Shown here: positions 1 through 64,000 of the stretch, piece by piece
How the letters are laid out: each line of letters opens with the position of its first letter
Numbering within the stretch: position 1 is the stretch's first letter
From: Marsupella aquatica
Lineage: Eukaryota > Plantae > Marchantiophyta
NCBI GenBank assembly: GCA_973895155.1
Contig: OZ316896.1
Coordinates: forward strand, 22,525,722-22,589,721
Length of the DNA stretch: 64,000 nt
Reading direction: 5' to 3'
Notes under the pieces: generated by a model
What the model saw: the letters and a program-made list of their open reading frames with translations, nothing else
Told to the model about the DNA's origin: nothing
Database searches by the model: none
Program-made: the position numbers and the translations under genes

Positions 1-175
1 GTACTTCTGTGAGCTACGCAATTAGTGTTACTAACACTACCTCCGGTAAGCAGTTTAGTTCTAAATTCTAGGACGCAATCAAAATCCACGGGCATGTCTA
101 TCCTATCGGAGACCACAACCATATTATCAGTTATTCGATAGCAAGGTTTGTTGTAAGAAATTACAAGCTGATTTC
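1..175 (-). repeat. Local direct duplicate of the 3' end of the last HNL exon (runs off window edge)
   Basis: 1-175 aligns with ~344-517 and ~29911-30081; it breaks at 'aagctgatt', which recurs at ~242. Confidence 0.8.
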
Positions 176-338
176 ATGCAAATCAAATGGTAATCATGCA
201 AATCAAATGTTTTGATTACCATGCGCCGGCTTACAAAACTCAAGCTGATTTCAACAATTTGTATTATTGGTAACACTAATTTAATCACTATTAGTAAGAC
301 TACTTCAAGAGGGATTCAAATCTCTGTGACCTACACAA

Positions 339-3300
339 TTAGTGTACTCTGTGAGCTACGCAATTAGTGTTACTATCACTAACTCCAGTAAGCAGTTTAG
401 TTCTAAACTCCAGTGCGCAATCAAAATCCACGGGGGCCATGTCTCCCCTCTTGGAGACCACAACCATATCATCGGCTATTCGATCGCAAGGGTTGTTGTA
501 AGAAATTACAAGCTGATATCGAACGTTCAATTCTAAAAGCATATCGGGCTCACAATCTTCATGAATATCTCCCTCAAAAATCACCGGATCCTCAGTGTCT
601 GCAAAGTGAAGACCAAGGGCATCCTCTAAATCATAGAAGATACGATTATTTACATCACACCGTAACTCTAAAGTTGTACTGAATCCACGTTCAGCACCTT
701 TGGGATAATTTGGCGAGACTGCCATCCACACAAGGTCATCCTGCCTTCCTGGTTGACCATTTTCGGCAAGCAACTCACAAGTTTCAAGTACTCGACGACA
801 TTCGCGCCAATTGTCTGACTTTCGAACGAACAGGCTTATCGGTTCGGCAGAATCCTCTGTGCCTTCGCTATGTTTGATACATGCATCCACATTGACGCGC
901 ACACATCTCAAAACCGCTGTATTGGTTTGTGGATGCGCGTCTCCTCCCATGCTTACCGCTCCTTCGATCTTTGAAAATTTAATACATACTGTCTGGTGGC
1001 CATTATCACTTTTGTGGCAACAGCTGAAAGTGGTATTTACACTTACAGTTAGGGAGACATCGCTAGATTCACTCGGGGCAGGAAACTGGTCAACTGTTGG
1101 CATTGAGATACTTTTGTCAGCTCCGGTTCGCATACATAGTCCTTCACGTTTCTTTGGCATGGTGATGTAGGAGTCCCCAACTGCTCGCCTTGTTGAAAAC
1201 GAAGATGTAGATGGCTCGTGTGTACCGGGGGGTGAACAAGAAACCTTTAAATGTTGCGGACGGCACGGACACTTCACATCTCGATTCTGGCCTGCAACAT
1301 CCGAATTCGCATCTTCATGTTATTACTACCAATTCTTACGTTCAAGTCTCTATAACCAATAACAGTCAATGGCCAAGTTCTCCGGTCCAAGTAACATGTC
1401 AATCTCTTGTTTATCCTCAGATGAGAGCAGGGTTCGGAACTTCCCGATACTAACTGAGGTCTCCAAGCACACTGAACAGTTGTAACAATCCCAAGGTTGG
1501 TTGACTTTGGTGGAACTTACAAATGATCATATCCTCACGACCTTACAGCATACTACGATATTCAACTTGAGAAATTCTGAGCAGTTGGAAGGTAATTTAG
1601 AGTAGATTGGCATCTTATTCGCACAGGATTATTCTCAAACCGAACATAGATAGGCTGACTTACTTTCTTGAATCGTACTTGTCACAGCAGAAGTTTTATT
1701 GCCATCGACAGTCGAGCCATGCAGGTTATCTGCAGAGGAACTCCCACTTATTTGAAATGTCTTTGAGCTTTCCACACCACCGACAATACCCTTCTTCTGA
1801 CATGAGCTCGAGCTTTCACTCCGATTACTTGGATTGTTATGAACATGACCTCGTAGCCTCTCATAGTAAGTTTCTGTGCTTGTCTGGTGTATTTGTGAGT
1901 ACCCAGCTTTTGAAAGGACAGACCGCAGATCCTCCATTTCGTGATCAGATAGTGTAGAAATCCACTGGGTGCTTACAGAATAGTTGCCCGTGCTAGTATC
2001 CCTCACTGCTGTCTTGAAGGATTCTAATCTATCATTAGAATCGCCATTGAGAGGCTTTCTCTTGTAAGGGAGGCTCTTTGGGGCATCCACGCAGGTAGTC
2101 TGACCACTTTGCTCCGGAGTTGACTGTATTTCATCTTCAACCGAGAAAGTACTCAATTGAGGATCAACAAAATCACCTGGACAAGCATTCAAACTAAGAA
2201 AGTCAGACACTATCAAAGTAATCATTCAAAACAATGTTGCTCAAGAAAGAGAGAAATACGCTGTTGAATTGAATAGTGGCATCCTCATGTCTCTTTTCGA
2301 TCCTGGAATAGAGGTTCTTGAAACTAGAGAGCTCCAATTCCTAGGTACAATAACTCTTGGATGGAACGAGGAAACCTTGAGCTCAATCGGACCAAAAAGT
2401 CTAAAACATAGGAATGAAATTCACTTCATCTTTTGCAGGATGTCTGTCTCGTCCATTTCTTTTCAAAAATGTCATTATGATCGACGAATTTAACATCATC
2501 CAAATGCGTGCTCGCCAAGATAGACAGTAAAATAAGACTTACTTGTTCGGACCATTTGGGTTGCCAAGTGGAATTGTTTTTCATCAGTATCTGCGTACTG
2601 TTCAATCTTGCCCACGCAGCCACTGTCGTTAGATACTACTGCCTTATTCACATCTTCACGGCGAAAATCATTATTTTCAGTTGCGCATGATGGATCATTG
2701 CATATAGTTAAAACATGCACGCCGTCATCGATTCTCTCGTAAACCATTGCGGTATCAGTCTGATAAATTTCTGTATACCCGGTTCTCCGAAGCACTGACA
2801 TTAATGCGGCCTTTTCATGCTTGTCAAGACCGAGCATCCATTCCTTGCTCACAAAGCAACCATCTCCACCGCCATTCTTGACTTCTGTTTGAAATTCTTC
2901 GAGCTCCGATCGCTCCTGCAAAAGGAACGCAATATCGCCGTCAATCCAGATTCCTTACCACTAATAGAGCAATCTATGCAACTAGTTTCCGAAAATTTAA
3001 CAATGCTCAAACACAATTTGATGTCTACAACAAGATTCTGAAAGCGTGAGAACCAACTCCATAAACAGAAAAAACAAAACCTCCAACTGAATCCTTATTC
3101 TTTGTGATCTTGACCACGTTTTTAACGCCTATTTGCATTCTTGTTGGCTTTGACAGCGTCAACAGTTAAAAAGAGTATATGATAGCGTTTTCCATTTGCG
3201 AGCCCAATCTTTGCAGTACCGAGTCAGACAGGAACGGACAGAAAGACACATGTAGCGAGAATCCCTCCGTCGATGCTACACGCCACGCTCCTGGTCTCCA

Positions 3301-6300
3301 CATCTCCGTGCTTCTGTCTCCACGAGGACAGAAGGTCTTTCCCAAACTATCTGGTACACTCTTCAATGCGCTGCAGTCCTCAAGTATCACTGTTCTCAGG
3401 GACGATATGAGCCCTAAACTGTCCGGAAGGGTCATTAAATTTCCACAATGTTCAATCCGAAGGACTTCTAGAGACCCAAGGTCACCAAGTTCTTCCGGAA
3501 AACTGCGCAGCATTTCCGCCCAAACAGTCAGTTTCTTCAGCGCCTGAAGCTGCCCTATGCTGACCGGGAACCGCTGCAACCTATCCGCCCATATATACAA
3601 ATCTTCCAGTGAACAGAGGTTCCCCAAACTGTCCGGTAGCTCCTCACGGTGGTCGACATGTTTTATGATTAAGATCTTCAGAGACGAGAGCTGGCCAAAA
3701 CTATCTGGCAATCGTTGTAATTGTACGCAGTCCACCAACTCCAGTTCTTGGAGGGCAGAGAGAAGACCAAAACTGTCGGGCAGTCTTTTAAGACTTGGGC
3801 AGTGCTCCATACTTAGCAATGTAAGAGAAACTAAGTTCCCAAAGTCGTCGGGTAGCGCCTCTAGCTCGTTGGTGTCTTCTATGGTAAATTGTTTGAGAGC
3901 CCTGAGTTGGCCGAAATTGGCAGGAAATCTCTGTAATTTTCCACAGCTTTGTAACTTTAATTCTTGCAAGGCCGAGAGATTCCCGAAACTCGCCGGCAAT
4001 CTTTCAAGCCTGTTACAGTCGTGGAGACGCAAATGTGTAAGGGTACGCAAATTCCCAAAGCTGTCAGGTAGGACCTCCAGGCGCTCAGCATGTTTTATGA
4101 TCAGTCTCTCCAGAGACTTGAATTCGCCAATACTTTCCGGCAGCATCATTAGTCGCGTACACCCAATCAGCTCAAGCTCTTGCAAGGACGAAAGAAACTC
4201 AAAACTTGCAGGCAGCCTGTCTAGACTGTCACACGCTTCTAGAGATAGAGATCTAAGGGACGATAAGCTCTCATGCAAGTAGAATTGTCTCCTTTCCGTA
4301 GTCTGTTGACTGCTAAGGCTCCCGCAACCTATGATGCGCAGATCCGTCAGCGAAGAGAGGCGCCCAAAGGATTCGGGCAGACTTGCAAGCATGGAACAAT
4401 TGAGAATGACTAATGTTGCCAGGGAGGAGACATTCCCAAAAGATTTGGGCAGCTCCACAAGTTCTGACATCCCGGATAAGAGCAAAACTTTGAGGGCCGA
4501 AAGGTTGCCGAATGAATGCGGCAGTGCAGTAAACCTGACATTAGTCAACTCCAACCATTTCAGTTGGCACAGATCACCAACATCGTCCGGAAGACGGGAA
4601 GGCCCCCGGATATCATAGAGAGATAAATAGCTCAGGTTGGTGAGCTTCCCCAACGCTTCAAGACTTTCCTCCCGCATTTCCCAGCGTTCGAGCTGTAAGA
4701 CAGCTAAGTTATTCATGTCCTCCAGACTGATAGGGAGGAGGGGCCACTGCTGGTAAATCGGAGGAGTGCATCTTAGTAAGCAAAGCTTTCTGGGAAAGGT
4801 TTTGCTGGAGCCTTCGGGTAAAATATGAACCAGCTCCAAGTACTTCAGTCGTTCCAACTTATCCAGCAGTCCTAACTGAAACTTTTGGATTGGACCGCGG
4901 AGTTGCAGAATACTTGTCTGCGACAAAGTACGTCTCAAATAAGACTTCTTTTACCGAAAAGGTTCAAAAAACAGATACTCTGTTACAGGTATGACCTGAA
5001 ACTTAATCCCTAATTAATTTTTTTACCGCTTCAAGAAAACTCTACAAACTCTTGGCAGTGCTATTCTTCAATTGCATACTACCAAATCATCGACACTGAT
5101 TTTTGCCTCAAAATTGCTTCAGAAACTTACCGCATTTGCATTGAGAAGATCCACTGCTCTGTCCTCATGTCCAATACACATTGATATGATGACCCCCTTG
5201 GAGAGACGACGGCCCAAATCACGCAGCTGTTCGTGGACCCACACTTCCTTGTATTTGATGTCCTTCTGCCAGGTCTCATCCCATTCAGTTTTGTCGACTT
5301 CCTTCACGACGGACCTCCTCAGCAAGTTGGCCCACCTCATTTGTGAATATTCAAAAGAAGTGCTCCAAGCAGCAAGGGCTATCTCTACCGGCTGCCTAAA
5401 AAAACAAGTCGCTGCTTCGATGAACATTCCTTGCTCTTCCAAACCCTAAACCCTAAACCCTAAACTTCCAAACTCATCCAATCTAGGCAGAATTCTGACT
5501 TGAACTTCGGAGTCAACATCATCCATCGCGATCAGAGACTTCTTCATCTGAACATCGAACCATTGCAAGGCATTGTCGTCCACCCTACTTCCATTCCGAC
5601 GAAAAAGGCAGAGTACCCGCTCACTTAATTTGTGCACTTCAATGCCTTTGACATTGTCCACAAAGCATGTATACTCTAATTGTTGAGACATGTTATTACG
5701 AAGCTGCTTGGCAATCGTGGTTTTCCTGATGCCAACCATACCCACAATTCCTAGAACAGGAATATTTGCGAGCTTCTGTTGAACCTCGAAAACACGCCTC
5801 TCCAAAGACGTAGGATAATGTGGGAGCCCGTACACCATTGCCTGGAAACATCGATACAATAAGTTAAGTCACAGATGATTTTGTTAAGGTAGTTAAGAAA
5901 ATTGTCTGAAGAGACAGAAAGTTGTCGGACACACTTTCTTCCTCTTCCTCGCTTGGTGGTGTTAGTAGTGCCCTTCTTCTGCAGGTGTCGAAGCTACCTT
6001 ATAATCAACACTCCGTAGCAGTTAGCCGAGGGACTCTGAAGTCGCAGACGGTACTCCTTACCAACCGTGGGACTCTAATGGTAGTGCCTGATTGCGATGA
6101 ATTCAGATGGCCCTTGCAATAACTCTATCAAACTTGTATCTTATCAAATGTCTTCTACTTCGGTACTACCAGAAGATCTCTATAAAGCGTGGAAGAATTT
6201 CCAAGAAGGAGGCTGTTGAAGTACACAATGCTAGGATTACAATTGACGTAAACTTGACGGAAAGTACAACTTTGACATAAATTGCCAAGCGGAACACACT

Positions 6301-7368
6301 TTGAAGTTTGCAATAATCTGTCCAGACTGGAACGAATGAGAGCTATGCCTACAGTAGTTTACTGCTTCTGAGAAAAAAAAGGTAAAAAGCTCTAAACATG
6401 AAGGGTCACTTTTTAAAATAATGGGTTACCCAGGTAGTCTTGAGAAGCAACAAATTTTCATCAGCCAATGGACATCGTTGTTTTTTCTGATGGTGATGGT
6501 AGTCGATGCAGACATCGAACACATATTAACAGAACGGTATTGCAGTAGAAAAACACACCTCCAACATATACAATCTATTTCAGGGATCGAGGTACTGCAC
6601 CTTTGAATCAGAGGCAACGCCCTGAAGAAACTTGTCAGGGCAAAGAACCTTCTACAAGTCTGTTCCATCGGTCTAGAACCAGAGTATCCAAAACTCAAAA
6701 TATGGAGACTAGAAAATGATGTGCTTACAAATCTCCCTTATTTTCCAATTCCAACGGCTCCAGGGCAACTTGCCTCAACAATCATCTAAGCAGGAGTACA
6801 TTAGGAAAAACCGTGGGAAGAGTAGTCCGTGTTATTTCCAAAGATTTTTCTGAATGAATGCATATGTAGAGGACTCTTCCCCTCAGCAAATTATTACTAG
6901 ATTTGGTAAATAGATCGCTTTTTCATATCGATTCATTCAATCAAGTTAAAGTGGAACTACAACTTACCGATTTGGTTCGAAGATCTTCTCCGAGTCCTGC
7001 AATTTGCCACATCTTGTATTGTCCATGTTGTCCGCAAAGATTGTCGAAATCAAAATTGACTCTTGCTCTCTGTGTACTAACTACTCTTATTTTAAAACGT
7101 TCCACCTTCACAACTCTTAATGACACTAGCATCGTAAGAAACAGACAGAATGCCGGGCATCACGAAACTTCTCCACCAGCCAAGTTTGTGGCCAAATGGA
7201 GAATCCGTCTCCACATTTCCATGTAGGCAAATGGTTATCCCTATAATCCTCGTGTTGGAATCCATGGAAAAAGAAGACTTCCATGCTTGGTTCGCCGCGC
7301 GGACTATATAGTTCGTACACATAGTCAGTCAATTGAGACACCTGATAACGCAAACCCAAGTGGTCCAA
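339..7368 (-). pseudogene. Hydrolase-NB-ARC-LRR (HNL) pseudogene, copy 1
   Basis: ATG changed to TTG at 7368; hydrolase exon frameshifted with ~310 bp deletion near 7080-7097; P-loop degraded to GMVGIRKTT; 380 bp NB-ARC deletion with telomeric filler giving TAG at 5446-5448. LRR exon and the three 3' exons remain open. Confidence 0.9.
5441..5465. repeat. Interstitial plant telomeric repeat (CCCTAAA/TTTAGGG), ~3.5 units
   Basis: aaaccctaaaccctaaaccctaaac read directly; absent from copy 2. Confidence 0.9.
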
Positions 7369-8953
7369 GTTACTAATCTATGCACAATTTGGTACAGAAT
7401 GCCAAATCAGTTGGGGTAAGATTGAATCTTTCCAAAGATGAGAGACTGAGACGAGTCGCAGACTGTAAATCTTGCTACCCATGTGACAAAGAAGCACGGT
7501 TTAGGTCCCAACAGCAATTGAGAAAATCAAAACATGGAACCATTCACAAGCTCGTAAAGAGAGATCAACAACCAGGACTGTGCATAATACAAGTATTACC
7601 ATGGGCCGGTTTACAAAACTCATAGGGCGCAAAAGTTGCAGCAAGCTCAGACTAAAATCTTACAGCAAGCTCCGCAAATACTTCACTGACGCATTGGTTC
7701 GGAATAACTGCAGACATTCAGGACATGTAATCTGGATCGCCGGCTCTTGGATGACAACAGAATGGTCCGGGAATGCAGCACGGTTACTTTAACTCTTTTT
7801 GATGCATCGACGTGTTGCCCTGATCTGCTTAGAGGTCGTAGACTTGGCAGAAGCCCCGAAGTTTGCAGTGACGCACATCTTTCCCAGGAAGTACAAAATG
7901 GATACGTTTTCACCGATCACACCTGCGGAAGTTTTTTGACTGTGCCAGTAATGGTCAGCAAACTTCGGGGCAGCAAGTAAAAAGTAGCCACATTCTACCA
8001 AAGAAAATTCTCGGGACACTATTCTTCGAAGCACCAAGGCTATGTTGTTGTCATAGATACATAGCACAGAATTGGCCCCAACTGATCCAAGAAGTATTAT
8101 CTGCGATGCCAAAGAAAGCTAGCCTATGTGTAGATTTCTTCAAGGCAGCCCAGAATAAGCTAGCGGATGACCAGTTTTATAAAGTGAGTAAGTTTCCTCA
8201 TGATACAAAAGTGACATACACCACAGAGAGCTAGAGGATGTAAGTGGCGTCCGGAACTCTAAAACGACATCCCTTGTCCAAAATCCAAATGGGGAGAGTA
8301 CAGACTCTACCTGTACCCACGAGAGGAGCTACCGCCAGTTAGATGAACAGGTTGGATCACCTGAAGAACCAGACCCACCGGAGGTTCGAGTAGAGAATTG
8401 AACACCCAGCTAAATCAAATCCGGCACCTCACAGTGTTCTAGCAGATTCACCTCCGCTGTCGGTTCTGGTATGGGACTGCCGAGAAGTCCAGCAGGATTG
8501 CAATTACCTGCAGAGTTCGGATGCTGGTGACTAAACGATACCTAATAAGCTTTTGGAACTTGCTGATTCACACACATGACGCAAACAACTACGGAGTAAA
8601 GCATCAGCCAACAGATACCTCCTTCACTGGCAGCAAATCCGAACTGCAACATAAACCATTAAACGAGCATCTACTGCAGGCTTCCCCTCCCCTCCACGCT
8701 CACCTTGCTCAGGCAAACTTGAACAGGGGTTCAACGCGGAGGACGTACACCCTCACTGACTCGGAAGCCCGTTCATCTATTTGAACTTCTCCAGGCCATG
8801 GCAAATCCACCGAGATCGCGGGACTCACGAAATCTGCTCAGAAGCAGATGTAAAAGCAACAAGCAAAGAGCAGGTCTCACGCACTGGTGTCACGCACTGG
8901 TCTCACCATGCAAGTAGATCTGTCCCATCAAGACAAGAAGAAGGCCATCACGG

Positions 8954-9904
8954 TGTCGGATACTCGGATGTTTTCCACGACACTTGAACCGCACGGTTTG
9001 GTACAAAGAAGGTTTAGGGCCAACTCGCATGTGGATAGTCCTTCAGAGTGCGGCCCTTAGATTGCAACATGTCGTCATGATACTTGATGATTGTGAAATC
9101 CCGTGAGCCCCTCCTGCGGCAGGTCTGACTGCAGGTCTGGTGGGCACCCAAGGGCAAGGTCCGGAAACTTTCCGGCCCTAGCAGGTCCTGACCCATACTT
9201 TGCTAATAAAACAAACCTCAAACATGACACATGTGCTGCGCAACGGCTTCGATGGATTTACTGTGAACCCAGGATGCACCTGCTCCTTATTCCTGGTATC
9301 CCCCTTGCAAACGGCCTCGGCCCTGCATATGGCCGCTGTGAGTACTCAACACGCCCTGCATATGGCCACTTTGTTAAATAGGAAAGCAATCGACGTACAT
9401 TTGAAGAACACACCTTTCATTTGGGCAGCCAGAGCACGAGCACTGAGCAATCGGCAGTGTCCAACTGAAGCCGGTGAAAGGGAATTGAAGTACGTCTGTG
9501 CTCAACCGAGCATTGAGCAACAATCGACAGTTTTTGGGCAAGCAGAGAATGAGCGTTGAGCAATCAATAGTGTCCAACGCAAGCAAGTCAAGGGGATCCA
9601 AGATACGTCTGTGCTCAACCGAGCATAGAGCAACAATTGAGAGTGTTCAATTCAACCAAGTCACGTACCAAGTTGAGGTATGTTTGTGCTCGATCTCCAA
9701 TCATGTTGTGTCTCACAAATTTTGGATTATTTTGGTAGAGCGCTGTTCAGCTGAACCATCATAGCTTCAATCTATTTAACTTCAATTTGACTAGCCCACT
9801 TCAAGTCCTGCCTGAGCTTATACACTACGTACTGCCACGATCGCTTCTCAATATTCCTTCTTTCGTCTGATGTAGGCTATCTAGGTTTCCCGTGGGCTAC
9901 CCAC
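8954..9904 (+). mobile_element. Possible LTR (TG...CA) followed by a PBS-like TGGCGGCAC
   Basis: Starts TGTCGG exactly where duplication homology ends; ends ...CCCACA then tttggcggcactgc; internal repeats tacgtctgtgctcaaccgagcat. No partner LTR or TSD found. Confidence 0.35.
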
Positions 9905-10038
9905 ATTTGGCGGCACTGCAATTCTTGTATGTGGTCACATAGGAGATCGTTGCTTTATATCTTCACTCTGCTGCTTTTTAGTTTGTTCTCTCCGTTATTT
10001 GTTGGAAGATTCTTTCTCTTGTTTCTATTCTAACTGAG

Positions 10039-10263
10039 CCTGTAGGTAGATACGTACTGTAGGTGTTTAGCTTGTACTTGTGCATGTCATTATAGCCTGT
10101 GTAAGCTAGTACAAAAGACTTTACCTTATGTATGCATTCATATTTCATTGGAACCTGTAGGTACATACGTAGGTGTTTAACTTGTACTTTTGCATGTCAT
10201 TATAGCCTGTGTAAGTTAGTACAAAAGACTTTACCTTATGTGTGCATTCGTTTTTCATTGGAA
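10039..10263. repeat. Two-copy tandem repeat, ~115 bp unit
   Basis: cctgtaggta...catgtcattatagcctgtgtaag.tagtacaaaagactttaccttatg...ttcattggaa occurs twice. Confidence 0.9.
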
Positions 10264-10925
10264 TGACAGGATATACTGTACATATATCCCTGTCAATAGT
10301 CTTTGTCAACTTTGGAATAGTGAACTTTTTCCTCTTTTTCGCTTCCCTTTATTTGGTCTCGTCACTTTCAGATCCTATCCCAATGTTTGGCACTTGTTTA
10401 CTTTTGGCCATGTAAAAGTGCCCACGTCCATGTGCTCGAGGACATCTGACCCACCATCCCATGAAGCGTTTTCTGTTGTAGGCGGAGTTCTGGAAAGCCA
10501 CTGTGCCACTTGGATCCTTGTTCTCTACGCTAGCATCATCCCACAGGGATACATCCACAGTGGACACTCATTTGACCAGACTTAATTTTCAATTTTTGAT
10601 ATTTTTCGCCAGCATCATTGGACAGGGATATATCTACAGTATACACGCATTTTACTGGATCTAATTTTCAAGTTCAATTTTTGATTTTTGCGTTGCAGTG
10701 GGAACGGCAACCAGGGACCCCACGCCTTTCACAATTTTGAAATTTAGGCTTTGTATTCTACACTAACCGAGCCTGTAAGTATACAAGAGTTAGTTACTTG
10801 TATCTTATTCATTGTACTCTTCAGTTCTCTTGAGGTTGGTGTAAATTGTCATTCGGCCTAGGATGCATACTTCCAAAATGTGATTCATTGAGCTTTTACA
10901 TTCCTTTCAGAGCAAGGATAACACC

Positions 10926-11504
10926 ATGGCAAGCAAACGTGATTTGAAGGATTTTGCAAAAAATTATTTGGGGCAGTTGAAGGATGCAAAAGAGTACTTC
11001 ACACACCTCGAGTCTAAGTTTAGCAAAGAGCTGTGGCCAGCATTGCAAGCTGAGATGTCTAATTCCAGTGCCTTATGTAGAGAGACTGAACGACTGAAAG
11101 AGGAGAATCTCAGTTTGAAAGCTGAAATTCGTAAGATTCATGGAGACAATAACACGTTGGAAAACATGCAGCTTGAGGCTCTGAAGATATTGCAAAGAAG
11201 AGGTCACTCGCAGAAAATGATTTCTGTGGAAAGTCCAGGCGAAAAAAATATTGTGCCAGCAACACGTGACCCTTTGGTTCCAATCTCTCCCAATCTTTCT
11301 AAGATTGTTGGACAGAGCATAGATGTAGGGCAGAAAAACATAGTCAAAGGCAAAATGGCTATTGACATAGTAGAATCTTTGGTCTCTACTACACCTTATG
11401 TGTCTAATAGTACAGGGCCATCAATGCATGGCCCTGATGTGGTTCTGGTGAGGCCTAGAAAAAAAAGATGTGTAGATAGTGATTCTCTTGGCTTAGAGCC
11501 TTGA
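10926..11504 (+). CDS. Coiled-coil ORF; possible first exon of the Harbinger Myb/SANT gene
   Basis: 192-aa ATG ORF with heptad-like ETERLKEENLSLKAEIRKI; phase-0 donor CTG|GTGAGG at 11447 matches acceptor ttcag|ATG at 11740. Confidence 0.55.
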   Translation: MASKRDLKDFAKNYLGQLKDAKEYFTHLESKFSKELWPALQAEMSNSSALCRETERLKEENLSLKAEIRKIHGDNNTLENMQLEALKILQRRGHSQKMISVESPGEKNIVPATRDPLVPISPNLSKIVGQSIDVGQKNIVKGKMAIDIVESLVSTTPYVSNSTGPSMHGPDVVLVRPRKKRCVDSDSLGLEP

Positions 11505-11739
11505 CAATTGTTTTTACTTTTTGGTAAAAATAATTATAGTGGCTCAAAAAATTACTAAGGTTTGTCCATTTGTTGACTTGAATAAGGCTGAGATGTACTT
11601 TAAGTATCCATTTGAAATGAGATATGTGTCTTATTTTTGTCTGAATTGAGTGTGTTATTCTCACACTAAGAGGCTGTTTTGAATTATTGTTTTTGAAATT
11701 GATTATAATGTCTCTTGCATACTGCTGTGTGATGTTCAG

Positions 11740-12873
11740 ATGACGAGCCGTAATCAGAGCAACGTTAGAAGCCGAGGTCCACCTTCACGAGAACATGCTC
11801 CATTAATTGACTTGGACCTCAACATTGCTACGGGTCCTAACGGTGTACCAGAACCTCGAGTGAAGAATAAGTTGCCAGATTGGACTGATGAGGAGATGAA
11901 ATGTTTGATTGCTGCCAAGCAAAATGAACATCTCAATGTTGTCATGGATGGCTCTACACAACAGAAGATGACTAGTACCAAGTTGAAATGGAAGGCAGTG
12001 GCAAAATTTATGGAGGATGAGGGATTTACCCAACCTATCCGAGACCCAACATCTTGCAAGAAGAAGTGGCAGCTCATTGACAACAAGTTCAAAAAGATTT
12101 ATGATTATGAGAAGAAGCAGAAGACCGGGCAGATTTCTTACTTTGACATGAGTGGAGAGGAGCGACGTGAACATCAATTTCCCACTAATTTTTCTGTTGA
12201 TCTGTATGCAGAGTTGTTGGGACGGTATGCAGATGTTCCGCGCATCACACCACCCACGAAGTTTTTATCTGACACCTCTCAGATGAACCGAAATTCTCAC
12301 CAGGACCCATTCAACTTGTCATCTGGCAGTGAGCAACCTTCTCTTCCCTATGTGGTGATTTATTTTATTCATTTACATTGTACTATGGTGGATTGCTAGG
12401 CAAAAGGTTTTTGGTCACATAAATTCTCATCTTCTTTGCTTTACTAATTACAAAAGATCTTGTATTATACAGGTGATGATGATGTCGGGGTTGAGGAAGA
12501 TAGGTCTGCACCATCAAGCCAGACACACTTCTCAGAACCTGGAACACATGAGAGGACACAACAAAATACAGAGAATACAGGTGGAGTGCGAGGACCTTCA
12601 TCCCCTCAAGACTTCTCTGGCCCTAGCAATAGAAGTGTGAAGCGAGGAGCTGCCAAGTCTGGGAAAGACAAACAAGCACATCTGAAAACCATGGCTGGTA
12701 GTTGTTCTGAGATGGTTTCTGTGGCCAAGCTTGATAGTGCAAACCGAGAGCGGCAAGCAGCTGTTTTGGCAACAGCAATCACCACAGCAGCAACCACGAC
12801 AGCCGACCAGATGGAACGGATGACTGCCATTCTTGTGGAGAAGCTAACAAATCCTTCACGGCCTTCACATTAG
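11740..12873 (+). CDS. Myb/SANT-like (trihelix) DNA-binding protein of PIF/Harbinger, two exons (11740-12328, 12473-12873)
   Basis: WTDEEMKCLI...KWKAVAKFM...CKKKWQLI trihelix Trp pattern; phase-1 A|GTGAGC...acag|GT intron joins both ORFs in frame. Confidence 0.85.
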
Positions 12874-13044
12874 AGAAGCACATACTTAGTTTAGAGAAGA
12901 AACTACTTCCATTCTTGTCAAGAGTAGTACTTCAAATATAAACTTGCAATGGTGAATAAACAATGGTGTCATTTTTCATGCACAATTTGGTTTTATATTT
13001 TATTTCAAATTTGCCTTAGCATTTTTGAAAACATGAAAGAGTCA

Positions 13045-14376
13045 TCACTGTCTATTATGTCTATGGGCAGCACGTCGTCTTTCACTTTCCTGCTCCCACT
13101 CTCTCTCAGGCAGCAAATGATTCATCATTGCAATACGATATCTACGCCCATTATTACAATTCTGAGGTCCAGCAGGAGGACCTCCAGGTTCGTAAGGAGG
13201 ATCTGCATCTATAGCCCATGCTGGATCATACACATCTCCACGATCAATACGGATATTGTGCAGAAGACATGCGCATGTAATGTAATGTGGTAGTCGGCAA
13301 GGATGCGGTCGAAACATTTTGCGGGAAATAAATCTCCAGCTGTTTTTCAATTGGCCAAAAGCACGCTCCACGCACATCCTACTTGAGCTAAGCATGTAGT
13401 TGAACTCCCTCTTTCGACTATGCTCTCTAGCGGCAGGAAATGGGTTTAGCAGCCAAGGATAAGCAAGGTAACCGGAATCACCAATAATATACTCCCTTGT
13501 AGAAAATCCTGTCGGAGCCCTGTACATTGGACCAGAAAGTTTAGTGCGTTGTATCAAAACATCATTGTAAAAAGTTGAGACTCTCAACAGTCGAGAGTCT
13601 TGAATGTTGCCAGGCCATCCCGAAAAAACATCCAAAAAGCGAAGCTGGCTATCACAAATTGCTTGCATGGAAATGCTTTGGCCATGTTTGTAGTCACGAT
13701 AATCAGTTGAGTTTGTTCCAAGAGGTAACTCCACTTGAAAATGAGTGGCATCAATTGCACCACAGCAATTTGGAAGTCCTTGCAATTGGCGGAAGCCCTC
13801 CTTCACCTTTGCCATGGCCTCCCCTTGTGGCCAACTCAAATGTGTTCCTCTGCCGCGCACAATTAATGCCTTAACAAATCGCCAAATCACATCAGAAATG
13901 CATGGAACTGAAACTCCAAACATCTCTGAAAGTGTCAACAACAAACAACCAGTGGCAAATCTACGCAATGCGATGGCAACTTGTCGCTCAACAGACAATG
14001 TCCTGTTGGTCAAATTGCGAAGACCAGGCGGGGGCTGTGTAGTCAAATCTTCTCGAACCAGGTCGCAAATGTACATAAATGTTGTAGGTGACACCCGAAA
14101 CAAATGCTTGAAGCGAACGGGATCGTCTTCGATGACATGCATAAGGTACCAACCGCTCCATTCTCTTGACCTCGGCTCAATATAATTTACAGATAGAATG
14201 TGATGGTCTCTCGAAAATACATGTTGAATGGTTTGAAATAGTCTATTGTCAAGTAAACCCGATTCCAAACAATAGTTACCAACCAGAGCTGCAAACCGCA
14301 TTTGCTGCAACACCACCTGTTGGAACGCAAGGATAGTTGCCAAAATAATTTCAAATTCCTCATTTGAAAGAACCAT
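13045..14376 (-). CDS. PIF/Harbinger (HARBI1-like, DDE_Tnp_4) transposase, intact
   Basis: GAIDATH, QAICD, GWPGNIQDS, IGDSGY, FNYMLSSSRMCVERAFGQLK, ACLLHN motifs; convergent with the Myb gene. Confidence 0.95.
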   Translation of the reverse strand: MVLSNEEFEIILATILAFQQVVLQQMRFAALVGNYCLESGLLDNRLFQTIQHVFSRDHHILSVNYIEPRSREWSGWYLMHVIEDDPVRFKHLFRVSPTTFMYICDLVREDLTTQPPPGLRNLTNRTLSVERQVAIALRRFATGCLLLTLSEMFGVSVPCISDVIWRFVKALIVRGRGTHLSWPQGEAMAKVKEGFRQLQGLPNCCGAIDATHFQVELPLGTNSTDYRDYKHGQSISMQAICDSQLRFLDVFSGWPGNIQDSRLLRVSTFYNDVLIQRTKLSGPMYRAPTGFSTREYIIGDSGYLAYPWLLNPFPAAREHSRKREFNYMLSSSRMCVERAFGQLKNSWRFISRKMFRPHPCRLPHYITCACLLHNIRIDRGDVYDPAWAIDADPPYEPGGPPAGPQNCNNGRRYRIAMMNHLLPEREWEQESERRRAAHRHNRQ

Positions 14377-15689
14377 TTCTTTTCAATTGTCACAATTGAA
14401 AGGCCTGCGGAATGGAAGAAAGAAACAAACACGAATAGAGTGAACATTTGAGAACTAATAAAAAAACCTCCAAACTAACTAAATGAAAGCAACAACCTAC
14501 AATTAATAGCCCAAAAAAAAGTGAATGATTGCTCTTTGGTGAAATGCAAATGAGTTTTCGAAGGGGGACATATGATGAGTGAGATGATGTTTGAATACAT
14601 CATCGTACAAACTAATATGTACAGGGTTTTTGATATTGTCAAGTATATTGCCATGCCATTTATAAAAGTCATTCACTACAAGTAGTGCACTCAACTACAA
14701 GGAATACAGTTGAGTACATGTAGTCACGCAACATTACTTTTCATTATACTTTGGTTACGGCAAACCATGAAATGGCTCTGATTCCCTGCATAGTGTCGAC
14801 TTCTGGGAAAGAGTGACCCTGAATTGTTTCTCGATTACACTGAATAGTATATTGTAATAAGAAATCCATAGAACTCGAGTCTGTGTTAACGTCTCCTGGA
14901 TTAGTGACAAAAAAAGGTGTATACCTTGGAAGTGGCGGGCGTTCAAGGTGACTAGACAACTCGCATGCTAGATAGTGTAGAAACGTTGCAGACAATTAGC
15001 TGACTTTGCTGCAACTACTGAGATTGTCCTCCCACAGCTTCTCTGGCCAGAGACGTAATTTTCTATGCGTACTAACAATTGATCCAGCAACCGACGTTCT
15101 TTCTATGCCAAAGAGGAATCAATCCAGCAGCCCACACGATCGATTTGTCAGACGGGACTTGCAGAGTGAAGCCAATGTACGTAGTCAGCCTTCAATCGAG
15201 AGCAATTCTTCACGGAATCGATCCTTCACCATTTTTTCACAAAATTGATCATTCAAAGAAAACTCCAGCTTCAGTGAGGGAACGCGCATGTTTTCTTTGT
15301 ATTACATTCGGCTAAGTTGTCGTCTAGCAAGCAGCGCTTTGAAGGATGAAGTGTTGAGCAGCGCAGTTTACAGGGTGAAGTGTTGAGCGGCGCAGCCTCC
15401 ATTCCCTGCAAACTTCCCTGTATACAGTCTACGCATAAAGACACAGCAGGGACACGGGTTTGATCGTGCATAGAACAGGTAGGAGAGGGTAGGATAGAGT
15501 TGGTATAGCAGATCACACTTTTCCCTGAAGTCGCGCAAGAGGTAAGGGCCGCACTGTGAAGGACTCTCCACATGCGAGTTGGCCCTTAGTCACAATAGGC
15601 GAACTTAAAAGCAACAAATATATTTTAGTTTTTTAACTTATTCCCAAGAGATAGGGAAATTAATCCGTGTACCCCATGTTCATCCAAAG

Positions 15690-16812
15690 AATGTGTGAGT
15701 AATGAAATGACATTGATTTTTAACAAGATACTAACCAATGGTTTTGAGTCTCCCGGTGGTCTTGGTGTGTGCTTGGACAAAAGAGAACACTCAAAAGATA
15801 GAGGAGATCGATCCGGTTCAGATTTTCTCTTTGGTTTATGAAACGGAAGATTGAATGTGGAAGAATTGAGTTTTTTGACGATTTTTGCTTACACATTGAA
15901 AAAATCATGTTTCTACCATTCCTCATTGATTTTTTGTGAGTTATGTTGAGTATTATCGTCACAAGATAGACAAGAGGACATCACTCCCTGCATCACTCAG
16001 CTGTTGGCAAAAGAGTGTTTGTCATTTCGGTCAAAAGAACGCACAAAATGGACGAGGCCATCACTTCACATGAAGGTTTTGTAATTTTTTTAATTTAAGA
16101 AAGCTATGGTGTGAGGGGGAGACCAGCAATTGTTTCTTTGACATAGAGGTATTTGGCATCAACCTATGTTCAGAGTGAGCTTCAGTTGAAGACTGGAGGG
16201 ACGCAAATAATTCAAGCCTGGTGTTGCGGACAAGCGATGACAACATCAGAGAAATCAATTTGCAGCGACTAAGTTTGTGACGGTGACAAGATTGTGACAT
16301 CTCTTAATCAAGAAAAGAGCCTTAGATTGACAAATTTTGTCAACTTCCAAATGAGTTTTTGAATTTATGTCTTTCCAATGAGTGTGACAATAATAAATTT
16401 TGATCATGAGTTCATGAATTCTTTTAGCTTTGCAACATTGAATCCAACATTGACAAATTTCATGTTAGATTTTGTCACAGTACTAAGGAGATCATGAGGT
16501 TTTCAATCTCTATAGCTTTCTAATGTGTGACATTGGGAGTATTTGTCAAAAATTAGAAAGATCATGAGTATCTGAATTTCTCTAGCTTTCCAATGAACCT
16601 AACATTGATAGATTTTGTCAAGTACTAAGAAGATGATGAGTTTCTAATTTTACTCTAGCTTTCCAACGAGTGTGACATTGAAAGATTGTATCAAGACAAT
16701 ACTGAAGAGGTCATGAGTTTTTAAATCTTGATCATGAGTTTTCAAATGAATCAAACATTGATAGATTTCATCAAGTACTAAGGAGATTGATTATTTAGTT
16801 TTACAATGTGGA
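15690..16812. repeat. Dispersed direct repeat copy A with internal degenerate subrepeats
   Basis: Aligns with 21770-22517 (e.g. aagaaagctatggtgtgagggggagacc; gagattgattatttagttttacaatgt); recurring ctagctttccaatgagtgtgacat and gatcatgagtt motifs. Confidence 0.85.
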
Positions 16813-17439
16813 GCCAAAGGGGGTATAGCCACCCACACAGGAAACAGGAAAACAAGAATTCTGGTACCAGAAAAATAGATGCTATTATCAGGAATATGTT
16901 GTTGTTACCAGGAAAAACTTGTCTTTGCATCAGGATTATTACTTCATTAAGTACTTCTAACTAGATAGGTCTCAAAATAAGCAATATTCATTGCGTTTCA
17001 TTTATATCTAGAGCTTAGAACCAACTAACATGCCAAAAATTGTTGTCTGATGATATGTGAGTATGGATCAGAAACCTTTTTTCCATTACCCATGCTTTCA
17101 TCCTTGCGTGAACTGACTCTGATCCTGTACAGTTTGGAATCCTAGCACCTTCTTTAGCACTTTTGTCCTGGAACAACAAAGTATAAAAGCTAATGAGCAT
17201 CCGCAAAAGATACTAGCGCTAGGCGCTAGACAGAAAATTTGGAGAAAACCATCAATATTATTGTGTAATCATATGTTTGTCAAAATAAATGATTCAAATC
17301 AGGTCAGTCTATGAGAATCAATTACATTCTTTGGATATGGTGTTTAGGAATCGAATGTTCAAGAATGGAATGTTGAGGAATGTCAACAAACAATTGTACT
17401 TATACAAGAAAAAATGACTTGCATATTACTAGCGCCAAG

Positions 17440-19375
17440 CGCTATTACTCACCAAGCGAATAAAACTTCCCCACTGCCTCCAACACACAACCCACCACGA
17501 TATCCAACTCTAAAGCATTTGAAGCTTTCCAGGGAAGCAGTTACCAGACTGCCACCATAGGTCAATCTCTCTTGAAAATTGGTAGGCCTCCACAATTGTC
17601 GGTGCATTACGTATTTTATCCCATAGCATTCGATGTTCTACCTGCTTCTCTTCCAACACTCCTTCAAACAGAATGGCGATGAAACGCTTGGTAAAAATGA
17701 AAAGTGTCCGTTTGCTCCCGTTCAGGGTTTGGGTGCCCTCCAAAAAAAAACATTTCGGACTGCTAACCATCCGGCTTGGGCATTGTCTGCCATAACTTAG
17801 CCATGAATAGTTGGATTATGTAACCCATTCTCTTTGGATACCTAAATCATTAATCTCCAAGCCTTCTCGAAGGACTTTGTGTCTTCAGCTTTTAGCTCAC
17901 AAGTGAATATTGTACACAACGGGCGGTAGTTGTGATCATAAACGTGTGTGCTGAAAATCACCCAATCCTTGGTCATTCATTTCATGACATCAAAGCTTAC
18001 CTAGGCACCTTCAAGACTCCCTTTAGGTTGCATTTACCGCTAAAGATCCACCCCCGACCCATGGCCTTTGGAAGTCATCTTGAATATGTGAGGCCTGTCT
18101 TCTTGAGACCCTTGACCTGGAAGGATGTACCTCTGGAGGAAAGGCATGTTGATATTCTTTTGATATCAAACTAGAAAATCCAACTCTCCACGACCTTTCT
18201 GGTCCTGCCTAACACTCTTGAAAAGAGATGCAAACTTTTGTGGAGTAGAAACTACCATTAGAGACAGGAATTTTTTTGTTTCTTCGATATCTTGAAATCA
18301 CCCAGGCTCTCACACAAAGATTGTACAAAAGATCCCGTCGCTACATTTTTAATCCCGACAAGCGTCAAAGTTGGATTCATTCCAATTTCTTTTTTATGAC
18401 ATCTTCAACCACCTTTTCCGCACTCCAAGAAAATACCTTGCGAGAAGGATGGTTGTGCGTACCCATATGAATCACTAGGCAAGACATGTGACTATAGGTA
18501 GCTGAGTCAAGCAGAACTTGAGGATACATATAAAATAGTCTTGTAGAGCATGCCTCTACACAAAAAAGGGATCTGTGGGCAATAATGACAAACAACTCCA
18601 CCCTGTTCAATGAACAATCCAACACGGTGTGGCCCTCCAAGTTTAAGGGGTACTAGCCTAGGCCTTTGCATTACTCCTCTTCTTTCGGTGGAAATAGTCA
18701 CAAGTTTTATTTCTGCACTCAATAGATCTAGTATATGTAACTTTACCAAATTCCCAGTATTTCTTGGGCTGCACGTTTGCAGTGGTAGGAAATATTCTAG
18801 TCCAGATGTAGCAATCCTGGACCGGTCCATGTCCCGATGACGGGATCCTTTTGAAAGAATTCTTGGCGATGGAGGCAACTCGAACACTATGTTACCAATG
18901 TACTTCGGCGGCAAACAAGGTACTTGTTCATGCCAAAAGTTTCCAGCCACAATGAACGTCAAAAGTTCATTGGACCCAGTTGACTTGAGCAGCGCATTCA
19001 TTGCACAATTTGGGAATGCGACGATGGCATCTCCTCTTTGACCAAGACCACGTCAGGCGCTGGAGGCTCCACAAGGGGGATCCTTGGTGGCTCCTCATCA
19101 TCACTATCGAAAAGAGTGACCACATCCACCAGAGCCCATGCCAGAGATTGCCAATCTCCCTGATTTGGTTTTCGAATGACAATGGAGTAGCGCAACCTAG
19201 TATTAAGGTGCAAAAATCTCACCCCATCATCGATATCAAAAAGTGCGACAGATGTGGAGCCATCTGCTTTGATTCCCTCCTGAACAATTTCCTCTATATC
19301 ATTCATGCGCAAATCAAACCTTGAACCACAGAGATAAACCTCACTAACTTGCTTGTATGTTTTAGCCACAGACAC
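17440..19375 (-). pseudogene. Degenerate MULE-like transposase with an N-terminal C..C..HxGxH zinc-finger-like region
   Basis: Minus-strand fragments YCPQIP.../CVEACSTRLFY...IHMGTHNHP, HVYDHNYRPLCTIFTCELKAED and MADNAQAGWLAVRNVF...TFHF; many stops and frameshifts. Confidence 0.6.
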
Positions 19376-21769
19376 AGAAATGGAAACAATGTCATCGGTC
19401 GACAGACGGGTAACTTAACGATTGATTGAGACATCACAGAAGCCTCTGGAAACAAATGAACACAAGAAAATTATGAATCAAAATTCTATGGGCAAGGACT
19501 GTTATCGATCCTCACTAACAATTTCCAGAAGCCGTTATAATAAGACTATCCTTTGACACCATAAATGTATTTTGTCGTTATATCAACGACATTTACAATT
19601 ACCAACATGTACACAATTATGCTTTTTAGGAGAACCTTTATGTTTTGGAAATCTCAATTCTTAATAGGGCCTGGCGCTATTAAAGACATACCAAACTTGG
19701 AGGTCCATGGCCACTAGAAGTCAATCCATGTTTAGCACCTGGCGCTAATATTGTGTTCATTCAGATTCTGATTATTTACAAAGGTAAACTATCAAATATG
19801 AGCCTCAAAAATGTTTTTAATAGCTCAGTTTTTAATAGTGTCGGGGGCTAGTTTTTGCATGTACTGAAAATATATGAAAAACGTTGTTAACAGTAAAATA
19901 ATGTTGTATTACCATCTCTTAGGACTATATTGTGTTCCCAACTGATGTCAAAATACAAAACTTAAGCCTTTGGAAACTACTATCGAGTGAGTAACAATAA
20001 CAGGATATAGATCCCTGAGATATTATCGAGTTTTATTATCAACGGTCATATTCAACGGTAACTATGGGTTTCGTGTTCATCAATACATCAATCCTCTTAG
20101 GTATTGTCAAATAAAGAAACAACAAGTGTCACATATCCAGGGCAGGAGTTCAATTTTGTTATCGTATATCTTACGCTCTGCTCTTTGGATCCTATTTATT
20201 TTCCATGTGAGGTACAGTACGAACGAAGTTGTATGACGGGTTTGTGCCGTTTGCGGTACGGTACAAACAAAGTGGTCGTCAGCCATTTTTCCCCCTGTGC
20301 AAGCGATGGACCCTACCTTCTCCTCCTCTCAATGCTTTAGTGGAAATGGATAGAGAGAGGTCATTCCTTCGCAAACATCTGAGTGTTCATTTTTAGGATC
20401 TATGTATAGTCGTCGAGTGACCAGGTCCACTGCTTCGCAAGCTCCTAAAACACAACCGGCTGTTACGTTCCCGAAGAGCAGGAGAGGGAAGATGGATGAT
20501 CTCGATTTGTATGTTGTGGAGGACTGTGGGGAAACATCGCTTACCGTGTATGATGTGATCTCCAAACACATCATGTTGTTTGGGAAAGATTTCCAAGGAC
20601 ACGATAAGCATCGTAATGAAGGAAAATCCTGATGATGTGAAGTATCATCCTTGCATACTGAGTGCAGTATTCAAGGGAGAAATGGGCCCTTAATTGAGAT
20701 TGAGCGGCAATGCACACTATCAACCCGTAAGTGTCTCTTTCAACATATGTAGATCTCTTCATTTACGTTGTCTCCATCATAATTCCCGTCTACTTGATTC
20801 CAATCTTTGGCAAAGTTTGACTAGCGTTGGGCTCTACTGACTTATTCGCTTGTCTTTGGGCTTGGGCAGGTGTGGTCGAACCCTCTTGGATACTTGATGT
20901 AGACCGTATTAACAAAATTTTGTTGAATGATCTAGATTACTACAAGTCAATCATCGACAGTGCAAATTTCAAGAAGTTTGGACAGATCATGGAGAAGACA
21001 CGGAAGGGATCGTGGTATACAAAGAAAATGCCTCAGGAAGCGCTTTTGTACATCTTGTGTGAGAATTAGATCAAGTCTTATTCTTGATAGTTTAAGATGG
21101 ATCTAGAGTTTGCTGCCGCTCAGGGTACACCTTGGTCTTTGGGAGAGAATTCAAAAAGACATGTTGCAATGATGAAGGAGGCAACAAAGGGCTATAAAGG
21201 TTTCAAAAATAACTCCTTTGTGAAGCCCCGCCTTTGAGGATTTCATGCGTACTTGCACTGAGATGGACCCCATGACAAAGAAGAATAAACGAGAGAAGAA
21301 ACCCAATGCAATTGTTTGTACAATGGATCGAGCTATTTTTTGCCGTGTCTGCACTCGACCCCAAGCTGAGGAGTACTCTTCTTGTTGCCCATTGTACACT
21401 AGAGCTGAGGAAACAATTCTTTCATCCACAAAGCGTTAGTGACAATCCCGGCCGTGAAGCAATGATGCCATACCTGGCAAACTTGGAACAGTGTGGAGGG
21501 AATTGATATTGGTATGTTGCACACCTCCCTGCATCGGGTCAATGATATAGTCCCCGCCAATTGATTGCAGGAGTGGGAGTGTGACTCATTTGACTCGCTT
21601 ATTGAAATAGTCTCAAATGATTTTAAGAAATTTGGGGACGCAGTGAAAGGCAAGTTTTGTGGCCTTCCAAGTATCCTGACAAGGCTGACTATACACTAAA
21701 GAATCAAAAGAGAGCCAAACAATATCTCTATCATTTCTTCATGCATATGGAGATTGTGAAGCCAAATTA

Positions 21770-22517
21770 CGTGTGTGATGAAGTGAAATAAATTGTCATC
21801 AAGGCGATAATCGATGGTTTTGAGTCTCTCGGTGATCTTGGTGTGTGCTCATACAAAAAAAATGCAAGAAAGCTATGGTGTGAGGGGGAGACCAACGATT
21901 GTTTCTTCAACATAGAGGTTGCATTTGGTATCAACCTGTGTTCAGAGTGAGCTTCAGTTGAAGCCTAGAGGGATGCAAACAATTTCAAGCCTGGAAGCAA
22001 GCATTGAGGACAAGCGGTGATGATGTAATCAAATAAATCTATTTGCAGCGGCTAAGTTTGTACGGTGACGGGATTGTGACATCTCTTAATAGAGAAAGGG
22101 TTTCCAATTAGCCTTAGATTGACAAATTTTATCAAGTTCCAAATGAGTTTTTGAATTTCTTTGGCTTTACAATGAGTGTGACAATAAGACAGTTTGATCA
22201 TGAGTTCATGATTACTTTAACTTTCCAATATCGAGTCCAACATTGACAAATTTCATGTCAGATTTTGTCACGCTACTAAACAGATCATGAAGTTTTCAAT
22301 CTCTAGCTAATTGGGAGTATTTGTCAAGAATTAGAGAGATCATGAGTATCCAAATTTCTCTAGCTTTCCAATGAGTGTGACATTTAGAGATTTTATCAAG
22401 ACAGTACTAAAGAGGTCATGAGTTTCTAAATTTTGATCTTGAGCTTTCTGATTACTTAGTACTTGACATATTTTATCAAGTACTAAGGAGATTGATTATT
22501 TAGTTTTACAATGTAGA
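21770..22517. repeat. Dispersed direct repeat copy B
   Basis: Homologous to 15690-16812; lacks a ~300 bp internal block present in copy A. Confidence 0.85.
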
Positions 22518-22919
22518 GCAAATAATCATAAAATACAAGCATTTTGATGTAAAACACTGATATATCATTGACAAACATTGGAATGGTAACTTTACTTTAC
22601 TAAATGATATCTCTTCCTTTCTATTCTGGTTTTTTTACATTCAATACTTACGGCATGGTGCCCCAAAAATTACGTTGCTTTTGCCACAAACATGAATGTG
22701 CACTTTTGTTATTGTCATAATTATGACCTTTCCTGTTTGTGACTGGTGGTGTTGATGTGGTGCAACCTCGTGGTAGGGAATTTGCAAGGGACCTCTCATG
22801 GGGGTACGTAAATAAAAATTAAGGTATCTAGTCATTTAACCCATCCTCAATGCAATGTCTCTAAACAAAAACAAATGTTATTTTAAGGACCACATATAAT
22901 TACCTCATGTATGTACAAG

Positions 22920-23212
22920 TGTTAGGTATTGCTCTTAGTCTTGTGACTCTTGAGTTAACCACAGTTAGGCTAACTCAGGTTAGTAATTAGCTAAGGTTAG
23001 CGGTAGTGCTGTTGTGTATATAGCCAGGGCTGGTGCCAGTCCGTGGTGGATCTTCAGTTCATTGTTAGAGTTGGGCAAGAAAGAAATAAAGGTCTCTTGC
23101 TTTCCCGTGGACGTAGCCTCGATCATGAGGTGAACCAAGTACTCGCTGTGTTGACTACTTTATATGGTGTTCATATGTGCATGGTGTCTCGGGATAAGGA
23201 TTATCCCCAACA
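22920..23212 (+). mobile_element. Copia-type solo LTR
   Basis: TGTTAG...CCAACA termini, TATATA, and gtggacgtagcc...ggtgaacca motif common in Copia LTRs; flanks do not show a TSD. Confidence 0.55.
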
Positions 23213-23291
23213 TGTTGGTTTAGGTCTAAGGTACTCCATAGATACGTATACTTGTCTGCTCCTTCCAACTTGTGGTACAATCCACTAATAC

Positions 23292-26101
23292 TCATGAATG
23301 AGAGGGTCTATTGCAAGCAACTATGTTTACTGCTTGACGATCATGAACCTTCCAAACATGTCTCCTAATATTTTCATTCCAGTCTGTAGCATAGATCATA
23401 CAACATAAACGTGTATCATGAGTAGCTAGAAAATGGATACGCTTTATGACATACTTGCCCATTACAAAATGGAATATTTCAAACATAAAGTTCTCACAGG
23501 CCATGGTATAAAATTGCATTTTTTCTGGCTTTATGTACTTGGTCATGAAAGCTTTTATGGCCTTGTGAGTTTTTCCATCTGTATTCCAAAAGAAAAACTG
23601 GTTATTTATTTTATAATTACTATGTCATGCAACATCCAAAACATAATATGAATTTGTCTCAATGCAAAATCAATGAATATTTGTGGTAAAGTATATGCTT
23701 TACCTCTCTCATAGTACAAGTCCAGTTGTAAGGCATTAGGTTTTCCAAGATGATGACAAGATCGATCAGATAGTGTCATGCACTTTTCATGGTCACCAGG
23801 CCAATGATCTGCACAATTCCCTAACTCAAAGGCCAAGGATTCATTGTCTCTACTCATGCATTGCAAAGTAGTGAGAAAACAATTTATAAATATATTATAA
23901 ATTAAATTTTATCTACAAAATATCTATCAAGGTATTCCAAGGAATATATAAATCAAGATAGCATTTCAAGCAATCTGCAATACTTTTGTAATATGGCACA
24001 CTTGTTTTTACATGTTCGAGAACACACATAGAACCAGGTCTTAAATTTGCTTGCCAAATTATGTTCCACTAACTCTGGAAACTTGAGACCACGGGTGGCA
24101 ATGTGTACAAGCTCCTCCTCATGAAGCCCACGCAAATCCGCAACTCAATATATTAACGCTTCCTTTCTCAAGTTAGAGTAACATCTAATACCCCTATCCT
24201 TCAACCAGTCTTTCAATTTTTTATTTCTAACTCCTTGCAAATCAGAACGGGATGTCATAGTGTCTATGTCAATAATAAGGATAAATGTGGCACTTTCCAA
24301 CTTGTCCACAAATTTTTCTCACTAAATTTTTAGCCTTGTGCCATAAGTCCTTCTGGTTTATAAATCCCATGTCCTCAATGATTCTATCTATGATACTTTT
24401 ATCATCATGGATGACCTCTTTTATAACCACTCTTGCGTTAGTGAGACTATTTAGTACCCTCTTTGCCCCAATTTCTTCCATGTACAAAGAATTATTCTCC
24501 TCTTTTCTACTCAAAATGGTCATGTGAAGGACCCTATTATCGTAGCTATCAAAGATAGATGAAATACCATGATACCACTCCGAGATGAATCCCAACGATA
24601 ATCTAGAAACACAACTAGTCCAGGATTTGCAAGAAAACCATCACATATGATGTTGGGAAAATGTTATTCATAAAAAACCTAAAATTTATTCAAGTCCAAT
24701 GTGTAAATATCTTTCATGTTTGAGCAAAACTATGTAATAACAATAAAACATGATTTTGTTGTATAAACCTCAAAACAAATAGAACTAAGTAGTTTCATTA
24801 CAAACCTTCATGAGATGCACATTGCTGTTGAAGTCGAGTTTTTACATCTTCCCACACCTTGCTTTTGTTTACCTCCTATTGCTGCTTTACATCATCTATC
24901 CATCCAGCTTGAGGTCATTGTCTTCTGCTTTGAAAGTCATGCCAATGGATTGCAAAAGGGACATGTAAACCTAAATGTGATGTCAATGCAGCTAGAGCTG
25001 TAAATGTAAGCCCATCACATAGAGTGGAATGATATAGCATAGAAGTAATTAATGGTGAATTCTTTCCCAACTCATTCTCACCAGTCACAAACGTCCACCC
25101 ATGTCCAGCTTGCCCACAATTGATCCTAATAGACCATACTTGTTGCAACTCTCCAATACGCTCCACAATAGGAGTCAATGAACATCCAGCTATATGACAC
25201 CTAGGAAGTAGTCTTTGAACAAACGTATGAATTAAGTGTCGTTCAAAAAATGCTACTATAGCCGGTCGATGAGGTAGAGACTTATGTGTAATTGGTAGGT
25301 CAGAGGTACTAAGTGGTACTGATTGTAAGTTTGGAACTATTGATGGTCGTTCCGGTGATTGAGAATCCAAGACTACCACCTCCAAATTCAATACAAATAT
25401 TTAGACAGTTAGAAGGATTGAAATAAACACATAGAATGTGATGTAAAAATAGAGTTAGTATACTTTGAAAAAAAATGTGTAGGGAATGTAAATTGTTGCA
25501 CCTCCTCCACAACCTCCTCATGTATAGGAGCTCCTAAAGCATAATGAACGGTTGCATCTTCATCTCGATACATGGCTTCATCCTCTGCATCTGATGGATA
25601 TTGTTCAACAATATGCTCTTAAAATTCCTCTTCCGTTTGTGCATCACTTGTTACAGACTGTTGACTCTGTAAAAAGTAGCCACACATGTAATAGCGTTAT
25701 AGACTGGTTATTGTTTTGGAAAAATAGGGCTTGAAAAAGTCCACATCTTCAACCCCCAAGAGAAACTTATTCCAAGATAGCACAAGCCAAAAAAACAAAC
25801 GTCGAAAGACATAACAAAATTATCTACAAGCATACATCATGCATGTAAATCCGTATCTTGGTAATGATCTTCTGAACGTTAACTGCTCCTAGGCTTCATA
25901 ATGGTTGACAAAGCTTCAATGTGGGTCGCTGGTTGCTGATGCAAGTTCATCTTGTAGCATAGTAGCAGCTTGCGCTGCTTGCCATGTCCTCAAATGCTCG
26001 ACCCTATCTCGCACTTCATGAAACAACCACTCAATGACAACTGAGTGTGTAGTATGTTCATCACCAAGTAAAACTCTCAATTCCTTCCATTCATTCCACA
26101 A
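23292..26101 (-). pseudogene. Degenerate DDE transposase, Kolobok/Mutator-like type
   Basis: Fragments ICDGFLANPG, NSLYMEEIG, VIHDD, QKDLWHKAKNL, ADHWPGDHEKC, ENFMFEIFH...KYVIKRIHF in colinear order, broken by stops and likely introns. Confidence 0.55.
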
Positions 26102-26371
26102 GTGAAGCGGGACTCGGATTGTAGGCTTTGCATCCGGTCTCTCGGGGATTCACTTTTACAAAAATGGCACATCACGTGCGACGAAGTATAGGGTCATTTT
26201 ATTGGTTCAAAGGGAAGACTTAAAAATTTTCTGAGAAGAACAATAGGGTCTTTTAAATCAAATTTTGAGACTTATAAGAACATTAGGGTCCTTATAACCA
26301 AAATTTTGGAATATTCCATGAATATTCCAATTTTATAGGGGTTGAATAATTATTATTTTTTCTAATATTTT

Positions 26372-27961
26372 AGGGGGTCCGAGGCCTAAGAACGTCGTAG
26401 GTGATGGGGAGACATTTATATAGTGAGACCTGCGAGTCCGGTTTCCAAAGCCTCTTATAGTCTATGTCATCACTAGGGCATTTCTTCCTAGGAAGACCAC
26501 CACGTTGAGGGGGAGTGGTGGATCTTGCCACCTAGCGCCCTCACCAATCCCGACACCCACGCCTAAGTGCCCCTGGTGCCCGAACGCTTCCACAGAATCT
26601 CTCGAGCAAGCAACCTAGTGCCCCTTGCACCACCAGCGGCCCCTCCCATACGAAGCCGCACTTGCTCTCAAACACGACCGCTACTCAACGGTCTTCATAG
26701 TGTGCACAAGAAACCAAACGCCTTGGTAAGTAACCCTTTAGGATCTAGAACTTCCAAGTCTAGCATCCTAACTCAAGCTCAACAAACATTGGTAAATAGG
26801 TCAGTGATAGGTCCTCCCGATGCCATAAACCGAAACCAGAACCAACGCCCATTGTTTGTCCAGAACAACTCCTTCCTTGGGCACGGCCCGGGTTCCCCTT
26901 TGTATCTATCCATCACCAACTGACCGCCCTGACCCTAGGACATGCTCATGGCCTAAATAGCGTAGCTTGTCCTAAACTTGTCCCAACACGTTGGGATTAG
27001 AATGGCCCCGACTCTAGCAACCAACTCCCAGTTCTCACCCCACTGATGGTCTAGGGGCCAAGCACCCTTGGAATTCAACCTCCATGCCTACTTGGCCTTG
27101 CCTCCCCAATGCAAGCTCCCTTGGGAGACTGAATATGGCTTGGCTGCTATTTCGGTAGGATTTGGCAAGCGGGCGAGATAACACCCGCAAACCTCAAGAA
27201 CCTACGGTGCCCCAGACCCAGCTGAGCTTAGGAGGCTATAGCCCTCCTCGAGAGCTTTCCAACGCCCCCAAGAAGTCCTCCAACAGACTTCCCGTTGGGA
27301 AGATATCGCTGTTTCCATTTGACGTTTTCTCTTAGTGTCGCGACCGCCCTGACTCACGACTTCGGCTCGCCCTTAGCCCTCAGGGAGACACCACTCCCCT
27401 CATATATGCTTTTGGAGACCTGCCACCCCCGGACCAACTTTGGTCCCTAAACGTTTGGACCCCAACCCGGACCCTATCCTGCATAAATGGGCGCCCCACC
27501 AACTGGCAACGCCCATAACTTTCTTGTTAGGCGTTCGCAAGTAGAGTGCCTTAGCCCGTTGTGACCGGGCTGACCCAATGCTCATGCCTAGGCCCTTAGA
27601 TCTCATCGCCGCTTGGGGCCCTCAATCGGCCAAACCTGGATCGGGCCATAACTCGCGCCCCAAGCGTCCGTTGCCCATGGCGTCAACACCATTGGTCTTG
27701 GGCCCAAGAAGAGCTCTCACTCAAGCGACCTTGAGTCCAGTCATTTTCCCCTTGACCCGACCAGCTCTCAGCTAGCCTAAGTCCTTAGTGTGTGTCACCA
27801 GCTTGGCGCCTTGCCTTCGCCAGTGCCACGTTTCATTGCCCACAAGTCTCCCCATGCTAAGTCTTCCCCAGATGGCCTATCCGGGCCGGGACCATAAGGG
27901 AGCTTGGCGTCGGAGTCAACGATGCTGGAGCTAAGTGTTAAGGTAGTCGAGTTCCGCGACT
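26372..27961 (-). mobile_element. Partial solo LTR of the chromovirus family at 58634-64000
   Basis: 26513-27961 aligns colinearly with 58634-60118; no internal domains adjacent. Left boundary approximate. Confidence 0.85.
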
Positions 27962-29485
27962 GGGGGCTGCTTCCGCTGGTGTGAGAGACGATGACGTGGG
28001 TCATGCATCCTCTGTAGACATGGTGCAAAAATATAGTCTTTATCGCATTTACCTAAAATCTCATGAGGTGAAAAAAGGTCAGATGTCAAACATAGAAGTG
28101 TGCAGCATATGTGAATATAAAAATAATAACAAACAACAATGACTATGTATTGACAGTGCATAAATAATGTAAAAGGCCCATTTATTCCCTCTTTATGCAC
28201 CTTTTATCTTGTGGCCGATTGATACAGGTTTTATCTCATGGTCTCCGCATAATACTTTATCTTAGCTCCCCTTCACATACCAAGCGCACATTCTTTCTAG
28301 AAAAATAGTCACATTGTTGAGAGCCTACAATACTCCCCTTCTTCTTACAAGTGTGCACATACGGTTTACAAAAAGCAGATTGTCAAAACACTAGCTAGTC
28401 CCCTACTTATGAGTGTGACTCTATTTAAAAAAAAAGATTAAAAAACCACACAGATTGTCGAAAGCCTCATTGCTTCTGACCGTGCACTTACAATCAAAAT
28501 GACGGTAAAACGGCGTGCGTTCCTTTCGACTGTAGCAGACCCACTTACAATCAAAACAACAGTAAAACGACGCATGTTCCTTTTGACTCTAGGCACACGT
28601 TCCTCTCGACTGTAGGGAGTGTTCCTTTCGACCCACAATGTTTTGCACCTTTGCGTCACAAAATGTAATGCGCATGCGACGGCGCCTCCCAACATTCAAC
28701 TCGCCACCTTTCGTTCACGAATGAAACGCACTACCAAAAAGCCGTCTGGGCTGGTCGATGACATTGTGTAAGTACTTGTATTCATATTGGTGCGCAGCGC
28801 CGGCTTCAGAACTATTGTAGCGTAGGATGCATCCTCATCTTTCCACCTACCACCGCTATCCTGTAAGAGACAAATTTCAAAAGGCAAGGGGTGTGTGACC
28901 AACAGTGCCGGTGGGCTCGATCCTAGGATCTCCTGGGTAGCAAAGTACGAGATAACCGGTTGAGCCATCCAGGCTGATCGACTAATGTTGGAATGATCGA
29001 CTAATGTCGGAATGCAGTAATATATGAACAGATGTTCAGTTCAGAGTAGCCCACACCTCCTGGTGTCCGTGACGCCAATGCTTGCTTTCCTTTCCTGGGC
29101 ATTCCTTGCGGCACGGCCATCAACTCAACTCACCCTCTCACATTAGTCCCGGCCCTCCCCTTGCCAAATGTCATCCATCCTGTCAAGGTTACCAGGTGTT
29201 TGGTGAGTTCGAAGGCTTCACTGACCCCCTCCTCCATCGCTCAGGGAATCTCCCTGCACATCCCCGCCCCGTCCTGGCCAAAGGCCTTTGCTCAAGCGTA
29301 GGGCCCAAATGGGCACAGTCTCAAACCCACGACCTCTCCATTGGCAGGGAACAATGCAACCACCGGGCTTTAACAACGTGATGCACACAGAGCGAAGCCA
29401 GTTGTATATAAACAGGTATGAACCCGGTAAGAAGGCCTGGCAAAGCCCGGCTGCTCCAGGGCAATCCTGCCCACAAACACTTTAT

Positions 29486-29580
29486 TGGCAGATCCTACTG
29501 AAACGCGACCTGGTGCTGTGTATAATGAGAGGCTACGGCAGATCCTACTGACCTGGTGCTGTGTATACTGAGAGGCTACG
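29486..29580. repeat. Short two-copy tandem repeat
   Basis: ggcagatcctactga...cctggtgctgtgtata.tgagaggctacg occurs twice. Confidence 0.8.
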
Positions 29581-29897
29581 AGTTACCCGTAGCCTCTTAT
29601 AGTGGCAGGTGTGGTTTAATGTGAATCTAATGGTTTAGTTAGGCAGTCGTGATTTCAGGTATTCTTCGTTTTTGCTAGTGTCCAAACCTTCCTGATTTCC
29701 GTGACATCTTTAATCATATTTTTCACACCTAAATACTGATTACACCTAAAGACAAGATTCATGGTTTCATGCAACATTTTTTGTATCAATAGTCACCACA
29801 AATAATGTGAGCTGATTTACACAATTTGTATTATTGGTAACAATAATTGAATCACTATTAGTAAGACTACTTCAAGATGGATTCAAATCTCTGTGAC

Positions 29898-32800
29898 CTA
29901 CACAATTAGTGTACTTCTGTGAGCTACGCAATTAGTGTTACTAACACTAACTCCAGTAAGCAGTTTGGTTCTAAATTCCAGAACACAATCAAAATCCACT
30001 GGCATGTCTACCCTGTGGGAGACCACAACCATATCATCAACTATTCGAGCGCAAGGTTTGTTGTAAGAAATTACAAGCTGATATCGAACGTTCAATTCTA
30101 AAAGCATATCGGGCTCAAGATCTTCATGTATATTTCCCTCAAAAACCACTGGATCATCAGTGTCTGCAAAGTGAAGACCAAGGGCATCACGACAACTCCT
30201 CTGTAAATCATAGAGAATACGATTTTGAACATGACACTGTAACTCTAAAGTTGTACTGAATCCCCGTTCAGTACCTTTGGGATAATTTGGCGAGACTTCC
30301 ATCCACACAAGGTCATCCCGCCTTCCTGGTTGACCATTTTCGGAAAGCAACTCACAAGTTTCAAGCACTCGAAGACATTCGCGCCAATTGTCTGACTTTC
30401 GAACGAACAGGTTTATTGGTTCGGCAGAATCCTCTGTGCCTTCGCTATGTTTGATACAGGCATCCACATTAACGCGCACACATCTCAAAACCGCTGTATT
30501 GGTTTGTGGATGCGCGTCTCCTCCCATGCTTACGGCTCCTTCGATCTTTGAAAACTTAATACATACTGTCTGGTGGCCATGATCACTTTTGTGGCAACAG
30601 CTGAAAGTGGTATTTACACTTACAGTTAGAGAGACCTTGCTCGATTCACTTGGGGAAGAAAACTGGTCAACTGTTGGCATTGATATTCTTTTGTCAGCTC
30701 CGGTTCGCATACATAGTCCTTCACGTTTCTTTGGCATGGTGATGTAGGAGTCCCCAACTGCTCGCCTTGTTGAAAACGAAGATGTAGATGGCTCGGGTGT
30801 CCCAGGGGGTGAACAAGAAACCGTTAAATGTTGCGGACGCCATGGACACTTCACATCTCGTTTCTGGCCTGCAACACCCGAATTCGCATCTTCACGTTAT
30901 TGCTACCAATTCTTACCTTCAAGTCTCTATAACCACTAACAGTCAATGGCCAAGTTCTCCGGTCCAAGTAACATGTCAATCTCTTGTTTATCCTCAGATG
31001 AGAACAGGGTTCGGAACTTCCCGATACTAAATGAGGTCTCCAAGCACACTGAACAGTTGTAACAATCCCAAGGTTGGTTGACTTTGGTGGAACTTACAAA
31101 CGATCATATCCACACGACCTTACAGCATAATAGTGACGTTCAACTTGAGAAATTCTGAGCAGTTGGAAGGTACGTATTGTACGTCTAATTTAGAGTACAT
31201 TGACATCTTATTCGCACGGGATTATTCTCAAACCGAACATAGATAGGCTCACTTACTTTCTTGAATCGTACTTATCACAGCAGAAGTTTCATTGTCATCC
31301 ATTTTGGAGCCATGCAGGTTATTTGCAGAGGAACTCCCGCTTCTTTGAAATGTCGTTGAGCTTTCCGCACCACCGACAATACCCTTCTTCTGAGATGAGC
31401 TCAAGCTTTCACTCCGATTGGTTGGATTGCTATGAACATGACCTCGTAGCCTCTCATAGTAAGTTTTTGTGCTTGTCTGGCGTATTTGTGAGTACCCAGC
31501 TTTTGAAAGGACAGACCGTAGATCCTCCATTTCGTCATCAGATAGAGTAGAAATCCACTGGTTGCTTACAGAATAGTTGCCCGTGCTAGTATGCTTCACT
31601 GCTGTCTTGACGGATTCTAACACATCATTAGAATCGGCATTGCGAGGCGCCTTTCTCTTGTAAGGGAGGCTCTTTGGGACATCCACGCAGGTAGGCTTCT
31701 CAGGTTGCTCCGGAGCTGACTGTATTTCATCTTCAAAAGAGAAAGTACCCAATTGAGGATCAACAAAATCACCTGGACAAGCATTCAAACTACGAAAGTC
31801 AGATACTATCAAAATAATCATTCAAAACAAAGTTGCTCAAGAAAGAGAGAAATACGCCGTTGAATTGAATGGTGGCATCCTCATGTCTCTATTCGATCCT
31901 GGAATAGAGGTTCTTCAAACTAGAGAGCTCCAATTCCTGGGTACAATAATTCTTGGATGGAACGAGGAAACCTTGAGCTCAATCCGACCAAAAAGTCTAA
32001 AACATAGGAATGAAATTCACTTCATTTTTTGCAGGATGTCTGTCTCATCGATTTCCTTTCAAAAATGTCATTATGATCGACGCATTCAACATCATCCAAC
32101 TGCGTGCTCGCCAAGATTGGAAGTAAAATAAGACTTACTTGTTCGGACCATTTGGCTTGCCAAGTGGAATTGTTTTTCAGCAGTATCTGCGTACTGTTCA
32201 ATCTTGCCCACGCAGCCACTGTCGTTAGATACTACCGCCTTATTCACATCTTCACGGCGAAAATCATTATTTTCAGTTGCGCATGATGGATCATTGCATA
32301 TAGTTAAAACATGCACGCCGTCATCGATTCTCTCGTAAACCATTGTGGTATCAGTGTGATAAATTTCTGTATACCCAGTTCTCCGAAGCACTGACATTAA
32401 TGCGGCCTTTTCATGCTTGTCAAGACCGAGCATCCATTCCTTGCTCACAAAGTAACCATCTCGACCGCCATTCTTGACTTCTGTTTGAAATTCTTCGAGC
32501 TCCGATCGCTCCTACAAAAGGAACGCAATATCGCCGTCAATCCAAATTCCTTACCACTAATAAGAGCAATCTACGCAACTAGTTTCCGATAATTTCACAA
32601 TGCTCAAACACAATTTGATGTCTACAACCAGAATCTGAAAGCGTGAGAACCAACTCCATAAACAGATAAAAACAAACTCCGACTGAATCCTTATTCTTTG
32701 TGATCACGTTTTTAGCGCATTCTTGTTGGCTTTTGCAGCGTCAAGAGTTATCAAAAAAGAGTATATGATAGCGTTTTCCATTTGCGAGCCCAATCTTTGC

Positions 32801-35800
32801 AGTACCGAGTCACACAGGAACGGACAGAAAGACACATGAAGCCCGAATCCCTCCGTCGATGGTACATGCCACGCTCCTGGTCTCCTCATCTCCGTGCTTC
32901 TGTCTCCACGAGAACAGAAGTTCTTTCCCAAACTATCGGGTACATTCTTCAATGCGCTGCAGTCCTCAAGTATCACTGTTCTCAGGGATGACATGCGCCC
33001 TAAACTGTCCGGAAGGGTCATTAAATTTCCACAATGTTCAATCCGAAGGACTTCGAGAGACCCAAGGTTACCAAGTTCTTCCGGAAAACTGCGCAGCATT
33101 TCCGCCCGAACAGTCAGCTTCTCCAGCGCCCGAAGCTGCCCTATGCTGACCGGGAACCGTTGCAACCTATCCGCCCATATATACAAATCTTCCAGTGAAC
33201 AGAGGTTCCCCAAACTGTCCGGTAGCTCCTGAAGGTGGTCGACATGTTTTATGATTAAGATCTTCAGAGACGAGAGCTGGCCAAAACTATCTGGCAATCG
33301 TTGTAATTGTACGCAGTCAACCAACTCCAGTTCTTGCAGGGCATGGAGAAGACCAAAACTGTCGGGCAGTCCTTTAAGGTTTGGACAGTGCTCCAGACTT
33401 AGCAGTGTGAGAGAAACTAAGTTCCCAAAGTCGTCGGGTAGCGCCTCTAGCTCGTTGATGTCTTCCATGGTAAATTCTTTCAGAGCCCTGAGTTGACCAA
33501 AATTGGCAGGAAATCCCTGTAATTTTCCACAGCTTTGTAACTTTAATTCTTGCAAGGCCGAGAGATTCCCGAAACTTGCCGGCAATCTTTCAAGCCTGTT
33601 ACAGTCGTGGAGATGCAAATGTGTAAGGGTACGCAAATTCCCAAAGCTTTCAGGTAGGACCACCAGGCGCTCAGCATGTTTTATGATCAGTCTCTCCAGA
33701 GACTTGAATTCGCCAATACTTTCCGGCAGCATCATTAGTCGCGTACACCCAATCAGCTCAAGCTCTTGCAAGGACGAAAGAAACTCAAAACTTGCAGGCA
33801 GCCTGTCTAGACTGTCACACGCTTCTAGAGATAGAGATCTAAGGGACGATAAGCTCTCATGCAAGTAGAATTGTCTCCTTTCCGTAGTCTGTTGACTGCT
33901 AAGGCTCCCGCAACCTATGATGCGCAGATCCGTCAGCGAAGAGAGGCTCCCAAACGATTCGGGCAGACTTGCAAGCATGGAACAATTGAGAATGACTAAT
34001 GTTGCCAGGGAAGAGAGACTCCCAAACGATTCGGGCAGACTTGCAAGCATGGAACAATTGAGAATGACTAATGTTGCCAGGGAAGAGAGACTCCCAAAAG
34101 ATTCGGGCAGCTCCACAAGTTCTGACATCCCGGATAAGAGCAAAACTTTGAGGGCCGAAAGGTTGCCGAATGAATGCGGCAGTGCAGTGAACCTGACCTC
34201 AGTCAACTCCAACCGTTTCAGTTGGTACAGATTACCAAAATTGTCAGGCAGACGGGAAGGCCCCCGTATATCATAGAGAGATAAAATGCGCAGGTTGCTG
34301 AGCTTCCCCAACGCTTCAAGACTTTCCTCCGGCATCTCCCAGCCTTCGAGCTGTAAGACAGCTAAGTTATTCATGTCCTCCAGACTGATAGGGAGGAGGG
34401 GCCACTGCTGGTAAATCGGAGGAGTGCATCTTAGTAAGCAAAGCTTCCTTGATAAGGTTTCGCTGGAGCCTTCGGGTAAAATATGAACCAGCTCCAAGTA
34501 CTTCAGTCGTTCCAACTTATCCAGCAGTCCTAACTGGAACCTTTGGATTGGACCGCGGAGTTGCAGAATACTTGTCTGCGACAAAGTACGTCTCAAATAA
34601 GACTTCTTTTACCGAAAAGGTTCAATACTTGAGCAGTGATTAAACTATTGGAGTCTTCATTGAAAACAGATATTCTGACCTGAAATTTAATCCCTTTGGA
34701 AAACATTATTTATTCATTTTTTACCGCTTCAAGAAAACTCTACAGACTCTTGGCAGTGCTATTCTTCAATTGCATACTGATTTTAAAGTTGCTTCAGAAA
34801 CTTACCGCATTTGCATTGAGAAGATCCACTGCTCTGTCCTCATGTCCAATACACATTGATATGATGGCCCCCTTGGAGATACGACGGCCCAAATCACGCA
34901 GCTGGTCGTGGACCCACACTTCCTTGTACTTGATGTCCTTCTGCCAGGTCTCATCCCATTCAGTTTTGTCGACTTCCTTCACCAAAAATGTCCTGAGCAA
35001 CTTGGCCCACCTCATTTGTGAATATCCATAAGAAGTGCTCCAAGCAGCAAGGGCTATCTCTACCGGCTGCCCAAAAAAATGAGTCCCTGCTTCGATGAAC
35101 ATTCCTTTCTCTTCCGGCGACAGAGCATCATAGCTCACCCTCAATGAACTCCACAGTCGGTCATTAGGATGTCCGTCAACAGATTGAGCTTTTCCGAGAT
35201 TCTCTAATGTCTCCTTCCAGAGCCTAGCATTAGTCTCGTGACCCCTAAGATAGCACCCCACTACTTCGAGCGTCAATGGTAAGCCGGCGCATTTGTCAAC
35301 CACTTTCTTGACGTCTTCTTCCAAATGACGATTCACCTCGATAAGTTCGGCCGGAATTCCTTCTTGCTGAAATGCGTGGTGGCAGAAGAGCTTCATCGCC
35401 TCTTCAGACTGGAGAAAATCAACTTCGTAGATGGCACAATTTGGAAACATATCCAGAACGCCTTCATCACGAGTGGTAAAGATCAGTTGACTGCCACTTC
35501 CAAACTCATCCAATCTAGGCAGAATTCTGACTTGAACTTCGGAGTCAACATCATCCATCGCGATCAGAGACTTCTTCATCTGAACATCGGACCATTGCAA
35601 GGCATTGTCGTCCACCCTACTTCCATTCCGACGAAAAAGGCCGAGTACCCGCTCACTTAATTTGTGCACTTCAATGCCTTTGACATTGTCCACAAAGCAT
35701 GTATACTCAAATTGTGGAGAGATATTATTAAAAATCTGCTTGGCAATCGTGGTTTTCCCGATGCCACCCATACCCACAATTCCTAGAACAGGAATATTTG

Positions 35801-37467
35801 CGAACTTCTGTTGAACCTCGAAAACACGCCTCTCCAAAGCCGTAGGATAATGTGGGAGCCCGTACACCATTGCCTGGAAAGATCGATACAATAAGTTAAG
35901 TCACATATGATTTTGTTAAGGTAGTTAAGAAAATTGTCTGGAGTGACAGAAAGTTGTCGGACACACTTTCTTCCTCTTCCTCGCTTGGTGGTGTTAGTAG
36001 TGACCTTCTTCTGCAGGTGTCGAAGCTACCTTATAATCAATACTCCGTAGCGGTTAGCCGAGAGACTCTGAAGTCGCATACAGTACTCCTTTCTAACCGT
36101 GGGACTCTGATGGTAGTGCCTGATTGCGATAAATTCAGATGGCACATGCAAGAACTCTATCAAATTTGTATCTTATCAAATGTCTTCTACTTCGGTACTA
36201 CCAGAAGATCTCTATAAAGCCTGGAAGAATTTCCAACAGGCTTTTGAAGTATAAAATGCTAGGATTACAATTGACGTCAACTTGACGCAAAGTACAACTT
36301 TGACATAGATTTGCCAAGCGGAACACACTTTCCAGTTTGCAATAATCTGTCCAGACTGGAACGAATGAGAGCTATGCCTACAGTAGTTTACTGCTTCAGA
36401 GAAAAAAACGGTAAAGAGCTCTAAACATGAAGGTTCACTTTTTAAAATAATGGTTACCCAGGTAGTCTTGAGAAGGAACAAATTTTCATCAGCCAATGGA
36501 CATCGTTGTTTTTTCTGATGGTGATGGTAGTCGATGCAGTCATCGAACACATCTGAACAGAACGGTAAGTTGCAGTAGAAAAACACCACTCCAACAATAC
36601 AATCTATTTCAGGGATCGAGGTACTGCACCTTTCAAGTCCGTGTTATTTCCAAACTGGATTTTTCTGAATAAATGCATATGTAAAGGATTCTTTACATTA
36701 TTACTAGATTTGGCAAATATATCAGTTTTTCATATCAATTCATTCCATCAAGTTAAAGTGGAACTACATCTTACCGATTTGGTTCGAGGATCTTCTCCGA
36801 GTCCTGCAATTTGCCACATCTTGTATTGTCCATGTTGTCCGCAAAGATTGTCGAAATCAAAATTGACTCTTGCTCTTTGTGTACTAAGAGTTTTCACATA
36901 TTCCAGTAAAGGACCTTCAGCAACAAAACGTTCAGCTAAGTGGTCAAAGACTCCTTGATGCGGTGTAGAATAGAAATATATCGCCTTCAAATTTTCCAGA
37001 AATGTAGTTAGTTGAATCTTTTTCTCAGAGTTTCTCTTCCAGCGGCCTGTCTTGCTTGATGCATACCCGCATATCTGCTTTATCACTAAGCCGCCAAAAT
37101 TGTGACCAACCAATACGACAGGGCGGCAGGGTTCTTGTCCTATGTTTGCGTTCAGCAAATCTGATGTCAAGTTCTGACTAATGAGATGCATGTCAATCGT
37201 TCCACCTTCACAACTCTTAAGGACACTAGCATCGTAAGAAACAGACAGAATGCGGGCATCAGGAAACTTCTGCACCAGCCAAGTTTGTGGCCAAATGGAC
37301 GATCCGTGTCCACATTTCCACGTAGACCAATGGTTATCTTCAAAATCCCCGCGTTCCAACCCATGGAAAAATACGACTTCCACGCTTGGTTCGCCGCGTG
37401 GTCTATATAATTCGTACACAGAGTCATTCAATTGAGACACCTGATAACGCAAACCCAAGTGGTCCAT
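29898..37467 (-). CDS. Alpha/beta-hydrolase-NB-ARC-LRR (HNL) immune receptor with C-terminal extension; exons 37467-36775, 35873-34806, 34575-32806, 32511-32139, 31772-31257, 30868-29898 (~1796 aa)
   Basis: VVFFHG/WPQTWL/ILSVSYD/GHNFGG/YSTPHQG hydrolase; GMGGIGKTT, MDDVD, TTRD, GLPL, VHD NB-ARC motifs; 24-aa LPxSFGxLxxL LRRs. All five introns are GT-AG with matching phases 0,0,0,1,1. Confidence 0.88.
33947..34090. repeat. Perfect 72-bp tandem duplication adding one LRR unit
   Basis: LPESFGSLSSLATLVILNCSMLAS is encoded twice in copy 2 and once in copy 1. Confidence 0.92.
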
Positions 37468-39399
37468 TTTACTAACCTGTGCACAATTTGGTACAGAATG
37501 CCAAATCAGTTGGGGTAAGATTGAATAATTTCCAAAGATGAGACACTGAGACGAGGCAGACTGTAAATCTTGCTACCCATGTGACAAAAGAAGCACGGTT
37601 TAGGTCCGAACGGCAATTGAGAAATTCAAAACATGGAACCATTCACAAGCTCGTAAAGAGAGATCACCACCAAGGACTGTGCATAATACAAGTATTACCA
37701 TGGGCCGGTTTACAAAAACTCATAGCGATAAGGCGCAAAAGTTGCAGAAAGCTCGACGTAAATCTTGCAGCAAGCTCCGCAAGTACTTCGCGGACGTATT
37801 GGTTCGGAATAACTGCAGACATTCAGGGCATGTAATCGTGGATCGCCGGCTATTGGATGAAAACAGAATGGTCCGGGGATGCAGCAGGGTCACTTTAACT
37901 CTTATTGATGCATCGACGTGTTGTCTTGTCCTGCTTAGAAGTCGTAGACTTGGCAGAAGCCCCGAAGTTGGCGTTGACGCACATCTTTCCCAGGAAGTAC
38001 AAAATGGATACGTTTTTACCGATCACACCTGCGGAAGTTTTTTGACTGTGCCAGTAATGGTCAGCAAACCCGCAGCAAGTAAGAAGTAACCACATTCTAC
38101 CAAAGAACGTTCTCGGGACACTATTCTTCGAAGCACCAAGGCTATGTTGTTGTCATAGATACATAGCACAGAAGTGGCCCCAACTGATCCAAGAAGTATT
38201 ATCTACGATTCCAAAGAAAGCTAGCCTATGTGTAGATTTCTTCAAACCAGCCCAGAATAAGCTGGCGGATGACCAGTTTTATAAAGTGAGTAAGTTTCCC
38301 CATGATACAAAAGTGACATACACCACAGAGAGCTAGAGGATGTAACTGGCGTCCGGAACTTAAAACGACATCCTTGTCCAATATCCAAATGGGAAGAGTA
38401 CAGACTGTACCTGCACCCACGAGAGGAGCTACCGCCAGTTAGATGAACAGGTTGGATCACCTGAAGAACCAGACCCACCGGAGGTTTCGAGTAGACAATT
38501 GAACACCCAGCTAAATCAAATCCGGGACCTCACAGTGAGCAGATTCACCTCCGCTGTCGGTTCTGGTATGGGACTGCCGAGAAGTCCAGCAGGATTGCAA
38601 TTACCTGCAGAGTTCGGATGCTGGTGACTAAACGAAACCTAATAAGCTTTTGGAACTTGCTGATTCACACACATCACGCAAACAACTACGGAGTAAAGCA
38701 TCAGCCAACAGATACCTTCTTCACTGGCAGCAAATCCGAACTGCAACATAAACCATTAAACGAGCATCTACTGCAGGCTTCCCCTCCCCTCCACGCTCAC
38801 CTTGCTCAGGCAAACTTGAACAGGGGTTCAACGCGGAGGGGGTACACCCTCACTGACTCGGAAGCCCGTTCATCTATTTGAACTTCTCCAGGCCATGGCA
38901 AATCCACCGAGATCGCGGGACTCACGAAATCTGCTCAGAAGCAGATGTAAAAGCAACAAGCAAAGAGCAGGTCTCACGCACTGGTCTCACTATGCAAGTA
39001 GATCTGTCCCATCAAGACAAGAAGAAGGCCATTACGGTGGGGTAGAAATAATTAATTAATCCATCACCTGACGCCATTCTTTGAAAACGGCAGTGCCTGT
39101 CCATCAATCTGACCGTCTCAAAAAGTATAGTGTAATCTTTGGTTTGTCCAGATTGTCTTCGCTTAGTTTAATATCTTCCCATACCGACAGTTTTCTAATC
39201 TCCAGAGCCCGTTTAATATGTGAACCAGTAGATAACGTTGCCAGAGTGCATTCAAGGAGTGTTCTATATTTATTGTTTTAAAATTATGTGCCCAAAGTAA
39301 TGTATAATCATCTATGGTAGTAAGATGATGTGACAAGCCAAAGAATGGCTTGTATCGAGCCAATTATAACTAATTAGCTCAATACTCGTGCATTGCACA

Positions 39400-39850
39400 A
39401 AAGATATCATAAAGAAAAAAGATGTCGTGATGCCCAAGATGGTGTTAAGAGAAAAGACATCATTAAGAGAAAAGATGTCATGTCACCCCAAGATGTCGTG
39501 AAGAGAAAAGATGTCACTACGCCAAAGATGTTGTTAAGTATAAAGTTGTTGTTAATGGTCCATAACTAAAAGGATGTTGTTAGTCATATATGTTGTCAAG
39601 TCTCCGTTGCACAAAAGACGTTGTTGCATAAATATGTAGTTGCATTTAAGATGTTAAATAAAAGATGTTGTTAAGTAAAACATGTGGTTTCAAAGATGTC
39701 ATTGAGCAAAAGATGTAGTTTACTAAAAGATGTGTAATAGATGACATTGTGCTAAAGATGTAATTGAAAAAATATTATGGTGCAAAAGATATCTTTGTTA
39801 GGATGATCTCATTGCATAAAAACAATTGTCGAGTGAAAGTTGTCATGACA
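39400..39850. repeat. Degenerate AT-rich minisatellite (aaaagatgtc/gttgtt)
   Basis: aaagatgt motif recurs about every 20 bp. Confidence 0.6.
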
Positions 39851-40038
39851 CAAAGAGAGGCAACAACCACCACCAAAGTACAACAAAATGAAAATGATTT
39901 TTTATTGTATTTGTCATTTATATCTTTTTAAACCTTAATACCCTTGCCGCCCCCCCCCCCCCTCTTTCTTTTTCCTTCTTTTTCATTATTTTTCTTGTCC
40001 TGTCCTTTTTATTAGATTGTGCGCTATTTTATTGATTA

Positions 40039-41850
40039 CTAGCCCCATGCCCGTGCGTTGCACGAAAGACTTCAAGTGAGGCAAGATGTCGAGGTGCGGG
40101 TAAGATTTTGAGGCGGGGGAAAGATGTCGAGAAGGCAAGATGTTGAGGTGCGGATAAGATTTTCAAGCGGGGGCAAGATGTCGAGGTGAGGGCAAGATGT
40201 GAAGATTTTGAGGTGAGACTTTTTGAGGCGAAGCAAACATGGTTGTGCATTGCAAACATATAATTGAGTCAAAAAGTCAAACAGATTAATACAAAAGTGA
40301 TACAATCTTTATTCACCCATTCAATAAAGAACCTCATCATATACAACATTTTTTGTCAACCTTGCTTGACCCTACTCGGAAACCGCAAGTAAAACCTTGA
40401 TAGTTGTAGGAGATGTCGCCCTCGAAATTGCTACATACAACTGTCCATGACTAATTACAGGCTTTGAAAGCTATAACCCTACATGTTTCTAAAGTCTAAC
40501 CTTGAGCTTTGTTTATGGTCATTGCATATGTCACTCGAATGGGAAATTGGACCCTACGTAATAAAAAAGGAAGTGATTCGTCAGATGTCAACAGAATCTG
40601 TGGAATAAATGTAAGGGTTTCTGCATGTTTTCCTTCAAGAACTCGTGCCTCAATGACATGACCCATGCCCATGCCAGTGCCCGTGCGTTGCACAAAAAAA
40701 TTTCAGTGAGGGCAAGATTTTGAGGTGAGAGCAAGATTTTGAGGCGAGGGCAAAATTTCAAGGTGAGCGCAAGATGTCGAGGTGAGGCAAGATTTTGAGA
40801 TGAGGCAAGATGTTGAGGTGAGGGCAAGATTTCTAGGTGAGGGCAAGATGTTGAGGAGAGTGCAAGATGTCAAGGCGTGAGCAAGATTTTGAGATGAAGG
40901 CGAGATGTAGAGGTGAGGGCAAGATGTTAAAGTGAGAAAAAATGTCAAGGAGATAAAAATTGTTGAGGTGAGAAATATGTCAATGTGAGGAAAAGATGTT
41001 GAGAAGAGAAAAATATGTCAAGGAGAATTTTTTTTGAAGTGCGATAAAGATGTCAAGGTGAGTAAACGATGTCGAGATGAGAAAAATATGTAAAGATGAG
41101 AAAAATATGTTGAGGTCCAGAGAAAAAGGTATGGAAGAGCAAAAATATGTCAATGCAATGCAAGAAAATATAGCTTTCGCAAAATAGTTGATAAGACATG
41201 TTATGTATCATCTCAACCATATGATCATCGTGGTCGTGTTCAACAATCGTGCATTGCATAGATGGTCAAATTGCGTAAACAATGTTGAAGTGGAAAAGAA
41301 AAGATAGCATAGAATTAAGATGTCGAGGCAAGACAAAGATTTTGAGGTGAAGCAAAGATGTCAAGGCAAGGCCAAAATATTGGTGCGAGTTTAGGTGTAG
41401 AGGTGATGTAAAGATGTTGGGGTGAAGCAACAATGTCAAGGCAAGGCAAAGAAATGTAGGAAAGACAAAAAAATGTAAGCAAGGCATAAGAAGCCTGATC
41501 ATTTTGATTGTAGTAGTTGTTGTGAAAATCTTATGGTTGGGGAGCGTGAAGGTTAGGGCACATGGACCTGAGATGGGTGACAGAGGTGCTAAGAGGGAAC
41601 ATTTTGTATTGTTTGTAAAATTTTAATGCATAAAAATATTCTAATTTTCAAAATATATTCAAAGTTTTCCAAAATTTACAAAATTCAAATTATAATTTTT
41701 CATTTAATTAATTTATTTTCATTTTTGGTTTGGGGTAGCTAGGGAAGACATTTGAGGGGAATTTTTAGGGTGGATATAATGGTGCCAAATTGCAATGATT
41801 TTAAATGAGGTGTCAGGATTGGCTTCAGCTTTTTTATGATTATGTAAACA
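40039..41850 (-). mobile_element. Non-autonomous Helitron with PIF1 helicase remnant and 19-bp minisatellite
   Basis: Minus-strand 3' end cgtgcaacgcacgggcatgggg-CTAG|T (hairpin plus CTAG); helicase motifs RRVQFPIRVTYAMTINKAQG, HGQLYVAISRAT and TKNVVY at ~40330-40670. The 5' end near 41848 is only inferred. Confidence 0.8.
40700..41480. repeat. ~19-bp minisatellite gaggtgagggcaagat(gtc/ttt); second array at 40070-40230
   Basis: Tandem units read directly, degrading rightwards. Confidence 0.9.
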
Positions 41851-44539
41851 AACCAAAGAGTGCAAGATCAAGTAGTGTAGAGTTTGATAGTTACAGTTGC
41901 TGGTCTCAATTGGGAAAATTCATTTTTACTTGTTTCCACCCTTTACATAGCTAATATTTGATAGTTAGTAATGGATAGTTACCAGAAAAAACATTTGTTT
42001 TTGTTTCCAATACTTTGATATTGGTCATTTAAAATGGCTAAATGAGTGATTTCATGGTTAGGGTGAGTCAAGGGCACCGTGGCAAGGTAGATCCTCACCA
42101 GGACCAAGGCAAGTAGCAAGGCACGGTGGCGAGGTACTGGCGTGGCAGGGGCTCACTGGAGAGATAGATCCTTCCGTAGACCAAGGCAAGTACATGGTAT
42201 GAAAGGGGCACAATGGCAAGGCAGTACCTTGTCTGGACTCATTACTGACGCGACCCAACAATAAGATTTTCACAACAACTACGACAACCAAAATGATCAG
42301 GCTTCTTTTGCCTTGTTGAGGAGGGAGGAGCAAGGCAACAGAGGAGCAACCGGGCATTGTGGGCCAGTACTGCCATGGAGGAGGGAGGAAGGGTGCTCTT
42401 TGCTGATTCATTTTCTAATCAAAAGTCAAGAAAAAATGGTTGCATGATTCAACGGACACCAATCAATCCCGCCAAATCTTGTTTTGTAAACGGATGAAGG
42501 ACTAAATTAGGCGGGATCAGGTATTATAATGTTAGGTGTAATATTTGTTATTAAACTCCTTTCATGATGTAGCACTTCCTATGCATGGATGATATGGCAT
42601 GGAGCATAATATGGCACGGATGGTAGAGGGAGGAGCACTTTGTATGCATGATTAGCATGGATGGTAAAGGGAGGAGCATGGTGTAGCATGGAGGGTAAAA
42701 GGAAATAGTTGGTACTTTTCTTGCTTGGAGAAGCCTGTTCACACCAAACACATTTATTTTCTTCTTGTTCCTTTCTCTTTTTCCAGTTCCTTTTCTTTCA
42801 CTCAAAAAGTATTGTAAAATTTGAATGACGATCACTTTAAAAAAAGGCGCAACTCGTTATTATAGTTTCTAATTCTGAAATTATCTAGGGCTGCTTCTTT
42901 TGAGGTTTTTGATAATGCCTGTTGTTAGTTTTTTTTATTTAATTGTAGATGTTGATCATTAGTTGTCATTCTAAACAACATTGAGAGATGAAAATAGAGT
43001 TGAAATTTTGCATGTTGGAGCTGGGCGGCAAAGTTATTGGCTTTTGCTACAAGATCTGTACCAGTGGTCACCGATGATTCCTACACCAGAATAACCCTGG
43101 AGAGGATTTTCAAAAGGAGCTGCTAGTTACGTTACCAAACGAAGGAGTCGAGATAGTAGAAACATCAGATATCCTTTGCAGCAGAGATGGAATTAAGTGA
43201 GTAAATGTAGGATTTTAAGGTGCTGCAAAGTGAGCTGCCGACATTGAGTTTGTTCCTACGCATCTATGAGGCATTCATGTCAAAAGTTCAAATGCAGGGC
43301 TCTTTCAGAAACCATTACTATGTGTTACTTGATTTCTCTACAAATCAATATAGCATGTTCATCCTACTCCATGCCTATTTTGACTTATCTGAAAAAATTT
43401 AAATGAAACATTTTACTTTTAACACTATTTTATGAAAATAAGTATTGAAAGAATGATTATGAAAAAGTTAATGAAAAAACTGCACACATTTTTAAAAGTG
43501 AGAAAAGTACAATACAGTCGACCGTGGATAAGTGCTACGTGTATAACTGCATTCCGTGGATAATTGCAGGGTGTTGGTGTCTTCCCCAAAAAATACAGCA
43601 CATTCCTTTGTAAATGCACCCAAAAATGCACCGTTTATAAGTGCATCTTGGCTTCACTAAAAGACAAGATTCTTAACTGCATTCCGTCTACAAGAGTTCA
43701 CATGCATTTATCAATTAGTTTTCCGGTAGACAAGATGCGTTTATTTATAAGTGCTGGACAGAATTACATAGAGTACTTACAAGTACTTATCCATAATAAT
43801 GCTGCAAACAAACAGATACATACTAAGGTGCACTAAAGCATTTGGGCAGGGCCTGTACGAGGGTTTAGGGTACGAGCGAGTTATGTGTGACCTGACAGCA
43901 CAATCACGAGGTTTACACGAGAGAATGTGAAGGGGATCGAGGTTTAGGACTGACAAAGAGCAACAACTAACAGGGGAAATTGCCATTTGCTTCAATTTTT
44001 GCATCTTCTCATACATTGTCTGGTGCAAACTCGACCTGTCGAATGCCAAGCACATGCCTATATCCTTTGACACTGCAGACTGATCAAAATCGCAAACTTC
44101 CGTGCATAAGTTCGCCAATCTCGAACGCTGGCACATACCCATAAGTGCATTATATGAATATCATGCACTTATCACGTAGTGCATACCATGTATAACAGCA
44201 GGCTCGGGGTGTCTTCCCGGGAGCCTGCACTTAGACACAGTACCACATTGCATTAATTTCAAGGTATTAGAGTAGTTAATGTACTTGTATAAGTACAGCA
44301 CTTTATGATTCAAAGAGCACTTTATGATTCAAAGAGAAGAGCGTGAACTACTTAACTTCTTCTTTTTTCCTGCTCTATGTGGGGCTCTTTATTTAGGTGA
44401 CACCTGTTCATCAATAAACCATGAACAATGTAAATTCTATGACCAATGGTATATAAGGTGCACTCATTAGTGAATAGTGTACTAGTTGCTTGGTTGAAGG
44501 GTCCAACCTTCTCATGCATGTAAGGAAATATGCCCCTCA

Positions 44540-44680
44540 AAATGTTAAAAAAAATATAGGGGACCTAATAAAAACTAAGGAAATTAAAAAAGTTAAGGGG
44601 GGCTGCCAAAAGTTAAAAAATATATAGTGTACCTAATAAAAACTGAGGAACTTAAAAAAGTTAAGAGGGTTGCCAAAAAT
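44540..44680. repeat. Two-copy ~65 bp tandem repeat
   Basis: acctaataaaaact.aggaa.ttaaaaaagttaag occurs twice. Confidence 0.8.
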
Positions 44681-44899
44681 GACTAAATTCTAAATAATAC
44701 ATGGCTAAAACATGGACTAGGCCAAATTAACATAAAAATATATTTCAATCAAATAGAATGAGACAAGATAACCAAAGAGTGTTCCACCATATAGCAATAT
44801 AGCAACCTCATTCCTGTCTTATGGGAATCCTGTCAATATGGCAAGTTGTTCCTCAATAGTTGTATGTGCAGCAAACAACCCATTAATCTCTGGAAGTTG

Positions 44900-45490
44900 C
44901 CTAAACCCTCACCTTTTCCGCCGTTGGATTGAAGATTAGACAGGATTAATTCATCTGAGCCATTGGGTTTTGAATGAAGGCCAAGATGGTCGCGGCTAGG
45001 GCGCCTATGACAGCAGCCTTTCTGACATACTACTACCTCAACTGCTTAACGCGTGTTTAGGAACGGTCTGAGTTCAATAGGCCGCGCCCATGACAGCAGC
45101 TGGACCCTCACCTTTTCCGCCGTTGGATTGAAAGATTCAACTGGATGAATCCATCTGAGCCATCGGGTTTTGAATGAAGGGCCAAGATGGTCGCGGCTAG
45201 GGTGCCCATGGCAGCAGCTGGAAGGACGAACTGCGCCTTTTTGACATACTACCTCAACCATGTTTAGGGACGGTCTGAGTTCAATCGGCCGCGGCCAGGG
45301 CGCCCATGACAGCAGCCTTTCTGATATACTACTACTTACTACCTCAACCGCTTCACGCGTGTTTAGGGACGGTCTGAGATATAGCCTTTCTGATATACTA
45401 CTACTTACTACCTCAACCGCTTCACGCGTGTTTAAGGACGGTCTGAGTTCAATAGGCCGCGGCCAGGGCGCCCATTACAGCAGCTGGAGC
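44900..45490. repeat. Composite repeat array of two interleaved modules
   Basis: ccctcaccttttccgccgttggattgaa...ccaagatggtcgcggctaggg x2; tactacctcaac...gtgtttag/aggacggtctgag x4. Confidence 0.85.
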
Positions 45491-46810
45491 GAGGACCCGC
45501 GTGATTCAATCTGGACAGTCCAATTGGAGTCGACCACTGAGCACATACATGTGGTCCCTCCGTTAGTCGTTAATATATTGGGCCTCTCGTACTTCCTGCC
45601 ACCGGTCGGCATTTAGTCACTCCCAATGCTGTTTTTATAGTTTCTAAATTCTAATAGATATATATGAACGCTACTCTTCTGGGGATTGGGCTGGGCAGCT
45701 AAACCCCGTAGACCTGGGCACGCAACCTGGGCACGCAACCTGGCCTTCCCTGGCTTATTTATGCACTTTTTCGAAATTTAACTACCAATACAATTATACA
45801 AATGCTGTCTAAAATCTGATCGGCTGAAAATAGTTGATTGAATTTTGTTGGGAGTCCCATTTCACTCCCGCAATGCAAGTGCTTATAATTGTGTATTGTT
45901 CATGAGCTCGATACGGCAGTGATGATATAGCGAAGTAGTCAATGGAGTCGGATGAGAGATGGCCGGCATTCTGGAATGCCCAAGCTGCCCGCACATCTGA
46001 TCGAAAGATGGACTTGAGGTCAAAAACGCTGGAGCTATGTCAGGTCGGGAAGCTGGTGAAAGGGTATCTTCTAACAGCGAAGCGATGAGTTCTGCATTTT
46101 GACGGGGAGAGGTCCTGAGTGGAGGGCTCCTTACGTGGTCTCGACGGAAGAGCAAAGAGGCGTTTAGGAAGCCAATCATCCAACAGGTGGATTTCTGGAT
46201 GAAAGAGATAGAGCGGCATCAATCACGGTAAGAACGTATCTTTTGAGTGTACAGCGATGAAATAACTGCAAGAGGGATCCTGTAGATACAGAGGACTGTG
46301 ATTAGCGCTTTCAAGGATAGGCAACATTTGGCTTGCAAATCAGAGCTGATTGTTTGTGTGTGGCAGATTGATATCGGCTCAAGGAGTAGCAGGGCATAGG
46401 CTCAGCTTGACCACAACATGCAAATCTATCAGTCCAGGTAATACATGAGACGACTGACTCTCGATTCTCATCGTGTCTTTAACGAATGCAGTCGTAGAAT
46501 CCTGAAGAGTTCCCCCCCTCACGTGTCATGTATACATTCAAGATTTCCCAAAATCTGGTTTCCTGCACCGCGGGTCTGGCAGATCTGGTGTGCTCATGTC
46601 CCTGCGGTTTCTTCCCTTGCATGGTTGATCCTTCCTCTTCTTACAATTTTCGATATTGATGTTCAGCCTTTGACAATTTATGCAAAAAATTCTACTGGTT
46701 TCCAAAGGGACATCAAGCGCAGTCCTCCTTCCGGACGATAAGACGATCGCTGGCTACCTCAACATTCTTGTCGAGGGTGAACGGGCACAGCCGCTTCCAA
46801 ACCTCCAATC

Positions 46811-48259
46811 ATGGATCTAAAAAAGGTAAGTGATCCTCTTTGGACACATGCTTCAGATCTTATCAGTACTCACGGATGGGTTTGTTCATCTTCTTTCACA
46901 TAGCGCATTTTTTTGCGTTCAACTTCTTTAAAATCCATTTTTGCATCGAACAGAAAAAAAATGGGAAATAGTTATTTTAGTATAGATGTTCTCTGGTTCC
47001 TATTCTGCTTCACACATGTGTTTTCCTTGGTGTGCAGCTCAATGATTCGCTCTACATTTTTCACGATCCAGCTGATCAGAACAAGGAAATAACAGCCATA
47101 TTTATTTTCTTTCATTGTGTCCAGTGGACAGGAGATGAAAAAGCATATGTGCAAACCTGGATGTCAAGAGGCAGCCCTAGTATCTGTTGGCCAAAAGTCT
47201 GGCTCTCTGCTAAATATCCAGAAGCCCTAATCTTGTCTGCTAGTTATGATGCTGGACGTTATAAAGAGAAAAATAGCGGTCTCTTTCGTATGGATTCACT
47301 TGCAGAGAATTTACGGCAGGACATTCTTGAGCTTAGTACTAAAAGTTGTCCAATTTTTTTGATTGGGCACGGCTTGGGAGGAATAGTTATTAAGGCAGTA
47401 ATTCAAAACATGCAACGCAAAAGAGACGCCTTGAATATTTGTGGGTCTACACGCAAGGAGTTGATACGATTAGATTGTTTCTTGGAGAATGTGAGGGGGA
47501 CTTGTTTTTATAATACTCCTTTTCAAGGCTCAAAGTTTGTAAATTCTATTCCTAACAAGGGTCCCCTGCTATCAACTCTGGAAGTGCTAAACAACGACAC
47601 CTGCGAGTTGAACAATTATTTTAGAGACTGGCGGATTAATAAACAGTGCACAACAGCAACAATTTTTGCACTTCTTCATACAGATGTGGTAAATACTATT
47701 TACCCTGCCCAAAACTTGAGATCTCATTTATAACCAATTTCTTTCTCTAGGATGTTATTGATTGCAAAGGCATTAACGACTCTGTTCTGTGCAGTCTTTC
47801 TGGTATGGTGGGTCACCCTTGTCGTGCACACTTCTGAACTGGCTTTGGACCAAAAAACAAATTCAATTGGTGGAGGAAGGAGCAGCCCGTCATGATGCTG
47901 ATGACTTCTATACAGTAGTTAAATGTGACCATTTCACTGTTTGCAAGCCTCAATCCGAGGTGGCCAGCAGCTACAAACGGCTCATTGGACTTATTGAACG
48001 TGGAATGCAACGAGCATCATGCGACCCTGACAGAAAGCAGTGGACTAAATACGTGGAGTCAACCTTGCGCGCACTTCCTAATCTTAGGGGAGATGCACTA
48101 GAATTGAGAATAGACCATCTAGAGCAGGTTGGGAGATTTCGTGACATTTTTTACAAGCTCATAAACGGTCTCAAAGGAGCCGGTTTTAAGAAGGTAGGTA
48201 CTGATGGCAAGGCTGAGCTGTGGGAGCGAGCTAGTAGAGCACATCGCCACTGTTCATGA
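46811..48259 (+). CDS. Stand-alone SERAC1/PGAP1-like alpha/beta-hydrolase-domain protein; exons 46811-46825, 47038-47688, 47795-48259 (~376 aa)
   Basis: IFFH, WPKVWL, ILSASYDA, GHGLGG, YNTPFQGS, DHFTVCKP motifs; two phase-0 GT-AG introns; homologous to the HNL N-terminal domain. Confidence 0.88.
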
Positions 48260-48608
48260 CTGGAAGATCAGCTCTCATGTTAGCAACTCTGATTATGTGG
48301 TGGATGTATGAATGTCCATGCTTGTATTTCTGTATAGTTAACAGATGGACATTTTGTATGCCCTTAAAAAATTGATTGGGTTGACATGTGTCTCGGACCT
48401 GCATATGAGTCCTCAAGAACTGCAAGCCTAGTGATCAACATCAAGAAGGTTGTTCATTAGCTAAAGAAGAAGGGCCAACCATTGACTACACCGACGATAG
48501 ATGGACAGAAGGGAGCATTTCCATTGTTCCTCCGCTCAGACAGTAGTTGCTATGACAAAATGCCTATCTTCCTCATCGGTCCAAGATTATTGGACTAAAT
48601 TTATTGAG

Positions 48609-49657
48609 TGTAACAGTACTGTCGCTTTTAAACCCAATCTGCCAGACTCTGACGTCCCCCCTCTCCCCTGATTCCTCACTTTCAAATCAATGAGTGGCTT
48701 CTGTTTTCTATAAACCTGAACTTCCACCTAAGCTTTGGAGACTGGGCCTTGTTGGAAGGTAAACAAGGATAAATGGAAATCTCTAGAGACCTGGCCGGAA
48801 AGTCGAAGATCAATAGGAAATGAGGGGGGAGTACATCCCTGTTCTTTGTTCTCTGTTTGTATTTCTACAGGACTTTGGAGAGGATAATTCCCATCTCCTT
48901 CCCTCCCCCACTCGCCTCACCGTCTGGCTCACTCAATACTCATGAAAAGCGACAGAACAAAACAGAACATAGAATTTATGCTAATAAATCACCTGGCCCG
49001 TTTGGCTCTCGATTTCTCTACCACCCCTGAAAAATTCCCTGGCTCCCCAAATCCCTCTGGTGAGAACTTTTTCCTAGTCCAAATTCTGCCCAAGAAAGCA
49101 TTATCCAAGTTTATAACAATGCAAAAATCAGTTATCTGAGAATCAATTTCAATGTCAATTTAGTAGTGTAGACTGTTTCAGAAAACACTTAACTTATGAT
49201 CAAATAAATATATCAAAGTGCCAAAGGGCAAAGCGCCAAATCGGGAGACATGGTCCCAAAGACAAAGCAACCAAATAAAGGGCAAGAAACAGAAGAGGGA
49301 AGGGCCCCAAAAAGACCCAAGAGGTCGAACAAGGCAAGGAGTCCCCCATCACAACCTAGGAACAATGACAAAAACCAAATGAGCAACTGAAAATATTTTT
49401 AGTGGTACAAAGCTGCAAGCTAATACTACTGGTTTGAGAGAACTGCACGGGATAAATTTGGCGTCAGGGAAGGTAATGATCAAGACTCAAAAACTAAATC
49501 TGAGTCCTATGGAACTGAAGGCATTATGTTGTTTGTGAGTTTGTTTGTAGGCTCTTCTACCGATGGCCCCCCTCATGATCTGTTGGGTGGTGGTGGCTGT
49601 GGTGGTGGCTGCCCTCAGTCTGGTTTCACCCTACTCTTTTCATGAATTACAGTTACA
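48609..49657. mobile_element. Possible solo LTR
   Basis: TGTAAC...GTTACA inverted termini; flanks ttgag/ttgct match only 3 of 5. Confidence 0.4.
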
Positions 49658-50012
49658 TTGCTTTCAAGACCAACAAATCCAAATTGAAGGGCCAGGGACC
49701 TGGGAGTCTCTCAATTCTCGTTAAATGGCCAGTTTGAGTTTCGACAATCATTGTTCAAGGGATTTTAGCTATCTCCTAGTTGCAATTTAAAACTCTCAAG
49801 AAACCAAGGCCAGGACAATCATTTTTTAGAATTTTGTTTGATGAGGTACAACATCATCAGGGTTGAACATTGTTCAATCATCCACTTTTACACATTGGCA
49901 TTCTAAAATTCTGGGATTCACTAGATTGCCATTAGTTTTTGGCATAATGGGTACCTTGCCACTATTTTTTTTAATGATCATACTGCCACTGTTGTGGGTA
50001 TTCTGTCCTGTC

Positions 50013-52259
50013 TGTTGGAACTTTGCAGAAAGTTCCTACCGTTACGAGGAAGATCGTTCTACCTGCGCCAATCTGATCTTGTCGTGTAGAGCGTATTTAC
50101 CGGGCTCTCTCTCTGCTGTCGGATTTAGGGTCTCTCTCCTGGACGTTGATTCCCTTCCTTCCCGGCTGCACCTGCCGCTACTTATTGGTTCATCGTCACA
50201 GCACCTTCAGTTCATATCATGGCATGTTCACGTTTTCAACATGGTATCAGAGTGCATCTCTGCTCACTCTCAATAGATTAGGTTAGTAGCGGCGTAGTAA
50301 TCCAGGTAGAAAAGTTCCCTGGCCTCTTACTCCTGCATCTGAAGTTGCGACAGTAGTCCTGAGTGAAAGTTCCTCATAAGCACAGACTGTAGCGACAAAT
50401 CATGTCATCTAGACATGGAATGTTAAAGTGTTTTTCTGAGAGTGACAAATTAGAAGGATCCAAATATCATTTAGCGTGGACCATCCTCGTCAAGAATATG
50501 CTGAAACGTGATGAACTCTTCACTAAGCTCAACTTTGGCATCAAGCCTGATGCCAATGGTCAAGTCCAAGATGGCAGAGCTCATCTCACTGCACGTGAGA
50601 TTGAAAAGAAGAAACTACGGGCCACTTCGATTCTTGCTGCTACAGTGAAAGCAAAGTACCTGCCGACTGTTGATAAGTACTCAGATGACCCAGCCAAGTG
50701 TTGAGACCACTTCCAACAATGATTTGGTGGCGCTTGTGCAGAGACGATTAATGCTGGAACAAAAGCTTGCACACATTCGCATGTCTGACGACACCTCTGT
50801 GGAAGACTTCATCAACAATGTTAACAATATTGTTGGCCAACTAAGCAGCATTGATGTTGAAGTTGCCGACGACAAACTGATTCACCTGGTCCTTCGTGGA
50901 CTCCCCCCTAGCTAGGGTTCTTTCGTGTCTGTTTTTTCTTCTGACCTCTCTCGCACCCCTCCTCCTCAGTTTTCCACTCTTGTTGAGCGTATGTAGGCTG
51001 AAGAACTTTGGAAGAAGAACTCTCAGCGTGAACCTGTTGAAGAGGCACTATCGGTCACTCGTTTTACCAGACCAAATGGCCGTGGTCATGGAAGGTTTCA
51101 GCCTCGGCCTTCCTTCTCTGACCCTCCTCGCTATCCCTCTTACTCTCGTGTTGCAGGAGGACGTGGGATCCGCCGCAACACCACCTGCAACTACTGCGGC
51201 AAATCTGGACATTGGGAGGATGACTACGATCTCAAGAAGGTGGATGAGCAGATTGCTCAGCTACAACTTAAAGTTGTTGGCTTACGACGCTTTTGTCCTC
51301 AAGCCAACGTTGCTGAGATCTCTCATGAAGACGAAGATTTCTACGAAGAGGAAGAAGAAGGCGAAGGCGAACCCAGTAACACTGCTCTTGAAGCCAACTT
51401 CACTGAGATTCTTCCTAGTCGCGAATCTAGTAATTGGATCTTAGACTTAGGAGCTAGTGTCCATGTCTCTGGTGACAAGTCTGTCTTCTCTGGACTAAAT
51501 CCGTCTACTAGATCAGGATCGGTCGCCACTGCAAGTGGTACCTAACTTCCTGTTGCTGGACACGGTACTGTCAACATTGATACAAATAAAACCGTCCACA
51601 ATGTTCTCTATGTGCCCGGTCTTTGTCGTAATCTTATGTCCGTAGGTCATCTCACTGATGCTGGTCATAATGTTATGTTTAATTCCAAGTCCTGCCTTGT
51701 ATTCGACAAAGACAACCCTCACAAAATCTTTCTCCGCGGCACTAGGGACCCCGCAAATCATCTATATCGGTTGACCCAGTCTCTCCCGTCTATTCCACCC
51801 TCATCAACCTCCTCCCGCCTACTACCTCGGGTTCTATCTCAATCTGCACCTGTACTTAGTGCTGAATCTTCTCCCTCAGACTGTCCTGTCGATCTATGGC
51901 ACCGACTTCTGTGTCACGTGAACTTTCAAATGGTCCACCATATGTCTCATCGCGGTCTTGCTCTCGGTCTTCCATCCTTACTGAGAGTCAAATGGTCTTG
52001 TGAGACCTGTACTGTTGCCAAACATCATCGCGACAAGACACCCAAGTCGTCGGCTACTCGTGCTTCTCGCCCTCTAGAGATTATTCACTCTGACCTTTGT
52101 GGCCCTTTTCTTGTCTCCACATCTCAAAAATACATACTCACGTTTATAGATGATTTCTCTCGATTTACCTGGGTTTATTTTCTTTCTAGTAAAGCCAAAA
52201 CTTTCCGACGATTCCAGGAATTCAAGCTTCTTGTCGAGAAGCAATTTGTCACACCATTC
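50013..52259 (+). mobile_element. Truncated Ty1/Copia retrotransposon (5' LTR, PBS, gag, protease, part of integrase)
   Basis: LTR ends CAACA at 50241; CNYCGKSGH knuckle; WILDLGAS protease; LWHRLLCH...CETC; IHSDLCGP...FIDDFSRFTWVYFL; stops and frameshifts; LTR start could instead be 49990. Confidence 0.92.
50242..50253 (+). promoter_or_regulatory. Primer-binding site, tRNA-iMet type
   Basis: TGGTATCAGAG directly after the LTR end. Confidence 0.9.
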
Positions 52260-52847
52260 TAGGTAGTGTTAGAGTGTATCGTACTATCTAGATCCGTATG
52301 TTTGGTATGTGTGCTATATGAGCCGATAAGGTTCCGTCAAGTTTGTGTGAGAGGGTACTTCTCACTTGTGAGGCATTGAAAGGTCATCTTTCAATGTTGA
52401 GCCTTGGAGAGAAAGGAGCTTGAGTGTGGCTATGGTGGTTGTGAGCTCAGCTTGTGTAACGTGGATTCCTTGAGTAGTGCAAGGTGCGTTGGTTTGACAT
52501 ACATGTGTGATCAGATCGGTGCGGGATCGATGGGGTATTGTGGACCGGGATCATTGTGCCGATTGTATTGAGATTACATTGAAAGATCACATTCAAAATC
52601 TGTTGTATGGACTGTGCGGACAGAAGTTTGATTGATTGAGTTGTCGACGGTTCGTGGTAGCTCGGATCGTGTGTTGTTATCAAACAGATCGTTGGTATCT
52701 CGACCTGTATCGTTGTTGTTCGATCGCCCTGCTTCGCGATCGATGTACAAATCTGTGATTGGTGACAGGTTTTGAGTTGGAGGTCGATTGATGATTCGTG
52801 GAGGAAAGCGAATGTTGAGTAGATGTTGGATAGTGGAAGTCAATCCG

Positions 52848-52938
52848 TGAGGCTTTAGATCCGATTGCCGGCTACTATGAGGCTTCAGATCTGATTGCTG
52901 ACTACTGTGGGGCTTCAGATCTGATTGTCGACTACTGT
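52848..52938. repeat. 30-bp tandem repeat x3
   Basis: gaggctt(t/c)agatc.gattg...actact repeated. Confidence 0.85.
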
Positions 52939-55900
52939 TGGACGATGCTGGCAAGGTGCAGGTGAAGCGATGGCTCTTTTCCTAAAGGAACGGAGCTGCC
53001 AATGCCCCGTGCAGCGGTATCATCATTTTTATGAAAGAAACAAGGGTCAAAGGTGTTGAATCAAGCTGCTGCCGATTCTATGGAAGGGCTGCGTTTTTCA
53101 TGAAGGAAATCGACAAATTTTGGGAGCTTTTCGTGAAGGAAGTAGTCATTTTTGGGGTCAGGTGTGAGGCGCACGAGGTCACCCATCCCGAAAGTGCTCC
53201 AATCGCGAGCATGAAGTCACCCATTGCAAGCGCAGGCAGGCGCAAGGTCAAGGTCACCCATCTCGGGGCTATTCCGGGCCGTGAGCGCGAGGGGAGGCAC
53301 GAGGTCGAGCGCGAGGAGGTCACCCATCCCGGGGCTATTCCTAGCCGCAAGCGCTTAACTGGCAAGTTCTCATCCCACCTTGTGTACACACAAGCATTCA
53401 CAACTTGTCGTTAAGATTCAAGCGCCAGGGGGCTTTATACACTTTGCGATTTGTTTAGAGGCTTATTCTAGGCCAAATCAGCGGTTCTTTTAAGGTTTTT
53501 GATAGTTCTGAGTTCATCTAAATACACAGATTGAACCAATTCTGCATGGTTTCTCATCTATAACATTGGAATATCATGAAGCCTATTATGAAGGCCTTTC
53601 ATTGAACATTATGAATATTTGTTTGATCAATGTGTGATCACTCTTGGTGTGGAGAGTTAGTGTTTGACTATTCTTGCTGATTGGATCCTCTCCACACTTG
53701 TTTCCTGTTTATGTGCCATGTTGGTTCGGTGTGGGCACTTGATTCCATAGGACTGATCCGGGTTTGCAACTGGACATTCTAGTGTGTTGTGTATTTCTTT
53801 CCTGATGATGTTGGAGTGATGCCCAACACACCATGGTGAGTGCTTGTGTTGCTGACAGGGACAAATTACCTTTAGGGTTAGTATATAGATTATGTTAGGT
53901 TGGTCACCACGGATTCTTCTGACGCTGCTGGGTTACCCGATGGACGACAGACCGGTTTCACTCGGAGTGGGGCGCAATTTTGGCCAACGATATTGGTAGC
54001 AGTTAGCAGTGCAGCTTCAGACATTCCGACGAGGACTCAGTAACCAGTTCTCCTCATCATCAGGTGGTTGCACCTTTGTTGTGGGATATGGACGGGATGT
54101 ACGAGGCTACTAAGGGCCCACGATGATACTCTGGTGTAGTTGGTACGATTGATCTGGATGACTTCATCGAGGAGTTTGATATGTGGTGCGATATGCAGAC
54201 ATTGCGTAACGCCACGTTGTTTATACCTTTCATGGCATGGAAGGGATTATTTCAGCATTTGGAGGGGCCACCCATGGATGACTACCATGAGTTTTGGAAG
54301 GCTCATTTGGTTGAGATTGAGGCATGGAGGCAGCATTGGTCGCCTAATTACGTGTCCATCACCTATGGCACTAGTGCGGCTGCCCAACCCATTGCCACAG
54401 CTGCTGCTTCTTCTAACAGCACTAGCCAGAGTGGCACACCATCCACCAGCAGCACTCCAGCAGCATCCACCGCTACTCCTGCCGGTGTGATTGTGACAGG
54501 GACTGAAGCTGCACCAGCATTTAACCCTGTGGTGGAATTCTTTGAGGTACTGAAGTAGAACTATTAGGGTGTGAGAACTAATAAGTTGAAGGGTCTCCAG
54601 GAGTTCCAGCGCAAGACTGGAGAGAGTCTACGTGAGGCATACACTCGTATGCACAGATTGATCACTATCACCAAGGGAGTGACAGAGGCTCAGGCAGTCC
54701 AATTCTGGAATGCAATTCTGGATAGAGAGTTGCAACGCAGAGTGAGAGATGTCACTCTGCTTAGGGATGCAGATCCCACATTAGCAGTTGTTTTTACACT
54801 TTCGAAGCGCATTGAGCTCAATATGGTGAATGAGAAGGTGGTGACTTCCGGATTTGCGAAGGAAGCACCAAAGGCTGCATCTACATCCACACCACAGCCT
54901 ACTATACGAAAGAGCCAGAGGGAGAAGCCTATTGCACAAGAGTCTACCAGCCAGAGACCTGTGCCCTCTTATGCTGGACAGCAGTCAGGATGTTGCACCT
55001 GTGGTGGGGATCATGCACAAAGATATTGCCCAAATCGCAGAGGATTAGGAGAAGCAGCAACACCTGATCAGTGACATTGTGATCACTATGGAGCTCCTAG
55101 ACACACCAAGGATAGGTGTTTCTCACTCCATCCTGAGTTACGGAGGGGAGGATCCCGTACACATGATCAGGGGAGAGGAGGAGGAGGTAGAGGTGGTGGA
55201 CGTGGTCATGGCATGCCACATGCAGGGAGACAGGGAGGTGACGCTGCCCCTGCTGTAACCATAGATCCAAAGTATGCTAAGATTGCTCAATTGGAGCAAC
55301 AACTAGCTACCATGGCTAGTTCCCAGGTGAGACCTACTTCTAGTGATGGGGCATCTACATCCTATGGACCTTCCATATCCCATGGTCCTTCCACATCTTA
55401 TGGAGCTGATGGAGACCTTGCCACCATGGGATTCATGTGTGGCACTGCACATATTGATGCATCAACAGCTTTGACACGTGGGGCAGCTAGCCAAAGCTCT
55501 TGAGCCCTGAGGAGCAGTAGTGGAGCTAGATCCACAGAGGGGGGATGCACGTTGGCAGACAAAGCTTCCTCAGTCTTTTACATTGTCAGAGACAGTTCAG
55601 ACTGCCTCTATGACCCGGTTCGGACAAACCCTGGCATGGGTAAGTTGGCAGAATCAGGTAGTGATGTAGTAGGGATGATAGGTACCCTGCTGGGGGCGGC
55701 TACTACCATAGTACGCACCCCATTATTTTCAGCGACAGACATGTTAAACTTGGGAGTTGGTCTTGCAGAAGTATTCAGATTGGCAGCTACACTCTGTGAG
55801 GACATTCCAATAGTTTCTTTGCATGCAGAAGAAACTTGCAGTGTTGAAGCAATGAAGACCATGCCACCTATTGCTACTAGTGAGACATGGCATGCAACAG

Positions 55901-56744
55901 CAACGAGGTTGGTGGATTTACCAGCACGCCCTGCATTTGAGAGGACTAGGTTTAAACCTAGTGTTGTGTCATTGGATAATCGGAGTGGTATGTTCCGATT
56001 AGTTGGGCCTTCTAGGGTAGTATACCAACCAGAGAGAGTGTTACTGGATACTGGTGCTCAGCCCTTGATGTTGGGTAAGTCTGCCATACGTGGATTGGGA
56101 TTGCATCCAGAGGATTTGGAGGATTGTCCCTTTTCCATTCAGACTTCATTGGGGGGATCTACACCTACACAGCACATTACCAGGAGACCTCTTGATTTGA
56201 GGATTCAGGAAGGTCATGCCACAGATAGCTCACAGATACAGGCGCAAGCTATTTTGACTAAAGCAGAGTCATATGATGTGTTGGTGGGATGTACAATGCT
56301 CTACCCCATGGGATTTATTCTTGATTTTTGGGAGGAATCAGTGTCATATAGACCTGATTGGTAGTCAGGAGATGCTCGATTGAGCAAATTTCCAATGAGA
56401 TTTAGTGGACCTGTGGGAGGCCCTAAATCCACACCATTGTCTTTGGCAGCATTCAGTGGTGTAATTGTTGGACCTGATGATTTGATTGAGGCCCGAATTG
56501 AGGGTAATGCGCATGCAGCAGATGTTCCACCATTGGAGGAGTCTCATGAGGAGCACATCATGCGAGGATTACCTGTTGGCAATGTTGTGCCACCAGTGTG
56601 GGGGCACTGCACAGGCCTTGCCACAGGCAACAGCACGATTGGTACATGATGCATGGCATCATGTTTTTACACCATAGTCAGGAGTAGAGCAGTCTCGTGC
56701 AGATGGACCTGTGACTCTTTCACCATTGGATACCACTCCTATTG

Positions 56745-57705
56745 CTTGGCAGTATCCACCGAAGGGTATTTGTTTGTTGGATCTTTTTGGTGGGATTAGC
56801 ACTGGATTGGCTGCTGTTCTTCAGGCAGGAATTCCTGTGCGTTGTTATTTGTATGTGGAGACAGATGAGACAGCACAGAGGGTCTCATTATGATATGTGG
56901 CTATGTTGGTGGATAGATATCCACAGTTGCTGCCAATGGATGCTATTCGTGGTTATCAACATGCACTACCTGCTGATATTTCATTGCTGGGGGCGGATCA
57001 TCTGCATTGTGTTGGCCCCATTGATTTGGTGATTGCTGGTTGGCCATGTCAGGCCAATCTAGAGCTGGCGTTGGGCATGGACTTCATGATCCACGCTTTG
57101 CACTGTTTTGGGAGATGTTACGGGTGCTGCGTCATCTCCAGCTACATCAGACACAGTCTCCAACATACATTTTGGAGAATGTGCCATTGTTAGGTGATGA
57201 TCGTAGTCGGATTGTTGCTAGGTTCACCAGGTGAGGTCTTGGATTGGACCTGTTGTGTTATTGGATGCTGCACGTGTAGGTTCTCGTGCACATCGTCCAC
57301 GCTTGTGGTGGACTAATTTGATCCCATGCGAGGTGTTGAAGCGCGTATTTGACAGCATTCCACGCTCACCAGCCTTAGTGGTGGATGATATTTTGGATCC
57401 AGGGCATCGTGCACAAGGTGTGACCCAACCTGATAGACCTCCATTGGCAGTGGTCAATGCAATTGGGCGCCCACGTTGTGCATTACCCACTCTTGTAAGC
57501 CACTCTGCTTCATATGCATTCAGAGTAGGTGGCCCTGGACTTGTGTGGGACACAGCTCTCCAGTAGCTAGTGGAGCCTACTGCTGATGAGAGAGAGCATC
57601 CTATGGGATTTTTGACTAGCACCACTATAGTTGCCTCTGTGTCAGAGGGTTTGCGGCGCCAGGTTCTTGGTCAAGCAATGGATTTGAATTGTTTGACTTG
57701 GATTA
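56745..57705 (+). pseudogene. C5 cytosine DNA methyltransferase domain within gypsy pol
   Basis: Motifs in canonical order: I LLDLFGGISTG, II YVETD, III ADI, IV AGWPCQ, VI ILENV, VIII SRAHRPRLWWTN, IX EPTADEREHPMGF, X LGQAMD; stops at 56891 and 57564, frameshifts near 57052 and 57231. Confidence 0.9.
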
Positions 57706-58633
57706 TTAGCTTGGGAGTAGCTGAACAGTTGCGGATGCGCTCTACGGGAATTACTGATTGTCCCTTGGTGAGCTTGCGATCCACTAAGACAGTACTGACC
57801 ACAACTGGGGGCGAGCAGACGGTCCATGGACCTATGGCAAGATTGGCCAAGGCTGGACAGATTGTTGAGCAGGAAGGGACTGCTCAATCTACTGCTAAAT
57901 AGGAATCATTGGCTATCTCTTCTACCCTACAAAGAGATATTAGGGATTTGGTGGAGAGTTGGAAACCACAGCTTGGCCTTAAGTTGACAGGGGAGGAGAG
58001 ACGTCGCATGCATCAATTCCTGAAGAGTTATTGGAATTGTTTTGCATTTAGCATGAAGGATTTGGGGACATTAAAGGGTCCTAGTATTCAGATTGAATTG
58101 GCTAGTGATGCGCCAATCTTTCGTAGACCATACCGTTACAGTGATATGGAGAGAGCTCTGATTCAAAGCAGAACTCAAGATTTGTTGGAGGCTGGATTGG
58201 TGGAGATTTCATATGGGGAGTATGCATCTGCCACAGTGATGCCAGCCAAGAAGGATGTGCATGGCAATTACACAGATAGGCGCATGTGTGGTGATTACAG
58301 ACCCATTAATCGCCAGACAAAATTTGATAGATATGCCATGCCCACACCTGAGGGGATCTTTGATGCTGTGGGGCATGCAAAGGTTTTCAGTTCATTGGAT
58401 CTGAGGGCAGGGTACCATCAGCTTCCAATTAGGCATGCTGATAGGTCCAAGACAACATTCTGGGGGATTGATTCTTATGGCAAAGATTGTTTGTATCAGT
58501 GGTTATTCTACCATTTGGGTTGAAGAATGCATCAGTTGAGTTCCAGAGAGTCATGGATCGAATCCTTGCAGGTTTGGATTTTGTCAGATGTTATATTGAT
58601 GATATTTTGGTCTATTCTTCTACTATGGAAGAA

Positions 58634-60121
58634 AGTGGTGGACCTAGCCACCCAGCGCCCTCACCAATCCTAGCACTCACGCCTAAGTGCCCCTGGTGCC
58701 TGAACGCCTCCACGGAATACCTTGAGCAAGCACCCTAGTGCCCCTTGCACCTCCAGCGGCCTCTCCCATACAAAGCCGCACTTGCTCTCCTACACGACCG
58801 TTACTCGACGGTCCTCACTGTCTACACAAGCCACCGCGTACCTCGGTAAGTAACCCTTCAGGATCTAGAACTCGCCAAGTCTAGCATCCTAACTCAAGCT
58901 CAACAGACGTTGGTAAATAGGTCAGTGATAGGTCCTCCCAACGCCATAAGCCGGAACCAGAACCCACGCCCACTGTCCATCCAGGACAGCTCCTCCCTTG
59001 GGCGTGGCCCGGGTTCCCCCTTGTACCTATCCATCACCAACTGACCGCCCTGACCTCAGGACATGCTCATGGCCCAATTAGCGTAGCTTGTCCTAAAGCT
59101 TGTCCCAAGCTTGTCTCAACACGCCGGGACCAGAACGGCCCCGACTCTGACACCGACTCCCGGTTTGCCCCCCTGATGGTCTAGGGACAGAGCGCCCTTG
59201 GGACTCAGCCTCCATACCTACTTGGCCTTGCCTCCCCAACGCAAGCTCCCATGGGAGGCTGAACGCGGCTTGGTTGCTGTTCGGCAAGATTTGGTAAATG
59301 GGCGAGCTAACACCCACAAATCACGAGAACCCATGGCACCCCAAGACTCAGCTGAGCTCAAGAGGGCGTAGCCCTCCTCAAGAGCTTTCCAACGCACCTA
59401 AGAAGTCCTCCAACGGACTTCCCGTTGGGAAGATATCGTCGTTTTCGTTTGGCAGTTTCCCTTAGTATTGCGACCGCCGCGACTCACGACTTCGGCTCGC
59501 CCTTAGCCCTCAGGGAGACACCACTCCCCTCATATATGCTTCTGGAGACCTGCCACCCCCGGACCAGCTTTGGTCCCTAAACATTTGGCCCCCAACCCGG
59601 ATCCCATCGCGCATAATGGGCGCGCCACCAACTGGCAATACCCATAACTTTCTTGATAGGCATCCACAAGCGGAGTGCCTTAGCCTGTTATGACCGGGCC
59701 GACCCAGTGCTCATGCCTAGGTCCTCAGGTCTGATAGCCGCTCGGGGCCTCCGACCGGCCCAACCCGGCTCGGGCCACAACTTGCACCCCGAGCATCCGT
59801 TGCCAACGGCGTCAACTCCATTGGCCTTGGGCCCGAGAGGAGCTCACTTCCAAGCCCTTAGAACTCAAAGCCCATCCAACGGTCCGGACGGCCATCCATG
59901 AGCCCGGCCCATCCCGACCAGCCATAGGCTAGTCCAAGTCCTTAGTTTGTGTCCCCAGCTTGGCCCCTTGCCTCGCCAGTGCCACGTCTCATTGCCCACA
60001 AGTCTCCCCATGCTAAGTCCTCCCCGGATGGCCTATCCGGGCCTGGACAATAAGGGAGCTCGGCGTCAGAGTTAGCGACGCCGGAGCTAAGTGTTAAGAT
60101 AGTCGAGTTCCGCGACTTGCA
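58634..60121 (-). mobile_element. 3' LTR (truncated) of chromovirus, preceded by polypurine tract
   Basis: Minus strand aaagggggg-t-TGCAAGTCGCGG at ~60131-60110; homologous to 26513-27961. Confidence 0.85.
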
Positions 60122-60555
60122 ACCCCCCTTTAAAATGGTCACGTCCGCGTGACCTAAGTAAACGTTCCAACAGGCCTAGACCACTTTGGGCCTTAACAAT
60201 TTTATGAGGTAACAAATGGTTTGCCCATAAGGCTGATGCAAACCAGGTTGGTATGTGCATTCCAAACTTAGGAAATTCCAACCTATCCCACTTATCCAAG
60301 TAGGATGCCAGTCCAAACGGGTAAGCTAACTCCAAACTCGTTGGACCCCTTGTCCTCCCCTTGGGGCGCTCCCCTTTGGTTTGAACTAGCCTACCCACAG
60401 ATGTAGGGCGGGCACCATCAACTTCCACTCGCAAAAAGCAAATCAGCCGCCCAACAACCTCTAGCCCCAACGCAATCCGACTTTATCCTTAAGAGGCCGA
60501 GAGGAGTGAAACTAGGATACAACTCACAAAGGTAGCTACAGTTGTCTATACCAGT

Positions 60556-63500
60556 TCACAACGGCGGTAGGCCGCTTCGCTTACGATAGCTTCCAAGGAT
60601 CTCTGAGGCATTACCCAAATTTTCTTCCGGTTCCCAAGTACTCTCGGCCTGATCGTAGCCAGCCCACTTCACCAAATACTCTAAGATTTCCCTTCCCAAC
60701 TTGCGTTTGTAACGGTGGTCCAGAATTGCCTCCACCTCAAACTCCTCAGCGTCCTCCACCAGCATGGCGTCCGAACGCAAGACCTGATCCCGGTTGGGAT
60801 CATCGTCTTTGACAAATTTCTTGAGCCGGCTAACATGGTAGCTTTTGCCCACGCCCATTTCCTTAGGTGTCTCCAACACCACCGAAACCGAATTATCCTT
60901 GTGGGCCCATCGTATGATGCGATAGGGCCCCGCATATCTGGGAGCCAGCTTCCTACTTATGTTCCCATGGTATTGCTCAGGTCTCAACTGCAACCAGACG
61001 CTCTCCCCAATTTCAAAGCTTACCTGGCGTCGATGTTTATCCCCTTGCTCCTTGTACCGACTTTGGGCAAGGGTCATACCCTTGGTAGCCGCTTCCACAA
61101 CTAGGCGCCTCTCTCGAATAAAATCATCCGTAGAAGGAACCTTGCTTTCCGTCCGCCAAGCTTCCGGATTTATAAACCAGGAGGGCGCCCTTGGCGTCCT
61201 CCCTGTGGCCAACACAAACGGCGCAAACCCCGTCGCCGAATGCTTGGTCGAGTTATACCTGAACTCGGCCATTGTTAAATGGTTCGCCCAATCCTTCTGA
61301 TTGGCTATCACAAAGTGACGCAAGTAGTCCTCCACGATACCATTGACCCATTCTGTTTGGCCATCTGTCTCATGATGATATGCTGATCCCCTGGTCAAGT
61401 CCGTTCTGGATAACCGGAACAACGCCTTCCAAAAATGGCCAGTGAACTTGGTATCGCGATCGGACAGGATATGCAATGGCAATCCCCATTGTCGGAAGAC
61501 ATTGTCAAATACTAGACTGGCAACTTCTCGGGCTGAAACCATCTTCGTAGTAGGCAAGAAATACGTCATCTTGGAAAAACGATCCACGATTGTTAAGATG
61601 GAATTACTGTCGTGGGACTCAGGTAATCCAACAATGAAGTCCATGGAGATAGACTCCCATGGAGCTGTAGCTACTGGTAAGGGTTGTAGTACTCCTCCTT
61701 TTGCCCTATAGACCGTTCGGTTCTTTTGGCATGAGTAACAACTTTGCACATGTTGGAGGACCGATTGCTTCATGTCCGGCCAATACACATCTCGCGACAT
61801 GCTGTGATACGTAGCGGCTTGTCCTCCGTGCCCTCCCCAGGGTGAGTCATGGTACTTTTGCAGAACCTCTAACCTTAGAGACTCTGGTATGTACACACGC
61901 CTCTGCTTGTATTGCCATAAGTGGACATTATGCGTCGTATCCAACGATACGTGCCTTACCTTGCCCCGGCTACCCCCATTGCTTTGCCAATCCTTAGCTA
62001 ACCTGTCATCCCCATACGCCGCGGCCAGAACCTTTGGCCACTCGGATTCGAGCATCGTGATCCCATTGACACGATGTTGGTCCTTACGCGATAACGCGTC
62101 CGCTGCCGTATTCGTCTTCCTTGGAACGTGGCGGACTTTGAAATCAAAATCCGCCAAGGACATCTGCCAGCGCATTTCTTTGGGGTTCAATCGTGGCTTA
62201 GAACTGAAATACTCGGCCGGCAAGCTATCTGTGTGGATTACCACTTTGAGACCGTTCTTAAGGTAAATCTCCTACTTCTTTAACGCATAGATCACAACAT
62301 ACATTTCCCTTTCCGCGCGTGATCCAATGATTTTCCAACTTACATGACTTGAAGGCCACAGGACGCCCATCTTGGTGAAGACAGGCGCCAATGGCATAAT
62401 CACTTGCGTCTGTCCAAATCTCTAACGGCTTCCCCATCTCAGGTAATTTTAGAACCGGCGGCATTATCATTAACCGCTTAAGCTCTAGGAATGCTAACTC
62501 GCAATCCTGTGTCCACACAAACACTTTATTTTTCAATGTTAGTGCATTTAGGGGCCTCACGATCCTCGCATAGTCTTTCATGTATCTCCGATAGAACCCC
62601 GTAAACCCTAAGAAGGCTCTAACTTGCCTTACATTGGACGGTCGCTCCCATTCTTTGATCTCTTTAAGCTTGTCCTGACTAGGCGTAATCCCTTCTGGGG
62701 TAAAGGTATGGCCGAGGAACTAAATCTCGTTCATCGCAAACTCGCACTTGCTAGGTTTAGCAAAGAGACGAGCCTTACAAAGGCGAGAGAACACTTCTCT
62801 GAGCAACTGCTCATGTTCCTCCAACGTTTTCGAGTAGATTAGGATGTCGTCAATAAAGACGACCACTCCTTGGTCCGACAAGTCATGGAAGATGGTATTC
62901 ATCATCTTCATGAAGGTTGCAATTGCGTTACACAACCCGAACGGCATAACCAAAAACTCATAGGATCCGAATCTTGTGCACATTGCGGTCTTATACTCGT
63001 CTCCCTTAGCCATGCGGATCTGGTAATACCCGGACCGCAAGTCCACCTTTGAAAACTTCCTAGCCCCGGAGAGGCAATCGAAGAGGTCATCCATATGAGG
63101 CAACGGGTACTTGTTCTTTATTGTTTGCTTATTGAGCGCCCGGTAATCTGCGCACAATCTCAAAGTACCATCCTTTTTGGACACAAACAGTGCGGGCGCC
63201 CCGTAAGGACTCTTACTGGGGCGAATGAACCCTTGGTCAATCAACTACTCCAAGGCGTTCTTTAACATCATTCGCTCGTTCAGGTTCAGACGATAAGGAG
63301 CTTTATCAATCTATTCATTAAAAGTGAATTATTATTCAATTTATGAACATTTGGGCAATAGAAAATGTACATTTGGCCTTCAAAAAGTGTACAATTAGGC
63401 AAGAAATAAATATGATGGCCATCAGATGTACCACCATGTTCATCATTTGTAAATGAACTAGGATGAGACTCCTTCTAGTCAAGATCATTTTTGTCACCTC

Positions 63501-64000
63501 AAGTTTTCAATTGATCATTTAGGTGTAGAGTATTATACCATAGTGTACCTTTTTGGTTTAAAAAGTGTACATTTAGAGACCAAAAAGTGAACATTTAGAG
63601 GCCTAAAAGTGAACAAAATAAAATACACTTTTAATGACTAGGGTGATCTTTAGCCTGAGGAGCCGATCCCGGCTCCAACTCAACTTGGTGATCCACTTCT
63701 CTCCGCGGGGGTAAACCTCTAGGTAGCTTCTGCGAGAGCACGTCGTTGAATTCCTCTAAAATTTCAGGAATTCAACCGCAGTCGGGCCCGACCTTAGCTG
63801 ACTTGAACTTTGGCTGCGACGGAGCCTCCTTAGTTGGGTGGAGATGAAAGAAGAAACATTCATGTCCACCCTTGAAGTCTTTCCACCATTGCTTCGCCGA
63901 TACACACGGAGACATCCACGACACTTTACTTACTTTAAGAAATCTTTCTTTATTTTCGGTAATTTCGTGTACAACGATGGGCTCACCGCCCTTATTGGGA
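60556..64000 (-). mobile_element. Ty3/gypsy chromovirus pol (RT-RNaseH-integrase-chromodomain), disrupted
   Basis: [56 protein letters not shown], chromodomain FEVEAILDHR...YLVKWAGY...TWEPEENL; stop, frameshift and MITE insertion. Confidence 0.95.
63305..63647. mobile_element. MITE, 343 bp, 22-bp TIRs, 4-bp TSD CTTT
   Basis: Left ATCAATCTATTCATTAAAAGTG vs reverse complement of right ATCACCCTAGTCATTAAAAGTG (19/22); CTTT on both flanks; removal restores pol APQAKAPYRL. Confidence 0.9.

Follow-up and report, generated by a model that had tools for sequence, protein, structure and literature searches.

An unnamed post-LRR cassette in a hydrolase-NLR gene of the liverwort Marsupella aquatica, and a possible diverged copy of its module in a neighbouring hydrolase gene

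Main finding and proposed role

The window analysed here, a stretch of 64,000 nucleotides from Marsupella aquatica, is eukaryotic DNA with introns and carries a hydrolase-NB-ARC-LRR (NLR) gene that continues past its leucine-rich repeats into two ~60-aa domains and one ~320-aa domain. This post-LRR cassette appears to be new, while hydrolase-NLRs themselves are already known. The reading that we favour, at a probability of roughly 45%, is that the cassette gives the NLR a sensing or bait function, and that an inactive-looking hydrolase gene next to it possibly has one diverged copy of the ~60-aa module, acquired by domain shuffling.

Mechanistically, the cassette would be an add-on surface that a pathogen molecule binds or modifies. 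Ligand binding would then release the intact NB-ARC, allowing its switch and oligomerisation, and the serine-less hydrolase domains, once clustered, would signal as scaffolds and not as enzymes. The hydrolase-only protein could come from the same pool of shuffled genes and act like a decoy or as a helper, its tail being possibly a strongly diverged module copy. Binding of module to module would not be needed for such a sensing role. We infer the role from two features taken together, the position after the LRRs, which is like that of C-JID domains, and the presence in non-NLR proteins, which is like that of integrated decoys.

The hydrolase-NLR gene and its damaged tandem copy

The NLR gene, copy B, occupies 29898..37467 on the minus strand. 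A six-exon model (37467-36775, 35873-34806, 34575-32836, 32511-32139, 31772-31257 and 30868-29898) gives an open frame of 1786 aa with GT/AG splice sites and no internal stop, collinear with the Calypogeia proteins P0002 and P0003 to their C-termini, and with Pfam matches to DUF676, NB-ARC and LRR. This model, like that of the hydrolase-only gene, was built from splice signals and homology only; in four DNA runs the introns were covered and no splice joints were seen. Exon 1 (36775..37467, minus strand) encodes, at the N-terminus, an alpha/beta-hydrolase domain (DUF676, E 5e-05, above cut-off) that is 47% identical to the P0003 hydrolase. It is followed by the NB-ARC exon (34806..35873, minus strand; PF00931, E 6e-33), in which the P-loop (GMGGIGKT), kinase-2 and VHD motifs are all intact, and by the LRR exon (32836..34575, minus strand), placed by Pfam and the splice model with the donor at 32836 chosen among possible sites. 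On this model from signals and homology, copy B has an N-terminal hydrolase and then NB-ARC and LRRs in one frame, the arrangement of a Hydrolase-NLR (HNL). The named relatives closest to it are proteins of the leafy liverwort Calypogeia fissa. An Rfam search found no match in the window.

A tandem paralogue, copy A, lies at 243-8955 (minus strand) with ~93% DNA identity to the copy B region 29810-39039, and has the two modules at 2724-2912 and 1848-2036 and the C-terminal exon-6 domain at 339-1319, all on the minus strand. Copy A is damaged, its hydrolase exon having a frameshift and a deletion, its P-loop being altered (GMVGIRKT) and its NB-ARC having lost ~380 bp. Between copies A and B the module codons look neutral-like, with pN about equal to pS, although the counts are small and one of the copies is damaged. 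The first 175 nucleotides of the window (1-175) are the end of another exon-6 domain copy, which suggests that the tandem array has a third member beyond the left edge of the window, and run contigs at 90-99% identity suggest further paralogues. Elsewhere in the window, a Myb/SANT ORF (plus strand) faces a DDE_Tnp_4 transposase ORF (minus strand) at 11683-14382, a pair that we take to be a PIF/Harbinger-like element. LTR-retrotransposon-like gene pieces were noted by eye at 51546-52262 (plus), 55504-56364 (plus) and 60556-62271 (minus), and a 1.45-kb repeat, 83% identical, is found at 26514-27961 and 58634-60117.

The ~60-aa module and its family

Module copy 1 is encoded by exon 4 (32320..32508) and module copy 2 by exon 5 (31441..31629), both on the minus strand and each ~60 aa long. 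The original prediction had singled out three short strings as one recurring motif, and all three are where it placed them: LMSVL...VYER at 32329-32400 (minus strand), LRSVL...YYER at 31450-31521 (minus strand) and, at the end of the hydrolase-only protein, LINGL...LWER at 48158-48229 (plus strand). Two further string copies are present in copy A, at 2733-2804 and 1857-1928, and a six-frame search of the window with the predicted pattern matched these five places only. The preceding VS..W...L...E was found in both NLR copies, as had been said of them, and is missing from the hydrolase tail. The duplication within the NLR is genuine and exceeds the first description: the two copies align gaplessly along 63 columns and are 37% identical, which is far beyond chance.

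That the NLR tail holds an undescribed module of ~60 aa is borne out by a family of 18 proteins and a confident structural model, with no match in Pfam or among PDB sequences. A profile made from the four window copies, searched against 1.84 billion representatives, gave 20 matches at E up to 0.001, of which P0008 and P0020 were removed as repeat or composition matches. The 18 proteins kept comprise 13 from Calypogeia fissa, four JGI/IMG records and one Logan record; together with one more cluster member they yielded 27 module copies. Mean identity among the module members is 35%, with a minimum of 16%. The hallmarks of the family are [FY]x[VLI]xxxW, seen in 25 of 31 members, and a T-x-T stretch, seen in 23. 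The predicted pattern fits only five of the 31, which makes it a post hoc one. In the tree, the second-position copies form one group (support 98/93), separate from the first-position copies, so the duplication predates this NLR gene.

The usual layout is a pair of modules followed by the ~320-aa domain, and the proteins in which modules or the whole cassette occur are diverse. The hosts include an NB-ARC-LRR protein (P0002), hydrolase-LRR proteins (P0003 and P0014), an AIG1/MMR_HSR1-type GTPase (P0004) and a DEK_C protein (P0018), the last two also from Calypogeia fissa, as well as four proteins with no other recognised domain (P0005, P0007, P0010 and P0012). The module is thus found in non-NLR proteins (P0004, P0018, P0005 and P0007), which is the distribution that marks an integrated decoy. 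None of the 18 family proteins combines a hydrolase and the module without LRRs. The cassette was found only in leafy-liverwort records or in records without a species name. A word-based protein search with module 1 returned no matches, scans of metagenome contigs found no locus, Pfam has no family at cut-off for the module or for exon 6, and no sequence search of the PDB gave a match below E 0.18. Among the papers searched we found no description of the module or cassette and no paper pairing Calypogeia with NLRs, and the supplement of PMC11218826 may list such domains.

In the AlphaFold model (63 residues, pLDDT 88.9), the module is predicted to be a small alpha/beta fold in the order helix-strand-helix-helix-strand-strand. 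Its best structural neighbours, the R3H, SepF, Alba, IF3-C and winged-helix folds, resemble it in being small alpha/beta folds, but the Z values are typical of common arrangements and identity to the top rows is 2-9%. For example, SepF heads a wide structure search of 48,161 chains (Z 4.8, rmsd 2.5, 60 aligned), and the R3H domain of Smubp-2 (Z 5.4, rmsd 2.8, 58 aligned) has Z 4.1 and rank 15 in that search. Foldseek with the module model found nothing below E 0.1, the winged-helix matches all being at E 0.1 or worse. In R3H domains, the second long helix carries an R-x3-H motif. Membership in that family was considered and rejected: in the hhalign register, His stands at the motif position in 0 of 31 members, the R position holds Arg or Lys in 18 of 31, and the profile comparison with 51 bacterial R3H-like sequences, gathered by means of that motif, gave P 0.15.

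The ~320-aa domain encoded by exon 6

Exon 6 (29898..30868, minus strand, copy B) encodes the unnamed C-terminal domain of ~320 aa and falls outside the region covered by the original prediction (31430..48259). The domain is conserved in ten relatives at 25-39% identity, travels with the module in most relatives, is likely to be beta-rich and is possibly the more important sensing domain of the cassette. It matches no Pfam family at E up to 10, C-JID included, and no PDB sequence below E 0.5. For an exon-6 relative, the only ESM Atlas leads were to GH38 C-terminal beta domains and, at 0.85, stayed under the threshold of reliability. A weak 'third module' signal within exon 6 had no counterpart at the same place in relatives and was taken as noise.

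The hydrolase-only gene and catalysis

The hydrolase-only gene (46811..48259, plus strand; exons 46811-46825, 47038-47688 and 47795-48259; 376 aa) stands head-to-head with copy B at a distance of 9.3 kb. Between the two, degenerate tandem arrays of 17-19 bp with a strong G skew occupy 39400-41400. A word-based search with exon 2 of this gene found only P0001, and with exon 3 nothing. In P0001, which is 74% identical to the hydrolase-only protein, the tail is missing.

In the alpha/beta-hydrolase fold, the nucleophile position holds the catalytic serine. This position is Ser in P0003 and P0014, Asn in copy B (GHNFGG) and Gly in the hydrolase-only protein (GHGLGG), the same Gly being found in P0001. 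The hydrolase-only protein has the His267 motif and a complete fold. In the copy B model, the ~70 aa that end the fold and bear the His are missing, and intron 1 (35874-36774) occupies the place where relatives encode them. A degenerate extra exon in that intron was considered and rejected, as it did not rise above shuffles (172-456 of 500 as good) and no remnant of the hydrolase end was found there. With Ser replaced in both proteins and the His-bearing end missing from the NLR, both hydrolase domains are likely to be pseudo-enzymes, judging from their residues.

Other DNA runs show at least 30 exonic differences in the hydrolase-only gene (from 40 of 68 rows). These fall in 28 codons, 23 of them non-synonymous and five synonymous, with no stop. 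Tail residues 304-362 have at least 12 non-synonymous and at least two synonymous codon differences, none to a stop. The differences may be alleles or paralogues. Being mostly non-synonymous and free of stops, they indicate a frame that is kept open and a tail sequence that is little constrained.

Is the hydrolase tail a copy of the module?

The tail in question (residues 308-367, 60 aa; 48050..48229, plus strand) occupies the 60 residues from the hydrolase fold to the last nine residues and aligns weakly with the whole module. The original prediction took the module to be shared between the NLR and this tail, and a profile of the NLR repeats was expected to retrieve it. It does not: with HMMER the tail scored -1.2 bits against the four-sequence profile (a score reached by 1766 of 5000 shuffles) and -0.1 bits against the 31-sequence profile (644 of 5000). 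What survives of the shared module comes from more sensitive profile tests, which were borderline positive.

One of these is hhalign with 31 sequences, in which the tail keeps the register of its best pairwise match (to the P0005 copy) through all 63 columns and needs one 2-residue insertion (local P 0.0016 at a probability of 16%; global P 0.013). Its score exceeded those of all 158 real decoy windows and all 150 shuffles, in local and global modes alike, and the hydrophobic core positions of the tail fit the module with that single insertion. Softer profiles placed the tail at the top of 1243 ORFs, whichever of the six settings was used. Its upstream half alone, which the original prediction had not selected, did less well, being reached in fixed register by 27-42 of 400 shuffles. 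Whole-module profiles were more variable, since 5-466 of 3000 shuffles reached the score of the tail depending on the pseudocounts.

These results have to be weighed against the strongest rival, namely that the module of the NLR is real and the tail is unrelated, having been picked post hoc through a common helix-G-aromatic-hairpin pattern. We regard this as a serious possibility, somewhat doubtful in view of the hhalign score above all 308 controls, the 0-4 of 400 two-gene shuffles that reach the profile scores and the matching core positions. In its favour stand the missing HMMER score and the divergence of the tail, which lacks W27, S24, F9, the T-x-T-T stretch and the aromatic-x-V-S-x-x-W hallmark of the family. 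Its identity to members averages 16%, as low as that of the least similar pair of members, its branch length in the tree is 3.7, and it scores 3.4 with a whole-module profile that gives left-out members 62.9-117.9. The best pairwise match is to the P0005 copy and spans 60 columns, interrupted once by a 2-residue gap; it is equalled by 6% of shuffles when all 31 members are considered. Window-wide controls also speak for this rival. For the 24-column part, 2-10 of 60 shuffled windows reached the score of the tail; at full length with a free insertion site, 7 of 40 equalled it, compared with 0 of 60 when the insertion site was taken from the tail itself. For comparison, the tail scores 9.6 and an unrelated piece of exon 6 reaches 8.3. 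After window-wide correction, P for the tail match is ~0.03-0.18. Protein searches found no orthologous tails, the ESM Atlas gave no usable match for the tail, and the single-sequence model of exon 3, which encodes it, has pLDDT 38.6. By these scores, homology of the tail to the module stands at about even odds.

A different origin for the tail is also conceivable. The hydrolase-only gene might be an old truncated hydrolase-NLR, in which case the tail would be an eroded start of the NB-ARC (ALELR...INGLKGAG against ALERR...IVGMGGIG). The tail does sit where the NB-ARC begins in hydrolase-NLRs, with its GxxGxG in P-loop register, and an end-to-end alignment with P0003 sets LINGLKGAG on TLGLVGMG. 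When the target was the opening 60 aa of the NB-ARC in the window, 63 of 5000 shuffles reached the score, and with a four-sequence profile 37-174 of 3000 did. However, the match was not repeated with P0002 (1333 of 5000) or P0003 (2977 of 5000), 3-21 of 245 real decoys scored as high, there is no Pfam match, and this comparison was itself picked by eye and is therefore also post hoc. The scores against the NB-ARC start are weaker than those against the module, and we consider this origin unlikely.

It is quite improbable that leafy liverworts own a two-component switch, in which a tandem-module NLR would recruit a free pseudo-hydrolase through a matching module as a globular counterpart of the fungal amyloid link. 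If the tail were homologous and did bind the modules, it would provide a testable model for in-trans signalling by hydrolase-NLRs. Very unlikely, too, is a module that serves as a homotypic docking domain by which the activated NLR would recruit the neighbouring hydrolase, as in fungal NLRs, since, for all that the genes are close head-to-head neighbours possibly sharing the module, that only the neighbour has a complete hydrolase fold and that the logic has a precedent in the accessible parts of PMC4986451 and bioRxiv 2022.03.16.484565, the homology has no better than about even odds, the module follows the LRRs and is not at the signalling N-terminus, it is predicted to be globular and not amyloid, the neighbour is without the catalytic serine, and the mostly non-synonymous tail variants are a poor fit to a fixed interface.

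Comparison with known systems

Bryophyte hydrolase-NLRs (HNL or Hyd-NLR) have already been described, in the available part of PMC3352924, and the accessible text of PMC11218826 reports that hydrolase domains from Marchantia cause cell death if expressed on their own. Copy B has the hydrolase, NB-ARC and LRR order given for these receptors in the available portions of both papers, and its closest named relatives are likewise from a liverwort. It differs from the receptors as described there in that its LRRs are followed by a tail of ~620 aa with two kinds of unnamed domain, and in its replaced Ser and missing His end. Shared among NLRs, an AIG1-type GTPase and stand-alone proteins, the mobile, unnamed post-LRR cassette makes a concrete candidate for the part of bryophyte hydrolase-NLRs that does the sensing, and Pfam-based domain scans miss it.

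The sensing or bait role that we favour for the cassette is the one proposed for it by likeness to the C-JID and other post-LRR domains of TIR-NLRs such as RPP1, ROQ1 and Prunus Ma, which are accessory, sometimes repeated and also placed after the LRRs. According to the accessible part of PMC8813719, the C-JID domains of flowering-plant TIR-NLRs serve in effector binding or in regulation of the receptor. The C-JID of flowering-plant TNLs, however, is a beta-sandwich of ~150 aa, marked by four signature motifs after the LRR, whereas the module is a predicted alpha/beta domain of 60 aa and the exon-6 domain has ~320 aa. The cassette likewise resembles NLR integrated decoys, in which a domain that also occurs in non-NLR hosts is fused to an NLR, but here a whole cassette and not one known domain is common to the hosts, and its relation to effectors is putative.

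The fungal two-component amyloid systems (NWD2/HET-S, the sigma and PP motifs, SesB-like hydrolases) offer a further parallel. As set out in the available parts of PMC4986451 and bioRxiv 2022.03.16.484565, a shared motif lets fungal NLRs activate effectors that are encoded by separate genes. As in the window, an NLR lies beside a free effector-type gene, which can encode a DUF676-like hydrolase, and the C-terminus of the effector-type protein may share a motif with the NLR, although in the present pair this homology is only borderline. The fungal motif is at the N-terminus of the NLR and forms a beta-solenoid amyloid, whereas the liverwort module lies after the LRRs and is predicted to be globular.

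Follow-up and report, generated by a model that had tools for sequence, protein, structure and literature searches.

Retrotransposons which encode a C5 DNA methyltransferase have been described before. The element KnitGypsy-Dnmt3 of Klebsormidium nitens carries an intronless DNMT3-type domain with a Ka/Ks below 0.2 and has DIRS-like A-coding-B-A-B repeats (de Mendoza et al., 2018, PMC5890265). Expression of this domain in yeast yielded no methylation, which the authors called inconclusive, and the Klebsormidium methylome looks ordinary (PMC5890265). In Symbiodinium, SymbioDIRS-Dnmt3 performs de novo CG methylation and SymbioLINE-Dnmt is CpG-depleted (PMC5890265). The EpiLTRs of Cymbomonas and Euglena carry DNMTs that are described as sister to DNMT4, together with Dam and a chromodomain (bioRxiv 10.64898/2026.05.21.726589). 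A search of the literature for gypsy-borne DNMTs returned algal precedent only, and the terms 'methyltransferase', 'PHD' and 'Marchantia' are absent from the main text of the REXdb paper.

Here we describe a decayed Ty3/gypsy element on the + strand of the window (the whole stretch of 64,000 nt analyzed), at 52247-58633, with a DNMT3-type C5 methyltransferase (MTase) between protease and reverse transcriptase (RT). Gypsy-borne DNMT3 was known from algae; the placement of the domain in ORF1 before a conserved stop and its occurrence in land plants are added here. Our main reading, which we rate at about 0.6, is that the copy is a dead member of a multi-copy gypsy family with a Gag-protease-DNMT3 ORF1 and a leaky UAG, whose MTase would be produced at capsid level, packaged and used to methylate CG in the element's own cDNA.

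The copy in the window

The element starts with TGTCA at 52247, like its relatives, and this position is the break point of the integrase frame of an older copia on the + strand (50393..52246; Pfam gag_pre-integrs, Pol_BBD and rve), which was the insertion target and is interrupted at 52246. The earlier note had located the element at 53940..58633; its start lies about 1.7 kb further upstream. For the 5' terminal repeat (52247..52650, + strand) the right boundary is approximate and was placed by comparison with the ~340-bp repeat A of relatives and by the position where sibling contigs thin out. At 58633/58634 the copy is disrupted within the RT by a younger chromovirus-type gypsy on the - strand (58634..63300; Pfam RT, RNase H, integrase and chromodomain), which is not part of the element and of which 58634-60117 is repeated at 26514-27961 (83%). 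No tRNA genes were found within the 64,000-nt window.

The 3' end of the copy lies beyond the window, and its A/B repeat arrangement and 3' junction are read from relatives only. Instead of two identical LTRs around the internal region, relatives carry split repeats: L045, L062, L066 and L074 are built as A-internal-B-A-B, so that A opens the element and B-A-B closes it. All three complete relatives (L062, L066, L074) show TGTC...ACA ends and 4-bp target duplications, and the 5' junction of L045 is degenerate.

All coding parts lie on the + strand. A gag-like region with several stops (53954..55500; translation and tblastn with Marchantia P0023) begins with GxTRSG (53954-53971), the N-terminal Gag motif of the family, followed by a conserved capsid-like block (about 54088-54864) and two zinc-knuckle-like motifs (about 54991-55030 and 55078-55120). 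The ATG at 53940 and the GxTRSG motif are in different frames. Retrotrans_gag gave weak Pfam matches in the open relatives P0070 and P0091. The aspartic protease (55936..56385) is supported by a probe match and by Pfam Asp_protease_2 with E 0.0019, which is below the cut-off, and its catalytic DTG at 56047-56055 is read from the translation. The MTase follows at 56759..57746 (translation, Pfam and match to P0003) with motifs I-X unpermuted: LDLFGG (I, about 56777-56794), GWPCQ (IV, 57038-57052), ENV (VI, 57175-57183), HRPRLWW (VIII, 57291-57311), EREHPMGF (IX, 57588-57611; ERERAMGF in the family) and GQAM (X, 57669-57680). Behind the TAG that closes ORF1, and continuing the frame in which ORF1 ends, lies the RT (57975..58633; Pfam RVT_1 with E 6.6e-8, and RT tree), which is cut by the nested insertion, has YIDD at 58592-58603 and matches Marchantia P0027 at 83% in its last block. 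All motifs named in the earlier note were recovered in order on the + strand, between protease DTG and RT YIDD. Its description of the MTase as lying inside pol is right as to the position between protease and RT, but the domain ends a Gag-protease-MTase ORF1 and is outside the RT frame. The window shows the order gag-PR-(MTase)-RT, and relatives, L068 and L070 among them, show RT-RH-INT-PHD.

The copy is dead, as had been proposed: stops occur at 54124, 54556, 54565, 55072, 55501, 56362, 56891 and 57564, frameshifts near 56600, 57051, 57221 and 58508, and a gypsy is nested in it. The MTase domain accounts for two of the stops and two of the frameshifts. The closest natural relative, P0003, aligns across the region in four frame blocks with 68-86% identity. 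The PF00145 search suggested before gave a match to only one of five MTase pieces of the copy (E 0.0013, below the cut-off), whereas P0003 was clearly recognized (E 5.8e-12).

A family with a DNMT3-type domain

MTase-bearing relatives with the same domain order were found in Marchantia, Riccia, Calypogeia and Sphagnum, so that land plants do have a family of gypsy elements with an integral C5 methyltransferase, as had been proposed, and the MTase is a family trait of a multi-copy gypsy. The host of the window copy is probably a bryophyte of liverwort type. In 80 metagenome loci, which were collected through MTase matches, belong mostly to one subfamily and include several cases of the same insertion assembled twice, the protease lies upstream of the MTase in 62 and the MTase ends close to the RT start in 55. 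Gag-protease-MTase ORFs of 1,278-1,331 aa exist in open form; five Marchantia models of 1,278-1,281 aa are 95-98% identical and keep PCQ, ENV and HRxRxxW. Open copies are annotated as ordinary Marchantia genes (Mp4g09160, MpVg00370, MpVg00540, Mp5g06330 and Mp5g06860). In relatives a PHD finger follows the integrase, and chlorophyte algae show a second arrangement, RT-RNaseH-MTase-integrase-PHD.

By profile and fold similarity the element enzyme is DNMT3-type, closer to DNMT3 than to DRM, DNMT1/2 or bacterial enzymes. The family profile matched DNMT3A in the PDB with E 7.7e-28, compared with 1e-14 for DRM, 2e-9 for M.HhaI and 1e-6 for DNMT2. In Foldseek the top matches of the P0003 model were all DNMT3A/B/C, with a TM of about 0.8 over the target for DNMT3A/B; another structure model, built on a decayed relative and 22 alignment rows, was poor (pLDDT 47.7) and was discarded. 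The DUF3444 of host plant DNMT3 was not detected in the element ORF1 proteins scanned. A search of a viral collection gave just one weak locus (32%), and therefore a viral or bacterial origin is without support here.

The catalytic cysteine, the glutamate of ENV and the second arginine of RxR are invariant in 58/58 aligned proteins. The MTase domain is under purifying selection, with a dN/dS of 0.09-0.16 in those six of eight pairs whose dS is unsaturated, although most dS values exceed 1.4 and are near saturation; RT values involving L005 were left out. A comparison of shared and private substitutions in dead copies (MTase pN/pS 0.54 versus 0.97) was rejected, because recurrent deamination distorts it (14 stops are shared) and the RT used as reference was not read in frame. 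We consider the enzyme of the family to be probably active. It seems improbable that the domain has been retained for binding nucleic acids or modifying RNA and not for methylating DNA. The failure of the Klebsormidium domain to methylate DNA in yeast (PMC5890265) would fit such a role, but the invariance of the catalytic residues, the similarity to DNMT3 far above that to DNMT2 and the CG methylation by the related SymbioDIRS-Dnmt3 domains (PMC5890265) argue against it.

As the window consists of nested insertions, we also considered whether one gypsy copy had captured a host or bacterial MTase gene in a single event, or whether the arrangement is an assembly artefact. The earlier note had named siblings without the domain as evidence for a host-gene insertion; instead, the domain is present in siblings and across genera, with dozens of loci sharing the same order. 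Sibling contigs span all 30 bins in three of four runs, the RT and MTase trees are broadly congruent, and the domain is constrained as described above. Sibling and cross-genus copies thus rule out this explanation for practical purposes. One low-depth contig of run X2 skips 56542-57832.

The stop codon between methyltransferase and RT

The TAG at 57900 and the next hexamer (57900..57908, + strand, from sibling contigs) form a candidate readthrough signal. No variant occurs at 57893-57902 and a C stands at 57903 at full sibling depth in all four runs; the hexamer is CAATCA in sibling copies, from which the window copy differs at one base. This TAG is a conserved family feature and not a product of decay. 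Among 56 linkers the stop is followed by CAR-YY in 51, a count for which a strict CARYYA filter (7 matches) was widened to CAR-YY, and the frame is kept across the linker in 44. In this wider count strict CAR-YYA is present in 6 of the 56, which come from divergent subfamilies, and it is also present in the window siblings, and CAR-YY with another last base in 45 more. All 27 distinct linkers of 285 nt have the stop at the same codon, compared with 5 stops over the other 94 codons. At locus L068 open frames of 1,369 and 1,047 codons are separated solely by TAG-CAGTTA. Among 123 long proteins 34 terminate 48-166 aa past the MTase, and 13 join MTase and RT without a stop, of which five are plant gene models with mutually different joins and eight are others. 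In relatives at a greater distance, for example P0184, P0260 and P0395, MTase and RT are not separated by a stop.

In plant viruses CAR-YYA is the consensus for readthrough, and an in-frame stop splits the frames of the soybean retroelement SIRE1 (PMC2194720). The conserved stop together with its CAR-YY context therefore suggests that RT-RNaseH-integrase-PHD is likely to be made by readthrough, a view we hold with good confidence on sequence grounds. A 3' RNA stem after the stop reached z of about -2.5 in L068 and L070 and -0.4 to -1.0 in the other three of five sequences. As no consensus structure emerged across eight sequences and a two-sided change occurred in only 1 of 33 pairs when covariation was tested across three, a shared stem is kept as an unproven lead.

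The stop could be real and RT-integrase still be translated after reinitiation at an AUG close by, or from a spliced transcript, which we regard as unlikely. The largest subfamily has an ATG two codons after the stop (CAACCC followed immediately by ATG in 42 of the 56 linkers, also compatible with reinitiation), MTase and RT are joined in five plant gene models, and the in-frame stop of Candida Tca2 was not read through in a yeast reporter (PMC2194720). Yet an ATG at this place is absent from the window siblings, L037/L075 and L067/L068/L070, all of which keep CAR-YYA, and maintenance of the frame in most linkers likewise speaks against this alternative. Furthermore, the joins in the three gene models compared (P0013, P0023 and P0027) are at different places, a pattern that gene predictors would produce when they bypass a stop.

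CpG depletion, possible role and comparison with known systems

At synonymous C|G junctions of the element 12 CpG were observed versus 65 expected (0.18). The same ratio is higher in the nested chromovirus (0.74), the older host copia (0.55), a Harbinger transposase (0.62) and NLR genes (0.79), and CHG is not depleted in the element. Among relatives the depletion is uneven (0.10, 0.35, 0.50 and 0.60). C/G in siblings at T/A positions of the window copy is commoner than the reverse in three of four runs and equal in the fourth, indicating that the depletion is partly post-insertion decay. Host methylation alone could also be its source. We infer self-methylation of the cDNA from one line of support, the CpG-specific depletion.

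In the preferred reading ORF1 would encode Gag, protease and the DNMT3-type MTase and end at the conserved UAG, and occasional readthrough would add RT, RNase H, integrase and a PHD finger. Encoded ahead of a rarely read-through stop, the MTase would be made at capsid-protein levels, would likely be packaged in the particle and would likely methylate CG sites of the new cDNA. That it acts on its own cDNA rather than on host chromatin is favored, though less firmly than the activity of the enzyme. Alternatively, the MTase might be chiefly a trans-acting nuclear enzyme that targets host chromatin, other transposons or the insertion site, and the PHD finger of the integrase would select the site. 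We find this unlikely, although placement in ORF1 would give the enzyme in large excess over RT, relatives have a PHD finger behind the integrase and Marchantia contains open ORF1 copies. The domain lies within a Gag and protease polyprotein and is without the DUF3444 of host plant DNMT3 (PMC6453930), the methylome of Klebsormidium looks ordinary (PMC5890265), and the fusion of the MTase between RNase H and integrase in chlorophyte relatives favors action on cDNA. Extending the cDNA reading, we tentatively propose, with less than even confidence, an ancient green-plant-wide Gypsy-DNMT3-PHD clade with split terminal repeats in which the MTase moved between two slots, the bryophyte slot being in the Gag frame before a leaky stop, every bryophyte particle contains numerous molecules of an active de novo MTase that pre-methylate its cDNA, and open Marchantia copies are an unrecognised source of DNA methylation.

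Why transposons carry a host-silencing enzyme was left open by de Mendoza et al., working on algae with few genetic tools; the open-frame family in Marchantia polymorpha offers a tractable plant in which to test this question. A clue to dosage comes from the stop codon, as the element appears to need far more MTase than RT. For annotation, the Marchantia and Sphagnum gene sets include element-derived DNMT3-like models, and gene predictors may bridge the conserved stop with false introns.

Like KnitGypsy-Dnmt3, the present family has gypsy domains and a DNMT3-type domain that is intronless and unpermuted, keeps its catalytic residues and is under purifying selection; relatives with split repeats also show the A-coding-B-A-B arrangement. 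The comparison rests on the published description; no Klebsormidium-named protein was among the results of the homologue searches and cluster look-ups. In KnitGypsy-Dnmt3 the DNMT is described within the RT-RNase H ORF (PMC5890265), whereas here it closes the Gag-protease ORF before the stop; that element was treated as an acquisition of the K. nitens lineage (PMC5890265), whereas the present family occurs in land plants. SymbioDIRS-Dnmt3, SymbioLINE-Dnmt and the EpiLTRs are likewise retrotransposons with a C5 methyltransferase, but of another element class and host, while the present family combines a DDE integrase with a PHD finger. Host PpDNMT3a/b have a comparable unpermuted DNMT3-type catalytic domain with a C-terminal DUF3444 (PMC6453930), whereas the element ORF1 proteins are Gag-protease fusions in which DUF3444 was not detected where scanned. 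With tobacco mosaic virus (CAR-YYA), SIRE1, Tca2 and MuLV (PMC2194720) the family shares an in-frame stop followed by CAR-YY(A) with continuous frames. Unlike in these systems, the stop comes after protease and MTase, so that these, and not Gag alone, would be abundant.

Anatomy of the element and its surroundings

In a three-frame translation of the plus strand the element reads in the order gag, aspartic protease (DTG at 56047), C5-methyltransferase (MTase) motifs I, IV, VI, VIII, IX and X (about 56759-57746) and gypsy reverse transcriptase (RT, 57975-58633). The motifs thus lie in order and on one strand from protease to RT, as the earlier note had claimed, and the Gypsy-DNMT3 feature in the window is real. 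The note's placement of the MTase within pol holds for the position between protease and RT, but a conserved stop separates the MTase from the RT. The right edge at 58633 was likewise retained, whereas the left edge, put at 53940, moves to TGTCA at 52247, within the integrase of an older copia. On the broken pieces of the window PF00145 was weak (E 0.0013, one of five); it was clear for the natural relative P0003 (E 5.8e-12 in Pfam), which aligns over the region in four frame blocks with 68-86% identity. The copy is indeed dead, with eight stops in addition to the conserved one, frameshifts near 56600, 57051, 57221 and 58508, and a younger chromovirus-type gypsy nested in its RT (58634-63300, minus strand) that interrupts it at 58633; its 3' end lies beyond the window. 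An LTR-like copy matching this chromovirus with 83% identity is found 32 kb away (26514-27961).

The neighbourhood contains two tandem copies of a hydrolase-NB-ARC-LRR (HNL type) immune receptor gene on the minus strand (243-8955 and 29810-39039, 88-94% identical in blocks), accompanied by a downstream ORF without assigned function, and a further hydrolase-domain piece (46981-48259). According to the part of PMC3352924 consulted, this class was first described from the liverwort Marchantia. Since the element's closest named relatives are proteins of liverworts and Sphagnum, the host is probably a liverwort-like bryophyte. An open Harbinger-type transposase frame (13045-14382, minus strand) is convergent to a Myb/SANT gene (11683-12399, plus strand).

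The family, its enzyme and its trees

Judged from sequence, the MTase-bearing gypsy is a family and not an accident. The land-plant family postulated earlier was recovered as many loci and open proteins: one window piece as query returned 62 proteins, the organism-named ones being from Sphagnum, Riccia, Marchantia and Calypogeia, and open Gag-protease-MTase proteins of 1,280-1,331 aa occur in four distinct clusters. Contigs of sibling copies covered 30/30 bins of 52000-59000 in three of four runs and 28 in the remaining one. Among 80 metagenome loci collected via the MTase, the majority from one Sphagnum-like subfamily and several being repeats of one insertion, the protease lies upstream of the MTase in 62 and the MTase end lies near the RT start in 55. 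A profile search with the MTase gave 517 clusters (50% identity) at E up to 1e-30. The Marchantia models Mp_4g09160, Mp_Vg00370, Mp_Vg00540, Mp_5g06330 and Mp_5g06860 share 95-98% identity and keep the catalytic motifs, with motif X exact in four of the five. Gene models on the V chromosome (male sex chromosome) make up 4 of 15 listed Marchantia members of the P0153 cluster. MTase dN/dS was 0.09-0.16 in six of eight pairs, the other two being saturated; in the best-resolved pair (dS 0.26) it was 0.13, similar to the protease (0.10) and higher than the RT (0.07).

The enzyme is of the DNMT3 type. P0003 alone matched DNMT3A (E 3.6e-11) above DRM and HaeIII, and a 58-sequence MTase profile gave DNMT3A 7.7e-28, DRM 1e-14, M.HhaI 2e-9 and DNMT2 1e-6. 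The AlphaFold model of P0003 (mean pLDDT 78.7, MTase part mostly >90) retrieved in Foldseek, among the matches listed, only DNMT3A/B/C, with a TM near 0.8 across the target. None of the 58 aligned rows departs from the catalytic Cys, the Glu of ENV or the second Arg of RxR. A distant match to the family profile (E 2e-9) was seen in the P0137 cluster of Copia-type polyproteins (RVT_2).

A second type of element, with RT-RNaseH-MTase-integrase-PHD in a single frame, is common (P0133-P0136, P0190, P0217 and many more); its named members are from the chlorophytes Tetradesmus and Hariotina, and the literature searched yielded no description of it. Protease-MTase proteins were also named from Mesostigma and Closterium. 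Both proposed trees were built, from rows other than host DNMT3 and Klebsormidium (K. nitens), and group the window or P0003 with bryophyte relatives. The RT tree (44 rows: all 12 proteins with the MTase ahead of a near-complete RT, 24 of 78 second-type proteins, six loci, the window and one outgroup) places the window in a clade of nine (100/99) with two Marchantia models and the six loci, all stop-bearing, and clusters 23/24 second-type rows (98/97). In the MTase tree, made from 46 rows by a quick method, P0003 joins Marchantia, Calypogeia and Sphagnum proteins at 99 and the second type forms one clade (98), with weak deeper branches.

The conserved stop and probable readthrough

The TAG at 57900 ends ORF1 (Gag-protease-MTase). 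No variant is listed among sibling contigs at 57893-57902 in any of the four runs; the siblings read TAG-CAATCA, with C directly after TAG at full depth in all four. In 56 MTase-RT linkers (55 loci and the window) the frame was kept in 44, and the stop was followed by CAR-YY in 51 (42 CAACCC, 6 strict CAR-YYA, 2 CAACTC and 1 CAGCTG, a single case that may be chance). TAR-YY followed it in three, and two, L056 and the window copy, had neither form. Among distinct 285-nt linkers the stop occupied the same codon in 27/27, and the other 94 codons held five stops. Metagenome locus L068 has open frames of 1,369 and 1,047 codons separated by TAG-CAGTTA alone, the second coding RT-RNaseH-integrase-PHD. 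Among 123 proteins of at least 700 aa, 34 end 48-166 aa past the MTase, 13 (five of them plant gene models) run continuously from MTase into RT, and 58 have the second-type architecture.

The conserved stop, its CAR-YY context, the kept frame, the L068 layout and the protein ends therefore make readthrough the best reading of how the RT-integrase frame would be made. The chief alternative is reinitiation, since in the largest subfamily an ATG lies two codons past the stop and the RT frame could be expressed from it. A 3' RNA stem that would follow the stop is suggested in some copies, though not established.

CpG depletion, terminal repeats and comparison with known elements

Synonymous C|G junctions in the element's coding DNA numbered 12 against 65 expected (ratio 0.18); the ratio was 0.55-0.79 in four neighbouring coding sets, the older copia included. 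CHG depletion was looked for in the same coding DNA and none was found. Part of the CpG loss is decay of the window copy, and relatives spread from 0.10 to 0.60, so that host methylation may also be its source. In the proposed function the MTase would be produced together with Gag, freed from the polyprotein by the protease, and would then methylate CG in the element's new cDNA. De Mendoza et al. (2018; PMC5890265, as far as consulted) proposed that the enzymes of their own elements likewise act in cis on the cDNA; in their work SymbioDIRS-Dnmt3 was shown to be active on CG, and no methylation activity was found for the Klebsormidium domain.

Complete relatives open at the 5' end with a repeat A of about 340 bp and close at the 3' end with B-A-B, where a purine-rich tract precedes B. 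This A-internal-B-A-B arrangement is seen in L062 (1676-2017 and 10238-10805), L066 and L074, where 2 bases separate B from A. All 3 complete relatives examined had TGTC...ACA termini and 4-bp target duplications. Besides such ends and the target duplications, these elements have a DDE integrase.

The consulted portions of PMC12344493 and bioRxiv 10.64898/2026.05.21.726589 treat 'streptophytes' as known carriers of such elements, a statement that cites or echoes the 2018 paper, and their supplementary trees may include land-plant sequences. Those of PMC11244446, PMC11982613, 10.1101/363937, PMC6317226 and PMC6453930 contain no report of a land-plant element. No paper describing the bryophyte family, the conserved stop or six Marchantia gene ids was found in mostly non-subscription literature, some of it represented by title or the start of the abstract. 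P0247 (1,417 aa; weak RT match, C5 methyltransferase and Dam adenine methyltransferase) resembles the dual-methyltransferase retroelements of the bioRxiv text.

Among Gypsy-DNMT3 elements of the Klebsormidium type, this one is probably the land-plant branch. Like KnitGypsy-Dnmt3, for which the Fig. 4c legend of PMC5890265 gives DIRS-like repeats together with gypsy domains, the bryophyte family combines both, as seen in complete relatives. It differs from the Klebsormidium type in its distinct ORF layout, which predicts a high enzyme dosage.
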